A stretch of 64,000 nucleotides of DNA, taken from positions 576,001 to 640,000 of the forward strand of contig CBDAOI010000004.1 in NCBI GenBank assembly GCA_965198005.1, in the 5' to 3' direction. Shown here in pieces: positions 1-64,000 of this stretch. Position 1 is the stretch's first letter. Each line of letters begins with the position of its first letter. Below the pieces are notes generated by a model. It saw only the letters and a program-made list of their open reading frames with translations. It was not told the origin of the DNA and did no database searches. Origin of the DNA: Spirochaetia bacterium (GTDB lineage: Bacteria; Spirochaetota; Spirochaetia; SZUA-6; Bin103). A program made the position numbers and the translations under genes.

Positions 1-435
1 CGCTTCGAACGGAATACTTCCCCCACCAGCGGTAGGATCGAGAACCGTCACACTCTCCAACCCATCGCCAAATGTCACTTTCAACCAGTCTGAATCACTC
101 CGCGTCGGAGAGTATCCAAAGGCACGATCGTAGCCGTAGGGGTTGTCGATCCGGCCCCCATCTCGTCGCGCCTTATCCATCGCCGCGCGAGCCTCTACCG
201 GATCCCCGTGGATTCCGAGAACGTGAAGAAATTCCTCCCGGTCGGCGTCAGCCGGCAACACCGACGCGAGTATCGCCGCCCGCGACGCCACCAACGGCCG
301 CCGTGCCCACCACACGTGGAGATAGTAGATCGGAGGTAGAGCCGTCATGGAGCGCCGCTCGCGAATGCTCTCTTCTCCAAGAGCCGCGATCGGCAGCCAG
401 CGCTCAATCAGACGTGTATCAGGCTTGTATCCCAT
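1..435 (-). CDS. DUF1156-family adenine DNA methyltransferase, N-terminal 145 codons (continues beyond window start)
   Basis: Manual translation from ATG at 435: MGYKPDTRLIERWLPIAALGEESIRERR...LHVWWARRPLVASRAAIL...VTVLDPTAGGGSIPFEA. Contains the DUF1156 LHxWWARRPL motif and SAM-binding motif I. Not in the ORF track because there is no stop in the window. Confidence 0.9.
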   Translation of the reverse strand, partial: MGYKPDTRLIERWLPIAALGEESIRERRSMTALPPIYYLHVWWARRPLVASRAAILASVLPADADREEFLHVLGIHGDPVEARAAMDKARRDGGRIDNPYGYDRAFGYSPTRSDSDWLKVTFGDGLESVTVLDPTAGGGSIPFEA

Positions 436-486
436 GTACGAAACAGAGACCCTCCAGGCTCACTCGGATGAGCGAATGTCAATTCG

Positions 487-738
487 CTACGGCAATCGGT
501 CATGGGAATCCGGCGGTTGGCCCCCATCTCGTCGAAGCAGGCGGCGCGCCGCCTCGATGTCACCCTTGGCGCTACGGGCGGCGAAGAACTCGGCAGTCTT
601 CATGGCCGAGATCTTTTCAGCGACTGCCGTCGTAACGAACTGATTGATGCTCGTACCCTCTTCCTCGCTGATCTCGGCTACCGCCGCCTTCAAGGACGCC
701 GGTAGGCGTAGCGGATAGGTGCTAATCTGTTTCTTCAT
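487..738 (-). CDS. Ribbon-helix-helix (HicB-like) antitoxin
   Basis: 83 aa, YPLRLPASLKAAVAEISEEEGTSINQFVTTAVAEK RHH pattern; overlaps the PIN gene by 4 nt. Confidence 0.8.
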   Translation of the reverse strand: MKKQISTYPLRLPASLKAAVAEISEEEGTSINQFVTTAVAEKISAMKTAEFFAARSAKGDIEAARRLLRRDGGQPPDSHDRLP

Positions 739-1160
739 TGTTGCGACATCCTCCTCAAGGCCTGCTGGGACGACAACACTGCAATCCCGAACCGTCCGGC
801 GGCATCGTCGAAGTGCCGATGGTTGAAGGTCACCAGGGCATCGGCACTACCGTTGATGGCGGCCTCCAGCACCATTTCGTCAGCCGGATCGCGAAGCTGC
901 GGACGCCATAGAAACCACGACCGTATCGGCTCCGCGACCGCGCAGAGCGCGGAGATCACCATCTCTACCTCCGCATCGCTGAGACCCGAGACGATCCGCT
1001 GCGACGGGTCTCGGCATACCGCCTCGTATTCCAGCGCCAGCGCCACGGAAAGCAGTAGCGTGAACTCGCGGGCCAGGGCTCCATCAATCAACGCAGCCGA
1101 GCCTCCGGTCGGACTGCGTAGACCGGCAACGACAACATTGGTGTCCAGCACAAAGCGCAC
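735..1160 (-). CDS. PIN-domain toxin (VapC-like)
   Basis: VLDTNVVV N-terminus, RDPADEMVLE and LVTFN acidic PIN motifs. Confidence 0.9.
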   Translation of the reverse strand: MRFVLDTNVVVAGLRSPTGGSAALIDGALAREFTLLLSVALALEYEAVCRDPSQRIVSGLSDAEVEMVISALCAVAEPIRSWFLWRPQLRDPADEMVLEAAINGSADALVTFNHRHFDDAAGRFGIAVLSSQQALRRMSQQ

Positions 1161-1167
1161 ATCCTGA

Positions 1168-1196
1168 ACGATATGACATCACATGAGATGATGCAA
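1168..1196 (-). promoter_or_regulatory. sigma70-type promoter of the TA operon with overlapping operator; probably leaderless mRNA
   Basis: TTGCAT (1196-1191), 17-nt spacer, TATCGT (1173-1168), 7 nt before the GTG start; inverted repeat CATCA-N7-TGATG at 1177-1193. Confidence 0.6.
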
Positions 1197-1334
1197 CGGC
1201 CCCGGGGAACACCTGCGACGCCCTCGTTAGGCGCCGGACGCGGCCTTCCGCGGTGGACGCTCAGCCCCGGCCCGCATACCATGAGCCAAGATGCGCTCCG
1301 ACCCGGAGAGGCACGGGACACGGGGGTAACTGTC

Positions 1335-1430
1335 ATGGCACGGAGCGACCTCCTCGTTTCGTTGGTGAAGGCTGGATTGAATGGTGACGCGACACGCGCC
1401 CGCTCCGTCGCGGAAGCGATCATCGGTGCG
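1335..1430 (+). pseudogene. N-terminal stub of an AAA ATPase (type usually paired with S8 proteases, IetA-like)
   Basis: MARSDLLVSLVKAGLNGDATRARSVAEAII resembles the N-terminus of that family; similarity ends after about 30 codons. Confidence 0.45.
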
Positions 1431-1479
1431 AACGCTGCGGCAAACGCGGCATCGCCGGCGACGATCAGGGGGGACCGAC

Positions 1480-1914
1480 ATGCTGCTTCATAGACTATTG
1501 AATATGCGGGAGGAGCGTCCACGAGGCAGGAATCCGAATTCACCTATCGACTTCAAGGAGGACGCCACACCTTTACCGTGTGCCCACTTGATGGCGGACG
1601 TGATGTCAGCTTCGGAGATGAATGGTCCGTCGGAGACAACGGGCGTGCCGTTGGGCGCCAGATTCCCGCTACTCGGCTATCGGATGGGACCCTCCGCTAT
1701 CTTTGCCTGTTGGCCATTCTGTTGCATCCCGAGCCGCCATCCTTGGTCGCAATCGAGGAGCCGGAGCTGGGCCTTCATCCTGACGTGGTCGCACATGTTG
1801 CGCAGTTGCTTGTTGACGCCTCTGAGCGTACACAGATCGTAGTCACGACCCACTCGCGCATGTAGTCTCGGCGATCTCTGGGGCCGGGGCGAACTCGGCG
1901 GCAATCGCTGGTGA
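1480..1914 (+). pseudogene. ABC-type (AAA_21) ATPase remnant with several internal deletions
   Basis: Start MLLHRL; signature/Walker B/H-loop block LSDGTLRYLCLL...VAIEEPELGLHP...IVVTTHS; C-terminus DLWGRGELGGNRW* in another frame; no Walker A. Confidence 0.75.
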
Positions 1915-2016
1915 GCGCCGTGATCTAGAGGCATGCGCGCGACGGCTGGAACCAGCCGCCGGGAGCCCACGCAGACCAAGTCTCCGTCGTCATGTCAGTA
2001 GTGTCCGGTTCTAAGC

Positions 2017-2821
2017 TTAAACGGACGTGGCGCCGTCGGCACCCAGACGCCCTTCACCACCCCTGAGCCGCGGGTCGAGCAGGTCGCGCACCGCGTCGCC
2101 GAACATGTTGAGACTGTAAACGGTAATAGTCAGGACAAGACCGGGAAGGAGAGCGAGGTGTGGCGCTTGCTCCATGTATCTGCGCCCTTCCCGGCTGAGC
2201 AGACCTCCCCAGTCAGGAGTCGAGAGTGGCAGACCGAATCCGAGGAAGCTCAGAGCAGCCAAAGAGGAACATCCCCAGATTCCCCAGCGGGTCTTCGGTG
2301 AAGGGAATCAGCTTCATCGGCGGCGACCAGTTCCACCAGATTGAGGGGTAGAGCATGACCATGATTCCCAGCCAGAAGTTAGGCGTTGCCAGGCCGATGA
2401 TGGCGATGGAGCGCCCCACGTAGTCGGCGGCCGTATCCTGGCGAATCGCCGAGTAGATGCCGACGGGGAGCGCTATCACCAGCCCGATGACGATGGACAT
2501 GACACCAAGCTCAAGGGTGACTGGCAATCTACCTAATATCTTCTCCTCTACCGTCCAACCGCCAAGCAGTGTGTCGCCAAGGGTCCCGTGCAGTAAGATA
2601 CCTCCCATCCAGCGTCCATACTGCACGTGGACAGGCACGTCTAATCCCAGCATACGCTCAAGAGCTTCACGGTCAAAATTGCCAAACACCCATTGCATTT
2701 CATCCACCATCAAGTCTATTATATCGCCGGGGATGAAGCGCACCGAGAGAAAGACCAGGATGGTCAATAGAAACAGGGTGGGGATTATCAGCAATAACCG
2801 CCTGATGGTATAGGCTCTCAT
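2017..2821 (-). pseudogene. Fused remnant of DppB-like (5' part) and DppC-like (3' part) permeases
   Basis: Matches the 7825-8787 product up to GNLGMFL, then jumps (about 2262) to AALSFLGFGLP...LLDPRLRGG matching the end of the 6918-7823 product. Confidence 0.85.
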
Positions 2822-2912
2822 ATCACAGACGTCCTGTCATTATTCAAGGAATGGAGAGCTAGGATGTTTCAGCTTCCCAGCTCTCCCTGAGGTCAGCCAC
2901 AAGGGCGGAGCC

Positions 2913-4384
2913 CTAATGACCCATTGCTTCCTTCATCTCACTATCAATCCAGAGGCGGGTTAAGACGTTTTGGCTCTGCTGGCCGTGTCCTATTCTTATT
3001 TCGCCGTTATAACCTTTGACCCACGGCTGCGTTGCGGTGAAATGTGGGACTTCGGGACCCCATACCACAGTTTGATGTTCTAGGAGTAACATATTTGCCT
3101 CTTTGGCGAATCTATTCTGCTCCTCGAAGGTGGAAGCAGCAGAGGCGGCCTGAAATAGAGCGTCAAATTCGGGGACGCTAAAGCCGGAGGGGGCCCACGG
3201 GCTATCTATTTCCGTTGTCCATTCTCCCATCATTGGGACAGGATAATACCTGATGGCCATTGCGTATCCTCTCAATCTGTAGGTAGTCTGATCTGGTCCG
3301 GCCGCTTGCAGTCTCATAATATCCATAGAATCTATCGCGATCTCCACGCCAATATCACGCCAGTATTCCGCGGCTATTTCTGCATAGCTCGGATCTTCCC
3401 AGTCACCTTGGGCAATCGAGGTCTTGATTCTAATGCCGTCGGCGCCGCGAGGATACCCAGCCGCATCGAGCAAAGCTTCTGCCCCTTCCGGGTCATAGTC
3501 ATAGACCTTCTTGAGCTCTTCAGGCCACTCCTCAAATGGCGTGCCCATCCCTTTTACATTATTGGCTATACGTCCATTCGGAGTCGCATCGCCATAACCC
3601 TTAAAGAAGGTATTGTTAATTGTCTCTAGGTCCAGTGCCATCTGCATGGCCTGGCGCACCCGGATGTCATTCCAGGGCGGTGTGTTCACATTGACGAAAA
3701 TAAAATTGTTGCCGCCCCGAAACTTAAACGGCCACAGATCGATTTCGGGGTTGGTCTGCTTGAGGCTCTCTACCTGGTCGATAGACGTCAATGCACTGTC
3801 ACCGACCGACCCCAGCATCTCAATCCTACCCGCGCGCAGTGCCGCCAGACGTGTTGCCTCTTCTGGCATCAACAAGGCTATTATCTCGTCAACGTAGGGC
3901 AAGCGGTTCTGCGGGTATTTTTCGTCGTAGCGCCAGTAGTCAGGATTCTTGGTCCACGTTATAGAGCTGCCTTCGACCACGTCCGTCAGCTCAAAGGGCC
4001 CGGTGCCGACTACGTTCCGCCAATCCTTAACGTCCCCGTGTTGCTCGATGACCTCCGGAGGGTATATCACAACACCGTCGGCCCACTGGAGCATATTTAC
4101 CAGGGCATTAAGGTTTAGCTCCTTCAGCTTGATAACCACCGTCCATTTGTCGGTGGCCGTGACCGACTCGAATTTCACCCCCCCGAGCGTACCCGGCCAT
4201 AGGTTATTGTCCCGCCATACTCTGGCGCGGTCACGATCTTGCCGGTGGCCGGGTCGCGCACCATTTCCTTTTCGGGCGCCGCTGCCGGCTCCTCTTCGCT
4301 GGCAGCGCCGGCCCAGAGGCCGGTTGCGGTCAGGGCCAAGCCAATCAGTACGGCGAGGCACTTGCGAAATTTCATATAAACCAT
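2913..4384 (-). pseudogene. Family 5 ABC solute-binding protein, deleted and frameshifted
   Basis: Signal peptide and APEYGGTIT in one frame (4384-4195); body (KFESVTATD...GTGPF) in another; about 130 codons missing relative to paralog 8890-10710. Confidence 0.85.
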
Positions 4385-5543
4385 AAATTCCTTTGCGCGA
4401 GAGTAGGATCTACTGCCGGCCCCTCGCCTACTCTCGCGATATGCCTGCAATCCGCAGGTGATCAGAAAGCGAGGGCGACACCCTTTAGCGGCCGACGCCG
4501 CTCGGTCCCGAGCCGCGTTAGTCGTACGGAGATTTCATCCCTTGCCTCCTTTGACATGGGCATGCCGCAGAACACCACGCGGGGTGGCGGTCGGACACGT
4601 AACCCATCTGTTTCTTACCGCCGGCAGCGTCGCTACGCATGTTGGGATGGACTGGTATCATCTTCACCTCCTTCTTGGGGCACAGGGTGCCCTGCCAGAT
4701 GGCTGACGTAAGATGGGATCCGCGTACGCGCCGCATCATGCAAACGCCCACCGCTCGGCGGACGTCGGGACCTGCGTCACAACGCCACGCGCGGCGGTGG
4801 CCGGCGAAGCAGCGAGGGTGATTGACCGGCGACGCAGGCGGTGGGTTTTGCGCGCAGTTAGTCGCGGGCGGGGATCCGGCACGGTCGCGGTCGCCGACAA
4901 CGGCGTGGGCGGCCCGCATGCCGGTTCGGCTGTGGACGGAGCCGGTGCCACCGATAGCTACGGCGGTAGTGGAGGCGACGGCGTGCGCGGGGGCGCGTGC
5001 GCGGCGATCAGCCGGAGCGGTTAGTTGTTTCTCGGTTCGAAAAAGTGGGGGGGTAGGCGAGGATAGGACGCGCCGGCTGCGTTGCCGCTAACCGGTGGCA
5101 GTGCTGAGTAGTGTTATCACGCATCTTTTGCATCCGTTCAAACCCGAGGCTTTTAGTATGGCACCGCTGCGGCAAACAAGTCAACAGGCAAACAGCAGCG
5201 ATTCTCGGGGAACCGCTGGTAGAGGGGCAGAGGGTCATAAGCTCAAGCCCTCCGAGTGTGAAACGCGACCATGCCCACCTGTTGGCCCACCGAGTGAATG
5301 CACGCACGGCCCGACCCGGCATAAATTCTGTAACTGATGGCAGGTGACGTATTTAGCCACCGTCATGCAGCCCCGTGCGATGACCTGACCACCGTCAGCC
5401 ACCGCCGCTCGGCCGATGCCGCGGGCTGGCGCGGTGCGGCGATCGGCCCTTCGGGGCCGGTTGCCCGCGCGCCGCCGGCACACCTGCGCCGCAGCCCCAG
5501 TCAGGGATCGTTCAGGGAGCAGGTTCAGTTCCCCAGGGAGCGG

Positions 5544-5801
5544 CTACCCGGACAGCGGCTGCGGCGGCGAATTCATCCGCACCAGCACCTGGTCCCACGA
5601 CCGGAACAGGAATAGCCGGAACGTGGCGCGAATCGCGCCCCAGAACTCCCGGCGCGACCCGAACCCAGCCCGCACCTGCTGATACAGACCGTCCACCAGC
5701 TCGAATATCCGGTGCATGAAACAGGCCAGCAGGCCCGGCACGAAGAACGCCTCCGATAAGTACTTGTCACCGTGGCCGAAGTTGTGCTCCAGGTGATAGC
5801 C
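5544..5801 (-). mobile_element. C-terminal fragment of an ISNCY-type DDE transposase
   Basis: GYHLEHNFGHG motif followed by a typical helical C-terminus. Confidence 0.7.
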
Positions 5802-5827
5802 CCTGACGGCCTTCCAAACCCAGGGAG

Positions 5828-6946
5828 GGCGCGGTAGGAACGCCGGTTACCCGGCGCCCCCCGCACAGATCCGGACGTGGTCGTTAAACCATCCGGCTCC
5901 TACCTTCGGTGGTTGACGGCAAATCGCCGGTCCGGCCATGAGTGTACGATTCGGGGTTGGGGCCACAGCTTGATGCTGATCGCCAGCATCCAAGCCCAGG
6001 AGAATCGGTCCTTCTGGGACCTCCGGCGTAGAATCTTTACCCAGATTCCTCGCAGACGCCACACGAATCGGTGCAGGTAGCGGTAGCTGGTGGGTACCGC
6101 GTAGTAGTTGAGCCATCCGCGCAGTACCCGTCCCAGCCAGCGCCCGGTTTCCATCACGTCATCATGCATTCGTCTGCGGAGTTCGATCTTGATCCTCTTC
6201 AGGGTACGATTCATCCGCTTTTCATGTCTCCGCGCGCCTCCTGCGGCCGCCACTTCTTGGTGACCCACAGGTCCAACACGTAGTGCAGATAGATATTCGC
6301 GAGCATCGGTGAAATCACCGACCCTTGCGCTGTACCCCGCCCCGCGTCGATCTGTCGGCCTTCTTCCAGTACCCCAGCGCGCAGCCACTTCTTTATCAGC
6401 CGCAGCACCCGCCGATCTCCAATCCGATGCTCCAGGAATCTGATCAACCAGTCCCGCGAGATCGTGTCGAAGTAGCCGCGAATGTCCGCGTCCAATATCC
6501 AGTTCACTTCGCGCCGTTCGATGGCGTAGGCCAGTGCGTCCAACGCATCGTGTGCCCCTCGCCCCGGTCGAAACCCATAGCTGATCCCGAGAAATTCCTC
6601 CTCATAGATCGGAGTCAGGATCACATCCACCACGGCCTTCCGGACGATCTTGTCCTCCAGCGCGGCCACCCCCAGCGGTCGTGTGCCTCCGTCCGGCTTG
6701 TCGATGTCGACCCGCCGTACCGGGGCCGCTTCGCGCTTCAGCGCGTAATAGGCCACCGCAGCGCTTCCGGCGTCACGTGGTGCAGCAGCGCAGTGAGTTT
6801 CTCCTGCGGTTCTCTCTTTACGAATTGCCGTATCCGCACCCTTGCAGGTGCCAACGCACGGCTCGCGGGGAAACGTGGATTGGCTGCTCCTTCGTTCCGA
6901 GGGACTTTCACCCTCTGTCATATGCCAGTTTGCCTGGCGCTCGCAC
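5828..6946 (-). mobile_element. Group II intron remnant 1 (internally deleted RT/maturase, intact domain V)
   Basis: 5' end GTGCG/GAGCG at 6946-6942; RT blocks RRVDIDKPDGGTRPLG, SYGFRPGR, LDADIRGYFD, QGSVISPMLANIYLH; YADD region missing; domain X LRGWLNYY; DV GAGCCGGATG...CCGGATCTGTGCGGGGGG at 5899-5857 followed by DVI. Confidence 0.9.
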
Positions 6947-7823
6947 CCAGGCGGCCCCCACCACCCCGCAGCCGCGGGTCGAGCAGGTCCCGCACCGCGT
7001 CGCCGAACATGTTCAGGCAGTACACGACAATCGTCAGGCACAGCCCGGGTAAGAGCGCCAGCCGCGGCGCCACCTCCATGTACTTGCGCCCTTCTCTGCT
7101 GAGCATGGCTCCCCAGCTCGGGATCTCCAGTGGCAGACCGAATCCCAGGAAACTCAAGCTGGCCTCGGCAATGATGACGCCCCCGATGTTGATGGAGAAG
7201 ACGATGATGACGACAGGTATGATATTGGGCAGCACATGGCGGATCAGGATGTGGCGCGTGGGCGTGCCCACCGCCTGGGCTGCCAGCAAATAGTCATTCT
7301 CCTTGATGCCCATAACGGCACCCCGGATGACTCTCGAGCCGCCGATGCCCCCGGCGATCCCCAAGACCAGGATGATCTGTGGCAAACCCTGCCCCACCAC
7401 AGACATGATCGTCAACAAGATCAGCAACCCCGGAAAGGCCATCCAGGCATCGACAAAGCGCTGCACCGCCAGGTCCAGTTTCCCGCCAAAGTAGCCGGAC
7501 GGTGCGCCTATCAGCACAGCCACCACGACATTGACCGTAGTCGCTGCCAGGCCGACGAATAGCGAAATTCGGGCACCGTAGATCAGGCGGCTCAGCAGGT
7601 CCCGCCCCAGATGATCGGTGCCCAGGAGATAGCGGCTCGATGAGCTGGTCAGCCGGTCTACCAAATGGACTTCAGCCGGCTCATACGGCGCCACGACACC
7701 GGCGAAAATGCTGACGAAAACCAGTAACAGTACGACCACTCCCCCGAAAGTGCCCAGCGGCTGCTCCTTCACAAGCCTTCGCAGCAACAGGCCCGGGAAA
7801 AACTGTCTCTTTCTCGGGTCCAT
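6918..7823 (-). CDS. Peptide/nickel ABC transporter permease (DppC/OppC-like)
   Basis: LGTDHLGRDLLSRLIYGARISL; EASLSFLGFG; last codons are supplied by intron sequence. Confidence 0.92.
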   Translation of the reverse strand: MDPRKRQFFPGLLLRRLVKEQPLGTFGGVVVLLLVFVSIFAGVVAPYEPAEVHLVDRLTSSSSRYLLGTDHLGRDLLSRLIYGARISLFVGLAATTVNVVVAVLIGAPSGYFGGKLDLAVQRFVDAWMAFPGLLILLTIMSVVGQGLPQIILVLGIAGGIGGSRVIRGAVMGIKENDYLLAAQAVGTPTRHILIRHVLPNIIPVVIIVFSINIGGVIIAEASLSFLGFGLPLEIPSWGAMLSREGRKYMEVAPRLALLPGLCLTIVVYCLNMFGDAVRDLLDPRLRGGGGRLGASARQTGI

Positions 7824-7824
7824 G

Positions 7825-8787
7825 CTATCGATAACGAATCCGGGGATCCAAATAGGAATAAATGATATCGATCAACAGGTTGAACGTGAGCACGGCAGTG
7901 CCAAAAAACAGGTTGATGCCGGAGACTACCGGGTAATCTCTCTCCGTGAGGGCGATCAGCATCAGGCGTCCTAGCCCCGGAAGGTTGAAGATGTTCTCCA
8001 TGATTACGGCGCCGCCTACTATGATAGGTAGCTGCAGGCCTACCAGGGTCACTACCGGAATGAGGGCGTTCTTGACGGCGTGCCTCACCACGACGACACG
8101 CTCCTTGAGACCCTTGGACCAGGCGGTACGGATATAGTCCTGCCGGAGCACTTCCAGCATCATGGTGCGGGTCATACGCATGGTGGCAGCAGACAAGGCC
8201 GTCCCCAGTATCAGGCTGGGAATGATGAAGATGCCGAGATTTCCCAGCGGGTCTTCGACCAGAGGGATATACTCCATCGGCGGCGACCAGCCCCACCAGA
8301 TGGCCGGAAAGATCATCACCATCAGGGCCAGCCAGAAGTTGGGCGTTGCCAAGCCGATGACGGCGAACGAACGCCCCACGTAGTCGGCGGCGGTGTTGCG
8401 GCGCATCGCCGAGTAGATGCCGACCGGCACTGCTATCAGCAACCCCATGACGACGGACAAAACGCCAAGCTCAATAGTCAGCGATAATCTGTCCCAAATA
8501 GCCGCCTCCACCGACCAGTCGCCTAAAAGTGAATTGCCAAGGGTGCCGCGCAGCAGGATACCTCCCATCCAGCGTCCATACTGCACGTACACGGGCTGGT
8601 CCAATCCCAACATCCGCTCGACAGCTTCACGGTCCATACTCGCACCCGCGCCTTGAGCTTCTATCCTACCCGCCATCGCATCTATTACATCACCCGGGAT
8701 GAAACGGACCGACAGGAAGACCAGGATGGTCAAAATCAACAGCGTAGGTATGAGGAGCAATAGTCTCCTGATGACGTAGGCTCTCAT
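7825..8787 (-). CDS. Peptide/nickel ABC transporter permease (DppB/OppB-like)
   Basis: MRAYVIRRLL start; EAA loop QDYIRTAWSKGL; YLDPRIR end. Confidence 0.93.
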   Translation of the reverse strand: MRAYVIRRLLLLIPTLLILTILVFLSVRFIPGDVIDAMAGRIEAQGAGASMDREAVERMLGLDQPVYVQYGRWMGGILLRGTLGNSLLGDWSVEAAIWDRLSLTIELGVLSVVMGLLIAVPVGIYSAMRRNTAADYVGRSFAVIGLATPNFWLALMVMIFPAIWWGWSPPMEYIPLVEDPLGNLGIFIIPSLILGTALSAATMRMTRTMMLEVLRQDYIRTAWSKGLKERVVVVRHAVKNALIPVVTLVGLQLPIIVGGAVIMENIFNLPGLGRLMLIALTERDYPVVSGINLFFGTAVLTFNLLIDIIYSYLDPRIRYR

Positions 8788-8833
8788 TTCGGATGACTGC
8801 TCATCGTTCGACTGGACGCCACAGCTTGTTCGG

Positions 8834-8871
8834 AAAAAAAGTCCCTCTCCCCGCGGGGCGGTGAGAGGGAC
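8834..8871 (-). terminator. Rho-independent terminator between SBP and permease
   Basis: GTCCCTCTC-13nt-GAGAGGGAC followed by T7 on the minus strand. Confidence 0.8.
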
Positions 8872-8889
8872 CAACGCGCTAGATCGTGC

Positions 8890-10710
8890 TCAAAAACCCA
8901 TTTCTTTCTTCAAATCCTGGTCAATCCAGAGGCGGGCGAAAATGGCATACCATTGCAAACCCCCTAGGCCACCTTCCGAGTTGTACCCTTTGACCCACGG
9001 CTGGGTGACATTAAATTGTGGAACCTCAGGACCGGGAACACCCCAGACACTCTTCTTGAAGTACATATCCATCTCCAGAATCGGCTCCCTCTGATCCTCA
9101 AAGGTGGTAGCGGCCTTGGCTCTCTCGAACAACGCGTTAAAGACCGGGTCGTCGGATTTAGCTGGGTTATATTGAAATGCCGGAGTAAATCTCAACATCG
9201 CATCGTATGAATCAGACAACGCACCGAACGCGTAGTGGACTAACCCCTGTTCCCTTTCAGGATCTGCCCACCATGCGTTCCATGCTGCATCAGCTGGCCG
9301 AGGATCGAGCCTCACATCGACGCCAATCTCACTCCAGTAGGCTGCGACCGCTTCTACCCAGCCAACATCCTCGGTGTCACGGAATTTTGCGTTGGTCTTG
9401 AATCGAATGCCGTCGGCGCCGCGCGGATAGCCCGCTTCATCAAGCAGCTTCTCGGCCCCCTCAGGGTTATAGCTATAGGCATCCTTGACCTCCTGAGGCC
9501 ACTCGTCAAACGGGACGTGGAAACCTGGCATCCCTATTTGCCCCCTGGGCGTTGTATCTCCATAACCCTTGAAGTAGGTATTGTTAATGGTTTCGTGGTC
9601 CAGTGCCATGTTCATGGCCTTTCGCACCCGGATGTCGTCAAAGGGCGGCTCACTCACGTTGAAAATAAAACCATTATCCGCCCGTTCCGAATACTCGTTC
9701 AGCACCAGCTCGGGATTGGTTCTCTTGAGACTCTCTGCCACATCGATAGATTTTATCATGGTGCCGGCGCCGTGGTAACCACTGTAATCAATTTTACGGG
9801 AGCGTAGTGCCGCCAGACGGGTTGCTTCCTCCGGCATGAACAGGACCCTGAACTCGTCGACGTACGGCAGGCGGTTCTCCGGGAACTTCTCGTCGTAGCC
9901 CCAGTAGTCAGGATTCTTGGTATAGGTGATAGAGACGCTTTCGACATAGTCAGTCAGCTCAAAGGGTCCGGTGCCGACCAGGTTCCTCCAATCGGAAGCG
10001 TCACCGTCTTCCTTGATTACCTCGGGAGGATACATGACGATAGTATGCCAGTCCAGAATCATGTTCGGGGTACGAAGGTATGGCTCCTTCAGCGTGAAAA
10101 CTACGGTATATTCGTCGGTGGCCGTTATCGACTCGAATGGCACTGTCCCAAGCTCACCTGCTGTTGCGGCAGGTTCGGCTTCACTGAACTCGGTCCCTGT
10201 CAACCTATTTCCCAAGAAGCGGTGAAAGGAATGTTCTACATCCTTGGCAGTTAGCTCCCGCCCGTTCACCGGCGGCTTATCATGCCAGTGAACGCCCTGG
10301 CGGATGTTGAAGGTATAGGTGAGCCTGTCCGGGGACATATCCCAGCTTTCAGCCAGCGCCCCCTTCAGGGCGAATAGAGGCGCCGGGTAGCCACCCCTAA
10401 AGTGAAATTCGTCCCTACTTAGTCCCCAGTCCACGATGCCGAGCTTCTCCACGACGGCACTGCTAACTTGAAACGGCGACCACGCTAAATAAGTGTCAAA
10501 AACCTTCTGATCTCTTCCAGCGGCCTGGGTCAATGTCCCGCCATACTCTGGCGCGGTCACCATCTTGCCGGTGGTGGGGTCGAGCACCATTTCCTTCTCG
10601 GCAGCGGCTACCGGCGCCTCTTCCTCTGCGCCGGCGGCCCAGAGGCCGGTTGCGGTCATTACGAGGACCAACGCAAACGCGAAGGTCATTCTGATTCTTA
10701 CAATATGCAT
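8890..10710 (-). CDS. Family 5 ABC solute-binding protein (DppA/OppA-like)
   Basis: Signal peptide; LAESW, YTFNIRQGVHWHD, GTGPF, FDDIRVRKAM motifs. Confidence 0.95.
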   Translation of the reverse strand: MHIVRIRMTFAFALVLVMTATGLWAAGAEEEAPVAAAEKEMVLDPTTGKMVTAPEYGGTLTQAAGRDQKVFDTYLAWSPFQVSSAVVEKLGIVDWGLSRDEFHFRGGYPAPLFALKGALAESWDMSPDRLTYTFNIRQGVHWHDKPPVNGRELTAKDVEHSFHRFLGNRLTGTEFSEAEPAATAGELGTVPFESITATDEYTVVFTLKEPYLRTPNMILDWHTIVMYPPEVIKEDGDASDWRNLVGTGPFELTDYVESVSITYTKNPDYWGYDEKFPENRLPYVDEFRVLFMPEEATRLAALRSRKIDYSGYHGAGTMIKSIDVAESLKRTNPELVLNEYSERADNGFIFNVSEPPFDDIRVRKAMNMALDHETINNTYFKGYGDTTPRGQIGMPGFHVPFDEWPQEVKDAYSYNPEGAEKLLDEAGYPRGADGIRFKTNAKFRDTEDVGWVEAVAAYWSEIGVDVRLDPRPADAAWNAWWADPEREQGLVHYAFGALSDSYDAMLRFTPAFQYNPAKSDDPVFNALFERAKAATTFEDQREPILEMDMYFKKSVWGVPGPEVPQFNVTQPWVKGYNSEGGLGGLQWYAIFARLWIDQDLKKEMGF

Positions 10711-10921
10711 ACGTTTCTCCGTATGTAGATTTTTCGAGAGTATTGCGGAGCGGATTGCCGCTCCCTGGCTACTCTTATGCCCGCAACCGCGGGCGTGCCC
10801 GCAACCGCGGACGGCCAGTCTGAGTCAAATTCCTGAAGCGCGCGGCGTGTGACTCAGCCGGGTTCACCCGGGCTCACGCCGCGCGCGCCTACGGCTCTTT
10901 GAGTATCATTTTGAACCTCCT

Positions 10922-11598
10922 GTGCGCCGGCAAACCGGCAGGGTTGTTGTGAATGAAAGAGTCATACGTCGAATGGCTAGCGACCCACGGCGGCCCCGAG
11001 TCATGCGCCGTCGCCCGCGAGGGCGGGGGCGAAGCGTTGACAGGGGTACGTGCGGGCCGGGTATCGAGCCGCGAAAGGCAATTACTTCGGGGTGCCGACG
11101 CCGTAGGAGGATGCGGAAGGCCGACAAGACGCGCTTGATCGAGTTTGGGCCGTTCGCGGCCGAGAACCGCAGGCGCCGAGGTGAGGGCAAGCCGGAGACC
11201 TTCGACTTCCTCGGGTTCACGCACATCTGCGGGACCAAGGGGAGTAACGGACGGTTCACGGTGCTCAGGCAGACGATGCGGGAGCGGTTGCAGGCCAAGC
11301 TGGGGCAGGTGAAGATCGAGCTCCGGCGACGCCTGCACGATCCGGTCCCGGAGGTGGGAAGCTGGCTGCGCTCGGTGGTGGGTGGGCACCTGCGTTACTA
11401 CGGGGTGCCCATGAACTCCCGCGCAATCAGCCTGTTCCGCCTGCGGGTTGGTTGGCTCTGGAATCGGTCGATGCGGCGACGCAGTCAGAAGACCCGGCTT
11501 ACCTGGGAGCGCATGAGCCGTCTCATCGACCACTGGTTGCCACCGCCCCGTGTGTGCCATCCCTATCCCCTGTACCGCCTTGGCGTCATACCTGAGGC
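10922..11598 (+). mobile_element. Group II intron remnant 2 (5' RNA joined to RT7/domain X; no DV)
   Basis: Starts GTGCGCCGGCAAACCGGC; jumps at about 11120 to DKTRLIEFG...FDFLGFTHICG...LRYYGVP...RRRSQK...HPYP; ends before any domain V. Confidence 0.85.
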
Positions 11599-11927
11599 GT
11601 CGTGGCGCATCATCCTCATCCATCCAACCCCGAGCGGTGAACCGTCGCACGCGGCCAGAACCTGTCAACGACTCGGAGGTCACCGAAGGTCACCGTCGAC
11701 CGGCCACTGCGCTGACTGTCATCATGGTGCTGCATCATCGATCCGTCGAACCCCAAGCGAGGCAAGCTTGCTATGGACGCGACCACCCTGTCAACGACTC
11801 GGAGGTGACCGACGGCCACCGTCGACCGGCCACTGCGCTCACTGTCGTCATGGCGCTTCATCATCGATCCGTCGAACCCAGAACGGTGCAGTCTCTCACG
11901 CGCACGGCAAACTCTCAACAGCTCGGA
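11597..11927 (+). repeat. Degenerate tandem repeat, period about 126 nt (2 full and 2 partial units)
   Basis: CCTGTCAACGACTCGGAGGT at 11661 and 11787; 93-nt cores differ at 7 positions; partial units at 11597-11660 and 11912-11927. Confidence 0.85.
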
Positions 11928-12631
11928 TCCCATCGTCCCATCTATCCCGTCCCACTGTCCAGTTGGCTCGAGGCCGAGCGACGCTGACTAAGAACGTCAG
12001 TCGGCGACTGGTGTTGGCGTCACGGGCCGTCTCCAATCAACCGAGACAAAACCGAGACACGGTCGGTCGCGAACAAGGGGCCTTGGTGCATACTCTGAAT
12101 CGGGCAATGGGCGGGTTTGCCGGCAACCCGGAATCGCCATCGAGGCGTGGCGCGGTGAGCCGGCAGCGACAATGGGCTGGATCGCCACCGACACGCGATG
12201 GGCCGCTTCATCGGTCGCGGCAGAGTTGGTAACCGGTGACCTCCACCCGCGGTTTCCCTCCCTGGCACCGTACTGCGCGGGTTGCCACGCACTCCTATAT
12301 AGATTGTTGGCGCCGCCGCGTGCGCCGGGAAGGGGCCAAGCGCCAGCGGACCGTGCGCGAGAAGACCTCAGCGCGTTCAAGTCGCCACCACCCAAATATG
12401 CCCGTATCTTCTTGATATATAATTAGTTACAATCTCCTGCAGGCCGCTAAACCGGACAGTAGTGTCGTCATGTATCAAATGACTCGATGACTCTGCGCGC
12501 CCATGCCTTGCCTTCCCCGCAGGTCCGTCTTGGTCACCTTGGGAGGGTCGCGGAACACGATCCGGGAGACCCACTTCTCCGATTCTACCGCGGAGGTTGC
12601 CGGGAACGCCGCATGCGGCTCTATGCGCATT

Positions 12632-13123
12632 TCATGCGCCGCCGGAGCGGGGAGCATCGGTCAGGAGGATGCGCAGGGCCGTCAGCACGCGGCGCGGACG
12701 CTTGCGGTGGATCGTCATTCCCGCCCAATACGCGGCTTCCTCATGCTGCATGGTCTCGATGCCCTCGACTACCGCTCGCATATTAACGCGGTTGCGCATC
12801 GGAGCAAGGGTGCGGAACAGCAACCCCAGCATGAGGGCGACCTCTTCGGTAAGGGTGTAGCCGCTGTTCACGTCGCTGGCGCTCGGACCAAGCCTCACCC
12901 CGGATTGCGCAAGCCGGCGCAGCACGCGGTGCTCGATGAGGTCCAGATTGGGGCCGCGGAGCCGCGCGATGCGGTGCGCGGACGTCACGGAGGGCGTCGC
13001 TGCCGCGGGCATCTGCCAGATCGCGTATTCCGTGTCCGCCGGCCCATGACGGCGCACGCGCAGCTCATACCGGGGAGCCGATTCCGGCGTCTCGATCCGG
13101 GTGATTCGCGCCGGATGCGCCAT
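12632..13123 (-). CDS. Small DUF499-associated protein (position of DUF3780 in restriction-like systems)
   Basis: 163 aa; start overlaps the DUF499 stop (TAATG); EEAAYW...RRVLTALRILL C-terminus. Confidence 0.7.
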   Translation of the reverse strand: MAHPARITRIETPESAPRYELRVRRHGPADTEYAIWQMPAAATPSVTSAHRIARLRGPNLDLIEHRVLRRLAQSGVRLGPSASDVNSGYTLTEEVALMLGLLFRTLAPMRNRVNMRAVVEGIETMQHEEAAYWAGMTIHRKRPRRVLTALRILLTDAPRSGGA

Positions 13124-16100
13124 TACGCGGCCGCCTCCGCGGTGGCCGACACGTAGGCCGCCCCGCTCGCGAACCGTGCCAGGCGCTCGGTAAGCTTCTC
13201 CGCGGCGTCGCCCTCCATCGACAGACCATCCTCGAACGTCAGTGCGAACCCAACCGTCAGGTTCTGCGAGTTGGCGTCCCGAAGTTGCGGATCGAGAAAC
13301 TCCTTCACCGGTTGCGCATCCGCCACCGGGCCCGTGAACTCCAGCTCGAACGAGCCGCCCTCGCGGGTTTCATAGCCTCCCGTGATCGTAACGACTTTCG
13401 TCGCTCCGGACACCGCGCCGATGGCGCCGAGCAGCCGAAAGGCGTCGCCCGCCTCGAACATGCGGATCGATAGCACTCCGATCTTGTCCATGCGCTGCGC
13501 CCGCGCCTGCTCCCAGAGTCGCACCAGAGCGTCCCTGAGCACTCCCTCGGCGGTGACCGAGCCGGACGCCGGACGCGGCGGTGGATGCCCGCCTGTATCC
13601 TTGGACGGTAGCCCCGGCAACTCGCGAATGACAGACTGCTTGCGCCCACCGCCCTGAGCGCCCGGTGCAGGGCGCGGCCAGATGCCCTTGTTCCTGGCGT
13701 AGGCCATGGTCAGGACCACGGCCTGCTCGTCGATCATGATGCTCACCGCCGGGTCGTCCGGGCCGCACAGCAACTCACCCCGCCGGTAGATGTAGTCGCC
13801 CTGCTCGACCCCGCGCCGGATGCCCCGAATGAAGATCTCGTCCCCGCTCAGGATGGGCAGCGCCGGATCGCGGCGGAATTCCTCGCGTAGCGCGAGGGTG
13901 GTCATCTGGCCCTTCTTGAGCGGCGTGCGGTCGCGTACGTAGGCCGGCGAATCCGGCTCGTCCTCGGCCAGCCGCAGTTTCCTGAGATCGCGCAATGCCC
14001 GCACCACTTGTTGTTGGCCGGCGCCGGGCTGATCCGACGCGGCGTGCAAGTCGATCGCCGAGTGGGCCAGATCGACGCCGCTCGGTTCCACCCGGTTGCG
14101 CGAAGGATAGAAGATGTGCCGGTAGCATTGCTGGATGGCGATGGCCAGCACATGTTCGGAACGTGACTCCAGCTCGCGGATGTTCGCCTGCTGATGCTCG
14201 GCCAAGTCCGCCATTCGCTCGGCCTGTTGCAACGCGCGCAGGGCAAGCCGCCGCACCGCGGCGCGCCGCATCTCCTCCTTGCGCGCGTCGTCCGCCACCA
14301 CGAACACCAGATTGTTGCGTAGCGCCCGCAATGCCGCTCCCTCTGTCCCCCGGCGTGCATAGATGCGCTCGACCAACTCGGGGACGCTCTCGACGGCCGT
14401 TCCGATCACCACGCCGTCGTAGGCGAGCACGATCAGCCTGGGGCGGCCGTCGCCGACCTCGTCCGGCACGTCGAACGGTCCGCCGGGAAAGGGGATCGCC
14501 TCGAAGGTCGTTCCCGCGAATATCCGGCGGATACGGTCGTTGAGTTCCGCACGCGCGTCGCCCGCGTCCACGTGCTGCTCTTCGCGGCGAATGATCTGGC
14601 TCAGATTCGCTTCGGCGAGGAACCGCATCGGAGCGCCCGGCCGGTCGTCGAGATAGGCCGAGTCGGTGATGAACCGCTTGCGCGCCTGTTCGATGAAGCT
14701 GATGTCGGTCGCCGGCCCCAGAACCGAATAGCGCAGCCGTTCGGCCGACAGCCCCTTCAGCGGATCGTTGAAGGCAAGGGTGTGCATGAAGATCGTGCGC
14801 GCCACGTAGGCGGCGTAGGGCGGCATGCCGCCGTGCTGGGCGGCGTCGATCTCCTGCGCCAGCGCCTTGCCCTCCAACCGGCCGGCGGCGACGTCGTTGG
14901 TGATCGCCGGCACGTAGGCGGTCTGGCCGAGACGGGTAACGATCTCCTGACGAATCGGTTCGTGGCCCGGGTCGACGTGGTGGAGATGGATCGCCGTCGC
15001 GTCTGCCGGCTGCTCCTGCCAGAGGTGGGAGATCGTACGTGCCAGCAGCCGCAGCATGCCCCGCACCCGCTGGAAATTGCCGAGCGTCGCGGTCTTGCCG
15101 GTGAGGGTTGCCAGCACCTCCGGATGCAACGGATAGCTCGCACGGAAGGTCTCCGCGGTCTGCGGGTGCGCGGCGTCCCGAGCCAGCGCGTCTCCATGCG
15201 TAGTCCACAGCTCCTGGTAGGCGTCGACCACCGCGGGAAGCGAAGCGCGGTCGATGGTCTCGAACAGGCGCCGGAGCAGTACCTGGACCGTCTCGTCCTC
15301 TTCGGTGGGGTTGAGCAGCGTGGCCTTGCGCGCGGACACGCTCTCCGCCTCCGCCATCCGGTCGCCGATGAACTGGTTCTCCTCGCTGTAGGCATCGGTG
15401 GCGCGGCCATCCTTGCCAATCGCCAGGGTGTAGACCAGTGCCGCGTGCGGCGCGCCTTCCACCGCCTTGAACAACGAGGTCAGGAACGCGGTCAACTGAT
15501 CGCGGGCGGCGTCGAGGCGCTGCACCTTGCGCAGGTAGACCGACAGCTCGTCGAGCAGGATCAGGGTCGGCTGGCCGCCGAACAGCTCGCGCAGGGTTTC
15601 GGCCCCGGGGGCGACGCCTTGCTCGTCGCTGTTGCGAACCCGTTGGTAGCCGACCTTGCCGGCGAGCGCGTAGGCGATCTCGCCCCACGGCGTGTGCGCC
15701 AGAACACCGTCGCCCATCGCCCGGCCGTTGGCGGGATCGGCGTTCTCCCCGTCGAACCCGGCGACCCGCACCGGACCCGCCGGCAGCAAGCTCGGATCGA
15801 CGAACTCCGCGATGTCGAACTCGTCCGGCAAACCACGCACGGCATGGACCAGGGCGATCAGTGCATGGGTCTTGCCGCCGCCATACGAGGTATCGAGCCT
15901 GAAGATCGCCGCCGCCTCGCCACCGGCGCCACTCAAGCGCCGGCATACGTTGGACAACAGACTCCTGATGCCGCGCGTCGGCCAGGTGCGGGCGAAAAAC
16001 CGGGCCGGGTCGCGGTACTCCGCGCTGGCGCGGCCGGCGATGACCTGGGCGAGGTCGGCCGCGAAATCAGCTTCGGCTACGCTCCCCGTCAGGACATCCC

Positions 16101-16140
16101 CGCGCGCGCGGCAGGTCTCGAATATCGTTGGGATGGTCAT
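13123..16140 (-). CDS. DUF499-family AAA+ ATPase
   Basis: FAADL, LDTSYGGGKTH Walker A, LILLDEL Walker B, SYPLHPE, FQRVRGMLRLL. Confidence 0.92.
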   Translation of the reverse strand: MTIPTIFETCRARGDVLTGSVAEADFAADLAQVIAGRASAEYRDPARFFARTWPTRGIRSLLSNVCRRLSGAGGEAAAIFRLDTSYGGGKTHALIALVHAVRGLPDEFDIAEFVDPSLLPAGPVRVAGFDGENADPANGRAMGDGVLAHTPWGEIAYALAGKVGYQRVRNSDEQGVAPGAETLRELFGGQPTLILLDELSVYLRKVQRLDAARDQLTAFLTSLFKAVEGAPHAALVYTLAIGKDGRATDAYSEENQFIGDRMAEAESVSARKATLLNPTEEDETVQVLLRRLFETIDRASLPAVVDAYQELWTTHGDALARDAAHPQTAETFRASYPLHPEVLATLTGKTATLGNFQRVRGMLRLLARTISHLWQEQPADATAIHLHHVDPGHEPIRQEIVTRLGQTAYVPAITNDVAAGRLEGKALAQEIDAAQHGGMPPYAAYVARTIFMHTLAFNDPLKGLSAERLRYSVLGPATDISFIEQARKRFITDSAYLDDRPGAPMRFLAEANLSQIIRREEQHVDAGDARAELNDRIRRIFAGTTFEAIPFPGGPFDVPDEVGDGRPRLIVLAYDGVVIGTAVESVPELVERIYARRGTEGAALRALRNNLVFVVADDARKEEMRRAAVRRLALRALQQAERMADLAEHQQANIRELESRSEHVLAIAIQQCYRHIFYPSRNRVEPSGVDLAHSAIDLHAASDQPGAGQQQVVRALRDLRKLRLAEDEPDSPAYVRDRTPLKKGQMTTLALREEFRRDPALPILSGDEIFIRGIRRGVEQGDYIYRRGELLCGPDDPAVSIMIDEQAVVLTMAYARNKGIWPRPAPGAQGGGRKQSVIRELPGLPSKDTGGHPPPRPASGSVTAEGVLRDALVRLWEQARAQRMDKIGVLSIRMFEAGDAFRLLGAIGAVSGATKVVTITGGYETREGGSFELEFTGPVADAQPVKEFLDPQLRDANSQNLTVGFALTFEDGLSMEGDAAEKLTERLARFASGAAYVSATAEAAA

Positions 16141-16443
16141 GTACGAACGGTGTAGGGTCCCTGGCCGGGGTCTCCATCCGCCGTTTCTTCGAGGACGAAT
16201 GGTAGTTTGGCGTGGAGACCCCCGACGCGGCCACCCAGCCTCGGCAAGTATGCCACGGCCACGACGGTCGTGTCACGTCAACAGTCGACGACGCGGGAAC
16301 GCCGTCCCCGACCTGCAGGCGTTCTGACGGTTCAGGGATTCCCTTGCCGCTGGCGGGCTCCCTTAAGTGCCGTCGAAACTCGCCCCGAAGTGTCCTTTGG
16401 CGTTGCGAGAAAATGTCGACTACAGCCAATTCGCTTTCCTCCT

Positions 16444-17709
16444 CTACCGCGATCCGGGTGCGGCGTAGATGGTGAGCCTGGTGGCGTCGCCGATCTGTTC
16501 CAGGAGGGGACGGCGGCCGGACAGGCGCTCGCTGTCGCGCACCAGCTTGAGGAAGCCCTCGCCGCGCGCCTCCATGTAGCTGGCGCCGGTGAGCGGGCTC
16601 TTGAAGTCGCGCATGAAGCCGGCCAGGAACTGGTTGCGGCGGGCGGGCTGGCAACCGGCGTACAGGTTTTCGATGGTGAGGGTGTTGTAGAGCGCACCGG
16701 GGTTCTGGAATTCGATGCGCTCGGGGAACAGGCGGATGATGATCTGCGACCCGCGCGCCTCGTAGTCGCGGTGCACGACGGCGTTGACCACCGCTTCCTG
16801 CAGCGCGGTGTGGGCGTAGCTCGGATAGTCGTGGCGGCCGTCCCAGTCTTTTCTCGATGCGGTCGGCACCAGGGCAGAGGATCGGAAATAGGTGAGTGCC
16901 TGTGCGATCTGCTCGGGCAACGGTCCGGTGACGCGCCTGCTGTCGACGGTCTCGCCGTCGGGCGTAGCGTGGTGGTACGCGGCGACGTCGACGTAGGCAG
17001 CGGGCAGGAATCGCTCCGGGTGCTCCGCGAACAGGAGGATTCCCAGGTGGGTCGGTAGCACGCCGGCGTCGGTGGAGATAGCGAGCTTGTGCGCCGCGAG
17101 CGTGCGCGCCCACTCCTCGGGTCTGGTCCAGTCCGGGAACCGGTCGTGGAAGTAGCGTTCCAGTCGCAGGTCGTGCAGATCGCCAAGCGTACTGCCGAAC
17201 ACCGGGCGCTCCTCGATGGGATTGGTCATGCGGCGGGCGCTCAGCATGCGTGCCAGTCGGTCGGCAGGAATCACGCGCCGGTGACTGCCGATACGGTGCA
17301 GAAAGCGCCCGTCGCTGGTCTGATGCAGTTCGTGCCGTGAGCGCGGGATCTCGACGATCAGACACAGCGCAGGGACGCCGCCGGCTCCGGGAAGATACTC
17401 CCAGTTCAGAACGGGGACGATCATCGGCAGGCAGTTCTCCGTAGCGGCGTTGACTACCAGTTGCTCGAGGAGCTCGCGTTTATCCGGATCGATCCCCAGC
17501 GGCACGCGGTCCGTGTCGCGCACGCCCAGCACCACGACGCCGCCGTTCGTGTTCGCCATGCTCACGAACACCTCGGCAAGCCGTGGTGCCGCGCGTCCCT
17601 CGTCGCACGTGAACGCCACCCGATTCCCCCGAAACCGGACTTCCTTCAGTTCGAGAGCGCTATCCTCGCCCGCCCGAATCGAGTCCATCAGTGCCGTTAC
17701 GTCAACCAT
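16444..17709 (-). CDS. Schlafen/AlbA_2 domain plus HATPase_c_4 protein
   Basis: GEDSALELKE, MANTNGGVVVLGVRD; C-terminal ALQEAVVNAVVHRDY, EFQNPG, EARGEG. Confidence 0.88.
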   Translation of the reverse strand: MVDVTALMDSIRAGEDSALELKEVRFRGNRVAFTCDEGRAAPRLAEVFVSMANTNGGVVVLGVRDTDRVPLGIDPDKRELLEQLVVNAATENCLPMIVPVLNWEYLPGAGGVPALCLIVEIPRSRHELHQTSDGRFLHRIGSHRRVIPADRLARMLSARRMTNPIEERPVFGSTLGDLHDLRLERYFHDRFPDWTRPEEWARTLAAHKLAISTDAGVLPTHLGILLFAEHPERFLPAAYVDVAAYHHATPDGETVDSRRVTGPLPEQIAQALTYFRSSALVPTASRKDWDGRHDYPSYAHTALQEAVVNAVVHRDYEARGSQIIIRLFPERIEFQNPGALYNTLTIENLYAGCQPARRNQFLAGFMRDFKSPLTGASYMEARGEGFLKLVRDSERLSGRRPLLEQIGDATRLTIYAAPGSR

Positions 17710-17849
17710 TACGCCGCACGTCGTCGTTCGCGTATCCTAACCGGAGCCGGCGCGGCGGGTCACCCGGGCGGCGCCAGCGGGTGCCCGCCGGGGATGACCT
17801 GTGCGCGAGGGTTGAGCGGCTCCGCGGCGGCGCTTGCTGCCGGCGGCGA

Positions 17850-18037
17850 TCAGCGGCCGGCGAGATCTTCGACCGGATACTCGAAGTAGCTGTCGGTCAG
17901 CCGGTCGTGCAGCTCGCGGCAATGGTCGTTGACCTGCCGCAGCACTGCCGCGCGATCCGTCCGGTCCGGCCAATCGACGACGACGCCCCGACCCTTGACG
18001 TGCCCGCGCCCGGTGGGTACGATGCGCTGGAACACGG
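17850..18037 (-). pseudogene. 3' fragment of an unidentified gene
   Basis: Strong GC3 codon bias (PVFQRIV...DSYFEYPVEDLAGR*); 5' part missing; abuts the next gene back to back. Confidence 0.4.
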
Positions 18038-18457
18038 GTGAGCGCACGGCGGTACCTCAAGCTCGAAGCCCGGGCTGAAGAGCTGGAGCGGATCAATGCT
18101 GCGGTAGAGGATCTCGGCGAACAGGAAGGCTGGTCCTCGAAGCTGCTGTTCCGGGTCAATCTGGTGCTCGAGGAGCTGGGGTTGAACGTGATGACGCACG
18201 GGCAGGCGCGCGGCGCCGGTGAACTGGAAATCACCCTGACCTCGGACGAGACCGCCGTTACTATCGAACTGGTGGATGACGGACCCCGTTTCGACCCGCT
18301 GCAGGATGCGCCGCGGCCGGATCCGACGGCTTCACTGGAGGAGCGTCCGGTAGGCGGGCTCGGTGTCCATCTGGTGCGTACGCTGATGGATGAGGTGCAC
18401 TACAGATATGAACGAGGGAAGAACCGGCTGACCCTCGTTACCCGCTTGACCGCCTGA
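18038..18457 (+). CDS. RsbW-like anti-sigma factor Ser/Thr kinase (HATPase_c_2)
   Basis: LEELGLNVMTH N-box, DDGPRFDP, GGLGVHLV. Confidence 0.9.
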   Translation: MSARRYLKLEARAEELERINAAVEDLGEQEGWSSKLLFRVNLVLEELGLNVMTHGQARGAGELEITLTSDETAVTIELVDDGPRFDPLQDAPRPDPTASLEERPVGGLGVHLVRTLMDEVHYRYERGKNRLTLVTRLTA

Positions 18458-18459
18458 AC

Positions 18460-19251
18460 ATGCGTCTCAATCTTCCGACCCGGGTTGCGGTCAACATCTT
18501 TCTCATTCTGGTCCTTGCGGTGTCCATTACCGGGTTGATGAATCACTACAAGTACCGCAAGTTTCTGTCCGACTTGCTGCGCGACCGCCACGCTCTCGTA
18601 CTGCGCGATATTGCCCACACGATCGAGTCATCACTCGCCCTCGGCCTGCCGGCCGACACCCTGCCGGGGGTGAACTCCACGCTGCAGACGGCGACCTCGC
18701 GCCATCCCGGGGTGTTGTCGATCGAGATGTTCGACGAGCACGGGACCGTGCTCTACGGCTCGGACGAGAGCCTGCGGGGTGACTTGGTGTCGCGGGACTG
18801 GGCTGACGCCTGGAACGCGACCGCGGAGCCGGTATGGGCGCGGGTCGAGCCCGATGCGCACGTGGTCGGGGTGCGCGTGCGGGACAGTCTCGGCCGCGAC
18901 GTCGGCTCCCTTGCGCTGCGCTACTCGCGCGCCGGGTTCGACCGCGACGTGCGCGCCATGGCGGTCCGGATCATCGGCCTGTGCGCCGCGGTCCTGGTCG
19001 GGTTCGCGGCTGTCGGTACGGTGCTCGCCGTGGTCTTTACCCGCGACCTGCGGCGGCGCCTGCAGAGCATGAAGGCCGCAATCGAGCACTCTTCGGAGGA
19101 GCGGTCCGACCTCGAGCCCGATCCACCTTCCGCCAGCTTTGCCAGGACTGCGGCGGAGGCGCGGCAAGCGGTCGCGGAGGCTGCCGAAGAGATCCGGCGG
19201 ATCGAGGCGGAGCCCCATTCCTTTCCAAAGCTTGCGAAGGGCGGCGAATGA
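18460..19251 (+). CDS. Two-TM membrane protein with extracytoplasmic sensor-like domain
   Basis: TM-periplasmic-TM layout, cytoplasmic helical tail, no output domain. Confidence 0.75.
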   Translation: MRLNLPTRVAVNIFLILVLAVSITGLMNHYKYRKFLSDLLRDRHALVLRDIAHTIESSLALGLPADTLPGVNSTLQTATSRHPGVLSIEMFDEHGTVLYGSDESLRGDLVSRDWADAWNATAEPVWARVEPDAHVVGVRVRDSLGRDVGSLALRYSRAGFDRDVRAMAVRIIGLCAAVLVGFAAVGTVLAVVFTRDLRRRLQSMKAAIEHSSEERSDLEPDPPSASFARTAAEARQAVAEAAEEIRRIEAEPHSFPKLAKGGE

Positions 19252-21377
19252 GCACTGGCGCGATCGACGACTACGTGCTGGCAAAATCGTCGCCGGAGTC
19301 TGTGGACGGTCCGGAGTCGTCGGGCGGTTCCAGGCACAACGTGTTTCGCGGCGTGGTGATCCGTCTGGCCGCACTGACCGCGGTGCTGCTGCTGCTCTCG
19401 CAGGCGGTGGTCTCCTACCTGTTGGCCACGACCTTCGAAGACTCGCTGCTGCCCGAAATACGGCGCAAGGCGGAGGTAGCGGGCGAGCTTGCCGCCGAAC
19501 AGATCGGCTATGCCCTGTCGCTGGGCATCCCGCTCGACGCGCTGGTCGACATGGACGTGTTCCTGCAGGGCGTGCTCGACCGCAATCCGGACTTCACCTA
19601 TCTCGGAGTGCTGGACGCCGGCCACACCGTACTGTACTCCGCCGGCGCCGCGGCGCCGCCGACAGACGGCGACGGCCAGTCACTGATGCTGCCCATCATC
19701 GTCGACGGCGAGGTCGCCGCGTTCCTGCAGGTGGGCGTGCATGAAGGCGCGATCCGTTCCGAGCTCGCGGAACTGCGGCTGGACATCGGCACCGTGTTCC
19801 TGGCGACTCTGCTGGTGGGGATCGAGTTGCTGGTGGCGTTCGTGGTAGTGCGGGTGTCCGGTCCGATCCAGCTCGCCGACCGGTTGATACTCCTCAGCGC
19901 GAAGGGCGATTTCCTGCGCCGCATCGGGCTGCGGAACAAGGACGAAATCGGCGCGTTTGCGGGCGCCTACAACGCCACGGTGCATGGCGTAAACAGTGCC
20001 TTCGAGACCCTGACGGAGGAGGCCGAGGATGCGCGTGCCGTGCAACTCGATGGCCGAGTGCAGCAGCGCATCAGGGACGTAGTGGCGGCGCTTGGCCGAC
20101 GGTTTCGCTTTACCTCGCCCGGCACCGAGGAGACCATAGTGCCGCGTTCGCCGATGGACGTGCGCGTACCGTTCTTTCTGTTCATGTTGGCGCAGGAGCT
20201 CTCGCGTCCGTTCCTGCCGCTGTTCTTCGACCAGGTCTATACGCCGATCGGAGGGTTGAGCCATGAGCTTACCATCGGCTTGCCGATTACCACGTTCATG
20301 GTGATGGTGCTCATCTCGACCCCGATCGCAGCGGCGCTCACCGATCGGATCGCCCCGCGCGCGATGTTCGTCGTCGGTATCTTCCCGTCGGTCGTGGGGC
20401 ACGTGGGGGTTGCATTCTCGACCAGCATTGTGGAGGTGCTGTTCTGGTGGACCCTGGCGGGGGTCGGCTATGGCGTGATTTTCATCTCGGCGCAGGCGTA
20501 CGTGGCGCACCACACGGTGCAGTCGCGGCGGGCGGTGGGAATGTCCGGGTTCGTGGGGGCGATCTTCGCGGCGTTCGTCTGCGGGCCGGCGATCGGCGGA
20601 ATTCTGGCCGATCGCCTGGGCTATGAGCAGACGCTGCTGGTGGCCGCGGGGCTGGCCCTGTTTGCGGCCGGGGCGGCGCTGGTCACCATCGATCCCGGCA
20701 CCGGCCGCGCTGCCCGCGGCATACGCAGCCGCACCAGCGTAAACCGCAACTGGCGCCGGTTGCTTCTGCAACGCGACTTCGTCGCCTTGACCTTGTTGTC
20801 GGCGCTGCCGTCGAAGCTCGTCCTCGGTGGTCTGTTCTTCTATCTGGTCCCCCTGTTCCTCGCCGAGCTCGGGAATACGCAGTCGAACGTCGGACGGGTC
20901 ATGATGGTGTTCGGCGTGGCGTGCGTCGCGCTCACCCCGCTCGCCGCGCGCCGCTCCGACCGTCTGGACCGGCCGCGGACCATTATCACGGCAGGTGGAC
21001 TGGTCACCGGGCTCGGCTGCCTGCTGCCCGCGTTTGCCGAGTTGCTGCCTGGGTTCGACCAGCCCACGGTCGGGATGATCGCGGCGCTGGCGCTGATGGG
21101 GGCGGGCTTCGCGCTGGTCACCGCACCGCAACTTGCCGGGATCCAGAAGATCGCCGAGCGCGGCCGCGAATTCGGGGTCGGTCCCGGGGTGATCGTGGGC
21201 TCGTTTCGCACCTTGGAGCGGATCGGAACCGCGGCCGGCGCGGTGGTGGTCGGCACGCTGGTGACCTTTGTCGGCTATGCCGAGGCGATGTTGCTGGTCG
21301 GGGCGCTGGTCATTGCGTGTACGTTCGCCTTTGTCCTGCTCACCGTGCAAGCCACCGAACGCGAGGTGGCGGCATGA
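19248..21377 (+). CDS. Sensor-HAMP-MFS transporter fusion
   Basis: ATGA overlap start; TM-periplasmic-TM; HAMP (GDFLRRI...DEIGAFAGAYN); then about 12 TM MFS with GPAIGGILAD motif. Confidence 0.85.
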   Translation: MSTGAIDDYVLAKSSPESVDGPESSGGSRHNVFRGVVIRLAALTAVLLLLSQAVVSYLLATTFEDSLLPEIRRKAEVAGELAAEQIGYALSLGIPLDALVDMDVFLQGVLDRNPDFTYLGVLDAGHTVLYSAGAAAPPTDGDGQSLMLPIIVDGEVAAFLQVGVHEGAIRSELAELRLDIGTVFLATLLVGIELLVAFVVVRVSGPIQLADRLILLSAKGDFLRRIGLRNKDEIGAFAGAYNATVHGVNSAFETLTEEAEDARAVQLDGRVQQRIRDVVAALGRRFRFTSPGTEETIVPRSPMDVRVPFFLFMLAQELSRPFLPLFFDQVYTPIGGLSHELTIGLPITTFMVMVLISTPIAAALTDRIAPRAMFVVGIFPSVVGHVGVAFSTSIVEVLFWWTLAGVGYGVIFISAQAYVAHHTVQSRRAVGMSGFVGAIFAAFVCGPAIGGILADRLGYEQTLLVAAGLALFAAGAALVTIDPGTGRAARGIRSRTSVNRNWRRLLLQRDFVALTLLSALPSKLVLGGLFFYLVPLFLAELGNTQSNVGRVMMVFGVACVALTPLAARRSDRLDRPRTIITAGGLVTGLGCLLPAFAELLPGFDQPTVGMIAALALMGAGFALVTAPQLAGIQKIAERGREFGVGPGVIVGSFRTLERIGTAAGAVVVGTLVTFVGYAEAMLLVGALVIACTFAFVLLTVQATEREVAA

Positions 21378-22393
21378 CCGCACGCATTCGCACCGGGTTG
21401 TTGACGGCGGTCCTGCTCGCCAGCGTCGCCGCCGGCGGCGCGGCCCAGGAGCCGGCCGCGCCGTTGCACATCTTTCTGGTGGTATGGCGCGGCGAGACCG
21501 ACGTCGAGCACGGCTTGCGTGCCCATCTGCGCGAGCGTGGCATCCGGGCGCGGTACACCTTGCGCAACCTCGCTCAGGATCGGAGCCGGATTCCCGAGGT
21601 GGTGGCGGAAATACAAGCCGTCCAACCGGACCTCGTGCATACCTTCGGCACCTCGACCGCCCTCGGCATTCTGGGCCCGCTCGGCGGGGCGCCGGGCGCG
21701 CACTCCGAGTGGGTGGAAGGAATTCCCGGGGTGTTCTCGCTCGTCTCCTATCCCCTGGCCGACAAGTCCAGGATCGTGGAGAGCCTCGAGTCGCCCGGAC
21801 GCAACGTCACCGGGACCACCTTTCTGGCCCCCATTGACACGCAGCTCGACGCCATTCTGGCCTACCGCTCCATCGATACGCTGGGCGCGATCTACAACCC
21901 GCTGGAGGTCAATTCGGTAATCAACATCGAGGATCTGCGAGCCGGGACCGCGGCGCGCGGGATCGAGCTGCTGGCGACACCGGTCCCGCTCAACGCCGAA
22001 GGCCGGCCCGACGCCGGCAACCTCGAGCAACTGACAACCGACCTGGTCGAGGGAGGAGCGGACTTCATCTACGTCGGCCCCGACTCGTTCGTGACCGTCA
22101 ACAGCGCCCGGATCACCACCACGGCCGCGGCGCGGGGCGTGCCGTCGTTCGCCACCACCGAGGCGAGCTTCGAGCGTTCGGAGGCGATGCTCGGGCTGGT
22201 GAGCCGCTACTATCTGGTCGGCAAGCTGGCCGGAGCTCAGATCGAACGGATCCTGGTGGACGGCGAGCGGCCGGAGGAGGTCCCGGTCAGGTCGCTGGCG
22301 CGATACGCGCTGCTGATCCGCATGCCGATGGCGCTGCAACTCGGCATCTACCCGCCGCTTGATCTGCTGCGCATCGCGCAGGTGGTCGAGTAG
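21374..22393 (+). CDS. ABC_sub_bind-type substrate-binding protein
   Basis: Signal peptide; SLESPGRNVTG, LGAIYNPLEVNS; ATGA overlap. Confidence 0.85.
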   Translation: MTARIRTGLLTAVLLASVAAGGAAQEPAAPLHIFLVVWRGETDVEHGLRAHLRERGIRARYTLRNLAQDRSRIPEVVAEIQAVQPDLVHTFGTSTALGILGPLGGAPGAHSEWVEGIPGVFSLVSYPLADKSRIVESLESPGRNVTGTTFLAPIDTQLDAILAYRSIDTLGAIYNPLEVNSVINIEDLRAGTAARGIELLATPVPLNAEGRPDAGNLEQLTTDLVEGGADFIYVGPDSFVTVNSARITTTAAARGVPSFATTEASFERSEAMLGLVSRYYLVGKLAGAQIERILVDGERPEEVPVRSLARYALLIRMPMALQLGIYPPLDLLRIAQVVE

Positions 22394-22399
22394 CTGCGC

Positions 22400-24913
22400 A
22401 TGGGAATCAAGACCCGCATCGGCACCATCGTCGTCGCCTTCATGGCGGTGATGATCGCGGGGTTGCTGTTGGCCGGATACCAGCGTGAAGAGTTGCTGCG
22501 CACGCAACTCGACCAGACCGAGATCGGCGGCAGTCGGGCGCTGTGGGGGAAGATCGTCGAGACCGGGATCCAGCGGATGCGTGAGCTCACGCCGATCGTC
22601 GAGCAGGACGCTCCGTTGCGCGCCGCGCTCGTCAGCGACGATCGCGGGCACATTTCGGAGGCTGCCGCGGACGTGCTGGCCCGGTTGCAGAGCACCGGCG
22701 ACGTAACCCGTCTCGATCTCGTGTCTCCGGCGCGGGAAGTGATGTATTCGTCGATGCCGGCGTTCGAACCCACCGCGGCGGCCAGCGCGGACGCTCTGGA
22801 AGCGATGATCGCCGAGCGCCGGGGCCGCAGCGGGGTGGCCATCGACGCGGCGCGCAACGTGACGCTGTCGGTGGGCGTGCTGCTGTACGACGAGGACGGG
22901 GCGCCGCTGGCCGTCGCCATCTGCGCGACCGACATCGTGCACGCACTGTCCGAGCTGAAGGAGGACACCGGCGCGGAGGCGCTGATCGTGAACCGGCGCG
23001 GCCGCCTGCTGGTCGGCACCGATCGGCAGATCTGGGACGCGGTGAGCGGCTCGGCCTGGCTCCGGGACCGCTCCGCGCAGGAGCTGCGCAGCGGCGATCG
23101 CGTGTTCTCGCTGGCCGCCTTCCCGCTGGTCGCCGAGCTGGGCAACCTGGTGGCGCAGGTGGTTACGGTGCGCGACGTGAGCGCGGCCTACGCCGAGCAG
23201 CGCCGGGTGAGCTGGATAACCTTCGCCGCGATCGGCGGCTTCCTGCTGCTGTCGCTGGTGGCCCTGTCGTACTACCTGCGCCGTGCCCTCTCGCCCCTGA
23301 CCGACGGGGTCGAGGTACTGGATGCGCTGTCGCGCGGCGATACGCAGGTGACCGTCAAGGTGGGCTACGAGCACGGCAACGACGAGCTGGCGCGCATCGC
23401 CGAGGCGGTCAACACCTTCCGCATCCAGACCCTCGCGCTGCGCCGCCACCGCCGCCGGGCGGCGCGCCGGCAGCGCCAGCAGGAACGATTCATCCGCAGC
23501 GAGATGACGCGCCTCTCCGCCACCCTGAACGAGGAAGAACGCCAGGACATTCTCAGCGATCTGGCCGAGATCGAGGCCCCGGCTGCGCCGGCTGCGCAGG
23601 AGCACCCGGAACTGACCGGCGACGGGGACCCGGGAGGCGGTCTGCAGGTGATGGGGTTCGCGTTCCGGAAGATGGCCGATCGGGTGGGGCGGCAACAGCA
23701 ACGGCTGCGGACGCTGGTAGCCGAGTTGCAGGAGGCGCTGCGTACCCGGACCGCCTACATGGCCCTGCAGCACGACCTCCAGATCGCGACCCGCGTGCAG
23801 CGTTCGTTTCTCCCCGGCGAGCGCCTGGACGCCGGCGGCGCGCACATCCATGCGACCATGCACACGGCCAAGGAGGTGGGCGGCGACTTCTACGACTTCT
23901 TTCCGCTCGACCAGGATCGCATCGGGATCGTGATCGGCGACGTCGTCGGCAAGGGGGTGCCGGCGTCCCTGTTCATGGCCGTCACCCGCACGGTGATCCG
24001 CGCCACCGCGCGCTACCTGGAGGATGGACCCGGCAAGTGTCTGGAGATGGTCAACGAGACGCTGACCGATGCGTCGCGGGCGGACGTCTTCGTGACCGTG
24101 TTCTACGGCATCTTCGACCGCCGGGACGGCCGTCTGCGGTATTCGAATGGCGGCCATAACCCGCCGGTGCTGGTCGCTCCGGGACAGGCCGAGCTGCTGC
24201 CGCTGACCGGCGGCGTGGCGCTGGCGATGTTCGACGGCCTCACCTACGGCGATGGGGAGGTGACGGTTCCCCCGAGCGGCAAGCTGTTTCTCTACACCGA
24301 CGGGGTGCCCGAGTCGACCAACGTGCATGAGGAGGAATTCGGTTACGACCGGATGCGGGAAAACCTGCTGTCGAGCGCGGACCGCAGTCCCAGCGACACG
24401 ATCGAGACCATGCTGCGGCGAGTCGAGGCGTTTGCCGGGGCGGCGCCGCAATTCGACGACATCGCCATGCTGGTCCTCAGCCGTGAGCAGGCCGCCGACC
24501 GAATCGTGGTCCACCGCTTCTCGCTACGCAACGACTTGGCCGAGATCCCCCGTGCCACGGGCGAGCTGGCCGAGTTCGCGAAGCGTGGTGGTATCGACGC
24601 GGCCGACACCAGGAAGCTGCAGATGGCCCTCGCCGACGTGCTCACCACCACCATCGACTACCGGCTGCCGGCGGGCAGCACGTACGAGATCGCCGTTCGG
24701 GCTTTGCTCGAAGATGGCACGGTGGAGGTGGCGGTGGACGACGACGGCGCCCCGTACGAGCTGGTGGATCCACCGTCGGACATTGACCCCGAGGAACGCT
24801 ACGTAAGCCAGGCCGGCGGCAAGATCGTGCGCCCCATGCAGATGGACGACGTGGACTCCGCTACGGTTGGCGGGCACAATCGGCTCATCATGCGCAAACG
24901 GGTCGTGGCGTGA
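22400..24913 (+). CDS. Membrane sensor-HAMP-SpoIIE (PP2C) phosphatase with C-terminal degenerate HATPase
   Basis: EVGGDFYD, IGDVVGKG, YTDGV, FDDIAML PP2C motifs; C-terminal RsbW-like fold. Confidence 0.92.
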   Translation: MGIKTRIGTIVVAFMAVMIAGLLLAGYQREELLRTQLDQTEIGGSRALWGKIVETGIQRMRELTPIVEQDAPLRAALVSDDRGHISEAAADVLARLQSTGDVTRLDLVSPAREVMYSSMPAFEPTAAASADALEAMIAERRGRSGVAIDAARNVTLSVGVLLYDEDGAPLAVAICATDIVHALSELKEDTGAEALIVNRRGRLLVGTDRQIWDAVSGSAWLRDRSAQELRSGDRVFSLAAFPLVAELGNLVAQVVTVRDVSAAYAEQRRVSWITFAAIGGFLLLSLVALSYYLRRALSPLTDGVEVLDALSRGDTQVTVKVGYEHGNDELARIAEAVNTFRIQTLALRRHRRRAARRQRQQERFIRSEMTRLSATLNEEERQDILSDLAEIEAPAAPAAQEHPELTGDGDPGGGLQVMGFAFRKMADRVGRQQQRLRTLVAELQEALRTRTAYMALQHDLQIATRVQRSFLPGERLDAGGAHIHATMHTAKEVGGDFYDFFPLDQDRIGIVIGDVVGKGVPASLFMAVTRTVIRATARYLEDGPGKCLEMVNETLTDASRADVFVTVFYGIFDRRDGRLRYSNGGHNPPVLVAPGQAELLPLTGGVALAMFDGLTYGDGEVTVPPSGKLFLYTDGVPESTNVHEEEFGYDRMRENLLSSADRSPSDTIETMLRRVEAFAGAAPQFDDIAMLVLSREQAADRIVVHRFSLRNDLAEIPRATGELAEFAKRGGIDAADTRKLQMALADVLTTTIDYRLPAGSTYEIAVRALLEDGTVEVAVDDDGAPYELVDPPSDIDPEERYVSQAGGKIVRPMQMDDVDSATVGGHNRLIMRKRVVA

Positions 24914-24929
24914 GGGAGAGGCTCGGATA

Positions 24930-25580
24930 ATGCTCAGGTTTTCCGAAGAGATCAATTTGCTGCTGCTCGACGACGGAGGTGGTACGTTCGTCGACTTGCC
25001 GCCGCACGCGCTCGAGTTCGCCCTGGCCGGCGCCGTGCTGATGGATCTTGCCCTGGAGGGCCGCATCGATACCGATCCGCAGCGGCTGTTCGTCGTGGAC
25101 CCGGCACCGGTGGATGACGATTTGCTCGATCCGACGCTGCGCCTCATCGTGAATTCACTGGTGACCCACGACACGCGGCATTGGCTCCAGGAGGTAACCT
25201 CGACCGCCGATGACATCCGCGAACGCTCGCTCGCCCGGCTGGTCGAACGGGGCGTGTTGCGGCAGGAGCGGGGCCGGTTCCTGTGGGTGTTCCGTACCCG
25301 GCGCTATCCGGTGCTGGACAACCAGCCGGTGCGTGAGGTGAAGCTGCGGATCATGGACGTGCTGCGCAGCACTGACATCCCCGACGTGCGGGACCTGGTG
25401 ATCATCGCGCTGGCGGACGTATGCGGTATATTCGGGAGTCTGCTCTCCCGGCAGGAACTGGCGGCGATCACGCCGCGCATCCGCCAGCTCGGCAAGCTGG
25501 ATCTGATTGCCCGCGAAGTCACCCTGGCGGTGCGGGAAATCGAATCGGCTCTCGCCTTCTCAATGGTGACGGTGCACTGA
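24930..25580 (+). CDS. GPP34 (GOLPH3/Vps74-like) family protein
   Basis: EEINLLLLDD, LAGAVLMDLALEGRI, LVERGVL...FLWVFRTRRYP. Confidence 0.85.
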   Translation: MLRFSEEINLLLLDDGGGTFVDLPPHALEFALAGAVLMDLALEGRIDTDPQRLFVVDPAPVDDDLLDPTLRLIVNSLVTHDTRHWLQEVTSTADDIRERSLARLVERGVLRQERGRFLWVFRTRRYPVLDNQPVREVKLRIMDVLRSTDIPDVRDLVIIALADVCGIFGSLLSRQELAAITPRIRQLGKLDLIAREVTLAVREIESALAFSMVTVH

Positions 25581-25606
25581 GTGAGGCGGGCGGGCCGGCG
25601 GCCGCG

Positions 25607-25945
25607 TCAGCCGGCGACCGCCGCCACGGCCTCGGATCTGGCCGCGTGCACCGCAATGATCCGGTCGAAGCCGCTGATCTCGAACACCTCGCGAATCGAC
25701 TCCGAGAGCGAGCAGAGCGCGAACCTGGCCTGCTGCCGCTGCAGCTTCCGAGCGATCAGCAACATCGCGCGCAGGCCCGAGCTGCTGATGTAGGAGAGCT
25801 GCTCGAGATCCATGACCACGGCGCGGTCTCCGTCGTCGATCACCGCCTCCAGATCATCCTGGAATTGTTGTGAGTTGCTGCCGTCAATCCGACCTGCAGC
25901 CTTCACGATCAAGGCTGCTGCTTCCCGTTCCGTGCTGATTTCCAC
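25607..25945 (-). CDS. STAS anti-sigma factor antagonist (RsbV-like)
   Basis: GRID, DLEQLSYISSSGLR phospho-Ser motif, VFEISGF. Confidence 0.92.
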   Translation of the reverse strand: MEISTEREAAALIVKAAGRIDGSNSQQFQDDLEAVIDDGDRAVVMDLEQLSYISSSGLRAMLLIARKLQRQQARFALCSLSESIREVFEISGFDRIIAVHAARSEAVAAVAG

Positions 25946-26111
25946 TCAACTCTCTCCTGTCCCGAGGTCACGAGACGGCGCGCGCGGCGCGAACGTGCCG
26001 CGAGGGTCCTCGCGAGGACCCTAAGGATTAACGTCCATCGCGCGTCACGGCGGCGCCGCCGGAACGGTACCGGCGGCGCCCCGTTGACGTTGATGAACGG
26101 CTGGTGTCCGA

Positions 26112-26699
26112 CTAACCGGGCGTGTGAAGGAACTCGGCGTCGATCTCGAGCCGCACGTCGTTGGCGACGATCAGGCCGCCGTTGTCCATCGTCCTGCTCC
26201 ACGACACGCCGAAGTCGTGGCGGTTGATCGTGGCGCGGCCCTCGATGCCGACACGGACGCCATCCGGCGCGGCCATCGGTCCGGCGATGGTGATCGGCAG
26301 CTCGATCTCGCGGGTGACGCCGCGGATCGTGAGGTCGCCGCGCACCACGTAGCCGTCGTCGGTCATGGCGAGGCTGGTGCTCTCGAAGGTGATGGTGGGA
26401 TGGTTGGCGACGTCGAAGAAGTCGGCGCTACGCAGGTGGTTGTCGCGCTGGTCGTTGTTGGTGTCGATGCTGGCGACCTGGATGGTGGCCATCAGCGAGA
26501 AGCTCGACATGTCCGCGGGGTCGAAGTTGAAGCTGGCGTCGAAGTCGTTGAACGAACCGGTCGTCTTGGCGAGCACCATGTGGGCTACGCGAAAGCCGAC
26601 GTTGGTGTGCGGATGGTCGACTTTGAACTCCGCGGCCAGCGCGGTGTGGGCGGCGAGCACGAGGGCTACGCACGCGAAGGCTACAGACCTGAATTTCAT
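26112..26699 (-). CDS. yceI: YceI family protein
   Basis: Signal peptide; SIDTNNDQRDNHLRSADFF, GDLTIRGVT. Confidence 0.92.
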   Translation of the reverse strand: MKFRSVAFACVALVLAAHTALAAEFKVDHPHTNVGFRVAHMVLAKTTGSFNDFDASFNFDPADMSSFSLMATIQVASIDTNNDQRDNHLRSADFFDVANHPTITFESTSLAMTDDGYVVRGDLTIRGVTREIELPITIAGPMAAPDGVRVGIEGRATINRHDFGVSWSRTMDNGGLIVANDVRLEIDAEFLHTPG

Positions 26700-26825
26700 C
26701 GGGTCCTCCTTGTGGCAGGATTTCCTGCTGATTTGAGTGTCACACGAGAACATGCCGCGCGCACGGCAGCGTGTCAAGTACACGAGGCGCGCCGGGCGCG
26801 CCGGCGCCCGCCCATGATCGCAGGT

Positions 26826-27617
26826 TCAGTCCCAGATGCCGGCCGCGGTCAGGTCGGCCGCCACCCGCTCCGCCCAGCCGCGGTTGGCGGCGGGGCTGGC
26901 CGGGCTCGGATGCAGTATCGCGAGGCAGCGCGGGCGCTCCGCAGCGGGCACCCGGGCGGCGACCCGGTGCGCGGCCCGGGTGGCGAATGCGCCCACGCCC
27001 ACCAGCCAGCGCGGGCGGAGCTGGGCGATCACCCGCGCCAGGTGGCGGTCGCACGCCTCCAGCAACGGCGTCCGTTCGGCGGCGGGCAGCCGGTCCGGCG
27101 TGCGGTTGCGTCCCGAGCGCTCCAGGAACATCAGCGGACAGTAGTTCACCACGAACTGTCCGGCTGCGCCGAAGAACGCCGCCGGCCGCCCGAACCGGTC
27201 GCGGAACAGCCCCCACAGCCGGCTGCCGCTCACCTCCCGCCGCCGGCAGGCGAAGCCGTCGACCGGCCGCCGGGGGTGGACCAGCGCCGGCGGCCGTACC
27301 GCACACTCGATCCCCAGCCACTCGCGCACCAGCGCCACGTCGCCGAACGGCACACCGGTCTGGGCCATGCCGAACGGTCCCGGGTTCATTCCCAGGAACA
27401 CGGTACGGGCCTGCGCCGGGGCGTGCCGCTCGACGTATGCCTGGAACCCGCACCACGCGTACTCGAGCGGCGCGTACACGCACTGCACGGGATCCGCGAA
27501 CCGCAGCTCGGTCAGGGCGGCGCCCAGCGCGCGTGCCGCGTTCAGCAGTTCGGTGGCGGCGGCGCGCCGGTGCGCCGGCATGCGCAACCGCGCCGCGGCC
27601 GACAGGTGAAGGTCCAC
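26826..27617 (-). CDS. SMUG1-type uracil-DNA glycosylase (family 3)
   Basis: GMNPGPFGMAQTGVPFG, EVSGSRLW, HPSPASP; start may be 27581. Confidence 0.9.
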   Translation of the reverse strand: MDLHLSAAARLRMPAHRRAAATELLNAARALGAALTELRFADPVQCVYAPLEYAWCGFQAYVERHAPAQARTVFLGMNPGPFGMAQTGVPFGDVALVREWLGIECAVRPPALVHPRRPVDGFACRRREVSGSRLWGLFRDRFGRPAAFFGAAGQFVVNYCPLMFLERSGRNRTPDRLPAAERTPLLEACDRHLARVIAQLRPRWLVGVGAFATRAAHRVAARVPAAERPRCLAILHPSPASPAANRGWAERVAADLTAAGIWD

Positions 27618-27653
27618 GGTCCGACTGATTATAATTGATTATAGTACCTGTGC

Positions 27654-28721
27654 TTGGCGCAGCCCTATGACGTGATCTCGCCCGCCATGCAGGCCGCCTA
27701 CTACGAGCAGCACCCGTACAACGTCGTGCGGCTGATCCTCGGCCGCGAGCATGCCGCCGATACCGCCACCGACAACCGCTATGCCCGGGCCGCGGCCACG
27801 CTCGCGAGCTGGCGGCAGCGCGGCGTGCTGCGGCACGCGGTCCGGCCGTCGTTCTGGGTCTACGAGCAGCGGTTCAACCTGCCCGGAAGCGGCGAGCGCC
27901 GGGTGCACGGCTTCATCGGCCTGGTCCGGCTGCAGGACTACGCCGCCGGTCTCATCCTGCCGCATGAGCAGGTCATGCGCGGCGTGGTGCACGATCGGCT
28001 CCGGCTGATGCGCGCCACCAATCTGCAGATGGAGTACATCTGGTCGATCTATCAGGATCGCGCGTATGCGATCGACGACATGCTGAACAGCGTTGCGCGC
28101 GACCCTCCGGTGCTCGACCACGTGGAGCAGCCGCAGATCCGGATCGCGGCGCCCGGATAACGCGGATGATGCGCGAGCACGCGCTCTTCATCGCGGACGG
28201 CCACCACCGCTATCAGACCATGCTCACCTTCCGCGACGAGATGCGCCGCCGCCATCCGGACGGCCGGTCGCGACGCGCCGTGGGAGTTCATCATGATGTT
28301 CCTGGTCAACAGTGAGCACCAGGGGCTGACGGTGCTGCCCACCCACCGGGTGCTGCACGACCTCGACCTGGCCGATCGGCGGGCGCTGGTAGGGCCGATC
28401 ATGCAGCACTTCCGGGTCAAGATGTACACCCACGCCGCGGCCGGCCGGGCGGAGGCGCAGCGACGGTGGCTGCGCGACCTGGCGGACCTGGAGCCGGGCG
28501 AGCACAAGATCGGGGCGTACGTGCGCAACAGCGGCTGCTACGCCCTGGCGGCGGTCGACCGGCGCACGGCCGACGTGGCGTTGCTGCTCAATCCCACCCG
28601 GCTGGAAGACGTGCTGGAGATCGCGCGCGCCGGCGAGCGCATGCCGCGCAAGTCCACTCACTTCTATCCGAAGCCGGTGTCCGGGCTCGTCTTCTATCCG
28701 ATGGATTATCCGATGGATTGA
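27654..28721 (+). pseudogene. DUF1015 family protein, 5'-truncated, frameshifted and deleted
   Basis: PYDVIS, ILPHE, IADGHHRY, LPTHRV and MPRKSTHFYPK motifs spread over three frames. Confidence 0.85.
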
Positions 28722-28765
28722 CAGCGCGGCAGGTGCCTTTCGTAGACTGGCACGCAAGTCAGCCA

Positions 28766-30214
28766 GTGCGCTCTCCCGGTCAGAATTCATCGATTTCATC
28801 CTGCGCCGTCCGCACCAGCGCCGTTGCGGTGCTCATCTGCTCGGTCATCCTGTGCGGGTGCGCGGGGTTCTCGGAGATCCGCCGCACCGAACAGTTCCTC
28901 ACCGAGTACTCCGCCGGCGAATACCAGGCTGCGAGCGCGGTGCTCGGCGGCGACACCGGCCTCGACTACGACGCGCAGGAGCTACTCATTTCCCTGCACG
29001 CCGGCATGGCGCTACGGGCCGCGGGCCGCAGCGCCGACTCGCAAGTCGCGTTCGACCGCGCCGAGGCGCAACTGCTGTGGAAGTCCGACTCGATCGCCAG
29101 CGTCGAGGACCTGCTGTCCGCCGGACTCACCGTGGTGGGCAACGATCTCATGGTCTCCTATCGGGGTACCATCTACGACGGCGTGCTGGTCAACACCTTC
29201 AAGGCGATGAACTCGATGCTGCTGGACGACGCGGCCCGCGCCCGGGTGGAGTTGAACCGGGCCGACCAGCGGCAGCAGAACGCGGTGCACCAGCTCGCCG
29301 CCAAGGTGCGGGCGCTGGGCGCCGGCGAGGAAGACGAGGAGCAGTACCAGGAGCACGTCGACCGCTCCCTGTCCGAGGTGATGGATCCGGACGGGCCCGT
29401 GGCCGCGCGGCTCGAGGCGGTGGAGGAGCTGGGACAGTACCGTGACCTGCGCAATCCGTTCACCGACTGGCTGCACGGCACCTTCCGGCTGGCGACCGGC
29501 GAGGCCAACCGCGCCTCCAACCTGTTCCGCAATGCGGCGGTGCTGGACGGCCGGCGCAACCGCCACGTGCTGGCCGACCTGGTGGAGGCCGAGCGGCTCG
29601 CGAGCGGCGGCCGCGGCGCCGCTGACGGGCGGGTCTGGGTGGTGCATGAGGACGGCGTCGGACCGTACCTCACCGAGTTCCGCTTCGATCTGCCGATATT
29701 CACCGGCGCCGGCGTGCTGATCGTCTCCGCCGCACTGCCCGAGTTCCGTCCGGGGTCACCGGCTGCGGGCTCGTTGCGGCTCGAGGCCGACGGCCAGGCG
29801 TACCAGACCGAGTTGCTCCTGAACGTCGACCGCTACGCTGCGACCGAGTTCCAGGCCGGCTACGACGCGGTGGTGTTCAAGGCCGTGGCCGGCACCGTGA
29901 TCAGGACCCTGCTGCAGCTCGAGATCCAGCGCCAGGCGGAAGAGCACGGCGGGCTGGCGTCGGTGCTGAACGTGCTCGCCCCGATCGCTTCGCTGGTGGT
30001 GACTCGGGCCGACACCCGCATCTGGCGGGCGCTGCCGCAGGCGGTCGGCGTGGCCAGTCTGCCGCGGCCCGGCGACGGCCGGCTGCGAATTACCGGCGCC
30101 GGCGTGGCCCACGATCTCACGCTGCCGCCCGGGCGGTTCGTCATGGTGGTGATCAAGACTGTTCGGCGGGGCGCCCCGACCGCGATCCAGGTTGCGGCGT
30201 TCGGCGACCGATAG
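28766..30214 (+). CDS. COG3014-like TPR-type lipoprotein
   Basis: Lipobox-like LCGC; ARVELNRA, ADTRIWRALP; start uncertain. Confidence 0.75.
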   Translation: MRSPGQNSSISSCAVRTSAVAVLICSVILCGCAGFSEIRRTEQFLTEYSAGEYQAASAVLGGDTGLDYDAQELLISLHAGMALRAAGRSADSQVAFDRAEAQLLWKSDSIASVEDLLSAGLTVVGNDLMVSYRGTIYDGVLVNTFKAMNSMLLDDAARARVELNRADQRQQNAVHQLAAKVRALGAGEEDEEQYQEHVDRSLSEVMDPDGPVAARLEAVEELGQYRDLRNPFTDWLHGTFRLATGEANRASNLFRNAAVLDGRRNRHVLADLVEAERLASGGRGAADGRVWVVHEDGVGPYLTEFRFDLPIFTGAGVLIVSAALPEFRPGSPAAGSLRLEADGQAYQTELLLNVDRYAATEFQAGYDAVVFKAVAGTVIRTLLQLEIQRQAEEHGGLASVLNVLAPIASLVVTRADTRIWRALPQAVGVASLPRPGDGRLRITGAGVAHDLTLPPGRFVMVVIKTVRRGAPTAIQVAAFGDR

Positions 30215-30278
30215 TGGTATATTGAAGGCAGAAGAAAAGGCAGAAAGAAGACGATGATCACGTATGGGAGGAAATAGA

Positions 30279-30902
30279 ATGAAGTCGTTCATCGGTCCCG
30301 CCATCGGACTGGCGGTCCTGCTGCTGGTCAGTTGCAAGACCACGCCCGTCTACGTGGATACGGATCGCCCGCCCCCGCAGCCCGGGGAAGCAACCACGCT
30401 CGGACTCGACTATCGCGACTTCGAGTACGCGGCCGAGCAGGCGGTGGATTCGTTCCTGAGCAGTCCGCTGTCGTTCAAGCCCGGCAGCACCCAGCCGTGG
30501 GTGATGGCGATCAGCCGCATGGTCAACGACACCACGCTCAACCTCGACACCGATCAACTGGTGAAGAAGATCCGCATCGACCTGCTCAACAGTGGCCGCG
30601 TGATGGTGACCACGGCGGTCGGGCTGGAGGGGCCTGAAGACCCGTTGAGCGCCAAGACGCGCGAGCTGCAGGATTCGGAGCTGTTCGATCAGGACACGGT
30701 CGCCGAGGACGGCACCATGATCGCGCCCGAGCTGAGCCTGTCCGGCAAGATCATCCAGCGCACCAACACGGTCGACGGCAAGCAGCAGGTCGACTACTAC
30801 TTCCAGCTCACCACGACCAACATCGAGACCGGCCTGGCGTACTGGGAGTTCGAGCAGGTGATCGTCAAGCAGGGAGACAACAAGAGCTTTGCGTGGCAGT
30901 AG
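30279..30902 (+). CDS. lpoB: LpoB-family lipoprotein
   Basis: RBS GGAGG; lipobox LVSC; NDT...LDTD, LSLSGKI, ETGLAYW. Confidence 0.8.
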   Translation: MKSFIGPAIGLAVLLLVSCKTTPVYVDTDRPPPQPGEATTLGLDYRDFEYAAEQAVDSFLSSPLSFKPGSTQPWVMAISRMVNDTTLNLDTDQLVKKIRIDLLNSGRVMVTTAVGLEGPEDPLSAKTRELQDSELFDQDTVAEDGTMIAPELSLSGKIIQRTNTVDGKQQVDYYFQLTTTNIETGLAYWEFEQVIVKQGDNKSFAWQ

Positions 30903-30909
30903 CGCCCGG

Positions 30910-32307
30910 ATGGCGCTGCGGCTGAGCGTCGCGGCGCTGTGGTCGGTTCTGGTCGTGGGCGGCGTGCACGCGCAGGTGGCGACCGAGAGCTCCGAGGTGC
31001 GCGGCCTCGGGGCGACCGAGGCGGAAGCGGTGCGGAACGCGTTGCAGCAAGCGGCCTTGCAGCTCTGCGGCGTATCGGTGCGGCCGGCCGAGTCGTCCAC
31101 GGTGTCGTTCGCGGTGCAGGGCGATAGTGTCAAGTTCATTGCGTGGATCAACGAACGGATCCAGGTTGCCACGGGCAAGGAGGACTGCCGCTTCCTTGGC
31201 TACGACGTGCTGAGCGCGGTCCGGGAGGACGACGGCATCCGCGTCCGGGTGCGGGTCGAGCACGCCACCTATCGCGTGCCGGGCGCCGCCGTGGAGCGCC
31301 GCCGGCTGGCGGTGCTGGAGTTCGTGCTGGACGAGGTGCATCTGTACGGCACCGGCGGCGGGCGCGAGCAGCGCAGCGGCGGCCGGGTCGTGCGGCGCGG
31401 GGTGGACGTGGACTACGACCTGATCCGCAACCTGCAGGAACGGTTCCGGGCGCGGATCGAGGAGCTGTTGACCCAGAGCCGGCGGTTCACGGTGCTCGAC
31501 CGGCGCGCCGGCGACCTGTACGAGCGGGAGAAGAGGCTGCTCGAATCGGCCGACGTCGACCCCGCGGAGGGGGCGCGGCTGGGCAAGGTGCTGGGCGCCG
31601 ACTACCTGCTGTACGGCACCGTCGACCGCATCGCGGTGGAGCACGAGCGCAAGGAAATCCGGATCAGCGGCGAGACGCAGGAGCGTACGCTCGGCGCCGT
31701 CCGGGCGCGCTACACGCTGCTCACCGTAGCCACCCGGCAGGTGCAGTGGTCCTCGTCGCTGGAGTTGGAGTTGATCCCGGAGGACGATGACCTCCGTCCG
31801 GAGCGGGTCGCGGAAGCGCTGCTCGATCAGCTCGGCGCGCAGGTCGCCGAGGAGGTGACGGGGAGCATCTATCCGCCGGTGGTCACCCAGGTCACCGGCC
31901 CGCGCGGCTTCGTGGTGAACCGCGGCGGCAAGACGGTGCGCACGGGAGATCTGTTCGAGGTGTTCGCGCTCGGAGAGATGCTGGTCGACCCGGACACGGG
32001 CGAGGATCTCGCCCGCCTCGAGACGTCGGTGGGGATCGCCCGAATCACGGCGGTGAAGCCCAGGTACAGCTTGGCGGAAATGGTCTCCGTCGGCGCCGAC
32101 ATCGCGCGCGGCATGGTGCTGCGCCGCTTCCGCGGCACCCTGGAGGAGCAGCCCCGGACGCGGCCGGCGGCGCCGGCAGAACCGGCGGCCGAGCAGCGCA
32201 ACTACCGCGACCTCCCCGGCGCCGAAGCCGCGGCCGAGAGCGCCGCCCGCGACGGCAAGGGCCTGCCCGCCTACCTCAACCGCGAAACCCTCCGGCGCCG
32301 CCGGTAA
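30910..32307 (+). CDS. CsgG/HfaB/FlgT-like exported protein
   Basis: Signal peptide; LTQSRRFTVLDR, GADYLLYGTV, LVDPDTGEDL. Confidence 0.8.
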   Translation: MALRLSVAALWSVLVVGGVHAQVATESSEVRGLGATEAEAVRNALQQAALQLCGVSVRPAESSTVSFAVQGDSVKFIAWINERIQVATGKEDCRFLGYDVLSAVREDDGIRVRVRVEHATYRVPGAAVERRRLAVLEFVLDEVHLYGTGGGREQRSGGRVVRRGVDVDYDLIRNLQERFRARIEELLTQSRRFTVLDRRAGDLYEREKRLLESADVDPAEGARLGKVLGADYLLYGTVDRIAVEHERKEIRISGETQERTLGAVRARYTLLTVATRQVQWSSSLELELIPEDDDLRPERVAEALLDQLGAQVAEEVTGSIYPPVVTQVTGPRGFVVNRGGKTVRTGDLFEVFALGEMLVDPDTGEDLARLETSVGIARITAVKPRYSLAEMVSVGADIARGMVLRRFRGTLEEQPRTRPAAPAEPAAEQRNYRDLPGAEAAAESAARDGKGLPAYLNRETLRRRR

Positions 32308-32508
32308 GCCGCACGCCCGAACCGACGGCGCTTACCCGGTGTGCCGGCTGACCGGGGCTGAACGGTTGAACGGCCGGGCGCTGACTGACGCTACACTGCG
32401 CGAGAAACTGCGCATCCGGCCGGAACTTTGACCGTCCGCATACCGATAATACGTAGTGACGGCGGTTCCTGAACGGCAAACCCCGCTCGGCGTAACGGAG
32501 GCAACGCA

Positions 32509-34032
32509 ATGTGCAGAACAGGTATCGGTGGTTTTCTACTCTTGGCTGCGAGTGCACTGGTGACTCACACCGGCTGCGTGTCTCCGGCGGCAACCGCGGA
32601 GACCGTGGCGGTGCCCACGCCGGAGGAGCGGGTGACCGTCCTCGAGGCTGAGGTGGCGGCCTTGGAAGCGGAGGTGGCCGCGGCGTACGCCGAGGCCGAG
32701 GCCGCGCTCGAGGAGTTGGACGCGGCCACGGCTGGCGCGATGTCGGCCGAGGAGATGGCCGCCGCGGCGCAGGAGGAAACCGCGCGCGCGAGCGCCGCCG
32801 TGGTCGCCGCCGTGACCGCCGCCAGCGCGGCGCAGGCGGAGGCTGCGCAGGCGGAAGCCGCAGTCGCTGCGGCCGAGACCGCGGCCGCGGAGGCCCGGGC
32901 CGAAACCGCGCAGGCGCAGGCTGCGGCCGCCACCGCCGCGGTCGCGCTGGCGGAGTTGCAGCGCAAGCGCACCGAGCACGAGGGCGCGGTGCAGGTCCAG
33001 GACACCGATGGGCACGGCGTCGTGGTGCCGGCCGGCCTGGATCTGAGCCTGCTGAATCTGGACTCCGCCCAGGTATCCCTGGCCGGGCCCAGTTCGTTCT
33101 ACCTCTCGCGCATCGGCTATCGGGGAGGCGAGTTCTCGGCCCGCCTGCGCTACGCCGGAGACAACCGGGCCGCCGTGGAGGCACTGTACGTGACGGGTGC
33201 CGGCGACATTCCGGCGATGGATCTATCGGCTCCCGCGCTCGACGTGGTCGCCTCCGATACGCTGGTCGTTTCCAACATCGGAATCGGTGGCGTGGCGTAC
33301 GCCTTCTCTCTGCGGGTGGGGCGTGACGGGGCGATTGCGTTCACCACGGCGCAGCAAGGACACCGAGTCCGGACAACCGCCGAGTTGCTGCGCGACGAGC
33401 TGATGAATTCATCCGATGCCCGGCGCCTCGTGCGCGGGTTCGGCGGCGGCGTCGCGCTGCCCGGCGAGGGGGTGTGGTCGGTGTCCGGCGCCGGGACGGT
33501 GCGCCAGACCGACACCGACGCGAGTCATGCGAAGTTCGCGTTCAGCGGCGTGGCGCAACCGGCGGTGGCAACCCTCTACGGCGTCGTTGCCCGCGCCGAC
33601 GGCGGTGCGCGCGCGGGTTTCGGACTGCACTTCCTGGCGTCGGAAACGCCGTGGTCCGGCAACACCTGGAACTTTGGACATTCCTACCTGATCTGGATGA
33701 CGCGGGAAAAAGGCTTCTATGGCACCGATGAGACCCAGGCCCAGCTCTACGAGTCGCTCGACGGCAATCGGCTGGTGTGGCGCAAGAGCAGAAGCGTCAC
33801 GCAGTCGTTGTCGTCCCGCGTGACGCTCGAGGCGCTCTACGATCCCAATGACTGCGCACCGACCATGGGCGGCGGACCGTGCCACGGGTCGATCACGGTC
33901 CTGGTGGACGGCATGGAGCAGTTCAAGCTGGCGGTATCGGCCGCGATCGCCGGGCGGGCGGCCGACACGGTAGCGCTGCGGGTCCTCGGTGGGCCGGTGG
34001 AGTTCTCCGACCTGTACGTGTATTCGCGCTGA
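32509..34032 (+). CDS. Hypothetical lipoprotein with Ala/Glu coiled coil and beta-rich C-terminus
   Basis: RBS GGAGG; signal ending HTGC; about 110-aa Ala-rich helix. Confidence 0.75.
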   Translation: MCRTGIGGFLLLAASALVTHTGCVSPAATAETVAVPTPEERVTVLEAEVAALEAEVAAAYAEAEAALEELDAATAGAMSAEEMAAAAQEETARASAAVVAAVTAASAAQAEAAQAEAAVAAAETAAAEARAETAQAQAAAATAAVALAELQRKRTEHEGAVQVQDTDGHGVVVPAGLDLSLLNLDSAQVSLAGPSSFYLSRIGYRGGEFSARLRYAGDNRAAVEALYVTGAGDIPAMDLSAPALDVVASDTLVVSNIGIGGVAYAFSLRVGRDGAIAFTTAQQGHRVRTTAELLRDELMNSSDARRLVRGFGGGVALPGEGVWSVSGAGTVRQTDTDASHAKFAFSGVAQPAVATLYGVVARADGGARAGFGLHFLASETPWSGNTWNFGHSYLIWMTREKGFYGTDETQAQLYESLDGNRLVWRKSRSVTQSLSSRVTLEALYDPNDCAPTMGGGPCHGSITVLVDGMEQFKLAVSAAIAGRAADTVALRVLGGPVEFSDLYVYSR

Positions 34033-34075
34033 CGTACGCGCCAGGTGGCGGCGGCCGCGGCCTGTGCGGGACGTC

Positions 34076-35398
34076 TCAGGCGGGGACGCCGGTCAGCGAT
34101 CCGTCCTCCGCCGCGTGCGCCACGGTGACCCGGCGCAACTCGCCCGCGGCCGGGGGTACGGCGGCCGGGAACCGGATGCGGAGATAGGACTCGCCGTAGC
34201 CGCTGGCGAGGCCGCCGGCCACATCCTCCACCAGCACCCGCTGGGTGCAGCCGCGCAGCCGTCGCGCCAGCCGGCGGCGGCCGGCGGCGGCCAGCGCCCG
34301 CACCGCGGCGCTGCGCTCTTCCTTGACCGGTTCGGGGACGGCATTGGGCAGACGGGCCGCCCGCGTGCCCGCGCGCGGCGAATAGCGAAAGGTGTGGATG
34401 TGCCCGAACCCCACTTCCCCGCAGACCCGCAGGGTAGCGGCGAAGTCGGCCTCGGTCTCGCCCGGAAAGCCCACCATCACGTCGGTCGAGAAATGGGCGG
34501 GGACGCCGCGCCGCCGCCATACGGCCCGGATGCGGGCCACCAGTGCGAGGTAGCGATCGACGTCGTACTCGCGGCGCATGCGCAGCAGCACCCGGTCGGA
34601 GCCGCTCTGGAGACAGAGGTGAAGGTGGGGGCACAGCCGGGGGTGGGCGGCCAGCTCGACGAACTGATCGTCCAGCGGATCCGGCTCCAGGGAAGAGACG
34701 CGGATGCGGAAGTCGCCCGGCAGGTCCAGCAGCTCCCGGAGCAGGCGGCTGAATCCCCAGCCGCACCAGTCGTACCGGCCGAGGTTGACGCCGGTCAGCA
34801 CCAGTTCGCGGTGACCGTCCCCAAGCAGGCGGCGCGCTTCCTCCAGGATGGCCGGCGCCGGCCGGCTGCGGGCGCGCCCGCGTACCGCCGGGATGATGCA
34901 GAATGTGCAGAAGTTGTCGCAGCCGTCCTGAATCTTGAGGGTCGGGCGGGTGTGCAGCGGCTGCGGTCCGGGACGGTACCCGAACGGGTCTTCCGGCAGC
35001 GCCGCCGGGTCCGCCACCTCACCGGCCAGGCAGGCCTCGACCAGATCGAAGATGGCGGCCTTGCGGGCGTTGTCCACGGCGTAGTCGGCGCCGGGCAGAT
35101 CGCAGCTCACGCCGCCCTGCGCGGTCACGTAACAGCCGGTGGCGACCACCAGCGGCCGGCGCCTCGCCGCCGAGTCGCGGCCGGCGCGGCGCAGTGCGTT
35201 GCGTGACTTGCGGTCGGCCTGACCGGTGACGGTACAGGTGTTGACCACCACCACGTCGGGCGGGTGCCCGCCGTTGCCCGCGGGCACTACCCGATAGCCG
35301 GCGGCCAGGAACCGCGCGGCCAGGGCATCGCTCTCGGCGATGTTCAGTCTGCAGCCGAGAGTGGCAAACGCGATGGTGCGCGGGGTCGCGGTCGGCAT
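34076..35398 (-). CDS. mtaB: tRNA methylthiotransferase MtaB
   Basis: TLGCRLN, NTCTVT, KIQDGCDNFCTFC radical-SAM motif, VGFPGET. Confidence 0.9.
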   Translation of the reverse strand: MPTATPRTIAFATLGCRLNIAESDALAARFLAAGYRVVPAGNGGHPPDVVVVNTCTVTGQADRKSRNALRRAGRDSAARRRPLVVATGCYVTAQGGVSCDLPGADYAVDNARKAAIFDLVEACLAGEVADPAALPEDPFGYRPGPQPLHTRPTLKIQDGCDNFCTFCIIPAVRGRARSRPAPAILEEARRLLGDGHRELVLTGVNLGRYDWCGWGFSRLLRELLDLPGDFRIRVSSLEPDPLDDQFVELAAHPRLCPHLHLCLQSGSDRVLLRMRREYDVDRYLALVARIRAVWRRRGVPAHFSTDVMVGFPGETEADFAATLRVCGEVGFGHIHTFRYSPRAGTRAARLPNAVPEPVKEERSAAVRALAAAGRRRLARRLRGCTQRVLVEDVAGGLASGYGESYLRIRFPAAVPPAAGELRRVTVAHAAEDGSLTGVPA

Positions 35399-35442
35399 TG
35401 GTGCGCGTGCCGGCGGCCGGTGCAGGCGCTCGGACGAACCGG

Positions 35443-36699
35443 TCAGGCGCTGCGGCGCGGCACGGCCGCGGCCGCCGCCGTGGCCGGCTCCTGCACGTAG
35501 CCGCGAAAGAAGTGGTCCAACTTCTGCGCCACCGCGGCGATCTCGTCGACGCGCGGCAGGAACACGACGCGGAAGTGGTCGGGCCGGTGCCATCCAAACG
35601 CCGTGCCGTGCACCAGCAGTACCTTCTCGGCCATCAGCAGGTCCAGAATCAGGCGTTCGTCGTCGACCACGCCGAACCGCTCGGCGTCCAGCTTCGGGAA
35701 CAGATAGAACGCCCCCTGCGGCCTGGTGCAGGTGATTCCGGGAATGGCGGTCAGCGCCTCGTAGAACGCGTCGCGCTGCACGGTCAGACGGCCGCGCGGC
35801 GCGGTGAGCTGATTGATGCTCTGGAAACCGCCGAGCGAGGTCTGGATCGCGAGCTGGCCGGGTACGTTGGAGCTCAGCCGCATCGCCGCCAGAATCCCGA
35901 GGCCCTCGATATAGTCGCGCGCCGCGTGCTTGGCGCCGCTCAGCAGCATCCAGCCGGAGCGGTATCCGGGCACCCGGTAGGTCTTCGACAGCCCGTTGAA
36001 GGTGGCGATCAGCAGGTCGTCGGCGAGCGTTGCCAGCGGCGTGTGGGTCACCCCGTCGTAGATGATCTTGTCGTAGATTTCGTCGGCGAACAGCACCAGC
36101 CGATGTTCGCGCGCCACGGCGACGATCCGTTCGAGGCATTCCCGTGGATACACCGCACCGGTGGGGTTGTTGGGGTTGATCACCACGACGGCGCGCGTGC
36201 GGTCGCTGACCTTGCTGGAGAGATCGGCCAGGTCGGGCGCCCAGTCCGACTCCTCGTCGCACAGATAGTGCACCGCGCGGCCGCCCGCGAGGTTGACCGC
36301 GGCGGTCCACAACGGGTAATCGGGGGCCGGGATCAACACTTCGTCGCCGTCGTTCAGCAGCCCCTGCATCGCCATCACGATCAGCTCGCTGACTCCGTTG
36401 CCGAGAAAGATGTCGTCGATCTCGACCCGCGGCACGCCGAGCGCCTGGTAGTGCTGCATCACCGCCTTGCGCGCCGAGAACAGCCCCTGCGCCTCACTGT
36501 AGCCCTGCCCGTGCGGGAGGTTGACGATCACGTCATGGACGATCTCGTCCGGGGGCGCGAACCCCCACGGCGCGGGGTCGCCGATGTTGAGCTTGGCGAC
36601 CCGGTAGCCTTCCTCTTCCAGGCGCCGGGCGGCGGCCAGCACCGGTCCGCGGATGTCGTAGCATACGTCCCTGAGCTTGTCCGACTTCGTGATCTGCAT
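35443..36699 (-). CDS. alaA: PLP-dependent alanine aminotransferase
   Basis: YDIRGP, GNGVSELI, NPNNPTG, NGLSKTYRVPGYRSGW. Confidence 0.9.
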   Translation of the reverse strand: MQITKSDKLRDVCYDIRGPVLAAARRLEEEGYRVAKLNIGDPAPWGFAPPDEIVHDVIVNLPHGQGYSEAQGLFSARKAVMQHYQALGVPRVEIDDIFLGNGVSELIVMAMQGLLNDGDEVLIPAPDYPLWTAAVNLAGGRAVHYLCDEESDWAPDLADLSSKVSDRTRAVVVINPNNPTGAVYPRECLERIVAVAREHRLVLFADEIYDKIIYDGVTHTPLATLADDLLIATFNGLSKTYRVPGYRSGWMLLSGAKHAARDYIEGLGILAAMRLSSNVPGQLAIQTSLGGFQSINQLTAPRGRLTVQRDAFYEALTAIPGITCTRPQGAFYLFPKLDAERFGVVDDERLILDLLMAEKVLLVHGTAFGWHRPDHFRVVFLPRVDEIAAVAQKLDHFFRGYVQEPATAAAAAVPRRSA

Positions 36700-36864
36700 G
36701 ACTTGAGACCACATAGTAACGCTTCACACGCCGCTACGGCTACGGTTTACGCGTGCCGAGCGCGTGTGGCGCGCCCGCGCCTTGGCCGTGCGCTGCCGTG
36801 TTGGCCGTGCCGTGCTGCGGCGGCGGTTGCCGCGCGCGCGCGAAAACCCTACCCTGGAGGCGGC

Positions 36865-38241
36865 ATGCGGCGGCTGCGTCTTGTTGGCCATCCGACCAGC
36901 CGGCTCCGCCTGAGCGCGACCGGTTGGCGAGCGACCGGTGTGCGGTTGCTGTTGTTCGGCGCCAGTTGCGCGGCGCTGTTGTCCGTGGCAGGGTGCGATG
37001 GCCTCGGCCCGCTGATCGAGCCGGCGGCCGACGACCACGGCGATACGCGTGCCTCCGCCACCGCGGTCGACCCCGACGCCGCAGCCACCTCCGGCGCCGC
37101 GCTCCGGGGCAGCCTCGAGTCCTCCACCGACGTCGATTACTTCAGTCTCGAAGTACCCGCAGCCGGCACCCTGGTGGCCTGGACCACGGGCGACACCAGG
37201 ACCGCCGGCCAGGTCCTGGACGGTTCCGGGACCGCGCTTCGGGTCGCTGACGAGGGTGCATCGGACGGCAACTTCCGGGTGCTGGCCGAAGTAGGCGCCG
37301 GCGTCCACTACATCCGCGTCGGCGGCCGGATGGAGAGCACGGGCAGGTACCTGCTGCATGTCCGGTACTATCGTGACTCCGACTTCAACATCGAATTGCG
37401 CTACCTGGGACCGACGCCGGACCCGGCGCGACAGCAGGCGGTCGAGGAAGCGGCCGTGTTCTGGATGAGCGCCCTGGTGCGCGACCTGCCGAACGTGGAG
37501 GTCAGAGCCGCCGTGAGGTGCACGGGAGACGCCCCGCTGCTCGCGGCGGGGACCGAAATCGACGACGTGGTGATCTTCATCGAGTGGGCTGATGACCTGG
37601 ACGGTCCGGGAGGAACCGTGGCGCAGGCCGGCGTCTGCCAGGTTCGCGAGGCCGGCAACCTGCCCACGGTCGCGATCATCAGTCTCGACACGCAGGATAC
37701 GGACGAAATGGAGCATCACGAGTTTCGCGCCGTGGTGCTGCACGAGATGGCGCACGCGCTGGGGTTCGGGGTGATCTGGCGGGGGCTGGGATTTCTGGAA
37801 GAGCCGTCCATCACGGGTCCAAAGCCGGTAGCGGGGAAGGATACTCATTTCGATGGACCCAACGCGGTTGTCGAGTTCGATCGGGTGGGGGGCGACCGGT
37901 ACGACGGCAGGCGCGTGCCGGTGGAGAACGATACCGCGCGGTACGGCCGGGGAGCGCTGGACAAGCACTGGCGGGAGTCGGTGTTCGGATCCGAGATGAT
38001 GACTCCCACGCTGGAGATCGGCGGCCACAACCCGGTCAGCCGGGTGACCATCGCGTCGTTCGAGGATCTGGGCTACGAAGTGGACTACGCCGTCGCGGAC
38101 CGGTTCACGTTGCCGGGGGGAGCCGCGGGCGCTCTGGGAGACCCGCCAGCCACCCTGGACCTGGGGGACGACGTCTGGCGCGGGCCGGTGCAGGTGGTGG
38201 ATGCCGCCGGCAACGTGGTCGGCGTGATCGAACCGGAGTGA
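36865..38241 (+). CDS. Leishmanolysin-like (M8) zinc metalloprotease lipoprotein with PPC-like domain
   Basis: Lipobox VAGC; DDHG...DVDYF; HEMAHALGFG; HWRE; EMMT Met-turn. Confidence 0.85.
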   Translation: MRRLRLVGHPTSRLRLSATGWRATGVRLLLFGASCAALLSVAGCDGLGPLIEPAADDHGDTRASATAVDPDAAATSGAALRGSLESSTDVDYFSLEVPAAGTLVAWTTGDTRTAGQVLDGSGTALRVADEGASDGNFRVLAEVGAGVHYIRVGGRMESTGRYLLHVRYYRDSDFNIELRYLGPTPDPARQQAVEEAAVFWMSALVRDLPNVEVRAAVRCTGDAPLLAAGTEIDDVVIFIEWADDLDGPGGTVAQAGVCQVREAGNLPTVAIISLDTQDTDEMEHHEFRAVVLHEMAHALGFGVIWRGLGFLEEPSITGPKPVAGKDTHFDGPNAVVEFDRVGGDRYDGRRVPVENDTARYGRGALDKHWRESVFGSEMMTPTLEIGGHNPVSRVTIASFEDLGYEVDYAVADRFTLPGGAAGALGDPPATLDLGDDVWRGPVQVVDAAGNVVGVIEPE

Positions 38242-38253
38242 GGCGGGCGCCGG

Positions 38254-38742
38254 TCAGGGAACGGGGTGCTGCGTTCGCGCCGGCCGGCAGTCGGACGACG
38301 GGCAGGCAGCCGCCTCGTAGCGCGCGGTGGCGGGCGCGTCGAAGCCCAGGACCACGCCGGCGGGCAGCCGCCGGCCGCACCAGCGGCACTTCAGGGGGAA
38401 CACACCGAGCCGGCGGCGCAGGGCGAAGGCGGCGCCGGCGGCGGCCAGCAGCATCGGGACGCCGGTCCACTCGGGGGCGTGAAACCGCCGCCCGAGCAGC
38501 ACCGCGCACCACAGCGCCAGCACGATGCCGGCGGCGATCAGCGACGCCGCGCGCCGGGCGTGGCCCGCGGCCGCCGGCACGGGCGGCGGCGCGCCCGGCG
38601 GCGCGGGGTCCGGCTGCCGGGGTTCCTCCGCTGCCGGCGCACCGGGGTGGCCGCCGGCGCGCGTCAGCCCGCGCTGCACCAGGTTGACGATCAGCAAGGC
38701 TACCAGCAGCACCGGCACCACCCGCCCGAGCAGGGTCAGCAT
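38254..38742 (-). CDS. Hypothetical membrane protein with CxxC
   Basis: Three hydrophobic segments; KCRWC; follows GT4 closely. Confidence 0.55.
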   Translation of the reverse strand: MLTLLGRVVPVLLVALLIVNLVQRGLTRAGGHPGAPAAEEPRQPDPAPPGAPPPVPAAAGHARRAASLIAAGIVLALWCAVLLGRRFHAPEWTGVPMLLAAAGAAFALRRRLGVFPLKCRWCGRRLPAGVVLGFDAPATARYEAAACPSSDCRPARTQHPVP

Positions 38743-38749
38743 GCGCCGA

Positions 38750-40279
38750 TCAGCTTTCCATCAGGAGGCGCATGGCCGGCGGCGTGGTGAACCGCTCCTC
38801 CACCGTCTCGGCGTGCGCCGCGCCGGTTGCTCCGGCGCCGCCGCCGGTGGCCAGCAACGGCCGCAGCAGCTCGGCGGCGCGGGCGGCGAACGCCGCCGGG
38901 CCGAGGGCGGCGTCGATCGCCGCGCTCCGGTCGGGGGGCGCGCGTTCCAGGCCGCGCACCGCGGCCAGCAGGCCGGCGTTCAGTTCTTCGAGCACCGCCC
39001 GGTAGCCGGGGTCGTCGAGGCGCTGCAGCAGGTCGGTCTGCTGGGCGAGGTCCAGGAACGAAAAGTCGGCGGTGTCGCCGCCGATGATCGACTGCAGCTC
39101 CGCGTGCAGCCGCTCCAGCCGGGCGGGAGGCAGGATCCGCCGCGCGCGTTCCAGGGCCGGCCGATACGCGGCGCTCAGTGCCGCGCGCTGATCGGCCGCC
39201 AGCGGACAGCGGACGGAGTCGTACACCGCGGCCGGGTACCCCGCGAGCAGCTCGGAGAGATCGGCCAGCACCGGCAGCCGCCGCGCCAGCAGCGGCCGGC
39301 GCCACTGCAGGGTGTTGACGAACTGAAAGCCGAATCCCTCCTCCACGGACGACGACACGATCAGGTCGGCGGCGGCTACCAGCTCCTCGAAGCCGAGACC
39401 GTGGGCGTCGAGGTGGGCGCCCACGCCGAACCGGCCCGGGATCGCGCCGTGCGCGAACAGCGCCTCGACCTGACGGGAGTAGGGCGTTTCCGCGGCCGAC
39501 GACGCCGGCAGCGTCACCACCAGATTGGCCTGGCAGAGCCGCGCCAGCAGGCCCGCCTCGAGCACGTTCTTGCGCCGCCGGACGCGCACCGGATACAGCC
39601 ACAGCGGCTGCCCGCGGGTCAGCGTGCCGCGGCCGAACGGGGCGGCGCGCGCGGCCGCGGCACGTTCCACGGCGGCGCGTGCCGCGGCCGCCGGCGCGGA
39701 TGCCGGCAGCGGCGGCGGCGCCACCGGCCGCACCGGGTTGGCCAGCAACGTGACCTGCTGCCGCGGCACGCCGGCGGCGTGCAGCACGGCCAGGTCGCGC
39801 CGGTTCAGCACCGCGTAGCGCACGTGAGGCCCGAGCGGGTAGGGGGAGTCCGCCACCTCGCGCCGCAGCCGGCGCAGGTTGGCGGGCCGCCCGCACTCCG
39901 GGAAGTCATGGATCTGCAGCACCAGCGGCTGGCCGCGCGCGGCCGCCTGCAGCACGGCGCCGGTGAACGCCGGGTTCTTGCCCAGGTGGTGATTGTGAAT
40001 CCACCAGACCCCGTCGCCGTAGCGCCGCAGCAGCAGCTCGCACAGGCGCCGGGTCGCGGCGGGGGTCGCCGGCGCGTCGTCGTAGCCCAGCGCATCCAGC
40101 CGTTCACGCGCAATCTCCGGCGGGAAGGCCGGGGCGTCGCCGGCGGCCACCACCACCAGCCGCCGGAGCTCGGGAAGCCGGTCGGGATGTTGGCTCAGCG
40201 CGCGCACCCCGTCGCGCATGACCGTGGTCACCCCGCCGGGCAGCAGGTGGTAATGGAAGACGTAGACCGTATCTCTCAG
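38750..40279 (-). CDS. Glycosyltransferase family 4-like protein
   Basis: FHYHLLPGGVTTV N-terminal motif, HNHHLGKN, RRKNVLE, EEGFGF; start proposed at CTG 40279. Confidence 0.8.
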   Translation of the reverse strand: MRDTVYVFHYHLLPGGVTTVMRDGVRALSQHPDRLPELRRLVVVAAGDAPAFPPEIARERLDALGYDDAPATPAATRRLCELLLRRYGDGVWWIHNHHLGKNPAFTGAVLQAAARGQPLVLQIHDFPECGRPANLRRLRREVADSPYPLGPHVRYAVLNRRDLAVLHAAGVPRQQVTLLANPVRPVAPPPLPASAPAAAARAAVERAAAARAAPFGRGTLTRGQPLWLYPVRVRRRKNVLEAGLLARLCQANLVVTLPASSAAETPYSRQVEALFAHGAIPGRFGVGAHLDAHGLGFEELVAAADLIVSSSVEEGFGFQFVNTLQWRRPLLARRLPVLADLSELLAGYPAAVYDSVRCPLAADQRAALSAAYRPALERARRILPPARLERLHAELQSIIGGDTADFSFLDLAQQTDLLQRLDDPGYRAVLEELNAGLLAAVRGLERAPPDRSAAIDAALGPAAFAARAAELLRPLLATGGGAGATGAAHAETVEERFTTPPAMRLLMES

Positions 40280-41010
40280 ACCGGGTACACGTCCATCTGC
40301 GACAGGTCGATCGTGCTGCCCAGCAGCAGCGTCACGAAGCCGCCGTCCGCAATCGCCTCCCCGTGCAGGTCCAGTCCGCCCTCCTCAAGCACCAGCAGCA
40401 GCGGATTGCTGGCCGGCTGCCGCGTGCGGTACTCCATGATCAGGGCCGGCACCCGCCGGCCGGCGCGCGCATCGTGGTGCTCGCCGTACAGCGGGCCGGA
40501 ACCCACCGCCTCGAACGTGAACTCGCGCTCTTCGTCGCCGTCCCGGATCGGCGGCACGTGCGGGTAGCGGGCGAACTCCAGCTCGTACGGTACGTAGGAA
40601 TCGGGATTGGCCGGCTCCATGAACAGCCACTCGTTGCCCTGGGCGAGCACCGCGGCGCGCGTGCCCGGCTCGAATCCGTCGGGCCGGTAGTAGACCCGCA
40701 GCTCGACCGGCGCGGTGGCGGCGGCCGCGCATACCGCAATCAGCACGTAGGTGGTCTCGCCCGCGGCGAGATCGAACGTCACGTACTCGGCCACCACCCC
40801 GCCGCCGGCGTCGTGGAAGGTGTAGTGGCGCTTGCCGGTCACGGCGTAGTTCAGCCCGTCGCCGCCGCCGGTGAGCTCGGCTTCTTCCAGCGCCTGGAAG
40901 TCGCGCAGCGCAATGGAGCTGCCCTCCGGCAGGCGGCGCCAGAACTCCGGCTCCGCGGGGGAGTGAATGGGAGCGGGCTCCCGGCGCCGCCGGCGCCGGC
41001 TGAACAACAT
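40276..41010 (-). CDS. Hypothetical protein (possibly DUF4178-like)
   Basis: Clear GC3 bias, co-directional with DUF350; family call tentative. Confidence 0.6.
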   Translation of the reverse strand: MLFSRRRRRREPAPIHSPAEPEFWRRLPEGSSIALRDFQALEEAELTGGGDGLNYAVTGKRHYTFHDAGGGVVAEYVTFDLAAGETTYVLIAVCAAAATAPVELRVYYRPDGFEPGTRAAVLAQGNEWLFMEPANPDSYVPYELEFARYPHVPPIRDGDEEREFTFEAVGSGPLYGEHHDARAGRRVPALIMEYRTRQPASNPLLLVLEEGGLDLHGEAIADGGFVTLLLGSTIDLSQMDVYPV

Positions 41011-41035
41011 CGCGGCTCGGGGGTGCCCTGCGCGG

Positions 41036-41770
41036 TCAGTCGTAGTAGCGCGACTTGGAGCGCATGACGAAGAAGATGGCGAAGATGATCCCGATCATCA
41101 TCAGCCCGGTCCAGAAGCCCGAGGTCCGGCCGCCGTAGTAGGCGCCCGGCGCCGGCCCGTAGTAGTAGCCCTGCCGCGACATCAGCAGCCCGAGCATGGC
41201 CGCGTCGGTCATGGCGCTGTACAGCACCCAGGTGCCCAGGCTCGGGTGGAGGTAGCCGTAACCGCCGAGCCCGGCGTTGTAGGCGACGTTGACGTTGCGG
41301 CCGTCGACCCGCGTGGACTGGGGAACGTGCCCCGGCCGGGTCGCGGGTTGGCTGGCGTAGCGCGACGGGAACTGGCTGGAATTGCGACTGACGAACGTCT
41401 GCTCCGCCTGCTGCCGGGTCCGGTAGGTGGTGCCGTTGGCGCGCGCCCGCTGATACTGGGCGTTGCTGACGCCGCGGGTGTTGGCGCGCGCCGTGCCGGC
41501 GCGCGACCCCGAGAGCGCGCTGCGGGTGCTGTTCGTGCGCACCCGGTTGCTGCCCCAGGCGCGGGTTCCCACCGTGCTGCGGGTGGAGAAGCTGCGCGAC
41601 GAGAAGCTGCGGCCGAACGAGGCGCCGCCGAAGCCGCCGCCGCGCCGCGCGAGCGCGTCTTCCGCCACCAGCAGCAGCGCTGCCGCCAGGGCCACCACCG
41701 CCCAGATCCGCCGCCGTGCGAACGGCACCCGGCGCCGCGCCGGCCGCGGCGCGGCCTGTGGCCCGGTCAC
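41036..41770 (-). CDS. Exported Gly/Ser/Arg-rich protein with C-terminal TM anchor
   Basis: Signal peptide, then RRGGGFGGASFGRSFSS low complexity; C-terminal TM. Confidence 0.7.
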   Translation of the reverse strand: MTGPQAAPRPARRRVPFARRRIWAVVALAAALLLVAEDALARRGGGFGGASFGRSFSSRSFSTRSTVGTRAWGSNRVRTNSTRSALSGSRAGTARANTRGVSNAQYQRARANGTTYRTRQQAEQTFVSRNSSQFPSRYASQPATRPGHVPQSTRVDGRNVNVAYNAGLGGYGYLHPSLGTWVLYSAMTDAAMLGLLMSRQGYYYGPAPGAYYGGRTSGFWTGLMMIGIIFAIFFVMRSKSRYYD

Positions 41771-42681
41771 GGCGCCACTCCGGCGGCGGCCGCCGCGGTC
41801 ACCGCTTCCGCCGGGTTGGCCGCGGCGCTGAACAGAATCGCGATCACCAGGAACGCCCCGGCCGCGACGGCCGCGGCCGCCGTATTCTTGTGCTCCGCCA
41901 CTTCCTGCGACAGCACGCCGTGAGGGAGCAACACCTTGTCCGCGATCACGCGCCCGAGCAGCAGCAGCACCAGTCCGCTGACCGCGATGATCAGCGTGAT
42001 CAGCAGCTCCCGGCCGAGATCGCTGCCGGCCCCGGTCAGGGCGGTGCGGATGATCAGCCCCTGCGCCACCAGAAAGGCGCCGAAACTGATGCCGACCGCG
42101 GGGTTGCCGTCACGTTCGATACTGTCGTGCACGTCGTAGCGGGTAATGGCCTGAAACAGCAGCCCGTCGGCGACCAGTATCGCCTGGCCGGCCACCCAGT
42201 AGATCATCACGTCGCGCAGCAGCAGCAGCAGGCTGCCGCTGCTGCCCAGCATCACGCCGGAAAGCATCAGGCCGGTGGCGATGCTCATGCCGCCCACGAC
42301 GTAGCCGGTGCCGACGTTGTGCTCGTCCGCGATCTCGGTGCCGACGTGAAACGTGTGCAGCACCAGCTTGTCGTTGATCACCATGCTCAGGCGCAGCAAC
42401 CCGATCGACAGCACCCCGGTGACCACGATCCCGGCGAGATCGGCGACCAGCGCGCCGGTGGTGCCGGTCAGGGTGGCCGCCACCGCGAACGCCAGCCCGA
42501 CCAGGTAGCCGACGAAGCTGACCCCGACCGCGTTGTTGCGCTCGGCGGTGAGATGGCGGTCGATGTCGTACCCGGTGGTAAGGTTGTAGAACAGCTTGCC
42601 GAGAAACACCAGCCCGACCCCGAACGCGAAGTAGGGGAGTTTCTCGATCACGAACTCGAGCGTAGCGATCAGCGTCTGCAT
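41767..42681 (-). CDS. Tandem DUF350 membrane protein
   Basis: Repeated E..N.AVG motifs (ERNNAVG, EHNVGTG, DGNPAVG, HKNTAAA); 8 TM. Confidence 0.85.
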   Translation of the reverse strand: MQTLIATLEFVIEKLPYFAFGVGLVFLGKLFYNLTTGYDIDRHLTAERNNAVGVSFVGYLVGLAFAVAATLTGTTGALVADLAGIVVTGVLSIGLLRLSMVINDKLVLHTFHVGTEIADEHNVGTGYVVGGMSIATGLMLSGVMLGSSGSLLLLLRDVMIYWVAGQAILVADGLLFQAITRYDVHDSIERDGNPAVGISFGAFLVAQGLIIRTALTGAGSDLGRELLITLIIAVSGLVLLLLGRVIADKVLLPHGVLSQEVAEHKNTAAAAVAAGAFLVIAILFSAAANPAEAVTAAAAAGVAP

Positions 42682-42817
42682 CGCACTGTACCGTCCAAAT
42701 GTTTCAGGGGTGTGGCATGCCACCCCCCGGTATCATGCCCAGTATAGTGTATCGGTCGGGGCGGCGCCAACGGCGCCAACTTTGGCGCGTGCGCCGCCGA
42801 CGGTACACTACCGGTCG

Positions 42818-43687
42818 ATGACCAGCTATCGCGCTCTGCGCCGTCGCACCTATGAGGTGCTGGAGAAGGCGGGTGCCGGCGATCGCCTGTCGGCGGTGGT
42901 GGACCTTACGGTGACGGCGGTGATCGTGGCCAACATCGCCGCGGTGGTGTTGGAGTCCTTTTCCGGCATGTATGACCGCTATCGGCGGTGGTTCGACTTG
43001 GTCGAGCTGGTGTCGGTGGCGTTGTTCACGGTGGAGTACGTGCTGCGCCTGTGGACCTGCGAGTTTGCGCGCCCGCAGCGCTCGCGGGCGGCGGCCGTGG
43101 CGTTGTTCGTGGTGTCGCCGATCGGCCTGATCGACCTGATCGCGATCCTCCCGTTCTACCTGCCGTTCCTGATCCCGGTCGATCTGCGGGTGGTGCGCGT
43201 GCTGCGGCTGGTACGGTTCCTGCGGCTGCTCAAGCTGGCCCGTTACACCCGCTCGCTCGCGATCATGGGCACCGTGTTGCGCGAGCGCGGTTCCGAGCTG
43301 CTGACGGCGGTGTTCCTGACCTCGCTGCTGCTGGTGGTGGCCTCGACCTTGATGTTCTATATGGAGCACGACGTGCAGCCGGAGGCGTTTCCCAACATCG
43401 TCGCCTCGCTGTGGTGGGCGGTGGCCACCCTGACCACCATCGGCTACGGCGACGTGTTTCCGGTCACCGGGTGGGGCCGGCTGCTGAGCGGCGTGATCGC
43501 CGTGCTGGGCATCGGTCTGGTGGCGCTGCCGACGGCGATCATCAGCTCCGGCTTCATCGAGGCGCTGGCCCGCCGCCGGCCGCAAGCCACGCCGGAGGAC
43601 GCCGTACCGCCGCCGGCAGTCTGTCCGCACTGCGGGCAGCCGCTGGACTCGCCGCCCGAGCGAACCGAGCGGGCTACCGGATCTTGA
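42818..43687 (+). CDS. Voltage-gated potassium channel (ion_trans)
   Basis: S4 RVVRVLRLVRFLRLLK; filter TTIGYGD; C-terminal CPHC. Confidence 0.93.
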   Translation: MTSYRALRRRTYEVLEKAGAGDRLSAVVDLTVTAVIVANIAAVVLESFSGMYDRYRRWFDLVELVSVALFTVEYVLRLWTCEFARPQRSRAAAVALFVVSPIGLIDLIAILPFYLPFLIPVDLRVVRVLRLVRFLRLLKLARYTRSLAIMGTVLRERGSELLTAVFLTSLLLVVASTLMFYMEHDVQPEAFPNIVASLWWAVATLTTIGYGDVFPVTGWGRLLSGVIAVLGIGLVALPTAIISSGFIEALARRRPQATPEDAVPPPAVCPHCGQPLDSPPERTERATGS

Positions 43688-44717
43688 TCAGCGCCACCAT
43701 GAACACCATGGTGATGATCCCCTGCAGGAGCGTGAACCGCACCAGCACCTGATTGTTCGACCAGCCCGCCTGATGGCGCGCGTGGTCGTGCAGCGGGAAG
43801 CGGATGCTGTGCAGGATGCTGATGTTGAAGAAGCGCAGCAGCGCGACCTTCAGCAGGCCGGTGCCGCCGTTGACCAGCAGCACGCCGGACACGATCAGCA
43901 GCATGAACGGGTTGCCGCTCTTGATCACCAGAATGCCGAGCAGCAGGCCGACCGCGCGCGACCCCGCGTCGCCCATCAGCAGCTCGCTGGGGTAGGCGTT
44001 GTACCACAGGTAGCCGATCAGGCAGCCGAGCATGGCGAAGGCGGTGATCGCCCAGGTGGCGCCGTCGGGATAGTGCGGCAGCAGCAGGTACTCGGACACC
44101 ACGTCGTGGCCGAGGACGAAGTAGAGCAGGCCGCCGAGCGTCGTGAGCGCCACCACCGACAGACTGCCGGAGAGCCCATCGACTCCGTCGGTGCAGTTGG
44201 TGGCGTTGATCGCAATCCAGAGCAGGGCGGTGGCGGCCGGCACGCAGATCCAGCGCGGCACCGCCACCGCCGCCTTCGCGAACGGCAGCCACACCTCGGT
44301 GGCGGCGCTGCCGCACAGCGCCAGCGCCGCCAGCAGCGCCAGGGCGAAGTCGATCGCCCCCAGCCAGTACTCGGACAGGGCGGTACGGTCGTCGAGATAG
44401 CCGGTCGCCATGGCCAGCACCACCACGCCGAGCACCCCGAGATGGGGCGTATTCCACGGCACGGTGATCAGGGCCACGACCACGTACACCAGCACGAATA
44501 CCACGCCGGCGCTGGTGGGTTTGCCCACCGCGGCCTCGGTCTGCACGGCGAACGGGCGGCCCCGGTCGCGCGGCAGGCGCACCGCCAGACGCGGCAGCAG
44601 CAGCCAAGTCACGATGCCGGACAGAACGATGGCGGCGCCGGCCAGGAAGATATGGGACGTGAGCAGGCGAAACGGGCCGTAGACCGACTCGAGGGCCTCA
44701 CCGAGGACGAACAGCAC
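43674..44717 (-). CDS. mraY: Phospho-N-acetylmuramoyl-pentapeptide transferase
   Basis: GKPT, GYLDD, NCTDGVDGL, LMGDAGS, PLHDH. Confidence 0.88.
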   Translation of the reverse strand: MLFVLGEALESVYGPFRLLTSHIFLAGAAIVLSGIVTWLLLPRLAVRLPRDRGRPFAVQTEAAVGKPTSAGVVFVLVYVVVALITVPWNTPHLGVLGVVVLAMATGYLDDRTALSEYWLGAIDFALALLAALALCGSAATEVWLPFAKAAVAVPRWICVPAATALLWIAINATNCTDGVDGLSGSLSVVALTTLGGLLYFVLGHDVVSEYLLLPHYPDGATWAITAFAMLGCLIGYLWYNAYPSELLMGDAGSRAVGLLLGILVIKSGNPFMLLIVSGVLLVNGGTGLLKVALLRFFNISILHSIRFPLHDHARHQAGWSNNQVLVRFTLLQGIITMVFMVALIKIR

Positions 44718-44786
44718 TCGACCGGAGCATAGCCGCCGGTCGCCGCCGCGTCAAGCAGTCGGACCCGGCGTCGCGGGGCGTCTCCT

Positions 44787-45785
44787 TCAGTACATCAGGG
44801 TCTGCGGGTAGTCCTCGTAGGTGGGACAGCCCTCTTCGGCGAAGATGCGGTCGATCTCCGCGCGGTCCGCGGCGCTCAGGCGCCAATCGACGGCGGCGGT
44901 GTTCTCGGCCAGCTCCCGGTCGTTGCGCATGCCGACCAGCGCCACCGTCACCGCCGGGTTGCCCAGCACCCAGGCGATGGCGAGCTGCGCCAGCGACTTG
45001 CCGTAGCGCGCCGCCAGCTCCGCCAGCCGCGCGCCGACGCGCAGCTCCCGCTTGAAGTTGTCGCGCTGGAACAGCGGCAGCCAGAAGGCGGTGTAGCGGT
45101 TGCGCCAGTCACCCTCCTCGAAGGTGTGGTCCGGCCCCAAGGCGCCGGTCAGCAGCCCGAACGCGAGCGTGCCGTACGCCATGAAGCCGATGCTGTGCTC
45201 CCGGCAGTAGGGCAGGATCCGCTTCTGCATGCGCTGATCGAACAGGTGGTAGCCGACCTGGTTGACCGCGACATCGGTGAATTGGCGGCAGTAGTCCAGC
45301 ATCTCGACGTTGAAGTTGGAGACCCCGCCGTAGCGGATCTTGCCGTCCTGCATCAGCTTCTCGAAAGCGCGCATCGGCTCGTCCAGCGGCGTCATGAAGT
45401 CGGGCCAGTGGATCAGCATCAGATCGATGACGTCGGTGCCGAGCCGGCGCAGACAGCCCTCGGTGCGCTCGATGATGTGCTCGTAGCGCGAGTTGCGGCC
45501 GAGAATCCTGCGCTCCTCGTCGTTGAAGAAGAAGCCGGTCTTGGTGACCAGGATCACTTCCTTGCGCCGCTCGCCGAGCGCCTTGCCCAGGATCTCTTCC
45601 GAGTGGAAGGGACCGTAGACCTCGGCGGTGTCGAACAGGTTGATGCCGTGGTCGATCGCGGCGCGTACGGCCCGCGACGCCTCGTCCACGTCGATCGAGC
45701 CGTACATGGTGGTGCTCATCTCCCAGGTGCCGAAGCCGATCGGCGAGGTCATGAGGTCGGTGTTGCCCAGTGGTCGTCGTTCCAT
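44787..45785 (-). CDS. Aldo/keto reductase
   Basis: GFGTW, FDTAEVYG, IDLMLIHWP, GKIRYGGVSNF. Confidence 0.93.
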   Translation of the reverse strand: MERRPLGNTDLMTSPIGFGTWEMSTTMYGSIDVDEASRAVRAAIDHGINLFDTAEVYGPFHSEEILGKALGERRKEVILVTKTGFFFNDEERRILGRNSRYEHIIERTEGCLRRLGTDVIDLMLIHWPDFMTPLDEPMRAFEKLMQDGKIRYGGVSNFNVEMLDYCRQFTDVAVNQVGYHLFDQRMQKRILPYCREHSIGFMAYGTLAFGLLTGALGPDHTFEEGDWRNRYTAFWLPLFQRDNFKRELRVGARLAELAARYGKSLAQLAIAWVLGNPAVTVALVGMRNDRELAENTAAVDWRLSAADRAEIDRIFAEEGCPTYEDYPQTLMY

Positions 45786-45883
45786 GTGCGCGCACCCTAG
45801 CACGCTGCGCGATCAACATCAACACCCCCGGAGGTCGCGCTGGATAACGAGATCGGCATCCTCGTGACCCGCAACCCGCGCGA

Positions 45884-47557
45884 CTATCCCAAGGCCGCGA
45901 TGGAATCGTCTGCATGGAACAGTATCCGGTATCGCCCGCGCGCTACCGGGTACAGAAACGGACTGGAGATGATGTGCTGTCCGGCGTGGCTGCTGGTGAT
46001 GCCTTGTCGCATGAGATTGTCCCGGAGTTCCGCAAACGCCATCGTGGACCCCATCCCCGCTACGGCGCGAACCACCCTGCGGTCGGTGGTAGTCAGCTCG
46101 TCGAACCGGATGTCATGTCGCAGTTGCACGTAGTTTCCATCGATGAGACACCAGTTGGTCTGCCTGATCATCTCCAACAGCACGTGAGCGGGGGGCAATT
46201 CGTCGCCCGTTCTCGTCCGTCGAATGGCCCCGTGGATCTCGTCCAGGTGCAGACGGCCACAGACAGAAAACAACTTCCTGCACTGATAGAGGATATTGTT
46301 GCTGCGTCTCGGCCGCCCGTCCGGGGCATGCCAGTAGACACCGGTATCCCGGTCCAGCCATTGATAATCGGGGTGGGCGTCGATGAGTCGCGTGAGGAGG
46401 GTCGCCATCGCGGACCGCCCCCTGGCGAGTCTTGCCGTCTGGCCGACGATGGAGTGCGCCATCGGCCGCGTCGACGAGAGAATCCGTAGCGCCCTACGGT
46501 ATCTCGCCCGTTCTCCGGTCAAGATCAACACCCGGTTCCCACGGGTCGTCAGCGGAACCAGGGGCCACTCCGTCCCCGCCAGCTCCACGGCGTTCCGTAC
46601 CCCCGAATAGTGGAGCCCGACCCGTGAAACGCCGTGCTTTCTGAGCAGATCGGGCACGTCACCCACGGCGATGGGAGTGGATTCCGTCACGATCCGCAGC
46701 GCTTCCGAAATCCGCCGCGGACAGATCCCGTCGAGGCGGTGGCGTATGGCTCGTTTCCCGGTACTCTCGATCTGCCTGATGCGTTCTCGCGAGACCCGCT
46801 TGCCGAGCCGTGACAATTCAGGGTCCTTGGCGAGTTCCTTGAGCGTGCGAATCCGCTGACCCGACCAGCCCAGGCGAAGCATCATGATGCTGCGCTTGGC
46901 AGGTGCAATGACTTCGGTAACGACGTAGTCGAGTTCCGCCTCCGCGGTAGCCAGCCCCGTACTCAAGGTCTGACGAAAAACCTGTCCCCGCGCAGTAGCG
47001 CACTCGGCTGCGGTACGGGGGTCCATGACCAACGCGAGCCCGTGGTCGTCCAGTGCGTCGATGATCTCCTGCAGAGTCCCACTACCGAGGTTGCGGGTGC
47101 GAACGAGGTCCGGAGCGTTCCACTGTATCAGCTCCCCGACCGTGTGGACGCCCAGGGCTTGCAGGCAATTGGAGGCACGCACACCCAGATTGAGCACGTG
47201 CACTCCGGAGGAAAGAATGGACCGTCCGGTGGTATCCGCCGGTAGCGGTTCCGGCGTACGCGCCACTCGGGTCGAGATCGGGTTCTTGTCCATGCCCAGC
47301 CGGAGCCCATGGTTCGCGAGCGCGCGCGTGATCTCCTGCAGGGTCGTCGCACCGAGGTTCCGCGTGCGGAGCAGATCCTCCGGCCGATACGTAACGAGCT
47401 CCTCAACAGTTCCGACCCCAAGCGCACGCAGGCAGTTGGCCGCACGAACACTGAGCCTGAGGCCCTCGACTGCGGACCTGAGGATGTCGCCATTGGTCGC
47501 TTCGGACACTGCCGTGACTGGCGATGGCGTCCCCGGTTTCTGCATTGTCTCCCACAT
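45884..47557 (-). CDS. Protein with two RNAP alpha-CTD-like domains, a sigma70 region 4 HTH and an unknown C-terminal region
   Basis: LSVRAANCL...RNLG...GLRLGM and LGVRASNCL...RNLG; then TLKELA...VSRERIRQIE. Confidence 0.85.
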   Translation of the reverse strand: MWETMQKPGTPSPVTAVSEATNGDILRSAVEGLRLSVRAANCLRALGVGTVEELVTYRPEDLLRTRNLGATTLQEITRALANHGLRLGMDKNPISTRVARTPEPLPADTTGRSILSSGVHVLNLGVRASNCLQALGVHTVGELIQWNAPDLVRTRNLGSGTLQEIIDALDDHGLALVMDPRTAAECATARGQVFRQTLSTGLATAEAELDYVVTEVIAPAKRSIMMLRLGWSGQRIRTLKELAKDPELSRLGKRVSRERIRQIESTGKRAIRHRLDGICPRRISEALRIVTESTPIAVGDVPDLLRKHGVSRVGLHYSGVRNAVELAGTEWPLVPLTTRGNRVLILTGERARYRRALRILSSTRPMAHSIVGQTARLARGRSAMATLLTRLIDAHPDYQWLDRDTGVYWHAPDGRPRRSNNILYQCRKLFSVCGRLHLDEIHGAIRRTRTGDELPPAHVLLEMIRQTNWCLIDGNYVQLRHDIRFDELTTTDRRVVRAVAGMGSTMAFAELRDNLMRQGITSSHAGQHIISSPFLYPVARGRYRILFHADDSIAALG

Positions 47558-47607
47558 ATGGTATAGTACGTCCTTACGATAGGGTCAAAGGGGCGAACAA
47601 CGAGCGA

Positions 47608-49095
47608 ATGGGCGAGCATATCAGCCACCACTGCGGTCTGTGCGTGACCCACACGCTGCACGACGCCTATTCGTTCATCAAGACGCTGCAACACCGCGGG
47701 CGGGACGCGGTCGGGATTGCCGGCGTCGGCCATGGGCGGATCGACGCGGTGAAGTGGCTGGGCACGGTCGAGACCATGGACTTGGTCGACCTGCACAAGA
47801 TCATGCCCAGCTCCGGGTATCACACCTTCCTCGCGCACGTGCGCTACGCCACCAAGGGCAGCAAGCGGCGGCTGCTGGAAGACGCTCACCCGCACGTGAT
47901 CGGCGGCGCGATGACGGATTACGGCAGTCACGTGATCTACGCCGGCTGCGAGATGGTCGCGGTGCACAACGGTCACGTCGCAGACCACCACCTGCACGGC
48001 GCCGGCAACGCCGCGGCGAACGGCGGCGCCGGGGCAGGCGCGTGCGACACCGAGCGGCTGCTGCACCTCTACCGTGCCATCGGCGAGGCGGAGCTGGTGC
48101 GCCGGCTGCCGGGCGCCTACACCATGGCGATTGCCGACTGCAGCCGCGACGACGTGCTGGTGTTGCGCGACCGCACCGGGATCCGGCCCGGCGTGCTGGG
48201 CATCAAGGACGGCAAGCACGTGGTGGTGTCCGAGGACATCGCCCTGCGCAAGAACGGCGGCGATTTTCTGGAGGACCTCGATCCCGGCGCGGCCTATTAC
48301 CTGGCCGCCGACGGCGCCTACCGCAAGCACCAGCTCACGCCCCCGGCGCCGGCCCACTGCTTCTTCGAGTGGAACTACTTCGCCGACCGCGACTCGATCG
48401 TCGAAGGGCTGTACGTCAAGAAGCTGCGGCGCGCCCTGGGCGAGATGCTGGCCGAGGAACTGGAGCTGGACCGCGTGGACTTCGTCAGCTACTTCCCGCG
48501 CGCGCCCGAGGATGCGGCGCGCGGCCTGGCCGAGCGGGCGAAGGTGCCGTTCCGGCCGCTGTTCTACAAGCTGCGCGGCGAGCGCTCGTTTCAGGGACCG
48601 ACGCCGCATGAGCGCTCGCAGTCGATCTCGCGCAACATCTACCTGATTCCGGGCGTGGTGAACGGCATTCGCGGGCGTTCGGTGCTGGTGGTGGACGACT
48701 CGATCGTGCGCGGCAACAACGTCATGCGGGAGCGCGCGTTGCTGGAGGAAAGCGGCGTCCGCCAAGCGCTGCACGCGCTCTACACGCCGCCGATCGGCAT
48801 CGTCGGCGACGACGGAGTGGCGCGCGGCTGCCTGTTCGGGATCGACATGCCGCCCGACGACACCTTCTTCGCGCGCGGCCGCAACCCGCAACAGATGGCG
48901 GAAGCGGCCGGCGCGCAGGTGGTGTTTCTGACCAAGTCGGGGATGCTCAAGGTGTACCAGCGACTGGGCATCTCCCCGGACCGCCTCTGCACCTACTGCA
49001 TCGGCGGTCCGTACCCATATGCCAGGGCGGGCTTCCCCGACCCCGCGACGCGTGCGGCGGGCCGCCGGGCGCAGCCCCAACCGCACGCAATTTAG
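47608..49095 (+). CDS. purF: Amidophosphoribosyltransferase (Fe-S, propeptide type), divergent
   Basis: Propeptide then CG; QHRG, HVRYAT, HNG, CFFE, VVDDSIVRG, CLFGID, CTYC. Confidence 0.88.
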   Translation: MGEHISHHCGLCVTHTLHDAYSFIKTLQHRGRDAVGIAGVGHGRIDAVKWLGTVETMDLVDLHKIMPSSGYHTFLAHVRYATKGSKRRLLEDAHPHVIGGAMTDYGSHVIYAGCEMVAVHNGHVADHHLHGAGNAAANGGAGAGACDTERLLHLYRAIGEAELVRRLPGAYTMAIADCSRDDVLVLRDRTGIRPGVLGIKDGKHVVVSEDIALRKNGGDFLEDLDPGAAYYLAADGAYRKHQLTPPAPAHCFFEWNYFADRDSIVEGLYVKKLRRALGEMLAEELELDRVDFVSYFPRAPEDAARGLAERAKVPFRPLFYKLRGERSFQGPTPHERSQSISRNIYLIPGVVNGIRGRSVLVVDDSIVRGNNVMRERALLEESGVRQALHALYTPPIGIVGDDGVARGCLFGIDMPPDDTFFARGRNPQQMAEAAGAQVVFLTKSGMLKVYQRLGISPDRLCTYCIGGPYPYARAGFPDPATRAAGRRAQPQPHAI

Positions 49096-49104
49096 CCCGA
49101 CCGG

Positions 49105-50133
49105 CTAGCGCCAACCCACCTGATCGAAGATCTTGACCGCGGCCGTGTTGTGCTCGCCGAGCATCTGCAGTCCCAGCGTGTCCGCCTTCAGCTCACCCCA
49201 GGACTGGAGCAGCGGCGCCGGATCGACGTTGTGGTTTACCGGGTATTCGTAGTTGACGTGCGCCCACAGCCGCTGCGCTTCCTCGCTCGCCAGGAACTCG
49301 AGCAGACGCCGCGCACCCTCCGGGTTCTTCGAGCTGGCCGTGATGCCGGCCCCGCTGACGTTGACGTGCGCGCCGCGGCCGTCCTGGTTGGGGAAGAACA
49401 CCCGCAGCCGCTCGCCGACCTCGCGCTCGGCGTTCATCGACGAGTTCAGCATGCGTCCGACGTAGTAGGTGTTGACGATCGCGATGTCGCCATCGCCGGC
49501 CGCCACCGCGGTCATCTGCGCACGGTCGTTGCCCTTGGGCGTGCGGGCGAAGTTGCGCACCATGCCCTCGGCCCAGGCGCGCGCCTCGGCTTCGCCGTGG
49601 TTGGCGATCATCGAGGCGAGCAGCGACTGGTTGTAGATGTTGGACGAGGACCGGATCAGGATCCGGCCGCGCCAGCGCGGGTCGGTCAGGTTCTCGTAGC
49701 TGCTCAGCTCCGCCGGGTCCACCCGGTCCGGATGGTAGACGATCACCCGCGCGCGCTGGGTCAGGCCGAACCAGTAGCCGTCGGGATCGCGCAGGTGGGC
49801 AGGGACCAGCGCCTCGAGAATCTGCGACGAGACCGGCTGCAGCAGGCCGGCCTGCCGGGCACGGTGCAGACGCCCGGCGTCGACCGTCATCAGGATATCG
49901 GCCGGCGACTCGGCCCGTTCGCGTTCCAGCCGTTCGATCAGCTCGTCGGAACCGCCTTCGATCAGGTTGACCTTGATCCCGGTCCGCTCCTCGAATTTCT
50001 GGTACAGCTCCAGATCTATGTCGTAATGGCGATGTGAATAGACGTTCACCCTTCCCGATTCGTCACCGGCGGCCATGAACGCCGGCAGCATCAGCACGAC
50101 GGCGGCCGCGGCCGCCCCGAACAAGGACCTCAT
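49105..50133 (-). CDS. futA: Fe(III) ABC substrate-binding protein (FutA/FbpA)
   Basis: NVYSHRHY, TVDAGRL, RSSSNIYNQSL, NTYY iron ligands. Confidence 0.92.
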   Translation of the reverse strand: MRSLFGAAAAAVVLMLPAFMAAGDESGRVNVYSHRHYDIDLELYQKFEERTGIKVNLIEGGSDELIERLERERAESPADILMTVDAGRLHRARQAGLLQPVSSQILEALVPAHLRDPDGYWFGLTQRARVIVYHPDRVDPAELSSYENLTDPRWRGRILIRSSSNIYNQSLLASMIANHGEAEARAWAEGMVRNFARTPKGNDRAQMTAVAAGDGDIAIVNTYYVGRMLNSSMNAEREVGERLRVFFPNQDGRGAHVNVSGAGITASSKNPEGARRLLEFLASEEAQRLWAHVNYEYPVNHNVDPAPLLQSWGELKADTLGLQMLGEHNTAAVKIFDQVGWR

Positions 50134-50273
50134 CTGACAGGTACCTCCATTAAGGTCGTTAATGATTCAGAAAGGTATTAATAAAGATTAATTAACGTCA
50201 AGCGGAATTCGGACGATTCGGACGATTCGGGCGATTTTCTCCGGCGTCGCGTCCGGGCCGCGTCTGGCGGCGG

Positions 50274-50363
50274 CACAGCGATTCCGAGAAACGCGGCAAA
50301 GAACAGCGCCCCGATCACGTACCAGCCGTAGAACAGGCCGGAGGCTGCGCGCGGCTGCCGCAT
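50274..50363 (-). pseudogene. N-terminal stub of an MFS transporter
   Basis: MRQPRAASGLFYGWYVIGALFFAAFLG (FYGW first-helix pattern), then unrelated sequence. Confidence 0.5.
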
Positions 50364-50506
50364 CAGGTCCCAGCTAACGACCGGTACACCGGCACGGCGC
50401 TCCGTTCGGTCTCGAACTGCGGACCACCGCCCGTCGGCGCCGAACCCGGCCCGTCCCGACCGCCGCTGCCTGCGGGTTGCACGGCGTGCCGTCTCAGCCC
50501 GAATCT

Positions 50507-52273
50507 TCAGCCGGCCGCTGCCGGAGTCGGCGCCGCCGGCGGCTGGCGCGCCATCCCGGCCGCGGCGGCCGCACCGTCGCCGTTCGCGTCACCCGCGTCA
50601 CCCCGCCCGGCGGCCGTGAGCGAACGGTTCAGGGCCGAGATCAGCGCCAGCGCCGAGGCCTTGGCGATGTTGGGGTGGATGCCGACCCCGTAGCGCTGGA
50701 TGCCGTCGTCGCGCGCCACCTGGATGTACGCGATCGCGGTCGAATCGGTGCCCTGACCGAGGGCGTGCTCCGAGTAGTGGGTCAGCCGGAAGTCGGCCAG
50801 CCCGGCGCCGCGCAGCGCGTCCTTGAGCGCGTCGATCGGCCCGTTGCCGCTGCCGCTCAGCTCCATCTGCGTGCCGTCCACGGCAATCGTCAGGCGGCCG
50901 TTCATGCGCGAGCTGTCCTGCTCGTCGCTGGCGATGGCGTAGTCGATGAACTCGATCGGCGCGTTCGCCTGCAGGTACTCGCGTTCGAACTCGCGCCAGA
51001 TCTCCTGCGCCTCGACCTCGCGTTCGACGCGGTCGGTGAGCTGCTGCACCACGCGCCCGAACTCCGCCTGCATGGTCTTGGGAATCTGGCAGCCGAACTC
51101 GCTCTCCATCACGTAGGCCACCCCGCCCTTGCCGGACTGCGAGTTGATGCGGATGATCGCCTCGTAGGAGCGGCCGACGTCGGTGGGATCGATCGGCAGG
51201 TAGGGGACCTCCCACAGTCCGCCCTGCTGCTGCGCGCCCATCCCCTTGTTGATCGCGTCCTGGTGCGAGCCCGAGAACGCCGTGAACACCAGCTCGCCGG
51301 CGTACGGATGGCGCGCTCCGATCGGCAGCTCGGTACAGTAGTCGGAGACCTCGATCAACCGGCTGAGGTCGTGCAGGTCGAGGCCGGGGTCCACCCCCTG
51401 GGTGTACAGGTTGAGCGCCACGGTCACGATGTCGACGTTGCCGGTGCGTTCGCCGTTGCCGAACAGCGTGCCCTCGACCCGCTCGGCGCCGGCCATCAGT
51501 GCCAGCTCGGTGGCGGCGACGCCGGTGCCGCGGTCGTTGTGGGTGTGCAGGCTGAGGATGATGCTGTCCCGGCGCCGGACCTGCCGCAGAAACCACTCGA
51601 TCTGGTCGGCGTACACGTTGGGGGTGGCCAGCTCGACCGTGGCGGGCAGGTTGATGATGATGCGCCGCTCCGGCGTGGGGTCCCACACCTCGATCACCGC
51701 GTCGCATACCTCCACCGCGAACTCCAGCTCGGTGCCGGTGAAGCTCTCGGGCGAGTACTCGTAGACGATCTCGGTGTCGGTGCGGTCCGCCAGCTCGCGC
51801 ACCAGGCGGGTGCCGTCGACCGCGATCTGCTTGATGGCGGCCCGGTCCAGGCGGAACACCACCCGGCGCTGCAGCTCCGACGTGGAGTTGTACAGATGGA
51901 CGATGGCGCGCGGCGTGCCGGCGATCGCCTCGAAGGTGCGCCGGATCAGATGGTCGCGGGCCTGGGTGAGCACCTGCGGATAGACCTGGCTGGGGATCAG
52001 GTCCTGCTCGATCAGGGTGCGGGTGAAGTCGAACTCGACCGCCGCGGCGGAGGGAAAACCGACCTCGATCTCGGTGAAGCCGACGTCCACCAGCAGCGAG
52101 AACATGCGCAGCTTCTGCGCCACGTGCATCGGGTTGATGAGCGCCTGGTTGCCGTCGCGCAGGTCGACGCTGCACCAGAACGGCGCGCGCTCGATGGCGC
52201 GGTTCGGCCAGGTGCGATCGGGCAGATCGATCGGCGGGAACGGACGGTACTTGGTAATGGTGCCTCGTTGCAT
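50507..52273 (-). CDS. leuA: 2-isopropylmalate synthase (yeast/actinobacterial type)
   Basis: SVDLRDGNQAL, EYSPESF, HTHNDRG, GNGERTGN, SGSHQDAI. Confidence 0.96.
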   Translation of the reverse strand: MQRGTITKYRPFPPIDLPDRTWPNRAIERAPFWCSVDLRDGNQALINPMHVAQKLRMFSLLVDVGFTEIEVGFPSAAAVEFDFTRTLIEQDLIPSQVYPQVLTQARDHLIRRTFEAIAGTPRAIVHLYNSTSELQRRVVFRLDRAAIKQIAVDGTRLVRELADRTDTEIVYEYSPESFTGTELEFAVEVCDAVIEVWDPTPERRIIINLPATVELATPNVYADQIEWFLRQVRRRDSIILSLHTHNDRGTGVAATELALMAGAERVEGTLFGNGERTGNVDIVTVALNLYTQGVDPGLDLHDLSRLIEVSDYCTELPIGARHPYAGELVFTAFSGSHQDAINKGMGAQQQGGLWEVPYLPIDPTDVGRSYEAIIRINSQSGKGGVAYVMESEFGCQIPKTMQAEFGRVVQQLTDRVEREVEAQEIWREFEREYLQANAPIEFIDYAIASDEQDSSRMNGRLTIAVDGTQMELSGSGNGPIDALKDALRGAGLADFRLTHYSEHALGQGTDSTAIAYIQVARDDGIQRYGVGIHPNIAKASALALISALNRSLTAAGRGDAGDANGDGAAAAAGMARQPPAAPTPAAAG

Positions 52274-52307
52274 GGCTCGCTCCTTGCTTGCTCCTCTGCG
52301 CCGAAAC

Positions 52308-52358
52308 AAAAAAAGCCCAGGTCCGCCGGTTGACCGTGGTCAACGGAGCGCCTGGGCT
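52308..52358 (-). terminator. Attenuator terminator upstream of leuA
   Basis: AGCCCAGG...CCTGGGCT stem followed by a T run. Confidence 0.85.
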
Positions 52359-52379
52359 GCTTTCGCTGCGCCGCGTGCG

Positions 52380-52469
52380 TTACATACGCGCTCCGGCGGA
52401 GCATCCGGCAACCCAGGCCGGTAGGCCCAGTAGGGTGAGAAGCAGGTTGTCGTGGTCCTGTTGCCGCAT
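52380..52469 (-). CDS. leu operon leader peptide (29 aa)
   Basis: MRQQDHDNLLLTLLGLPAWVAGCSAGARM*; 6 Leu in 8 codons including two CTA. Confidence 0.85.
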   Translation of the reverse strand: MRQQDHDNLLLTLLGLPAWVAGCSAGARM

Positions 52470-52549
52470 GTCCGTGCCGGAGTACCGCTAACCTACCACC
52501 GGCGCGCGCGGTTTGCAAGTGGGCGGCGCGCAAAAAATCGCAGGGTGCG

Positions 52550-53521
52550 CTACTGGGCGTGTTCGGCCAGGTAGCGCTCGGCCTCCATGGCCGCCATGCA
52601 GCCGCTGCCGGCGGCGGTTACCGCCTGGCGGTACACCTTGTCCTGCACGTCGCCGCAGGCGAACACGCCCGGCTTGCTGGTGACGGTGGAGTCGCCGGGC
52701 GTGATCAGGTAGCCGGTCTCGTCGGTCTCGAGCTGGCCATCGAGGAAGGCGGTGTTGGGCTCGTGGCCGATGGCGAAGAACAGTCCGCCCGCCGCGAGCT
52801 CACGGGTCGCTTCGGTCTTGACGTTGCGCACGCGCACGCCGGCCACCAGCCCGTCGCCCAGCACTTCGGTCAGCACCGTATCCCACACCACGTCGATCTT
52901 GCCGTTGGCGAACACGCGCTGCTGCATCGCCTTCGACGCGCGCATCACGTCGCGCCGCACCAGCATGGTGACGCTGCTGCCGTACCTGGTGAGGAAAGTG
53001 GCCTCTTCGGCCGCGGTGTCGCCGCCGCCGACCACCACCAGCGGCTTGTCGCGGAACACCGGCAGGGCGCCGTCGCACACCGCGCACGCGGAGATGCCGC
53101 GCTGCCAGAGCCGGTCGGCGCCAGTGACCTGGAGGCGCTTGGCGGTGGCGCCGGTGGCGATGATCAGGGTGCGGGTGCGCGCGGTGGCGCCGCCGTCGGC
53201 GGTCACCGCGTACGGGACGGCGTCAAGGTCCACGGCGGCGACCGTCTCGGTGACGATGCGCGCGCCGCTACGCTCCGACTGCCGGCGCATCAGCACCATC
53301 AGCTCGGGGCCGCTGATGCCGTCGGGAAACCCGGGGTAGTTCTCGACCTCGGTGGTGGTGGTGAGCTGGCCGCCGGCCGCGACGCCGCCGGCCATGAATC
53401 CCTCGTACAGCAGCGGCGCCAGCATGGCGCGCCCCGCGTACACCGCCGCGGTATGGCCCGCCGGACCGGAGCCGATGATTACGCAGTGCTCGATCTGGTC
53501 GTGGTGCTCGTCAGCCGGCAA
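52550..53521 (-). CDS. trxB: Thioredoxin reductase
   Basis: [35 protein letters not shown]. Confidence 0.95.
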
Positions 53522-54113
53522 AGCGGGCGGCCACCGCTTCCCAGTTGATCACGTTGTAGAACGCGGCGATGTACTCCGGGCGCCGATTCTGGTACTTCAG
53601 GTAGTAGGCATGCTCCCACACGTCCAGGCCCAGCAACGGCGTGTCGCCCTGCATCAGCGGACTGTCCTGGTTGGCCGTGCTGTACACCGCCAAGCCGCCG
53701 CCGGCCTGCTTGACCAGCCACGCCCAGCCGCTGCCGAAGCGCTTGGTGGCGGCGTCGCTGAACGCCGCCTTGAAGCCGTCGAAGCTGCCGCAGGCCGCGT
53801 TGATGGCGTCGGCCAGCGCGCCGCCCGGCTCGCCGCCGGCGTCCGGTCCCAGCACGCTCCAGAACAGGCTGTGGTTGGCGTGGCCGCCGCCGTTGTTCTG
53901 CACCGCGGTGCGCTTGTCCGCGGGTACCAGCGAGATGTCGCGCATCAGCTTCTCGATGTCCCAGCTCTCGAACTCGGTGCCGGCCACCGCGGCGTTGAGG
54001 TTGGCGACGTAGGTCGCGTGATGCTTGTCGTGGTGGATGGTCATGGTGGTCGCGTCAACGTGCGGCTCCAGCGCGTCGTACGCGTAGGGAAGGGGAGGCG
54101 TCTCGAAGGCCAT
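53511..54113 (-). CDS. sodA: Superoxide dismutase, Mn-type signature
   Basis: [25 protein letters not shown]. Confidence 0.93.
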
Positions 54114-54286
54114 ATTCGCTCCTCAGTGGCGGATTTCGAGGTGGTGGAATCGGGCAACCCCACCTCAGCCGGCAAGATACTAAGCTCGCCCGGCGCGGGT
54201 CAAGGTGGCGCCGCCGCCGCAGCCGCCGCGCGCGCCGCCGCCGGGGGCCGGCGTCCGATCCGCCAAGTGCGCTCCAATAACGTCGC

Positions 54287-54752
54287 TCACACGGCGGCGG
54301 TGAGTCCCAGCACCGAAACGAGGATTCCCAGCACGGCGAAGGCAGCCAAGCCCATCCACTTCACCATCGAGAACTGCTTCTCGACGGCCTCGAACGAATC
54401 GCTGGTCGACGGCCGCAAAGCCTGCCTTCATGGTCTCCTGCACAGACTCGAACCGCTGGTCGACGGCCTCGAACCGCCTGTCGACGGCCGCGAAGCGCGC
54501 CTCCATCAGCTCCTGCTGGGCTGCGAAGCGCTGGTCGACGGCCGCGAAGCGCGCCTCCATCAGCTCCTGCTGGGCTGTGAAGCGCGTCTCCATAGTCTCG
54601 CGCAAGTGCTTCAACTCCTGCTGAAGGCGCACTTGGCTCTGCAGCAGGTCGCGACCGGTCACCACTTGTGGTGAGGCGTCGAGCAGCCAGTCACTCAGGT
54701 TCCCCCGTACGTAGTCGCCGATCTGTTGGAGTTCCGATTCTCCGAGCGGCAT
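54287..54752 (-). pseudogene. Coiled-coil repeat protein with C-terminal TM (Bdr/DUF1640-like), copy A, +4 frameshift
   Basis: RBS GGAGG; RFAAVDQ heptads; CGAA duplication at 54391-54398; removing it restores a 153-aa ORF ending KWMGLAAFAVLGILVSVLGLTAAV*. Confidence 0.8.
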
Positions 54753-54949
54753 GGTCACTCCTCCCATCACACTACCCCAACGACCTGCCGTCCGTCCTGC
54801 TTCAACCGCGGCCAAGTGCGCAGCACGTCACCGCAGAGCGCGACTCCTGACGAGCGAGACGTACGCAACGGACTCCTCGACTCCTCGAAGAGTCGCACGA
54901 GCTGGACCTCTACCGGCGGATGCGGCTACCGCGGCGCGGCGGGCCGGGA

Positions 54950-55083
54950 TCACGGCACGCTCACCAGTGGCGGCGCCGCCCGCAGCGCGCAATGACCCGG
55001 CGGAACGCCGTGTCGGTGACGTTGGCCATCGGCGCCAGCAGCAGCATGGGCCGCGGCAGCGTATCCCGGAAGTTGACTTGCAC
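54950..55083 (-). pseudogene. Internally deleted duplicate of dus
   Basis: Both ends near-identical to 57421-57451 and 58308-58416, joined at GCCGCC. Confidence 0.9.
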
Positions 55084-55162
55084 CGCACCTCAACCTACGC
55101 TCTTGCTATTCTCGGGTCGAGCACCCGGCGACACGAAACTCGACGCATTCTCAGGTGGGACC

Positions 55163-56194
55163 ATCATCGCAACGCACACGACCACGGCTACCGTAGCGGC
55201 ACCGGCCGCGCCTCCGGCAGGGACTCCCGCGCCGGCGGCAGCGACGCCCGTGGCGGCGGCAGCATCCGTAGCCGCGGGGACGCCCGTGCCGGCGGCAGCA
55301 TCCGCGCCCGCGGCCGCGCCCTACCTGCGCAAGCCGCCGTGGCTGCGCACCCGCCCGCGGGCCAGCGAGGCGTTCGGCGACGTACGGCGTCTGATGCGCG
55401 CCAAACGGCTGACCACCGTGTGCGAGGAGGCGCGCTGTCCCAACATCCAGGAATGCTGGGGCGTCCACCGCACCGCCACCTTCATGATCCTGGGCAGCGT
55501 GTGCACCCGCCGCTGCCGCTTCTGCTCCGTGGAAACCGGCCTACCCACGGAACTGGATCTGGCCGAACCGGAGCGGGTCGCGGCCGCCGTGGCCGAGATG
55601 CGGTTGCGGCACGTGGTGGTGACCATGGTGGCGCGCGACGACCTGGCCGACGGCGGCGCCGCGGTGTGCGCGGCCACGGTGGCGGCGATTCGGGGCGCGG
55701 CGCGCTGCAGCGTGGAGCTGCTCACCTCCGACCTGGGCGGCAGCCGGGAGGCAATCGCCGCCGTGGCGGCGGCCGCCCCCGAGGTGCTGTCGCACAACGT
55801 CGAGACGGTGCCGCGCCTGACCCGGCTGGTGCGCTCCCACTCCACCTACGAGCGCTCGCTGCAGTTCCTCGAGACTGCCCACCGGCTGGCCCCGGACCTG
55901 CTCACCAAGTCGAGCCTCATGGTGGGTCTGGGCGAGACCCGGGAGGAGGTGCTGGCCACCCTGCGCGACCTGCGCGCCGCCGGCGTCCGGATCGTCAACA
56001 TCGGCCAGTACCTGCAGCCCACCGCGCGGCAGCAGTCGGTGGTCCGCTACTGGCATCCCGACGAGTTCGCCGAGCTGCGGGCGGCGGCGCGCGCGCTCGG
56101 CTTCATGCACTGCGAAGCCGGCCCCTTCGTCCGCTCCTCCTACCACGCCGGCGATCAGTTCGCCGAGCTGGCAGCCCGCGCCGTGGGGCAGTAG
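55163..56194 (+). CDS. lipA: Lipoyl synthase
   Basis: KPPWL, CEEARCPNIQEC, CTRRCRFC, HNVETV, RSSY; start uncertain (ATC 55163 or GTG 55250). Confidence 0.93.
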   Translation: MIATHTTTATVAAPAAPPAGTPAPAAATPVAAAASVAAGTPVPAAASAPAAAPYLRKPPWLRTRPRASEAFGDVRRLMRAKRLTTVCEEARCPNIQECWGVHRTATFMILGSVCTRRCRFCSVETGLPTELDLAEPERVAAAVAEMRLRHVVVTMVARDDLADGGAAVCAATVAAIRGAARCSVELLTSDLGGSREAIAAVAAAAPEVLSHNVETVPRLTRLVRSHSTYERSLQFLETAHRLAPDLLTKSSLMVGLGETREEVLATLRDLRAAGVRIVNIGQYLQPTARQQSVVRYWHPDEFAELRAAARALGFMHCEAGPFVRSSYHAGDQFAELAARAVGQ

Positions 56195-56592
56195 TGGCGC
56201 CGGACGGCTCCACCGTCGGCGCGGCCATTGGCGCGCGGGCGGCGGCCTACGCCCCCTACTCGGGGTTTGCCGTGGGCGCCGCGGTGCGCGGCGAGAGCGG
56301 GGCCATCTACACCGGCTGCAACGTCGAGAACGCCGCCTATCCCGAGAGCATCTGCGCCGAGGCGGCGGCGATTGCGGCGCTGGTGATGGCCGGCGAGCGC
56401 CGCCTCACCGAGGTCGCGGTCGCCGGCGGCGGCGACCAGCTCTGCACCCCCTGCGGCGGCTGCCGCCAGAAGATCCGCGAGTTCGCCGCCGACACCACCC
56501 CCATCCTGGTATGCGGACCGGCCGGACTGCGCCGGCGCTTCACCCTCGCCGACCTCCTGCCCGCCTCATTCGGCCCCGCCAACCTGGCGTGA
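56194..56592 (+). CDS. cdd: Cytidine deaminase (tetrameric type)
   Basis: AYAPYS, GCNVEN, CAE, PCGGCRQ. Confidence 0.93.
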   Translation: MAPDGSTVGAAIGARAAAYAPYSGFAVGAAVRGESGAIYTGCNVENAAYPESICAEAAAIAALVMAGERRLTEVAVAGGGDQLCTPCGGCRQKIREFAADTTPILVCGPAGLRRRFTLADLLPASFGPANLA

Positions 56593-56765
56593 ACGCCGAG
56601 GCACCTCCGTGATGACGATCTGCCGTTCTGGCTCACACACCCGCCACGTGCACGTGGCCCGACGCTTCTCTTCGCAGGCTCGCGCCCTTGAGGATACAGC
56701 GGCCGCGTATGGGGGACGCGCCGAGCCGGTAGAGGAACCGCTCGCACGCGTAGCAATAACGTCGC

Positions 56766-57222
56766 TCACACGGCGGCGAGGAGTCCCAGCACCGAAACGA
56801 GGATTCCCAGCACGGCGAAGGCAGCCAAGCCCATCCACTTCACCATCGAGAACTGCTTCTCGACGGCCGCAAAGCCTGCCTTCATGGTCTCCTGCACAGA
56901 CTCAGACGGCCTCGAACCGCTCGAAGCGGTCGACGGCCTCGAAGCGCCTGTCGACGGCCGCGAAGCGCGCCTCCATCAGTTCCTGTTGCGCTTCGAACCG
57001 CTGGTCGACGGCCGCGAAGCGCGCCTCCATCAGCTCCTGCTGGGCTGCGAAGCGCGTCTCCATAGTCTCGCGCAAGTGCTTCAACTCCTGCTGAAGGCGA
57101 ACTTGGCTCTGCAGCAGGTCGCGACCGGTCACCACTTGTGGTGAGGCGTCGAGCAGCCAGTCACTCAGGTTCCCCCGTACGTAGTCGCCGATCTGTTGGA
57201 GTTCCGATTCTCCGAGCGGCAT
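56766..57222 (-). pseudogene. Coiled-coil repeat protein, copy B, +1 frameshift
   Basis: Near-identical to copy A outside the repeat tract; premature TGA at 56902-56904. Confidence 0.8.
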
Positions 57223-57420
57223 GGTCACTCCTCCCATCACACTACCCCAACGACCTGCCGTCCGTCCTGCTTCAACCGCGGCCAAGTGCGCAGCACGTCA
57301 CCGCAGAGCGCGACTCCTGGCGAGCGAGACGTACGCAACGGACTCCTCGACTCCTCGAAGAGTCGCACGAGCTGGACCTCTACCGGCGGATGCGGCTCAC
57401 CGCGGCGAGGCGGGCCGGGA

Positions 57421-58416
57421 TCACGGCACGCTCACCAGTGGCGGCGCCGCCAGCGCCGGCCGGCCGGCCCGGAACCGTTCCACCACGGCGCGGGCGGCGG
57501 CCAGGTCGGTGGTCTCCATCAGCGCCACCCGCAGGTGCCGGGTGCCGGGGAAGCCGCTCAGGTACGCCTTGAAGTGGCGCCGCATCTCCACGAACGGGCG
57601 CACCTCGCCGAGCAGGCGGTGGAACAGGGCGGCGTGCTCCAGCATCACGTCGAGCACCGTGTCCAGCGGCAGCTCCCGCTTGGACAGCGTCGGGTTGAAC
57701 AGCCACGGGTTGCCGAAGATGGCGCGGCCCAGCATGACGCCGTCGGCGCCGGTCAGGGCGGCTAGGTCGCGGGCATGGGTGGGATCGCGCACGTCGCCGT
57801 TGCCGATGATCGGGACGCCGCTGCCGCGGGCCAGGCGGACGGCGCGCGCCACCGCGTCCCAGTGGGCGGCGGTGTTGGACAGCTCGCGCACGGTGCGCGC
57901 GTGCAGGGTGATGGCGGCGGGGCGCAGCTCCAGCAGCACGCTCAGCCACTGCTCCAGGATGTCGCGGTCGATGCCGAGGCGGGTCTTGACCGACACCGGC
58001 AGGCCGCCGGCGCCCTCGCGGGTGGCGGCGTAGATCTCGCGCATGCGAACCGGGTCCCCGATCAGCGCGGCCCCGGCACCCTGCTTGAGCACGCGGCGAT
58101 CGGGGCAGCCGGTGTTGACGTCGATGCCGTCGAAGCCGAGCCTGCGCGCGAGCTGCGCACATTGATGGAAGGTCTCCGGCCGCGGACCGAAGAACTGCAC
58201 CACCAGCGGCCGTTCGCTGGGATCGAAGGCCAGCTCGGCCAGCAGCCGTTCGCGGCCGCGTGAGCACAGCCCCTCGCACGAGGTGAACTCGGTCATCATC
58301 ACGTGCGGCCGCCCGTAGCGCGCAACGACCCGGCGGAACGCCGTGTCGGTGACGTTGGCCATCGGCGCCAGCAGCAGCATGGGCCGCGGCAGCGTATCCC
58401 AGAAGTTGACTTGCAC
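57421..58416 (-). CDS. tRNA-dihydrouridine synthase
   Basis: LAPMA, TEF, DVNTGCP, SVKTRLG, HART, GNGD, GVMLGR. Confidence 0.92.
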   Translation of the reverse strand: MQVNFWDTLPRPMLLLAPMANVTDTAFRRVVARYGRPHVMMTEFTSCEGLCSRGRERLLAELAFDPSERPLVVQFFGPRPETFHQCAQLARRLGFDGIDVNTGCPDRRVLKQGAGAALIGDPVRMREIYAATREGAGGLPVSVKTRLGIDRDILEQWLSVLLELRPAAITLHARTVRELSNTAAHWDAVARAVRLARGSGVPIIGNGDVRDPTHARDLAALTGADGVMLGRAIFGNPWLFNPTLSKRELPLDTVLDVMLEHAALFHRLLGEVRPFVEMRRHFKAYLSGFPGTRHLRVALMETTDLAAARAVVERFRAGRPALAAPPLVSVP

Positions 58417-58453
58417 CGCACCTCAACCTACGCTCTTGCTATTCTCGGGTCCA

Positions 58454-58490
58454 GGGCCATCTACACCGGCTGCAACGTCGAGAACGCCGC
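58454..58490 (+). pseudogene. 37-nt remnant of a duplicated cdd
   Basis: Identical to 56300-56336. Confidence 0.85.
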
Positions 58491-58564
58491 ATGTATACGA
58501 GGTAGACATCGCTACGCGGGTCCGCCAGCGCTCATCAGCACGCCGGCACGCTCGACCAGTTCCA

Positions 58565-59854
58565 TCACGTGGGCGTTGCGCTCTCGGCAACACGTGCGAT
58601 TGCATCCAGTTTCTCGCGGAGCTCCGGGTCGAACTCGCTCTCGGGCACGTAATCGGCCAACTCGTAGAAGCTCTTCTTGGCCATCAGGTTCGGCACCCCC
58701 AGCCTGTCGAAGTATGACTTGAACAGCGGTGTCAGAAACTCGTCGCTGGCCTTGATGCCGGGGTCCCAGGGAGAGCCCTTGCCGAGCGTCGCCAGGGCCG
58801 ACTCGACCTCCGCGATTGCGCTGCGCATCGCGCGCAGCCGTTGGTGGACCTCGGCTTCGGTGAACAGCGGCCCCGGCGCGGATTGCGCAGCCGAAGCCGT
58901 GGCGTAGGCTTCGAGCGTGGCCCGGGAGCACAGATAGTTCTCGATCTCTCGACGCTTCCAGATCTGGCACTCGACGGGTGTGAGGTCGGGTGGCGCCATT
59001 CGATCAAACAGAGCAACGCCGCGCAGGGCAGGCAGAGCCTCCTTCAATCCGTGGAAGTGGCTCTGCACGGCCGACGGCTGATTCCCCACGACCTGCACGA
59101 ACGGCCGCTCAAGCGCCCTGATCGCGGGTTCGTGGCCCAGCCGCCGGGCAAACGCCTGCAGGATGCTGAGGTCGGTCGAGCCTTCTATATAGAGCACCCA
59201 GCCGGTCTGTTCCGCCTGGTAGTACTGGTCGAACGCGATATCCCTGAGCGACTTCAGTACCTGGCTCCCGCGGTTGTCGACGCGGTGCGGCTGGCCGACA
59301 AAGGCCACGACCAGATCGCGGCCGGCGGCCTCGTTGAGCAGCACCTCGGAGTGACTGGCGGCGATGATCTGGCTGCCGCTTTCGCGCGCCACGTCGGTGA
59401 GCAGGCCGTAGATCTGGCGCTGGCGGAGAATCTCCAGGTGCGCGTCCGGTTCGTCCAGCAGCAGGACCGCGCCCGGATTCCAATCCACAGGCCCAGTGGC
59501 GGTCGCCCGACACGCCCTCGACGATGAGATCGATGCGGATGTTGCTGGTCTGGGGACGCCCCTCGACTCGCCGCACGTCTCGCACGTGCAGATCGCGCCA
59601 CAGCAGGTTGGCGTCAGGGACGGGGATCGCCACCAGATCACGCCGATTGACGGTCACTCCCGGCCGTTTCTCGGGCGTGCTCTTGCCTGACCGCTTCTCG
59701 TCCAGCGCGTGAGACCGATGTCCCAGAGCGCGAGCGCCTGCATGGCGGACGTCTTGCCGGAGTTGTTGGGACCGATGAACACCACCGGACTGCCGAGCTC
59801 GACCTCGACCTCTCCGAAGCGTTTGAAATTGCGGATGATCAGCTTGGTCAGCAC
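58565..59854 (-). pseudogene. OLD-like ABC ATPase with TOPRIM-like C-terminus, deleted and frameshifted
   Basis: IRNFKRF, GPNNSGKT, LLLDEPDAHL, ASHS and YIEGSTD spread over three frames; central region missing. Confidence 0.8.
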
Positions 59855-59953
59855 CCGGTCACGCCCTCATCAAGATTATAGCTCATGGCATCGCAGGGTT
59901 CGCCAAGATGTTGGCGGGCAGAGCGGGTTCCCGCCAGCCGGTAGAGGGGGCCG

Positions 59954-59987
59954 TTGACCCGTCAAGCATATAATGAACATTATATGC
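59954..59987 (+). promoter_or_regulatory. TA promoter/operator
   Basis: TTGACC at 59954; perfect inverted repeat GCATATAATG-AA-CATTATATGC at 59966-59987; RBS GAGG. Confidence 0.7.
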
Positions 59988-60000
59988 ATACGAGGTAGAC

Positions 60001-60228
60001 ATGCTCTCTTTCAAGGTAACCACTGTAGGTGCATCGTCCGGCGTTATCCTCACCAAGGCGGTGCTGGCCCGCCTCAGGGTCAAGAAGGGCGACACGCTCT
60101 ACCTGACCGAGGCCCCGGACGGCGCCTATCGGCTGACCGCGTATGATCCCGACTTCGCCCGCCAGATGGCGCTGGCCGAAGAGATCATGCATGACGACCG
60201 TGAGGTGCTGCGGGCGCTGGCCAAGTGA
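60001..60228 (+). CDS. AbrB/MazE-type antitoxin
   Basis: KVTTVGASSGVILTK...GDTLYL; GTGA overlap with doc. Confidence 0.88.
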   Translation: MLSFKVTTVGASSGVILTKAVLARLRVKKGDTLYLTEAPDGAYRLTAYDPDFARQMALAEEIMHDDREVLRALAK

Positions 60229-60407
60229 GCAGCGGTGGCGAGGCATGGCGTTGGCTTGAAAGCAGTGTCGTCTTCGCGATCCATGACCGCCAACTCGCCG
60301 AGCACGGCGGCATGGACGGTATCCGCGATCGAGGTATGGTGGAATCCGCACTGGCCCGGCCGGCCAACCTCGCGCGCTACGGGAATGCCGACGCAGCGGA
60401 CCTTTAA
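60225..60407 (+). pseudogene. Truncated Doc (death-on-curing) toxin
   Basis: IHDRQLAEHGG.DGIRD...ESALARP; stops before the HPFxDGNKR active site. Confidence 0.85.
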
Positions 60408-60463
60408 GCTGAGAGGTAATACGCCGCTGTCCGTGACACGAGTTTGTCGCTATCCTTGCCGCT

Positions 60464-63325
60464 ATGAAGCTATGCGTCACTCGCCCGGTTCGAGTACTCC
60501 TGCTGGTGCTCGCGACCGCCGCCAGCGTGACGCCACTGGGGTGGGCGCAGGCACCGCAGACCGACCTGCCGTTCGATCCCAGCGTGCTCCGTGGAACGCT
60601 CAGCAACGGGCTGGTGTACTACGTCCGGGACAACCCGGATCCACGCGGCCGCGCGCATCTCCTGTTGGTGGTACGGGCGGGCTCGGCACTGGAGGAGGAG
60701 CACGAGCGCGGCCTCGCGCACTTCGTTGAGCACATGGCCGTGCACGGGACTGCCCGGTTTTCGGGCAAGGAGCTCACCGATTTCCTCAAGTTGAGCGCGT
60801 CTGAATCCGATCCCGACCTCAATACCAGATTCGATGAAACCGTGTTCCGGATCGAGATACCCACCGACGACGCCGCGGTAGTCAAGACTGCGTTCGAGAT
60901 ACTCAGTGACTGGGCCTACGGGATCAGCTTCGACCCTACTGCGCTGGAGCGGGAACGCCGCGTCGTTCTGCGCGAGTTGCGGACGAATCACGGGGTTGTC
61001 CCACGAATCTTTGCGCGGCACGTACCGAAGCTTTTCGGGGCCTCTCGCTACGCGGAAAGACTGCCGATGGGCCAACGACGGGTGCTCGCTACGGCATCCG
61101 CCGCGCACCTGCGAGCATTCTACGAACGCTGGTACCGCCCCGATCTGATGGCGGTAATCGCCGTAGGCGACTTTGACCCGGATCAAATCGCCGACACTAT
61201 CCGACACCAGTTCGCGCCGCCCCCGGAGGGAGCAGCCCAACCGGCACGCGCACGCCGTCCGGAGCCACCAACCAGCCGGCCTCGGTTCACCGTTCCCAGC
61301 CATGCCGCTCCCCGGGTCGGCATAGCAATGGACTCGGACATGGGGGCTACCTGGGTAACTCTTTACCGCAAACAGCCGGCTGAAACCGGCCAGGACGTCG
61401 CTGCATTCCGCCGTCGATTCATGGTCGACGTGCTGGTCCAGCGGATGCTCGCCGGCCGACTGTCCAAGCGTACCCAGACGGCCGACCCGCCCTATCTCTC
61501 CGTGTTGGTTGGCCGGTTATCCCTCGTGGCGGATACGGCTGCCTGGACGGTCTTCGCTCAGGTGGATCAGGATGGGGTTGGGCGCGGTGTGGAGACTCTG
61601 ATCGAGGAGATTCAACACGTGCTGCGCCATGGCTTCACCCCCGCTGAGCTGGAGCGCGAGAAGGCGGTGCGCCTGCGTGAGGTGGAGGATATCGAGCAAG
61701 GACGGGTCCCGTTGCCTTCGCGCCTATTCGCGGAGGAGTACGTGCGCCACTTCCTGTATGCCGAACCGGTGCCGGGGATTACCGCCGAGTACGAACTGCA
61801 CCGGCGCCTGCTGCCGGAGATTTCGCTGGCGGAGGTGAACGGGGTGCCCGCGGCGTGGCGGGATCTGCGGGACACCGTATTGTTCGTGTTGGGGCCCGAG
61901 GGTGTGGCGTCCGGCCCCGAAGCGGAGCAGGCGCTGCTGGCCAAGCTGACCGGTGCCGGTGCCCCGGAGGTGCCGAGTGAGAGCCGCGCGCGCGATGTGC
62001 CACTGTTGGTGCCGCGGCCCGAGCCGGGGAGCATCACCGCCGAACGCCGCATCGAAGCAATCGACGCGGTACGGTGGACCCTCTCCAACGGGGTGACGGT
62101 CATCGCCAAACAGACCGAATTCCGGAGTGACGAGGTGCTGGTGGCGGCGAGTAGCCCCGGCGGCGCCTCAGTCGTTGCGGACGCCGACTACATTCCCGCG
62201 CTCACTGCCGCCGAAATCGTTCGGGGCAGCGGCGCCGGACCGTACGACTGGGAGGCACTTGAGGAACTCCTGTCCGGCAACACCGCTGAGGTGAGGCCTT
62301 ACATTCGCGATTTGCATGAGGGGTTCACCGGCAGTTCCGCACCGTGGGATCTGGAAGCGCTGTTTCAACTCATCACCCTGTATGCCACCGAACCACGGTT
62401 CGATCCCGCCTACTATATGCTCTACTTGCTGGCCCTGCACAACCGTTGCAATATCCCGCCCACGTCCCAGATTATTGCGCTGCTTCACGACGACACGCTC
62501 CATAGTGCGACGACCGGGAATCACTTCCGCAGGACGACGCTCTCGTGTGATCGGCTGCAGCGGCTCAATCTGGAGCGCTCCGCCGCCGTCTATGCGGACC
62601 GATTCCGAGATTTCAGTGATTTCACCTTCGTGGTCGTCGGTGCGTTTGACTGGGACCAGCTCCGCACGCTGACCACTACCTATTTGGCCACGCTGCCCGC
62701 CGCCGGACGCGTGGAGCAATGGCGCGACGCGGGGATTGCCGCCCCCGCGGGCGTGGTCGATCGCGTGCTCCATCAGCAGACCGATGCAGGCAGCGTCACA
62801 CGCCTTGTGTTCGCCTGGGAGATGGCGGGGAGCTGGATGGAGACAGCGACCCTCCTGGTACTCAGCGAGATGCTTGAGGTTCGTCTCCAGGAGCGGCTGC
62901 AGAACGAATTGGGAGCGGCCTCTTGGGTCTACGCTCGTTCCACGGTGACGTCGCTGCTTCCTGATCCCCAGTACTGGGTGTTTGTCACGCTGGGTAGTGA
63001 GCCCCATCGCGCCGACGAGATGCTGGAGGAGGTATTTGGAGCCATAGACTGGCTGATAGCCGGGAGTGAGCAGAGCGATCTGGAGCAGGCCAAGGAGTAC
63101 TTGCGTGAGTTGAATTCGGGATCAAGGCTAACCAACGACTTCTGGCTCAACCAGATCGACGTGGTGGTGAAGCGCGGCGAGCCCTTCAGCGCGATTACCG
63201 GCATGGATCAACTGCTTGAAGCGATCACGCTGGAGCAGGTCACGGCGGCGGCGCGAAGCTACCTACGCCGCGATCGCTATGTGCGCGTGGTGCTGCTACC
63301 GGAGGCCGCCACCGAGGCCGAATAA
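60464..63325 (+). CDS. M16 family zinc peptidase (PqqL-like)
   Basis: Signal peptide; GTLSNGLVYY, GLAHFVEHM (HxxEH), FYERWYRPDLM. Confidence 0.92.
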   Translation: MKLCVTRPVRVLLLVLATAASVTPLGWAQAPQTDLPFDPSVLRGTLSNGLVYYVRDNPDPRGRAHLLLVVRAGSALEEEHERGLAHFVEHMAVHGTARFSGKELTDFLKLSASESDPDLNTRFDETVFRIEIPTDDAAVVKTAFEILSDWAYGISFDPTALERERRVVLRELRTNHGVVPRIFARHVPKLFGASRYAERLPMGQRRVLATASAAHLRAFYERWYRPDLMAVIAVGDFDPDQIADTIRHQFAPPPEGAAQPARARRPEPPTSRPRFTVPSHAAPRVGIAMDSDMGATWVTLYRKQPAETGQDVAAFRRRFMVDVLVQRMLAGRLSKRTQTADPPYLSVLVGRLSLVADTAAWTVFAQVDQDGVGRGVETLIEEIQHVLRHGFTPAELEREKAVRLREVEDIEQGRVPLPSRLFAEEYVRHFLYAEPVPGITAEYELHRRLLPEISLAEVNGVPAAWRDLRDTVLFVLGPEGVASGPEAEQALLAKLTGAGAPEVPSESRARDVPLLVPRPEPGSITAERRIEAIDAVRWTLSNGVTVIAKQTEFRSDEVLVAASSPGGASVVADADYIPALTAAEIVRGSGAGPYDWEALEELLSGNTAEVRPYIRDLHEGFTGSSAPWDLEALFQLITLYATEPRFDPAYYMLYLLALHNRCNIPPTSQIIALLHDDTLHSATTGNHFRRTTLSCDRLQRLNLERSAAVYADRFRDFSDFTFVVVGAFDWDQLRTLTTTYLATLPAAGRVEQWRDAGIAAPAGVVDRVLHQQTDAGSVTRLVFAWEMAGSWMETATLLVLSEMLEVRLQERLQNELGAASWVYARSTVTSLLPDPQYWVFVTLGSEPHRADEMLEEVFGAIDWLIAGSEQSDLEQAKEYLRELNSGSRLTNDFWLNQIDVVVKRGEPFSAITGMDQLLEAITLEQVTAAARSYLRRDRYVRVVLLPEAATEAE

Positions 63326-63737
63326 TCGGCCCGGGTACGCCGCCGACACGGGCTGCGAGCGCTTCGTTGCGCGGTTCAACGCTCCGGTTCTACGACTACC
63401 TTCGACGCCATAAAGCTAAGAGTCGAAAGTTCGCACCACCCGCCGACCGTCTCCGTAGACGATTTGGTACGTCTTCACATCGAACGAGATACCCAGCGCA
63501 AAATAAGCGATAAGATGGTGGATCGTATGCGGGAGTGAACAAAATCGTCATTTTGCGGCAGTTTTTGCGCGCTCATCGGTGTGCGAGCGTGGCTCGGACA
63601 GCATCCGTCGGCGAAATTGTCTGGCGCCCGGGGATGAACAGGTTCATGCGGCTGTTCGGCGGCCAAATTGACCCTCTGTGGTAGTTTCCGGGCATACTGC
63701 TCCCTGCAACGCGGATCACCGAGCAGCCGACGCCGAG

Positions 63738-64000
63738 CTAGATCCGGAGCGCAGCCAGCCGGCCAAGCGCGCTGCCAAACCTCTGGTAGTATTCTCCCGC
63801 AGGCAGCTTGAGCAGCACGCTGCCCCGCCCCGTCTTGGCCACGATCCCCGCTTGGCAGATCCACAGATACAGAAAGCGCTTGAAGCGCAGCACCGCTCCA
63901 TCGCCAAGCTCAAGCAGATTCAGCATCCACGTCTTCAGATTCCAGGCCAGGGCTGCGATCAGAAAGTAAGCTTGGTTCGCGGCCAGGGAGCCGGTGGGGA
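63738..64000 (-). mobile_element. IS1380-family transposase, C-terminal part (continues beyond window end)
   Basis: PTGSLAANQAYFLIAALAWNLKTW pattern. Confidence 0.7.

Follow-up and report, generated by a model that had tools for sequence, protein, structure and literature searches.

Location and coding frame of the gene

The window analysed here is a 64,000-nucleotide stretch of a contig from a Spirochaetia bacterium. An intact open reading frame on its minus strand (45884-47557) codes for a protein of 557 amino acids, P0001. The source assembly's own gene call, P0002, is 553 aa long and likely begins at the second ATG (M5, position 47545), a codon that is preceded by a GGGAG motif in the sequence. 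Just upstream of the first ATG, a possible promoter, TTGACC-17 nt-TATACC (47560-47588, minus strand), can be proposed by sequence reading only; a consensus promoter scanner called no promoter upstream of ORF 45884-47557, this site included. The sole site returned by a terminator scan of the ORF region was terminator-like at chance level and lay inside the gene. The whole 557-aa protein is strongly basic (net charge +21, pI 10.3), and a Pfam search revealed no enzyme domain in it and no kinase or nuclease family.

Acquisition and distribution of the gene

The first-pass annotation of this DNA had taken the codon usage of the gene, visibly less GC3-biased than that of its neighbours, as a sign of acquisition, and our analysis bears out both the observation and its interpretation. 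GC3 of the ORF is 0.75 vs 0.87-0.94 in six flanking genes. None of the other 91 genomes of the order has the gene, a distribution at odds with vertical inheritance in a fixed housekeeping context, and it was found in none of 40 relatives. Among 400 other genomes of the phylum there was one match, restricted to the sigma-4 part. Comparison with two genomes of the same genus (G001 and G007) revealed a window-specific segment of 2,852 bp (44756-47607) that comprises an AKR gene and the gene under study and stands in place of 119-129 bp of GT4-GATase intergenic DNA. The 5' end of the ORF lies 50 bp from the edge of this segment. The ten neighbouring genes are housekeeping genes according to Pfam, and no effector, BREX or other defence gene adjoins the window copy among them. 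At the same GT4-GATase junction, a further genome (G005) has an insert that carries PKD/SWM-repeat surface proteins; given this content, we no longer regard the junction as a possible defence island. The copy in the window, a shortened one, was acquired horizontally and stands alone.

None of 401 genomes of Actinomycetota matched the family profile at E<=1e-30, a weak negative since two candidates per genome were scored; none of 301 genomes of Cyanobacteriota matched a winged-helix-only query, and the family was found in none of five further named genomes. No relative was detected in viral contigs by a single-protein scan and an alignment scan, in phage records by tblastn, or in metagenome contigs by a single-protein scan. 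Scans of genome and metagenome contigs with the sigma-4 motif as a pattern retrieved ordinary sigma-factor genes, and a local HMM of the winged-helix region matched none of the loci L003-L104.

Two alpha-CTD repeats and a sigma-70 region 4

The product had been described in the first-pass annotation as two tandem alpha-CTDs that keep the equivalents of alpha R265, N268 and G296, followed by a sigma4 helix-turn-helix (HTH), with neither an alpha-NTD nor sigma regions 2-3. Profile searches recovered this architecture. The Pfam family RNA_pol_A_CTD (PF03118) matches P0001 twice (E 1.7e-33, 114.6 bits against a cut-off of 23.8), and NCBIfam rpoA models also match it twice, by their C-terminal part only (65-108 bits vs cut-offs of 228-523); neither search revealed an alpha-NTD. 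Repeat 1 (aa 23-90; 47288-47491, minus strand) is delimited by Pfam, NCBIfam, PDB alignments and the family alignment, in which it corresponds to repeat 2 of three-repeat relatives; repeat 2 (aa 112-180; 47018-47224, minus strand), delimited by Pfam and PDB alignments, is acidic, with a net charge of -3. The two are identical at 41 of 66 positions, and solved alpha-CTD chains match P0001 at E-values down to 2e-10.

The DNA-binding determinant of alpha consists of R265, N268, C269, G296, K298 and S299. Since residues 248-316 of E. coli alpha (10ma_G, 329 aa) align to residues 110-178 of the query without gaps, R127, N130, C131 and G158 of repeat 2 can be assigned to alpha positions 265, 268, 269 and 296; in repeat 1, these positions are taken by R38, N41, C42 and G69. 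The full determinant is not present, for K298 and S299 are kept in neither repeat: the K298 position is occupied by G160 or T71, and the S299 position by T. Positions 297/298 read S159-G160 in repeat 2 and A70-T71 in repeat 1, as compared with K-K in the host's own RpoA, a point that the first-pass annotation had missed. With these lysines missing, the alpha-CTD surface is copied imperfectly, and their loss, together with the acidic character of repeat 2, makes UP-element-type binding by the alpha-CTD modules doubtful.

The repeats are followed by a sigma-70 region-4-like HTH (aa 205-281; 46715-46945, minus strand) with a net charge of +8. The Pfam Sigma70_r4 match of P0001 alone is weak (E 0.012; 15.5 bits, below the cut-off of 24.1). 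A phmmer search of the PDB with aa 195-290 retrieved SigA1 (9dvs_G) at E 8e-4, and in this alignment the stretch RERIRQIE, the recognition helix named in the first-pass annotation (aa 257-264; 46766-46789, minus strand), is identical. The same alignment places a 7-residue insertion in the HTH turn of P0001; extra residues had been noticed there before, although their number had been put at about 8. Three relatives exceed the Sigma70_r4 cut-off (39.0, 37.8 and 24.9 bits vs 24.1), 41 of 66 family members match the model at E<=1e-3, and the family profile matched solved SigA/RpoD region 4 in the PDB at about 1e-18. The R-E-R-x-R-Q of the recognition helix (core residues R63, E64, R65, R67 and Q68) is at least 90% conserved in 110 family members. 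Judged by these comparisons, the region-4 assignment is solid at the family level. Sigma region 2 or 3 was not found in P0001 (no Sigma70_r2 or r3 in Pfam, and none by NCBIfam), and RpoD-type NCBIfam models match the protein by their last 60-70 positions only.

The C-terminal winged-helix array

Whether aa 280-557 form winged HTH domains or a nuclease had been left as a question in the first-pass annotation, and structure prediction combined with fold search decided in favour of the former. In an AlphaFold model of the region (pLDDT 94.1, pTM 0.88), three to four winged-helix domains form a rigid array, and the best structural neighbours of the model are tandem or single winged-helix domains. 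The first domain of the array (aa 282-346; 46520-46714, minus strand) is a probable winged helix, since DSSP of the model shows three helices and a hairpin there; it lies outside the coverage of the fold-search rows. Winged helix 2 (aa 349-414, model residues 155-220; 46316-46513, minus strand) resembles Z-alpha domains and SelB with Z of about 7. The closest matches of winged helix 3 (aa 420-484, model residues 226-290; 46106-46300, minus strand) are cullin WHB (Z 7.8) and 2od5 (Z 7.6), and those of winged helix 4 (aa 487-557, model residues 293-363; 45887-46099, minus strand) are the winged helices of ORC1 (Z 7.8) and MCM8 (Z 7.6). In the model, winged helices 3 and 4 follow the canonical H-b-H-H-b-b pattern with no extra helix. 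The Pfam HARE-HTH model (PF05066) was matched neither by P0001 at E<=1 nor by any of 66 family members at E<=1e-3; look-alike clusters from the atlas carry Sigma70_r4 and HARE-HTH, a family set common to 22 of 30 matches.

A widespread family carried by mobile DNA

The core formed by the sigma-4 and winged-helix domains (363 aa) is matched by 655 representative clusters at E<=1e-3, and most of the cluster matches listed span nearly its whole length. Of 66 scanned members, 55 carry the alpha-CTD (PF03118). P0001 has two repeats, as compared with three or four in its closest relatives, and the family alignment shows that the first of theirs is missing from the window copy. P0001 ends after winged helix 4, whereas most relatives continue with a linker and a B3-type barrel, which a local HMM located at the C-terminus of 140 of 177 retrieved relatives. 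The assignment of this domain to the B3 pseudobarrel fold is based on matches to VRN1 (Z 9.1), FUS3 (8.1) and LlaJI.R1 (7.7), with NgoAVII (5.6) and EcoRII-N (5.5) further down and unrelated rows at Z<=3.9; the match covers 80-85 of 86 residues at a sequence identity of 4-18% to solved examples. Relatives that end without the barrel also exist, namely P0004 (641 aa, on a 64.8-kb contig) and P0018. The window copy retains all 22 conserved core positions.

Families other than DNA-binding ones are limited to HA in one and PASTA in one of the 66 members. No fused forms were found at E<=1e-5 among proteins of 976-2785 aa, which is weak evidence, and the literature search retrieved neither an experimental study nor a DNA-binding experiment for any family member. 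The family is widespread and uncharacterised, with a conserved core of a sigma-70 region-4 HTH and about four winged helices. The gene in the window is a member of this uncurated (alpha-CTD)n-sigma4-winged-helix-array family; it has the core and the N-terminal repeats and lacks the barrel.

Mobile DNA carries the family. The core HMM recovered seven plasmid proteins (full-sequence E-values from 8e-48 to 2e-64), whose genes adjoin replication, partition, leading-region-like or repair genes. Genomic context was compared for a small sample, the window and these seven plasmids, whose proteins are distant relatives from Proteobacteria. Annotated BREX, Dnd and Ssp genes were absent from all eight contexts over a distance of about 10 kb, and no annotated defence gene adjoins the window copy or the seven plasmid members inspected.

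A near-identical gene is present in DNA runs of three studies. Contigs on the gene were also obtained from RNA libraries in four of four runs, which DNA carry-over could explain; positions 45810-46250 were not covered by contigs in any of the four RNA runs, and contigs cannot show absence. Three RNA runs contained a joint 44336>45609 with sides of just 20 letters, probably belonging to another organism.

Proposed function and alternative explanations

The domains, the conservation of their residues, the basic charge, the lack of an enzyme domain, the patchy distribution and the insertion in the window point to a free-standing, enzyme-free protein that would bind DNA at multiple points, a reader or regulator derived from a mobile element; we give this reading a probability of about one half. 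How P0001 would bind DNA, which sequence it would target and what regulatory effect it would have, we infer as follows. Through the sigma-4 helix, which keeps the R-E-R-x-R-Q of primary sigma factors, the protein would recognise a -35-like hexamer from the major groove; further contacts to the adjoining DNA would be made by the winged-helix array, and the two tethered alpha-CTD modules may add flanking DNA contacts or protein contacts. A protein that sits on promoter-like DNA without the rest of the polymerase would most likely be a regulator that occludes or marks sites. The promoter-occluding regulator already suggested in the first-pass annotation appears compatible with all observations. 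The corrected annotation of the gene is that of an acquired, predicted DNA-binding protein, not of an RNA polymerase subunit.

It is possible, though unlikely, that the protein is a subunit with which an anti-phage system of the BREX, Pgl or phosphorothioate type scans or senses DNA, here orphaned and apart from its partner genes; it would be analogous to BrxA, to SspB/DUF4007 or to the C-terminal half of PglW. The NCBIfam and PADLOC models of PglW match aa 117-251 of P0001 (E 2.5e-11 and 1.8e-10), and PglW is matched by 27 of 66 family members with a best E of 4.6e-18; yet the match is limited to the alpha-CTD and the first HTH helices and reaches 42 bits against a cut-off of 990. PglW and MzaA are the only PADLOC models that match the 66 members. 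PMC12839542 describes an alpha-CTD-like domain and, after it, three wHTH modules in PglW, and an HTH with two wHTH in BrxA/DUF4007; to this extent their architectures resemble that of the family. B3-type barrels, too, serve restriction enzymes as DNA-recognition domains. Against such a role stands the lack of annotated BREX, Dnd or Ssp genes in the eight contexts; lacking partner genes, the window copy could not serve in such a system.

A bolder reading is that the family consists of promoter readers, encoded by mobile elements, that work in trans and independently of RNAP. Such proteins would recognise the -35 hexamer and the flanks of housekeeping promoters with copies of the polymerase's own reading heads; on plasmids and in new hosts, promoter DNA would be silenced, marked or pre-loaded by them. 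The window copy would then be a short form domesticated in a symbiont. We regard this reading as speculative and rather unlikely. If it is true, mobile DNA would have a means of managing transcription that has not been described before.

It is still less probable that the gene is a decaying remnant, i.e., a foreign fragment that was trimmed at both ends on integration and happens to be an open, functionless frame. The ORF starts where its relatives have the linker behind their first alpha-CTD, with its 5' end just 50 bp inside the window-specific segment, and stops before their B3 domain, and the scanner called no consensus promoter. However, the frame of 553-557 codons is intact, 22/22 conserved core residues are retained, P0004 and P0018 do without the barrel as well, the gene recurs in near-identical form in runs of three DNA studies, and contigs of all four RNA libraries lie on it. 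The window copy is probably still functional; it could be impaired, being without the first alpha-CTD repeat and the B3 barrel.

Sigma region 4 binds the beta-flap, and a protein whose HTH is clearly homologous to region 4 of primary sigma factors and whose alpha-CTD modules are retained in 55 of 66 family members might act as an RNAP-associated factor, docking on the flap through sigma-4 or binding activators or sigma through the alpha-CTDs. It would then compete with sigma or tether the polymerase to sites chosen by the winged helices. The most conserved residues, however, are those that read DNA, and we consider this explanation improbable.

The proposal of the first-pass annotation that the protein is a decoy or sensor, displaying alpha-CTD and sigma-4 copies to phage RNAP-hijacking factors (Alt/ModA-like, AsiA-like), accords with horizontal acquisition of the gene, with the arginine at the alpha R265 position of both repeats and with a sigma-4 helix nearly identical to that of primary sigma, but is very unlikely, because a decoy would need neither the four winged helices nor the B3-type barrel of most relatives, which it leaves unexplained, and also in view of the lost alpha 297/298 lysines, the absence of an effector domain and of an adjoining effector or defence gene, the location of plasmid members in backbone regions, and the lack of a relative in phage records and viral contigs.

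The family re-uses, in one enzyme-free chain, both RNAP modules that read the upstream half of promoters. It is large, has no experimentally studied member in the literature found, and recurs on plasmids and acquired islands; its study might reveal a new way of controlling promoter access.

Comparison with known systems

PglW of type 2 BREX shares with P0001 an alpha-CTD-like domain that passes directly into HTH/winged-helix modules, as it is described in PMC12839542. Unlike PglW, P0001 has no NERD nuclease, kinase or iSTAND, and it matches only positions 798-927 of the 1391 of the model; it stands alone with no BREX genes nearby and has more alpha-CTD and winged-helix repeats. BrxA and SspB (DUF4007), which according to the same paper begin with an N-terminal HTH followed by winged helices, are enzyme-free as well. 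The family differs from them in having more winged-helix units, alpha-CTDs and a B3 domain and in giving no PADLOC match to them in 66 members; the structural match of SspB (6juf) to the model is weak (Foldseek E 0.12). The C-terminal domain of most relatives is similar in fold to the B3-type pseudobarrels of plant B3 domains, EcoRII-N, BfiI-C, NgoAVII and LlaJI.R1, a domain that the window protein itself lacks.

Bacterial proteins that combine sigma-r4 and HARE-HTH were reportedly described by Aravind and Iyer in 2012 (Cell Cycle 11:119). The look-alike atlas clusters of P0001 carry both domains, whereas P0001 has no HARE-HTH match in Pfam and, in the model, appears to be without the extra HTH helix. 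With RpoA, P0001 shares two clear copies of the CTD (PF03118) with the equivalents of R265, N268, C269 and G296; in contrast to RpoA, it has no alpha-NTD, and its repeats are just 44% and 35% identical to the CTD of the host's own RpoA. Primary sigma-70 differs from P0001 in that the latter has no regions 1-3, contains the 7-residue turn insertion and is fused to winged helices, while the region-4 HTH (PF04545) is common to both, down to a recognition helix identical to that of SigA1 of 9dvs.

RNA-Polymerase-Like Domains of the Target Protein

The target gene is an open frame of 557 codons on the minus strand (45884-47557). In the source's own annotation the gene (P0002) has a 553-aa product, which, judging from the sequence, would fit a start at the second ATG at 47545, downstream of a GGGAG motif. 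The first-pass annotation had described two tandem α-CTDs keeping the equivalents of E. coli α residues R265, N268 and G296, followed by a σ4 HTH with the helix RERIRQIE, in a polypeptide lacking the α-NTD and σ regions 2-3. Each of these elements was recovered. Pfam identified two RNA_pol_A_CTD domains (E 1.7e-33, 114.6 bits, cut-off 23.8), and NCBIfam rpoA models matched twice, with the C-terminal part only. Residues 248-316 of E. coli α (10ma_G, 329 aa) align gap-free to aa 110-178 and, therefore, R127, N130, C131 and G158 correspond to α 265, 268, 269 and 296. The equivalents in repeat 1 are R38, N41, C42 and G69, and the two repeats are identical at 41 of 66 positions. At α 297/298, where lysines matter for UP-element binding, the host's own RpoA has K-K, repeat 1 has A-T and repeat 2, which is acidic (net -3), has S-G.

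The σ-4 signal is weak in the single target sequence (Pfam E 0.012). A phmmer comparison of aa 195-290 with solved chains retrieved SigA1 of 9dvs (E 8e-4), in which RERIRQIE is identical; the insertion in the target's turn, put at about 8 residues in the earlier reading, is 7 residues long. At the family level the assignment is solid: three relatives score above the Pfam cut-off, and the family profile matches region 4 of SigA/RpoD (~1e-18) and RpoA CTDs (~1e-22) among solved structures. No α-NTD, σ region 2 or σ region 3 was found in the protein by Pfam or NCBIfam.

Predicted Structure of the C-Terminal Half

A search with aa 195-557 (the core, 363 aa) against 1.84 billion representative proteins returned 655 clusters at E ≤ 1e-3, of which 180 reach E ≤ 1e-10 and 24 reach E ≤ 1e-30; among the matches listed, most cover nearly the full 363-aa query, and the matched proteins are 196-1173 aa long. 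The AlphaFold2 model of the core, built with a 110-sequence alignment, is very confident (mean pLDDT 94.1, pTM 0.88). The best Foldseek rows for this model are tandem winged-helix (WH) proteins (SelB WH1-4, STK19, UFL1, RPC62, the FokI recognition domain and SspB), with no row at E ≤ 1e-3. Exhaustive VIA-align comparison placed single WH domains on model residues 155-220, 226-290 and 293-363 (residue 1 is aa 195), with middling Z values of up to 7.8 (ORC1, cullin WHB, MCM8, SelB, Z-alpha), and this three-fold repetition agrees with the DSSP pattern of the model. Model residues 87-152 form three helices and a hairpin; since no fold-search row covers them, they are a putative fourth winged helix only. 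Thus, to the question of a wHTH or a nuclease raised by the first-pass annotation, the model answers with a winged-helix array and no nuclease.

Architecture and Conservation of the Family

Among 66 full-length members, Pfam detected α-CTD in 55 and Sigma70_r4 in 41; the only other non-HhH families were HA and PASTA, in one member each, and no enzyme domain was found. The closest relatives (46-68% identity) carry three or four α-CTD repeats and ~110 extra C-terminal residues. When the last 86 residues of one relative, P0007, were folded together with 65 relatives (pLDDT 96.2), both fold searches recognized a B3-type DNA-binding pseudobarrel. VIA aligned 80-85 of the 86 residues, with Z of 9.1 for VRN1, 8.1 for FUS3, 7.9 for ARF1, 7.7 for LlaJI.R1, 6.6 for RAV1, 5.6 for NgoAVII, 5.5 for EcoRII-N and 5.3 for BfiI-C (unrelated rows, Z ≤ 3.9), and Foldseek matched plant B3-DNA complexes with a probability of 1.00. 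By local HMMs, the barrel is present in 140 and absent from 37 of 177 retrieved WH-array proteins; fragments and near-duplicates are counted in this set, as are both entries of the window itself, and the local α-CTD HMM is less sensitive than that of Pfam. Taken together, the Pfam, WH-model and barrel results define the full-length layout as (α-CTD)0-4, σ-4, about four winged helices and then B3, every module being a DNA- or protein-binding one. The recognition-helix residues R-E-R-x-R-Q, identical to those of primary σ factors, show conservation of 90% or more across 110 members of widely differing origin.

Two sets of relatives deserve mention. P0003 (636 aa, on a 2,810-bp metagenome contig) is nearly letter-for-letter P0004 in its N-terminal part and letter-for-letter the window protein in its C-terminal part; it may be a chimera that assembly made from two strains occurring together, or else a true recombinant. 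P0016 (338 aa) and P0017 (346 aa), both on 12,138-bp contigs, jointly span one full-length member (three α-CTDs and σ-4, then the WH array and B3) and look like a single gene split into two ORFs.

Acquisition of the Target Gene

Searches for the core were negative in 40 relatives (10 from the same genus, 13 from the sister genus and 17 from the same order) and in all 91 further species representatives drawn from the order as a whole; in 400 other sampled genomes of the phylum, the only match was limited to the σ-4 part. In two same-genus genomes (G001 and G007), a glycosyltransferase-4 (GT4) gene directly adjoins a glutamine-amidotransferase (GATase) gene. In both genomes, homology to the window ends at 44755 and restarts at 47608, and thus 2,852 bp, comprising an aldo-keto reductase (AKR) gene and the target, stand in place of 119-129 bp of intergenic DNA. 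The AKR gene (44787-45803, minus strand) has a host-like GC3 of 0.94, and its orthologs (83-84% identical) occur in 5/5 same-genus genomes at a distant locus, megabases from GATase, with three such copies in G001; it is a native gene, relocated or duplicated, that adjoins foreign DNA. Only the target gene, with a GC3 of 0.75 against 0.87-0.94 in six flanking genes, is foreign to the genus. The acquisition suspected earlier from codon usage is thus borne out by absence elsewhere in the order as well as by the insertion.

A third same-genus genome (G005) carries a different insert of ~9 kb at the same junction (locus L110 on contig C3, positions 892-9583 of the locus), very GC-rich (up to 0.79). 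It includes ORFs 1015 and 1303 aa long, and the longer one encodes PKD, SWM-repeat and Big_9 domains. The cargo of this junction thus varies, making the site a hot spot; a defence island was rejected, the G005 cargo being a PKD/SWM-repeat protein. Ten window neighbours are housekeeping genes: DUF350, ion channel, GT4, AKR, GATase, solute-binding protein, LeuA, thioredoxin-reductase-like protein, SOD and M16 peptidase.

In the GATase ORF (47524-49095, plus strand), ortholog alignment begins only at residues 25-29, and translation probably begins at the ATG at 47608, ~50 bp from the divergent target gene. Open frames at 6313-8889 and 60437-63325 (the latter encoding a 953-aa pair-domain M16 peptidase) have GC3 of 0.72-0.76, against 0.85-0.94 for most genes in the genome, and are possibly further acquired genes.

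Plasmid Contexts and Sequencing Runs

Scans of contig collections for homolog contexts were swamped by true σ factors. When 72,556 plasmids were searched by tblastn with a varied set of family queries, about ten records with relatives emerged, of which seven distinct ones were inspected; all seven proteins match the core HMM (full-sequence E 8e-48 to 2e-64). These members are distant and proteobacterial, some with XRE-type N-termini instead of the window protein's α-CTDs. The Diaphorobacter member lies among ParB, RepL and H-NS genes, that of Variovorax near a replication initiator, two of Pseudomonas megaplasmids between dnaQ-dnaB-dnaE and dnaG, that of Piscinibacter with DUF932, toprim and DUF1845 genes, that of Rhodoferax within a long co-directional run of small hypothetical genes, and that of Burkholderia between a DNA polymerase III alpha gene and ligase and Ku genes. 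No annotated BREX, Dnd or Ssp gene stands beside any of the seven (PLSDB gene tables are incomplete) and, with the window included, such linkage was seen in 0/8 inspected contexts. The short members of pMPPla107 (locus L114, 10121-11071) and of the Pseudomonas sp. FeN3W plasmid (locus L116, 9968-11041), 316-357 aa long and consisting of σ-4 and the WH array only, share one slot between dnaE and erpA-dnaG in megaplasmids of roughly 0.9-1 Mb, a position conserved inside the replisome gene cluster.

A near-identical gene is present in DNA runs of three studies; four metatranscriptome runs, all from a single additional study, contain it too. Within 46331-47535, each of the four RNA libraries has short contigs carrying at most one mismatch, and their depths resemble those on flanking genes; this is compatible with transcription of the target, DNA carry-over being the alternative.

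Proposed Function and Comparison with Known Systems

With a net charge of +21 and a pI of 10.3, the target protein is strongly basic; it is most positive in its σ-4 unit (+8) and WH2 (+5), and contains no catalytic domain. Given these properties and the conserved σ-like R-E-R-x-R-Q, residues that in σ region 4 read the -35 hexamer, we infer a promoter-reading protein. Its σ-4 unit would bind a -35-like hexamer; the rigid WH array, plus the B3 barrel where present, would lengthen the DNA footprint; and the tethered α-CTD copies (linkers aa 91-111 and 181-204) may add flanking DNA or protein contacts, DNA binding by these copies being uncertain because the two lysines are lost. On promoter-like DNA without polymerase, such a protein should occlude or mark that DNA. 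A role in mobile-DNA biology is suggested by the family's presence in plasmid backbones and by its patchy, insertion-like pattern in the source lineage. We give a probability of about one half to a multi-point DNA reader that occludes or marks promoter-like DNA and is linked to mobile DNA, the window copy being presumably a shortened stand-alone form of the family.

That the protein is instead an orphaned defence subunit appears unlikely. PglW models do match aa 117-251 (E 2.5e-11 in NCBIfam, 1.8e-10 in PADLOC), and PADLOC reports PglW in 27 and MzaA in 24 of the 66 members, with no match to its other models; the plasmid contexts argue against an exclusively defence-linked family role. A decaying remnant is more doubtful still. 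Compared with its relatives, the protein starts only in the linker after their repeat 1 and stops immediately ahead of the linker that leads to B3; nevertheless, it keeps 22/22 core positions that are at least 90% conserved, and B3-less forms occur among relatives (P0004, P0018). Slightly less credit goes to an RNAP-associated factor, a reading that the polymerase-like α-CTD and σ-4 domains would suit. The decoy or sensor for phage factors offered as one reading by the first-pass annotation for its α-CTD and σ4 surfaces is very improbable; no relatives were found in phage records or viral contigs.

The domain architecture was reportedly noted already in a 2012 computational paper and is also reflected in NCBI product names at the Diaphorobacter and Variovorax loci; the window gene is therefore a truncated member of an already noted, experimentally untouched protein kind. 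New here are the B3-type barrel as the C-terminal domain of full-length forms, the near-invariance of the σ-4 reading residues across the family, the loss of the α 297/298 lysines, a clear insertion map for the window copy and the plasmid contexts.

Look-alike clusters in the atlas carry Sigma70_r4 and HARE-HTH; the Pfam HARE-HTH model matched neither the target protein (P0001) nor any of the 66 members. In a 2026 comparative study (PMC12839542), PglW is described as an α-CTD-like domain followed by three wHTH modules, and BrxA and DUF4007/SspB as scanning units of an HTH and two wHTH. Going by these descriptions, the window protein thus shares its module grammar with the DNA-scanning parts of PglW, BrxA and DUF4007/SspB.
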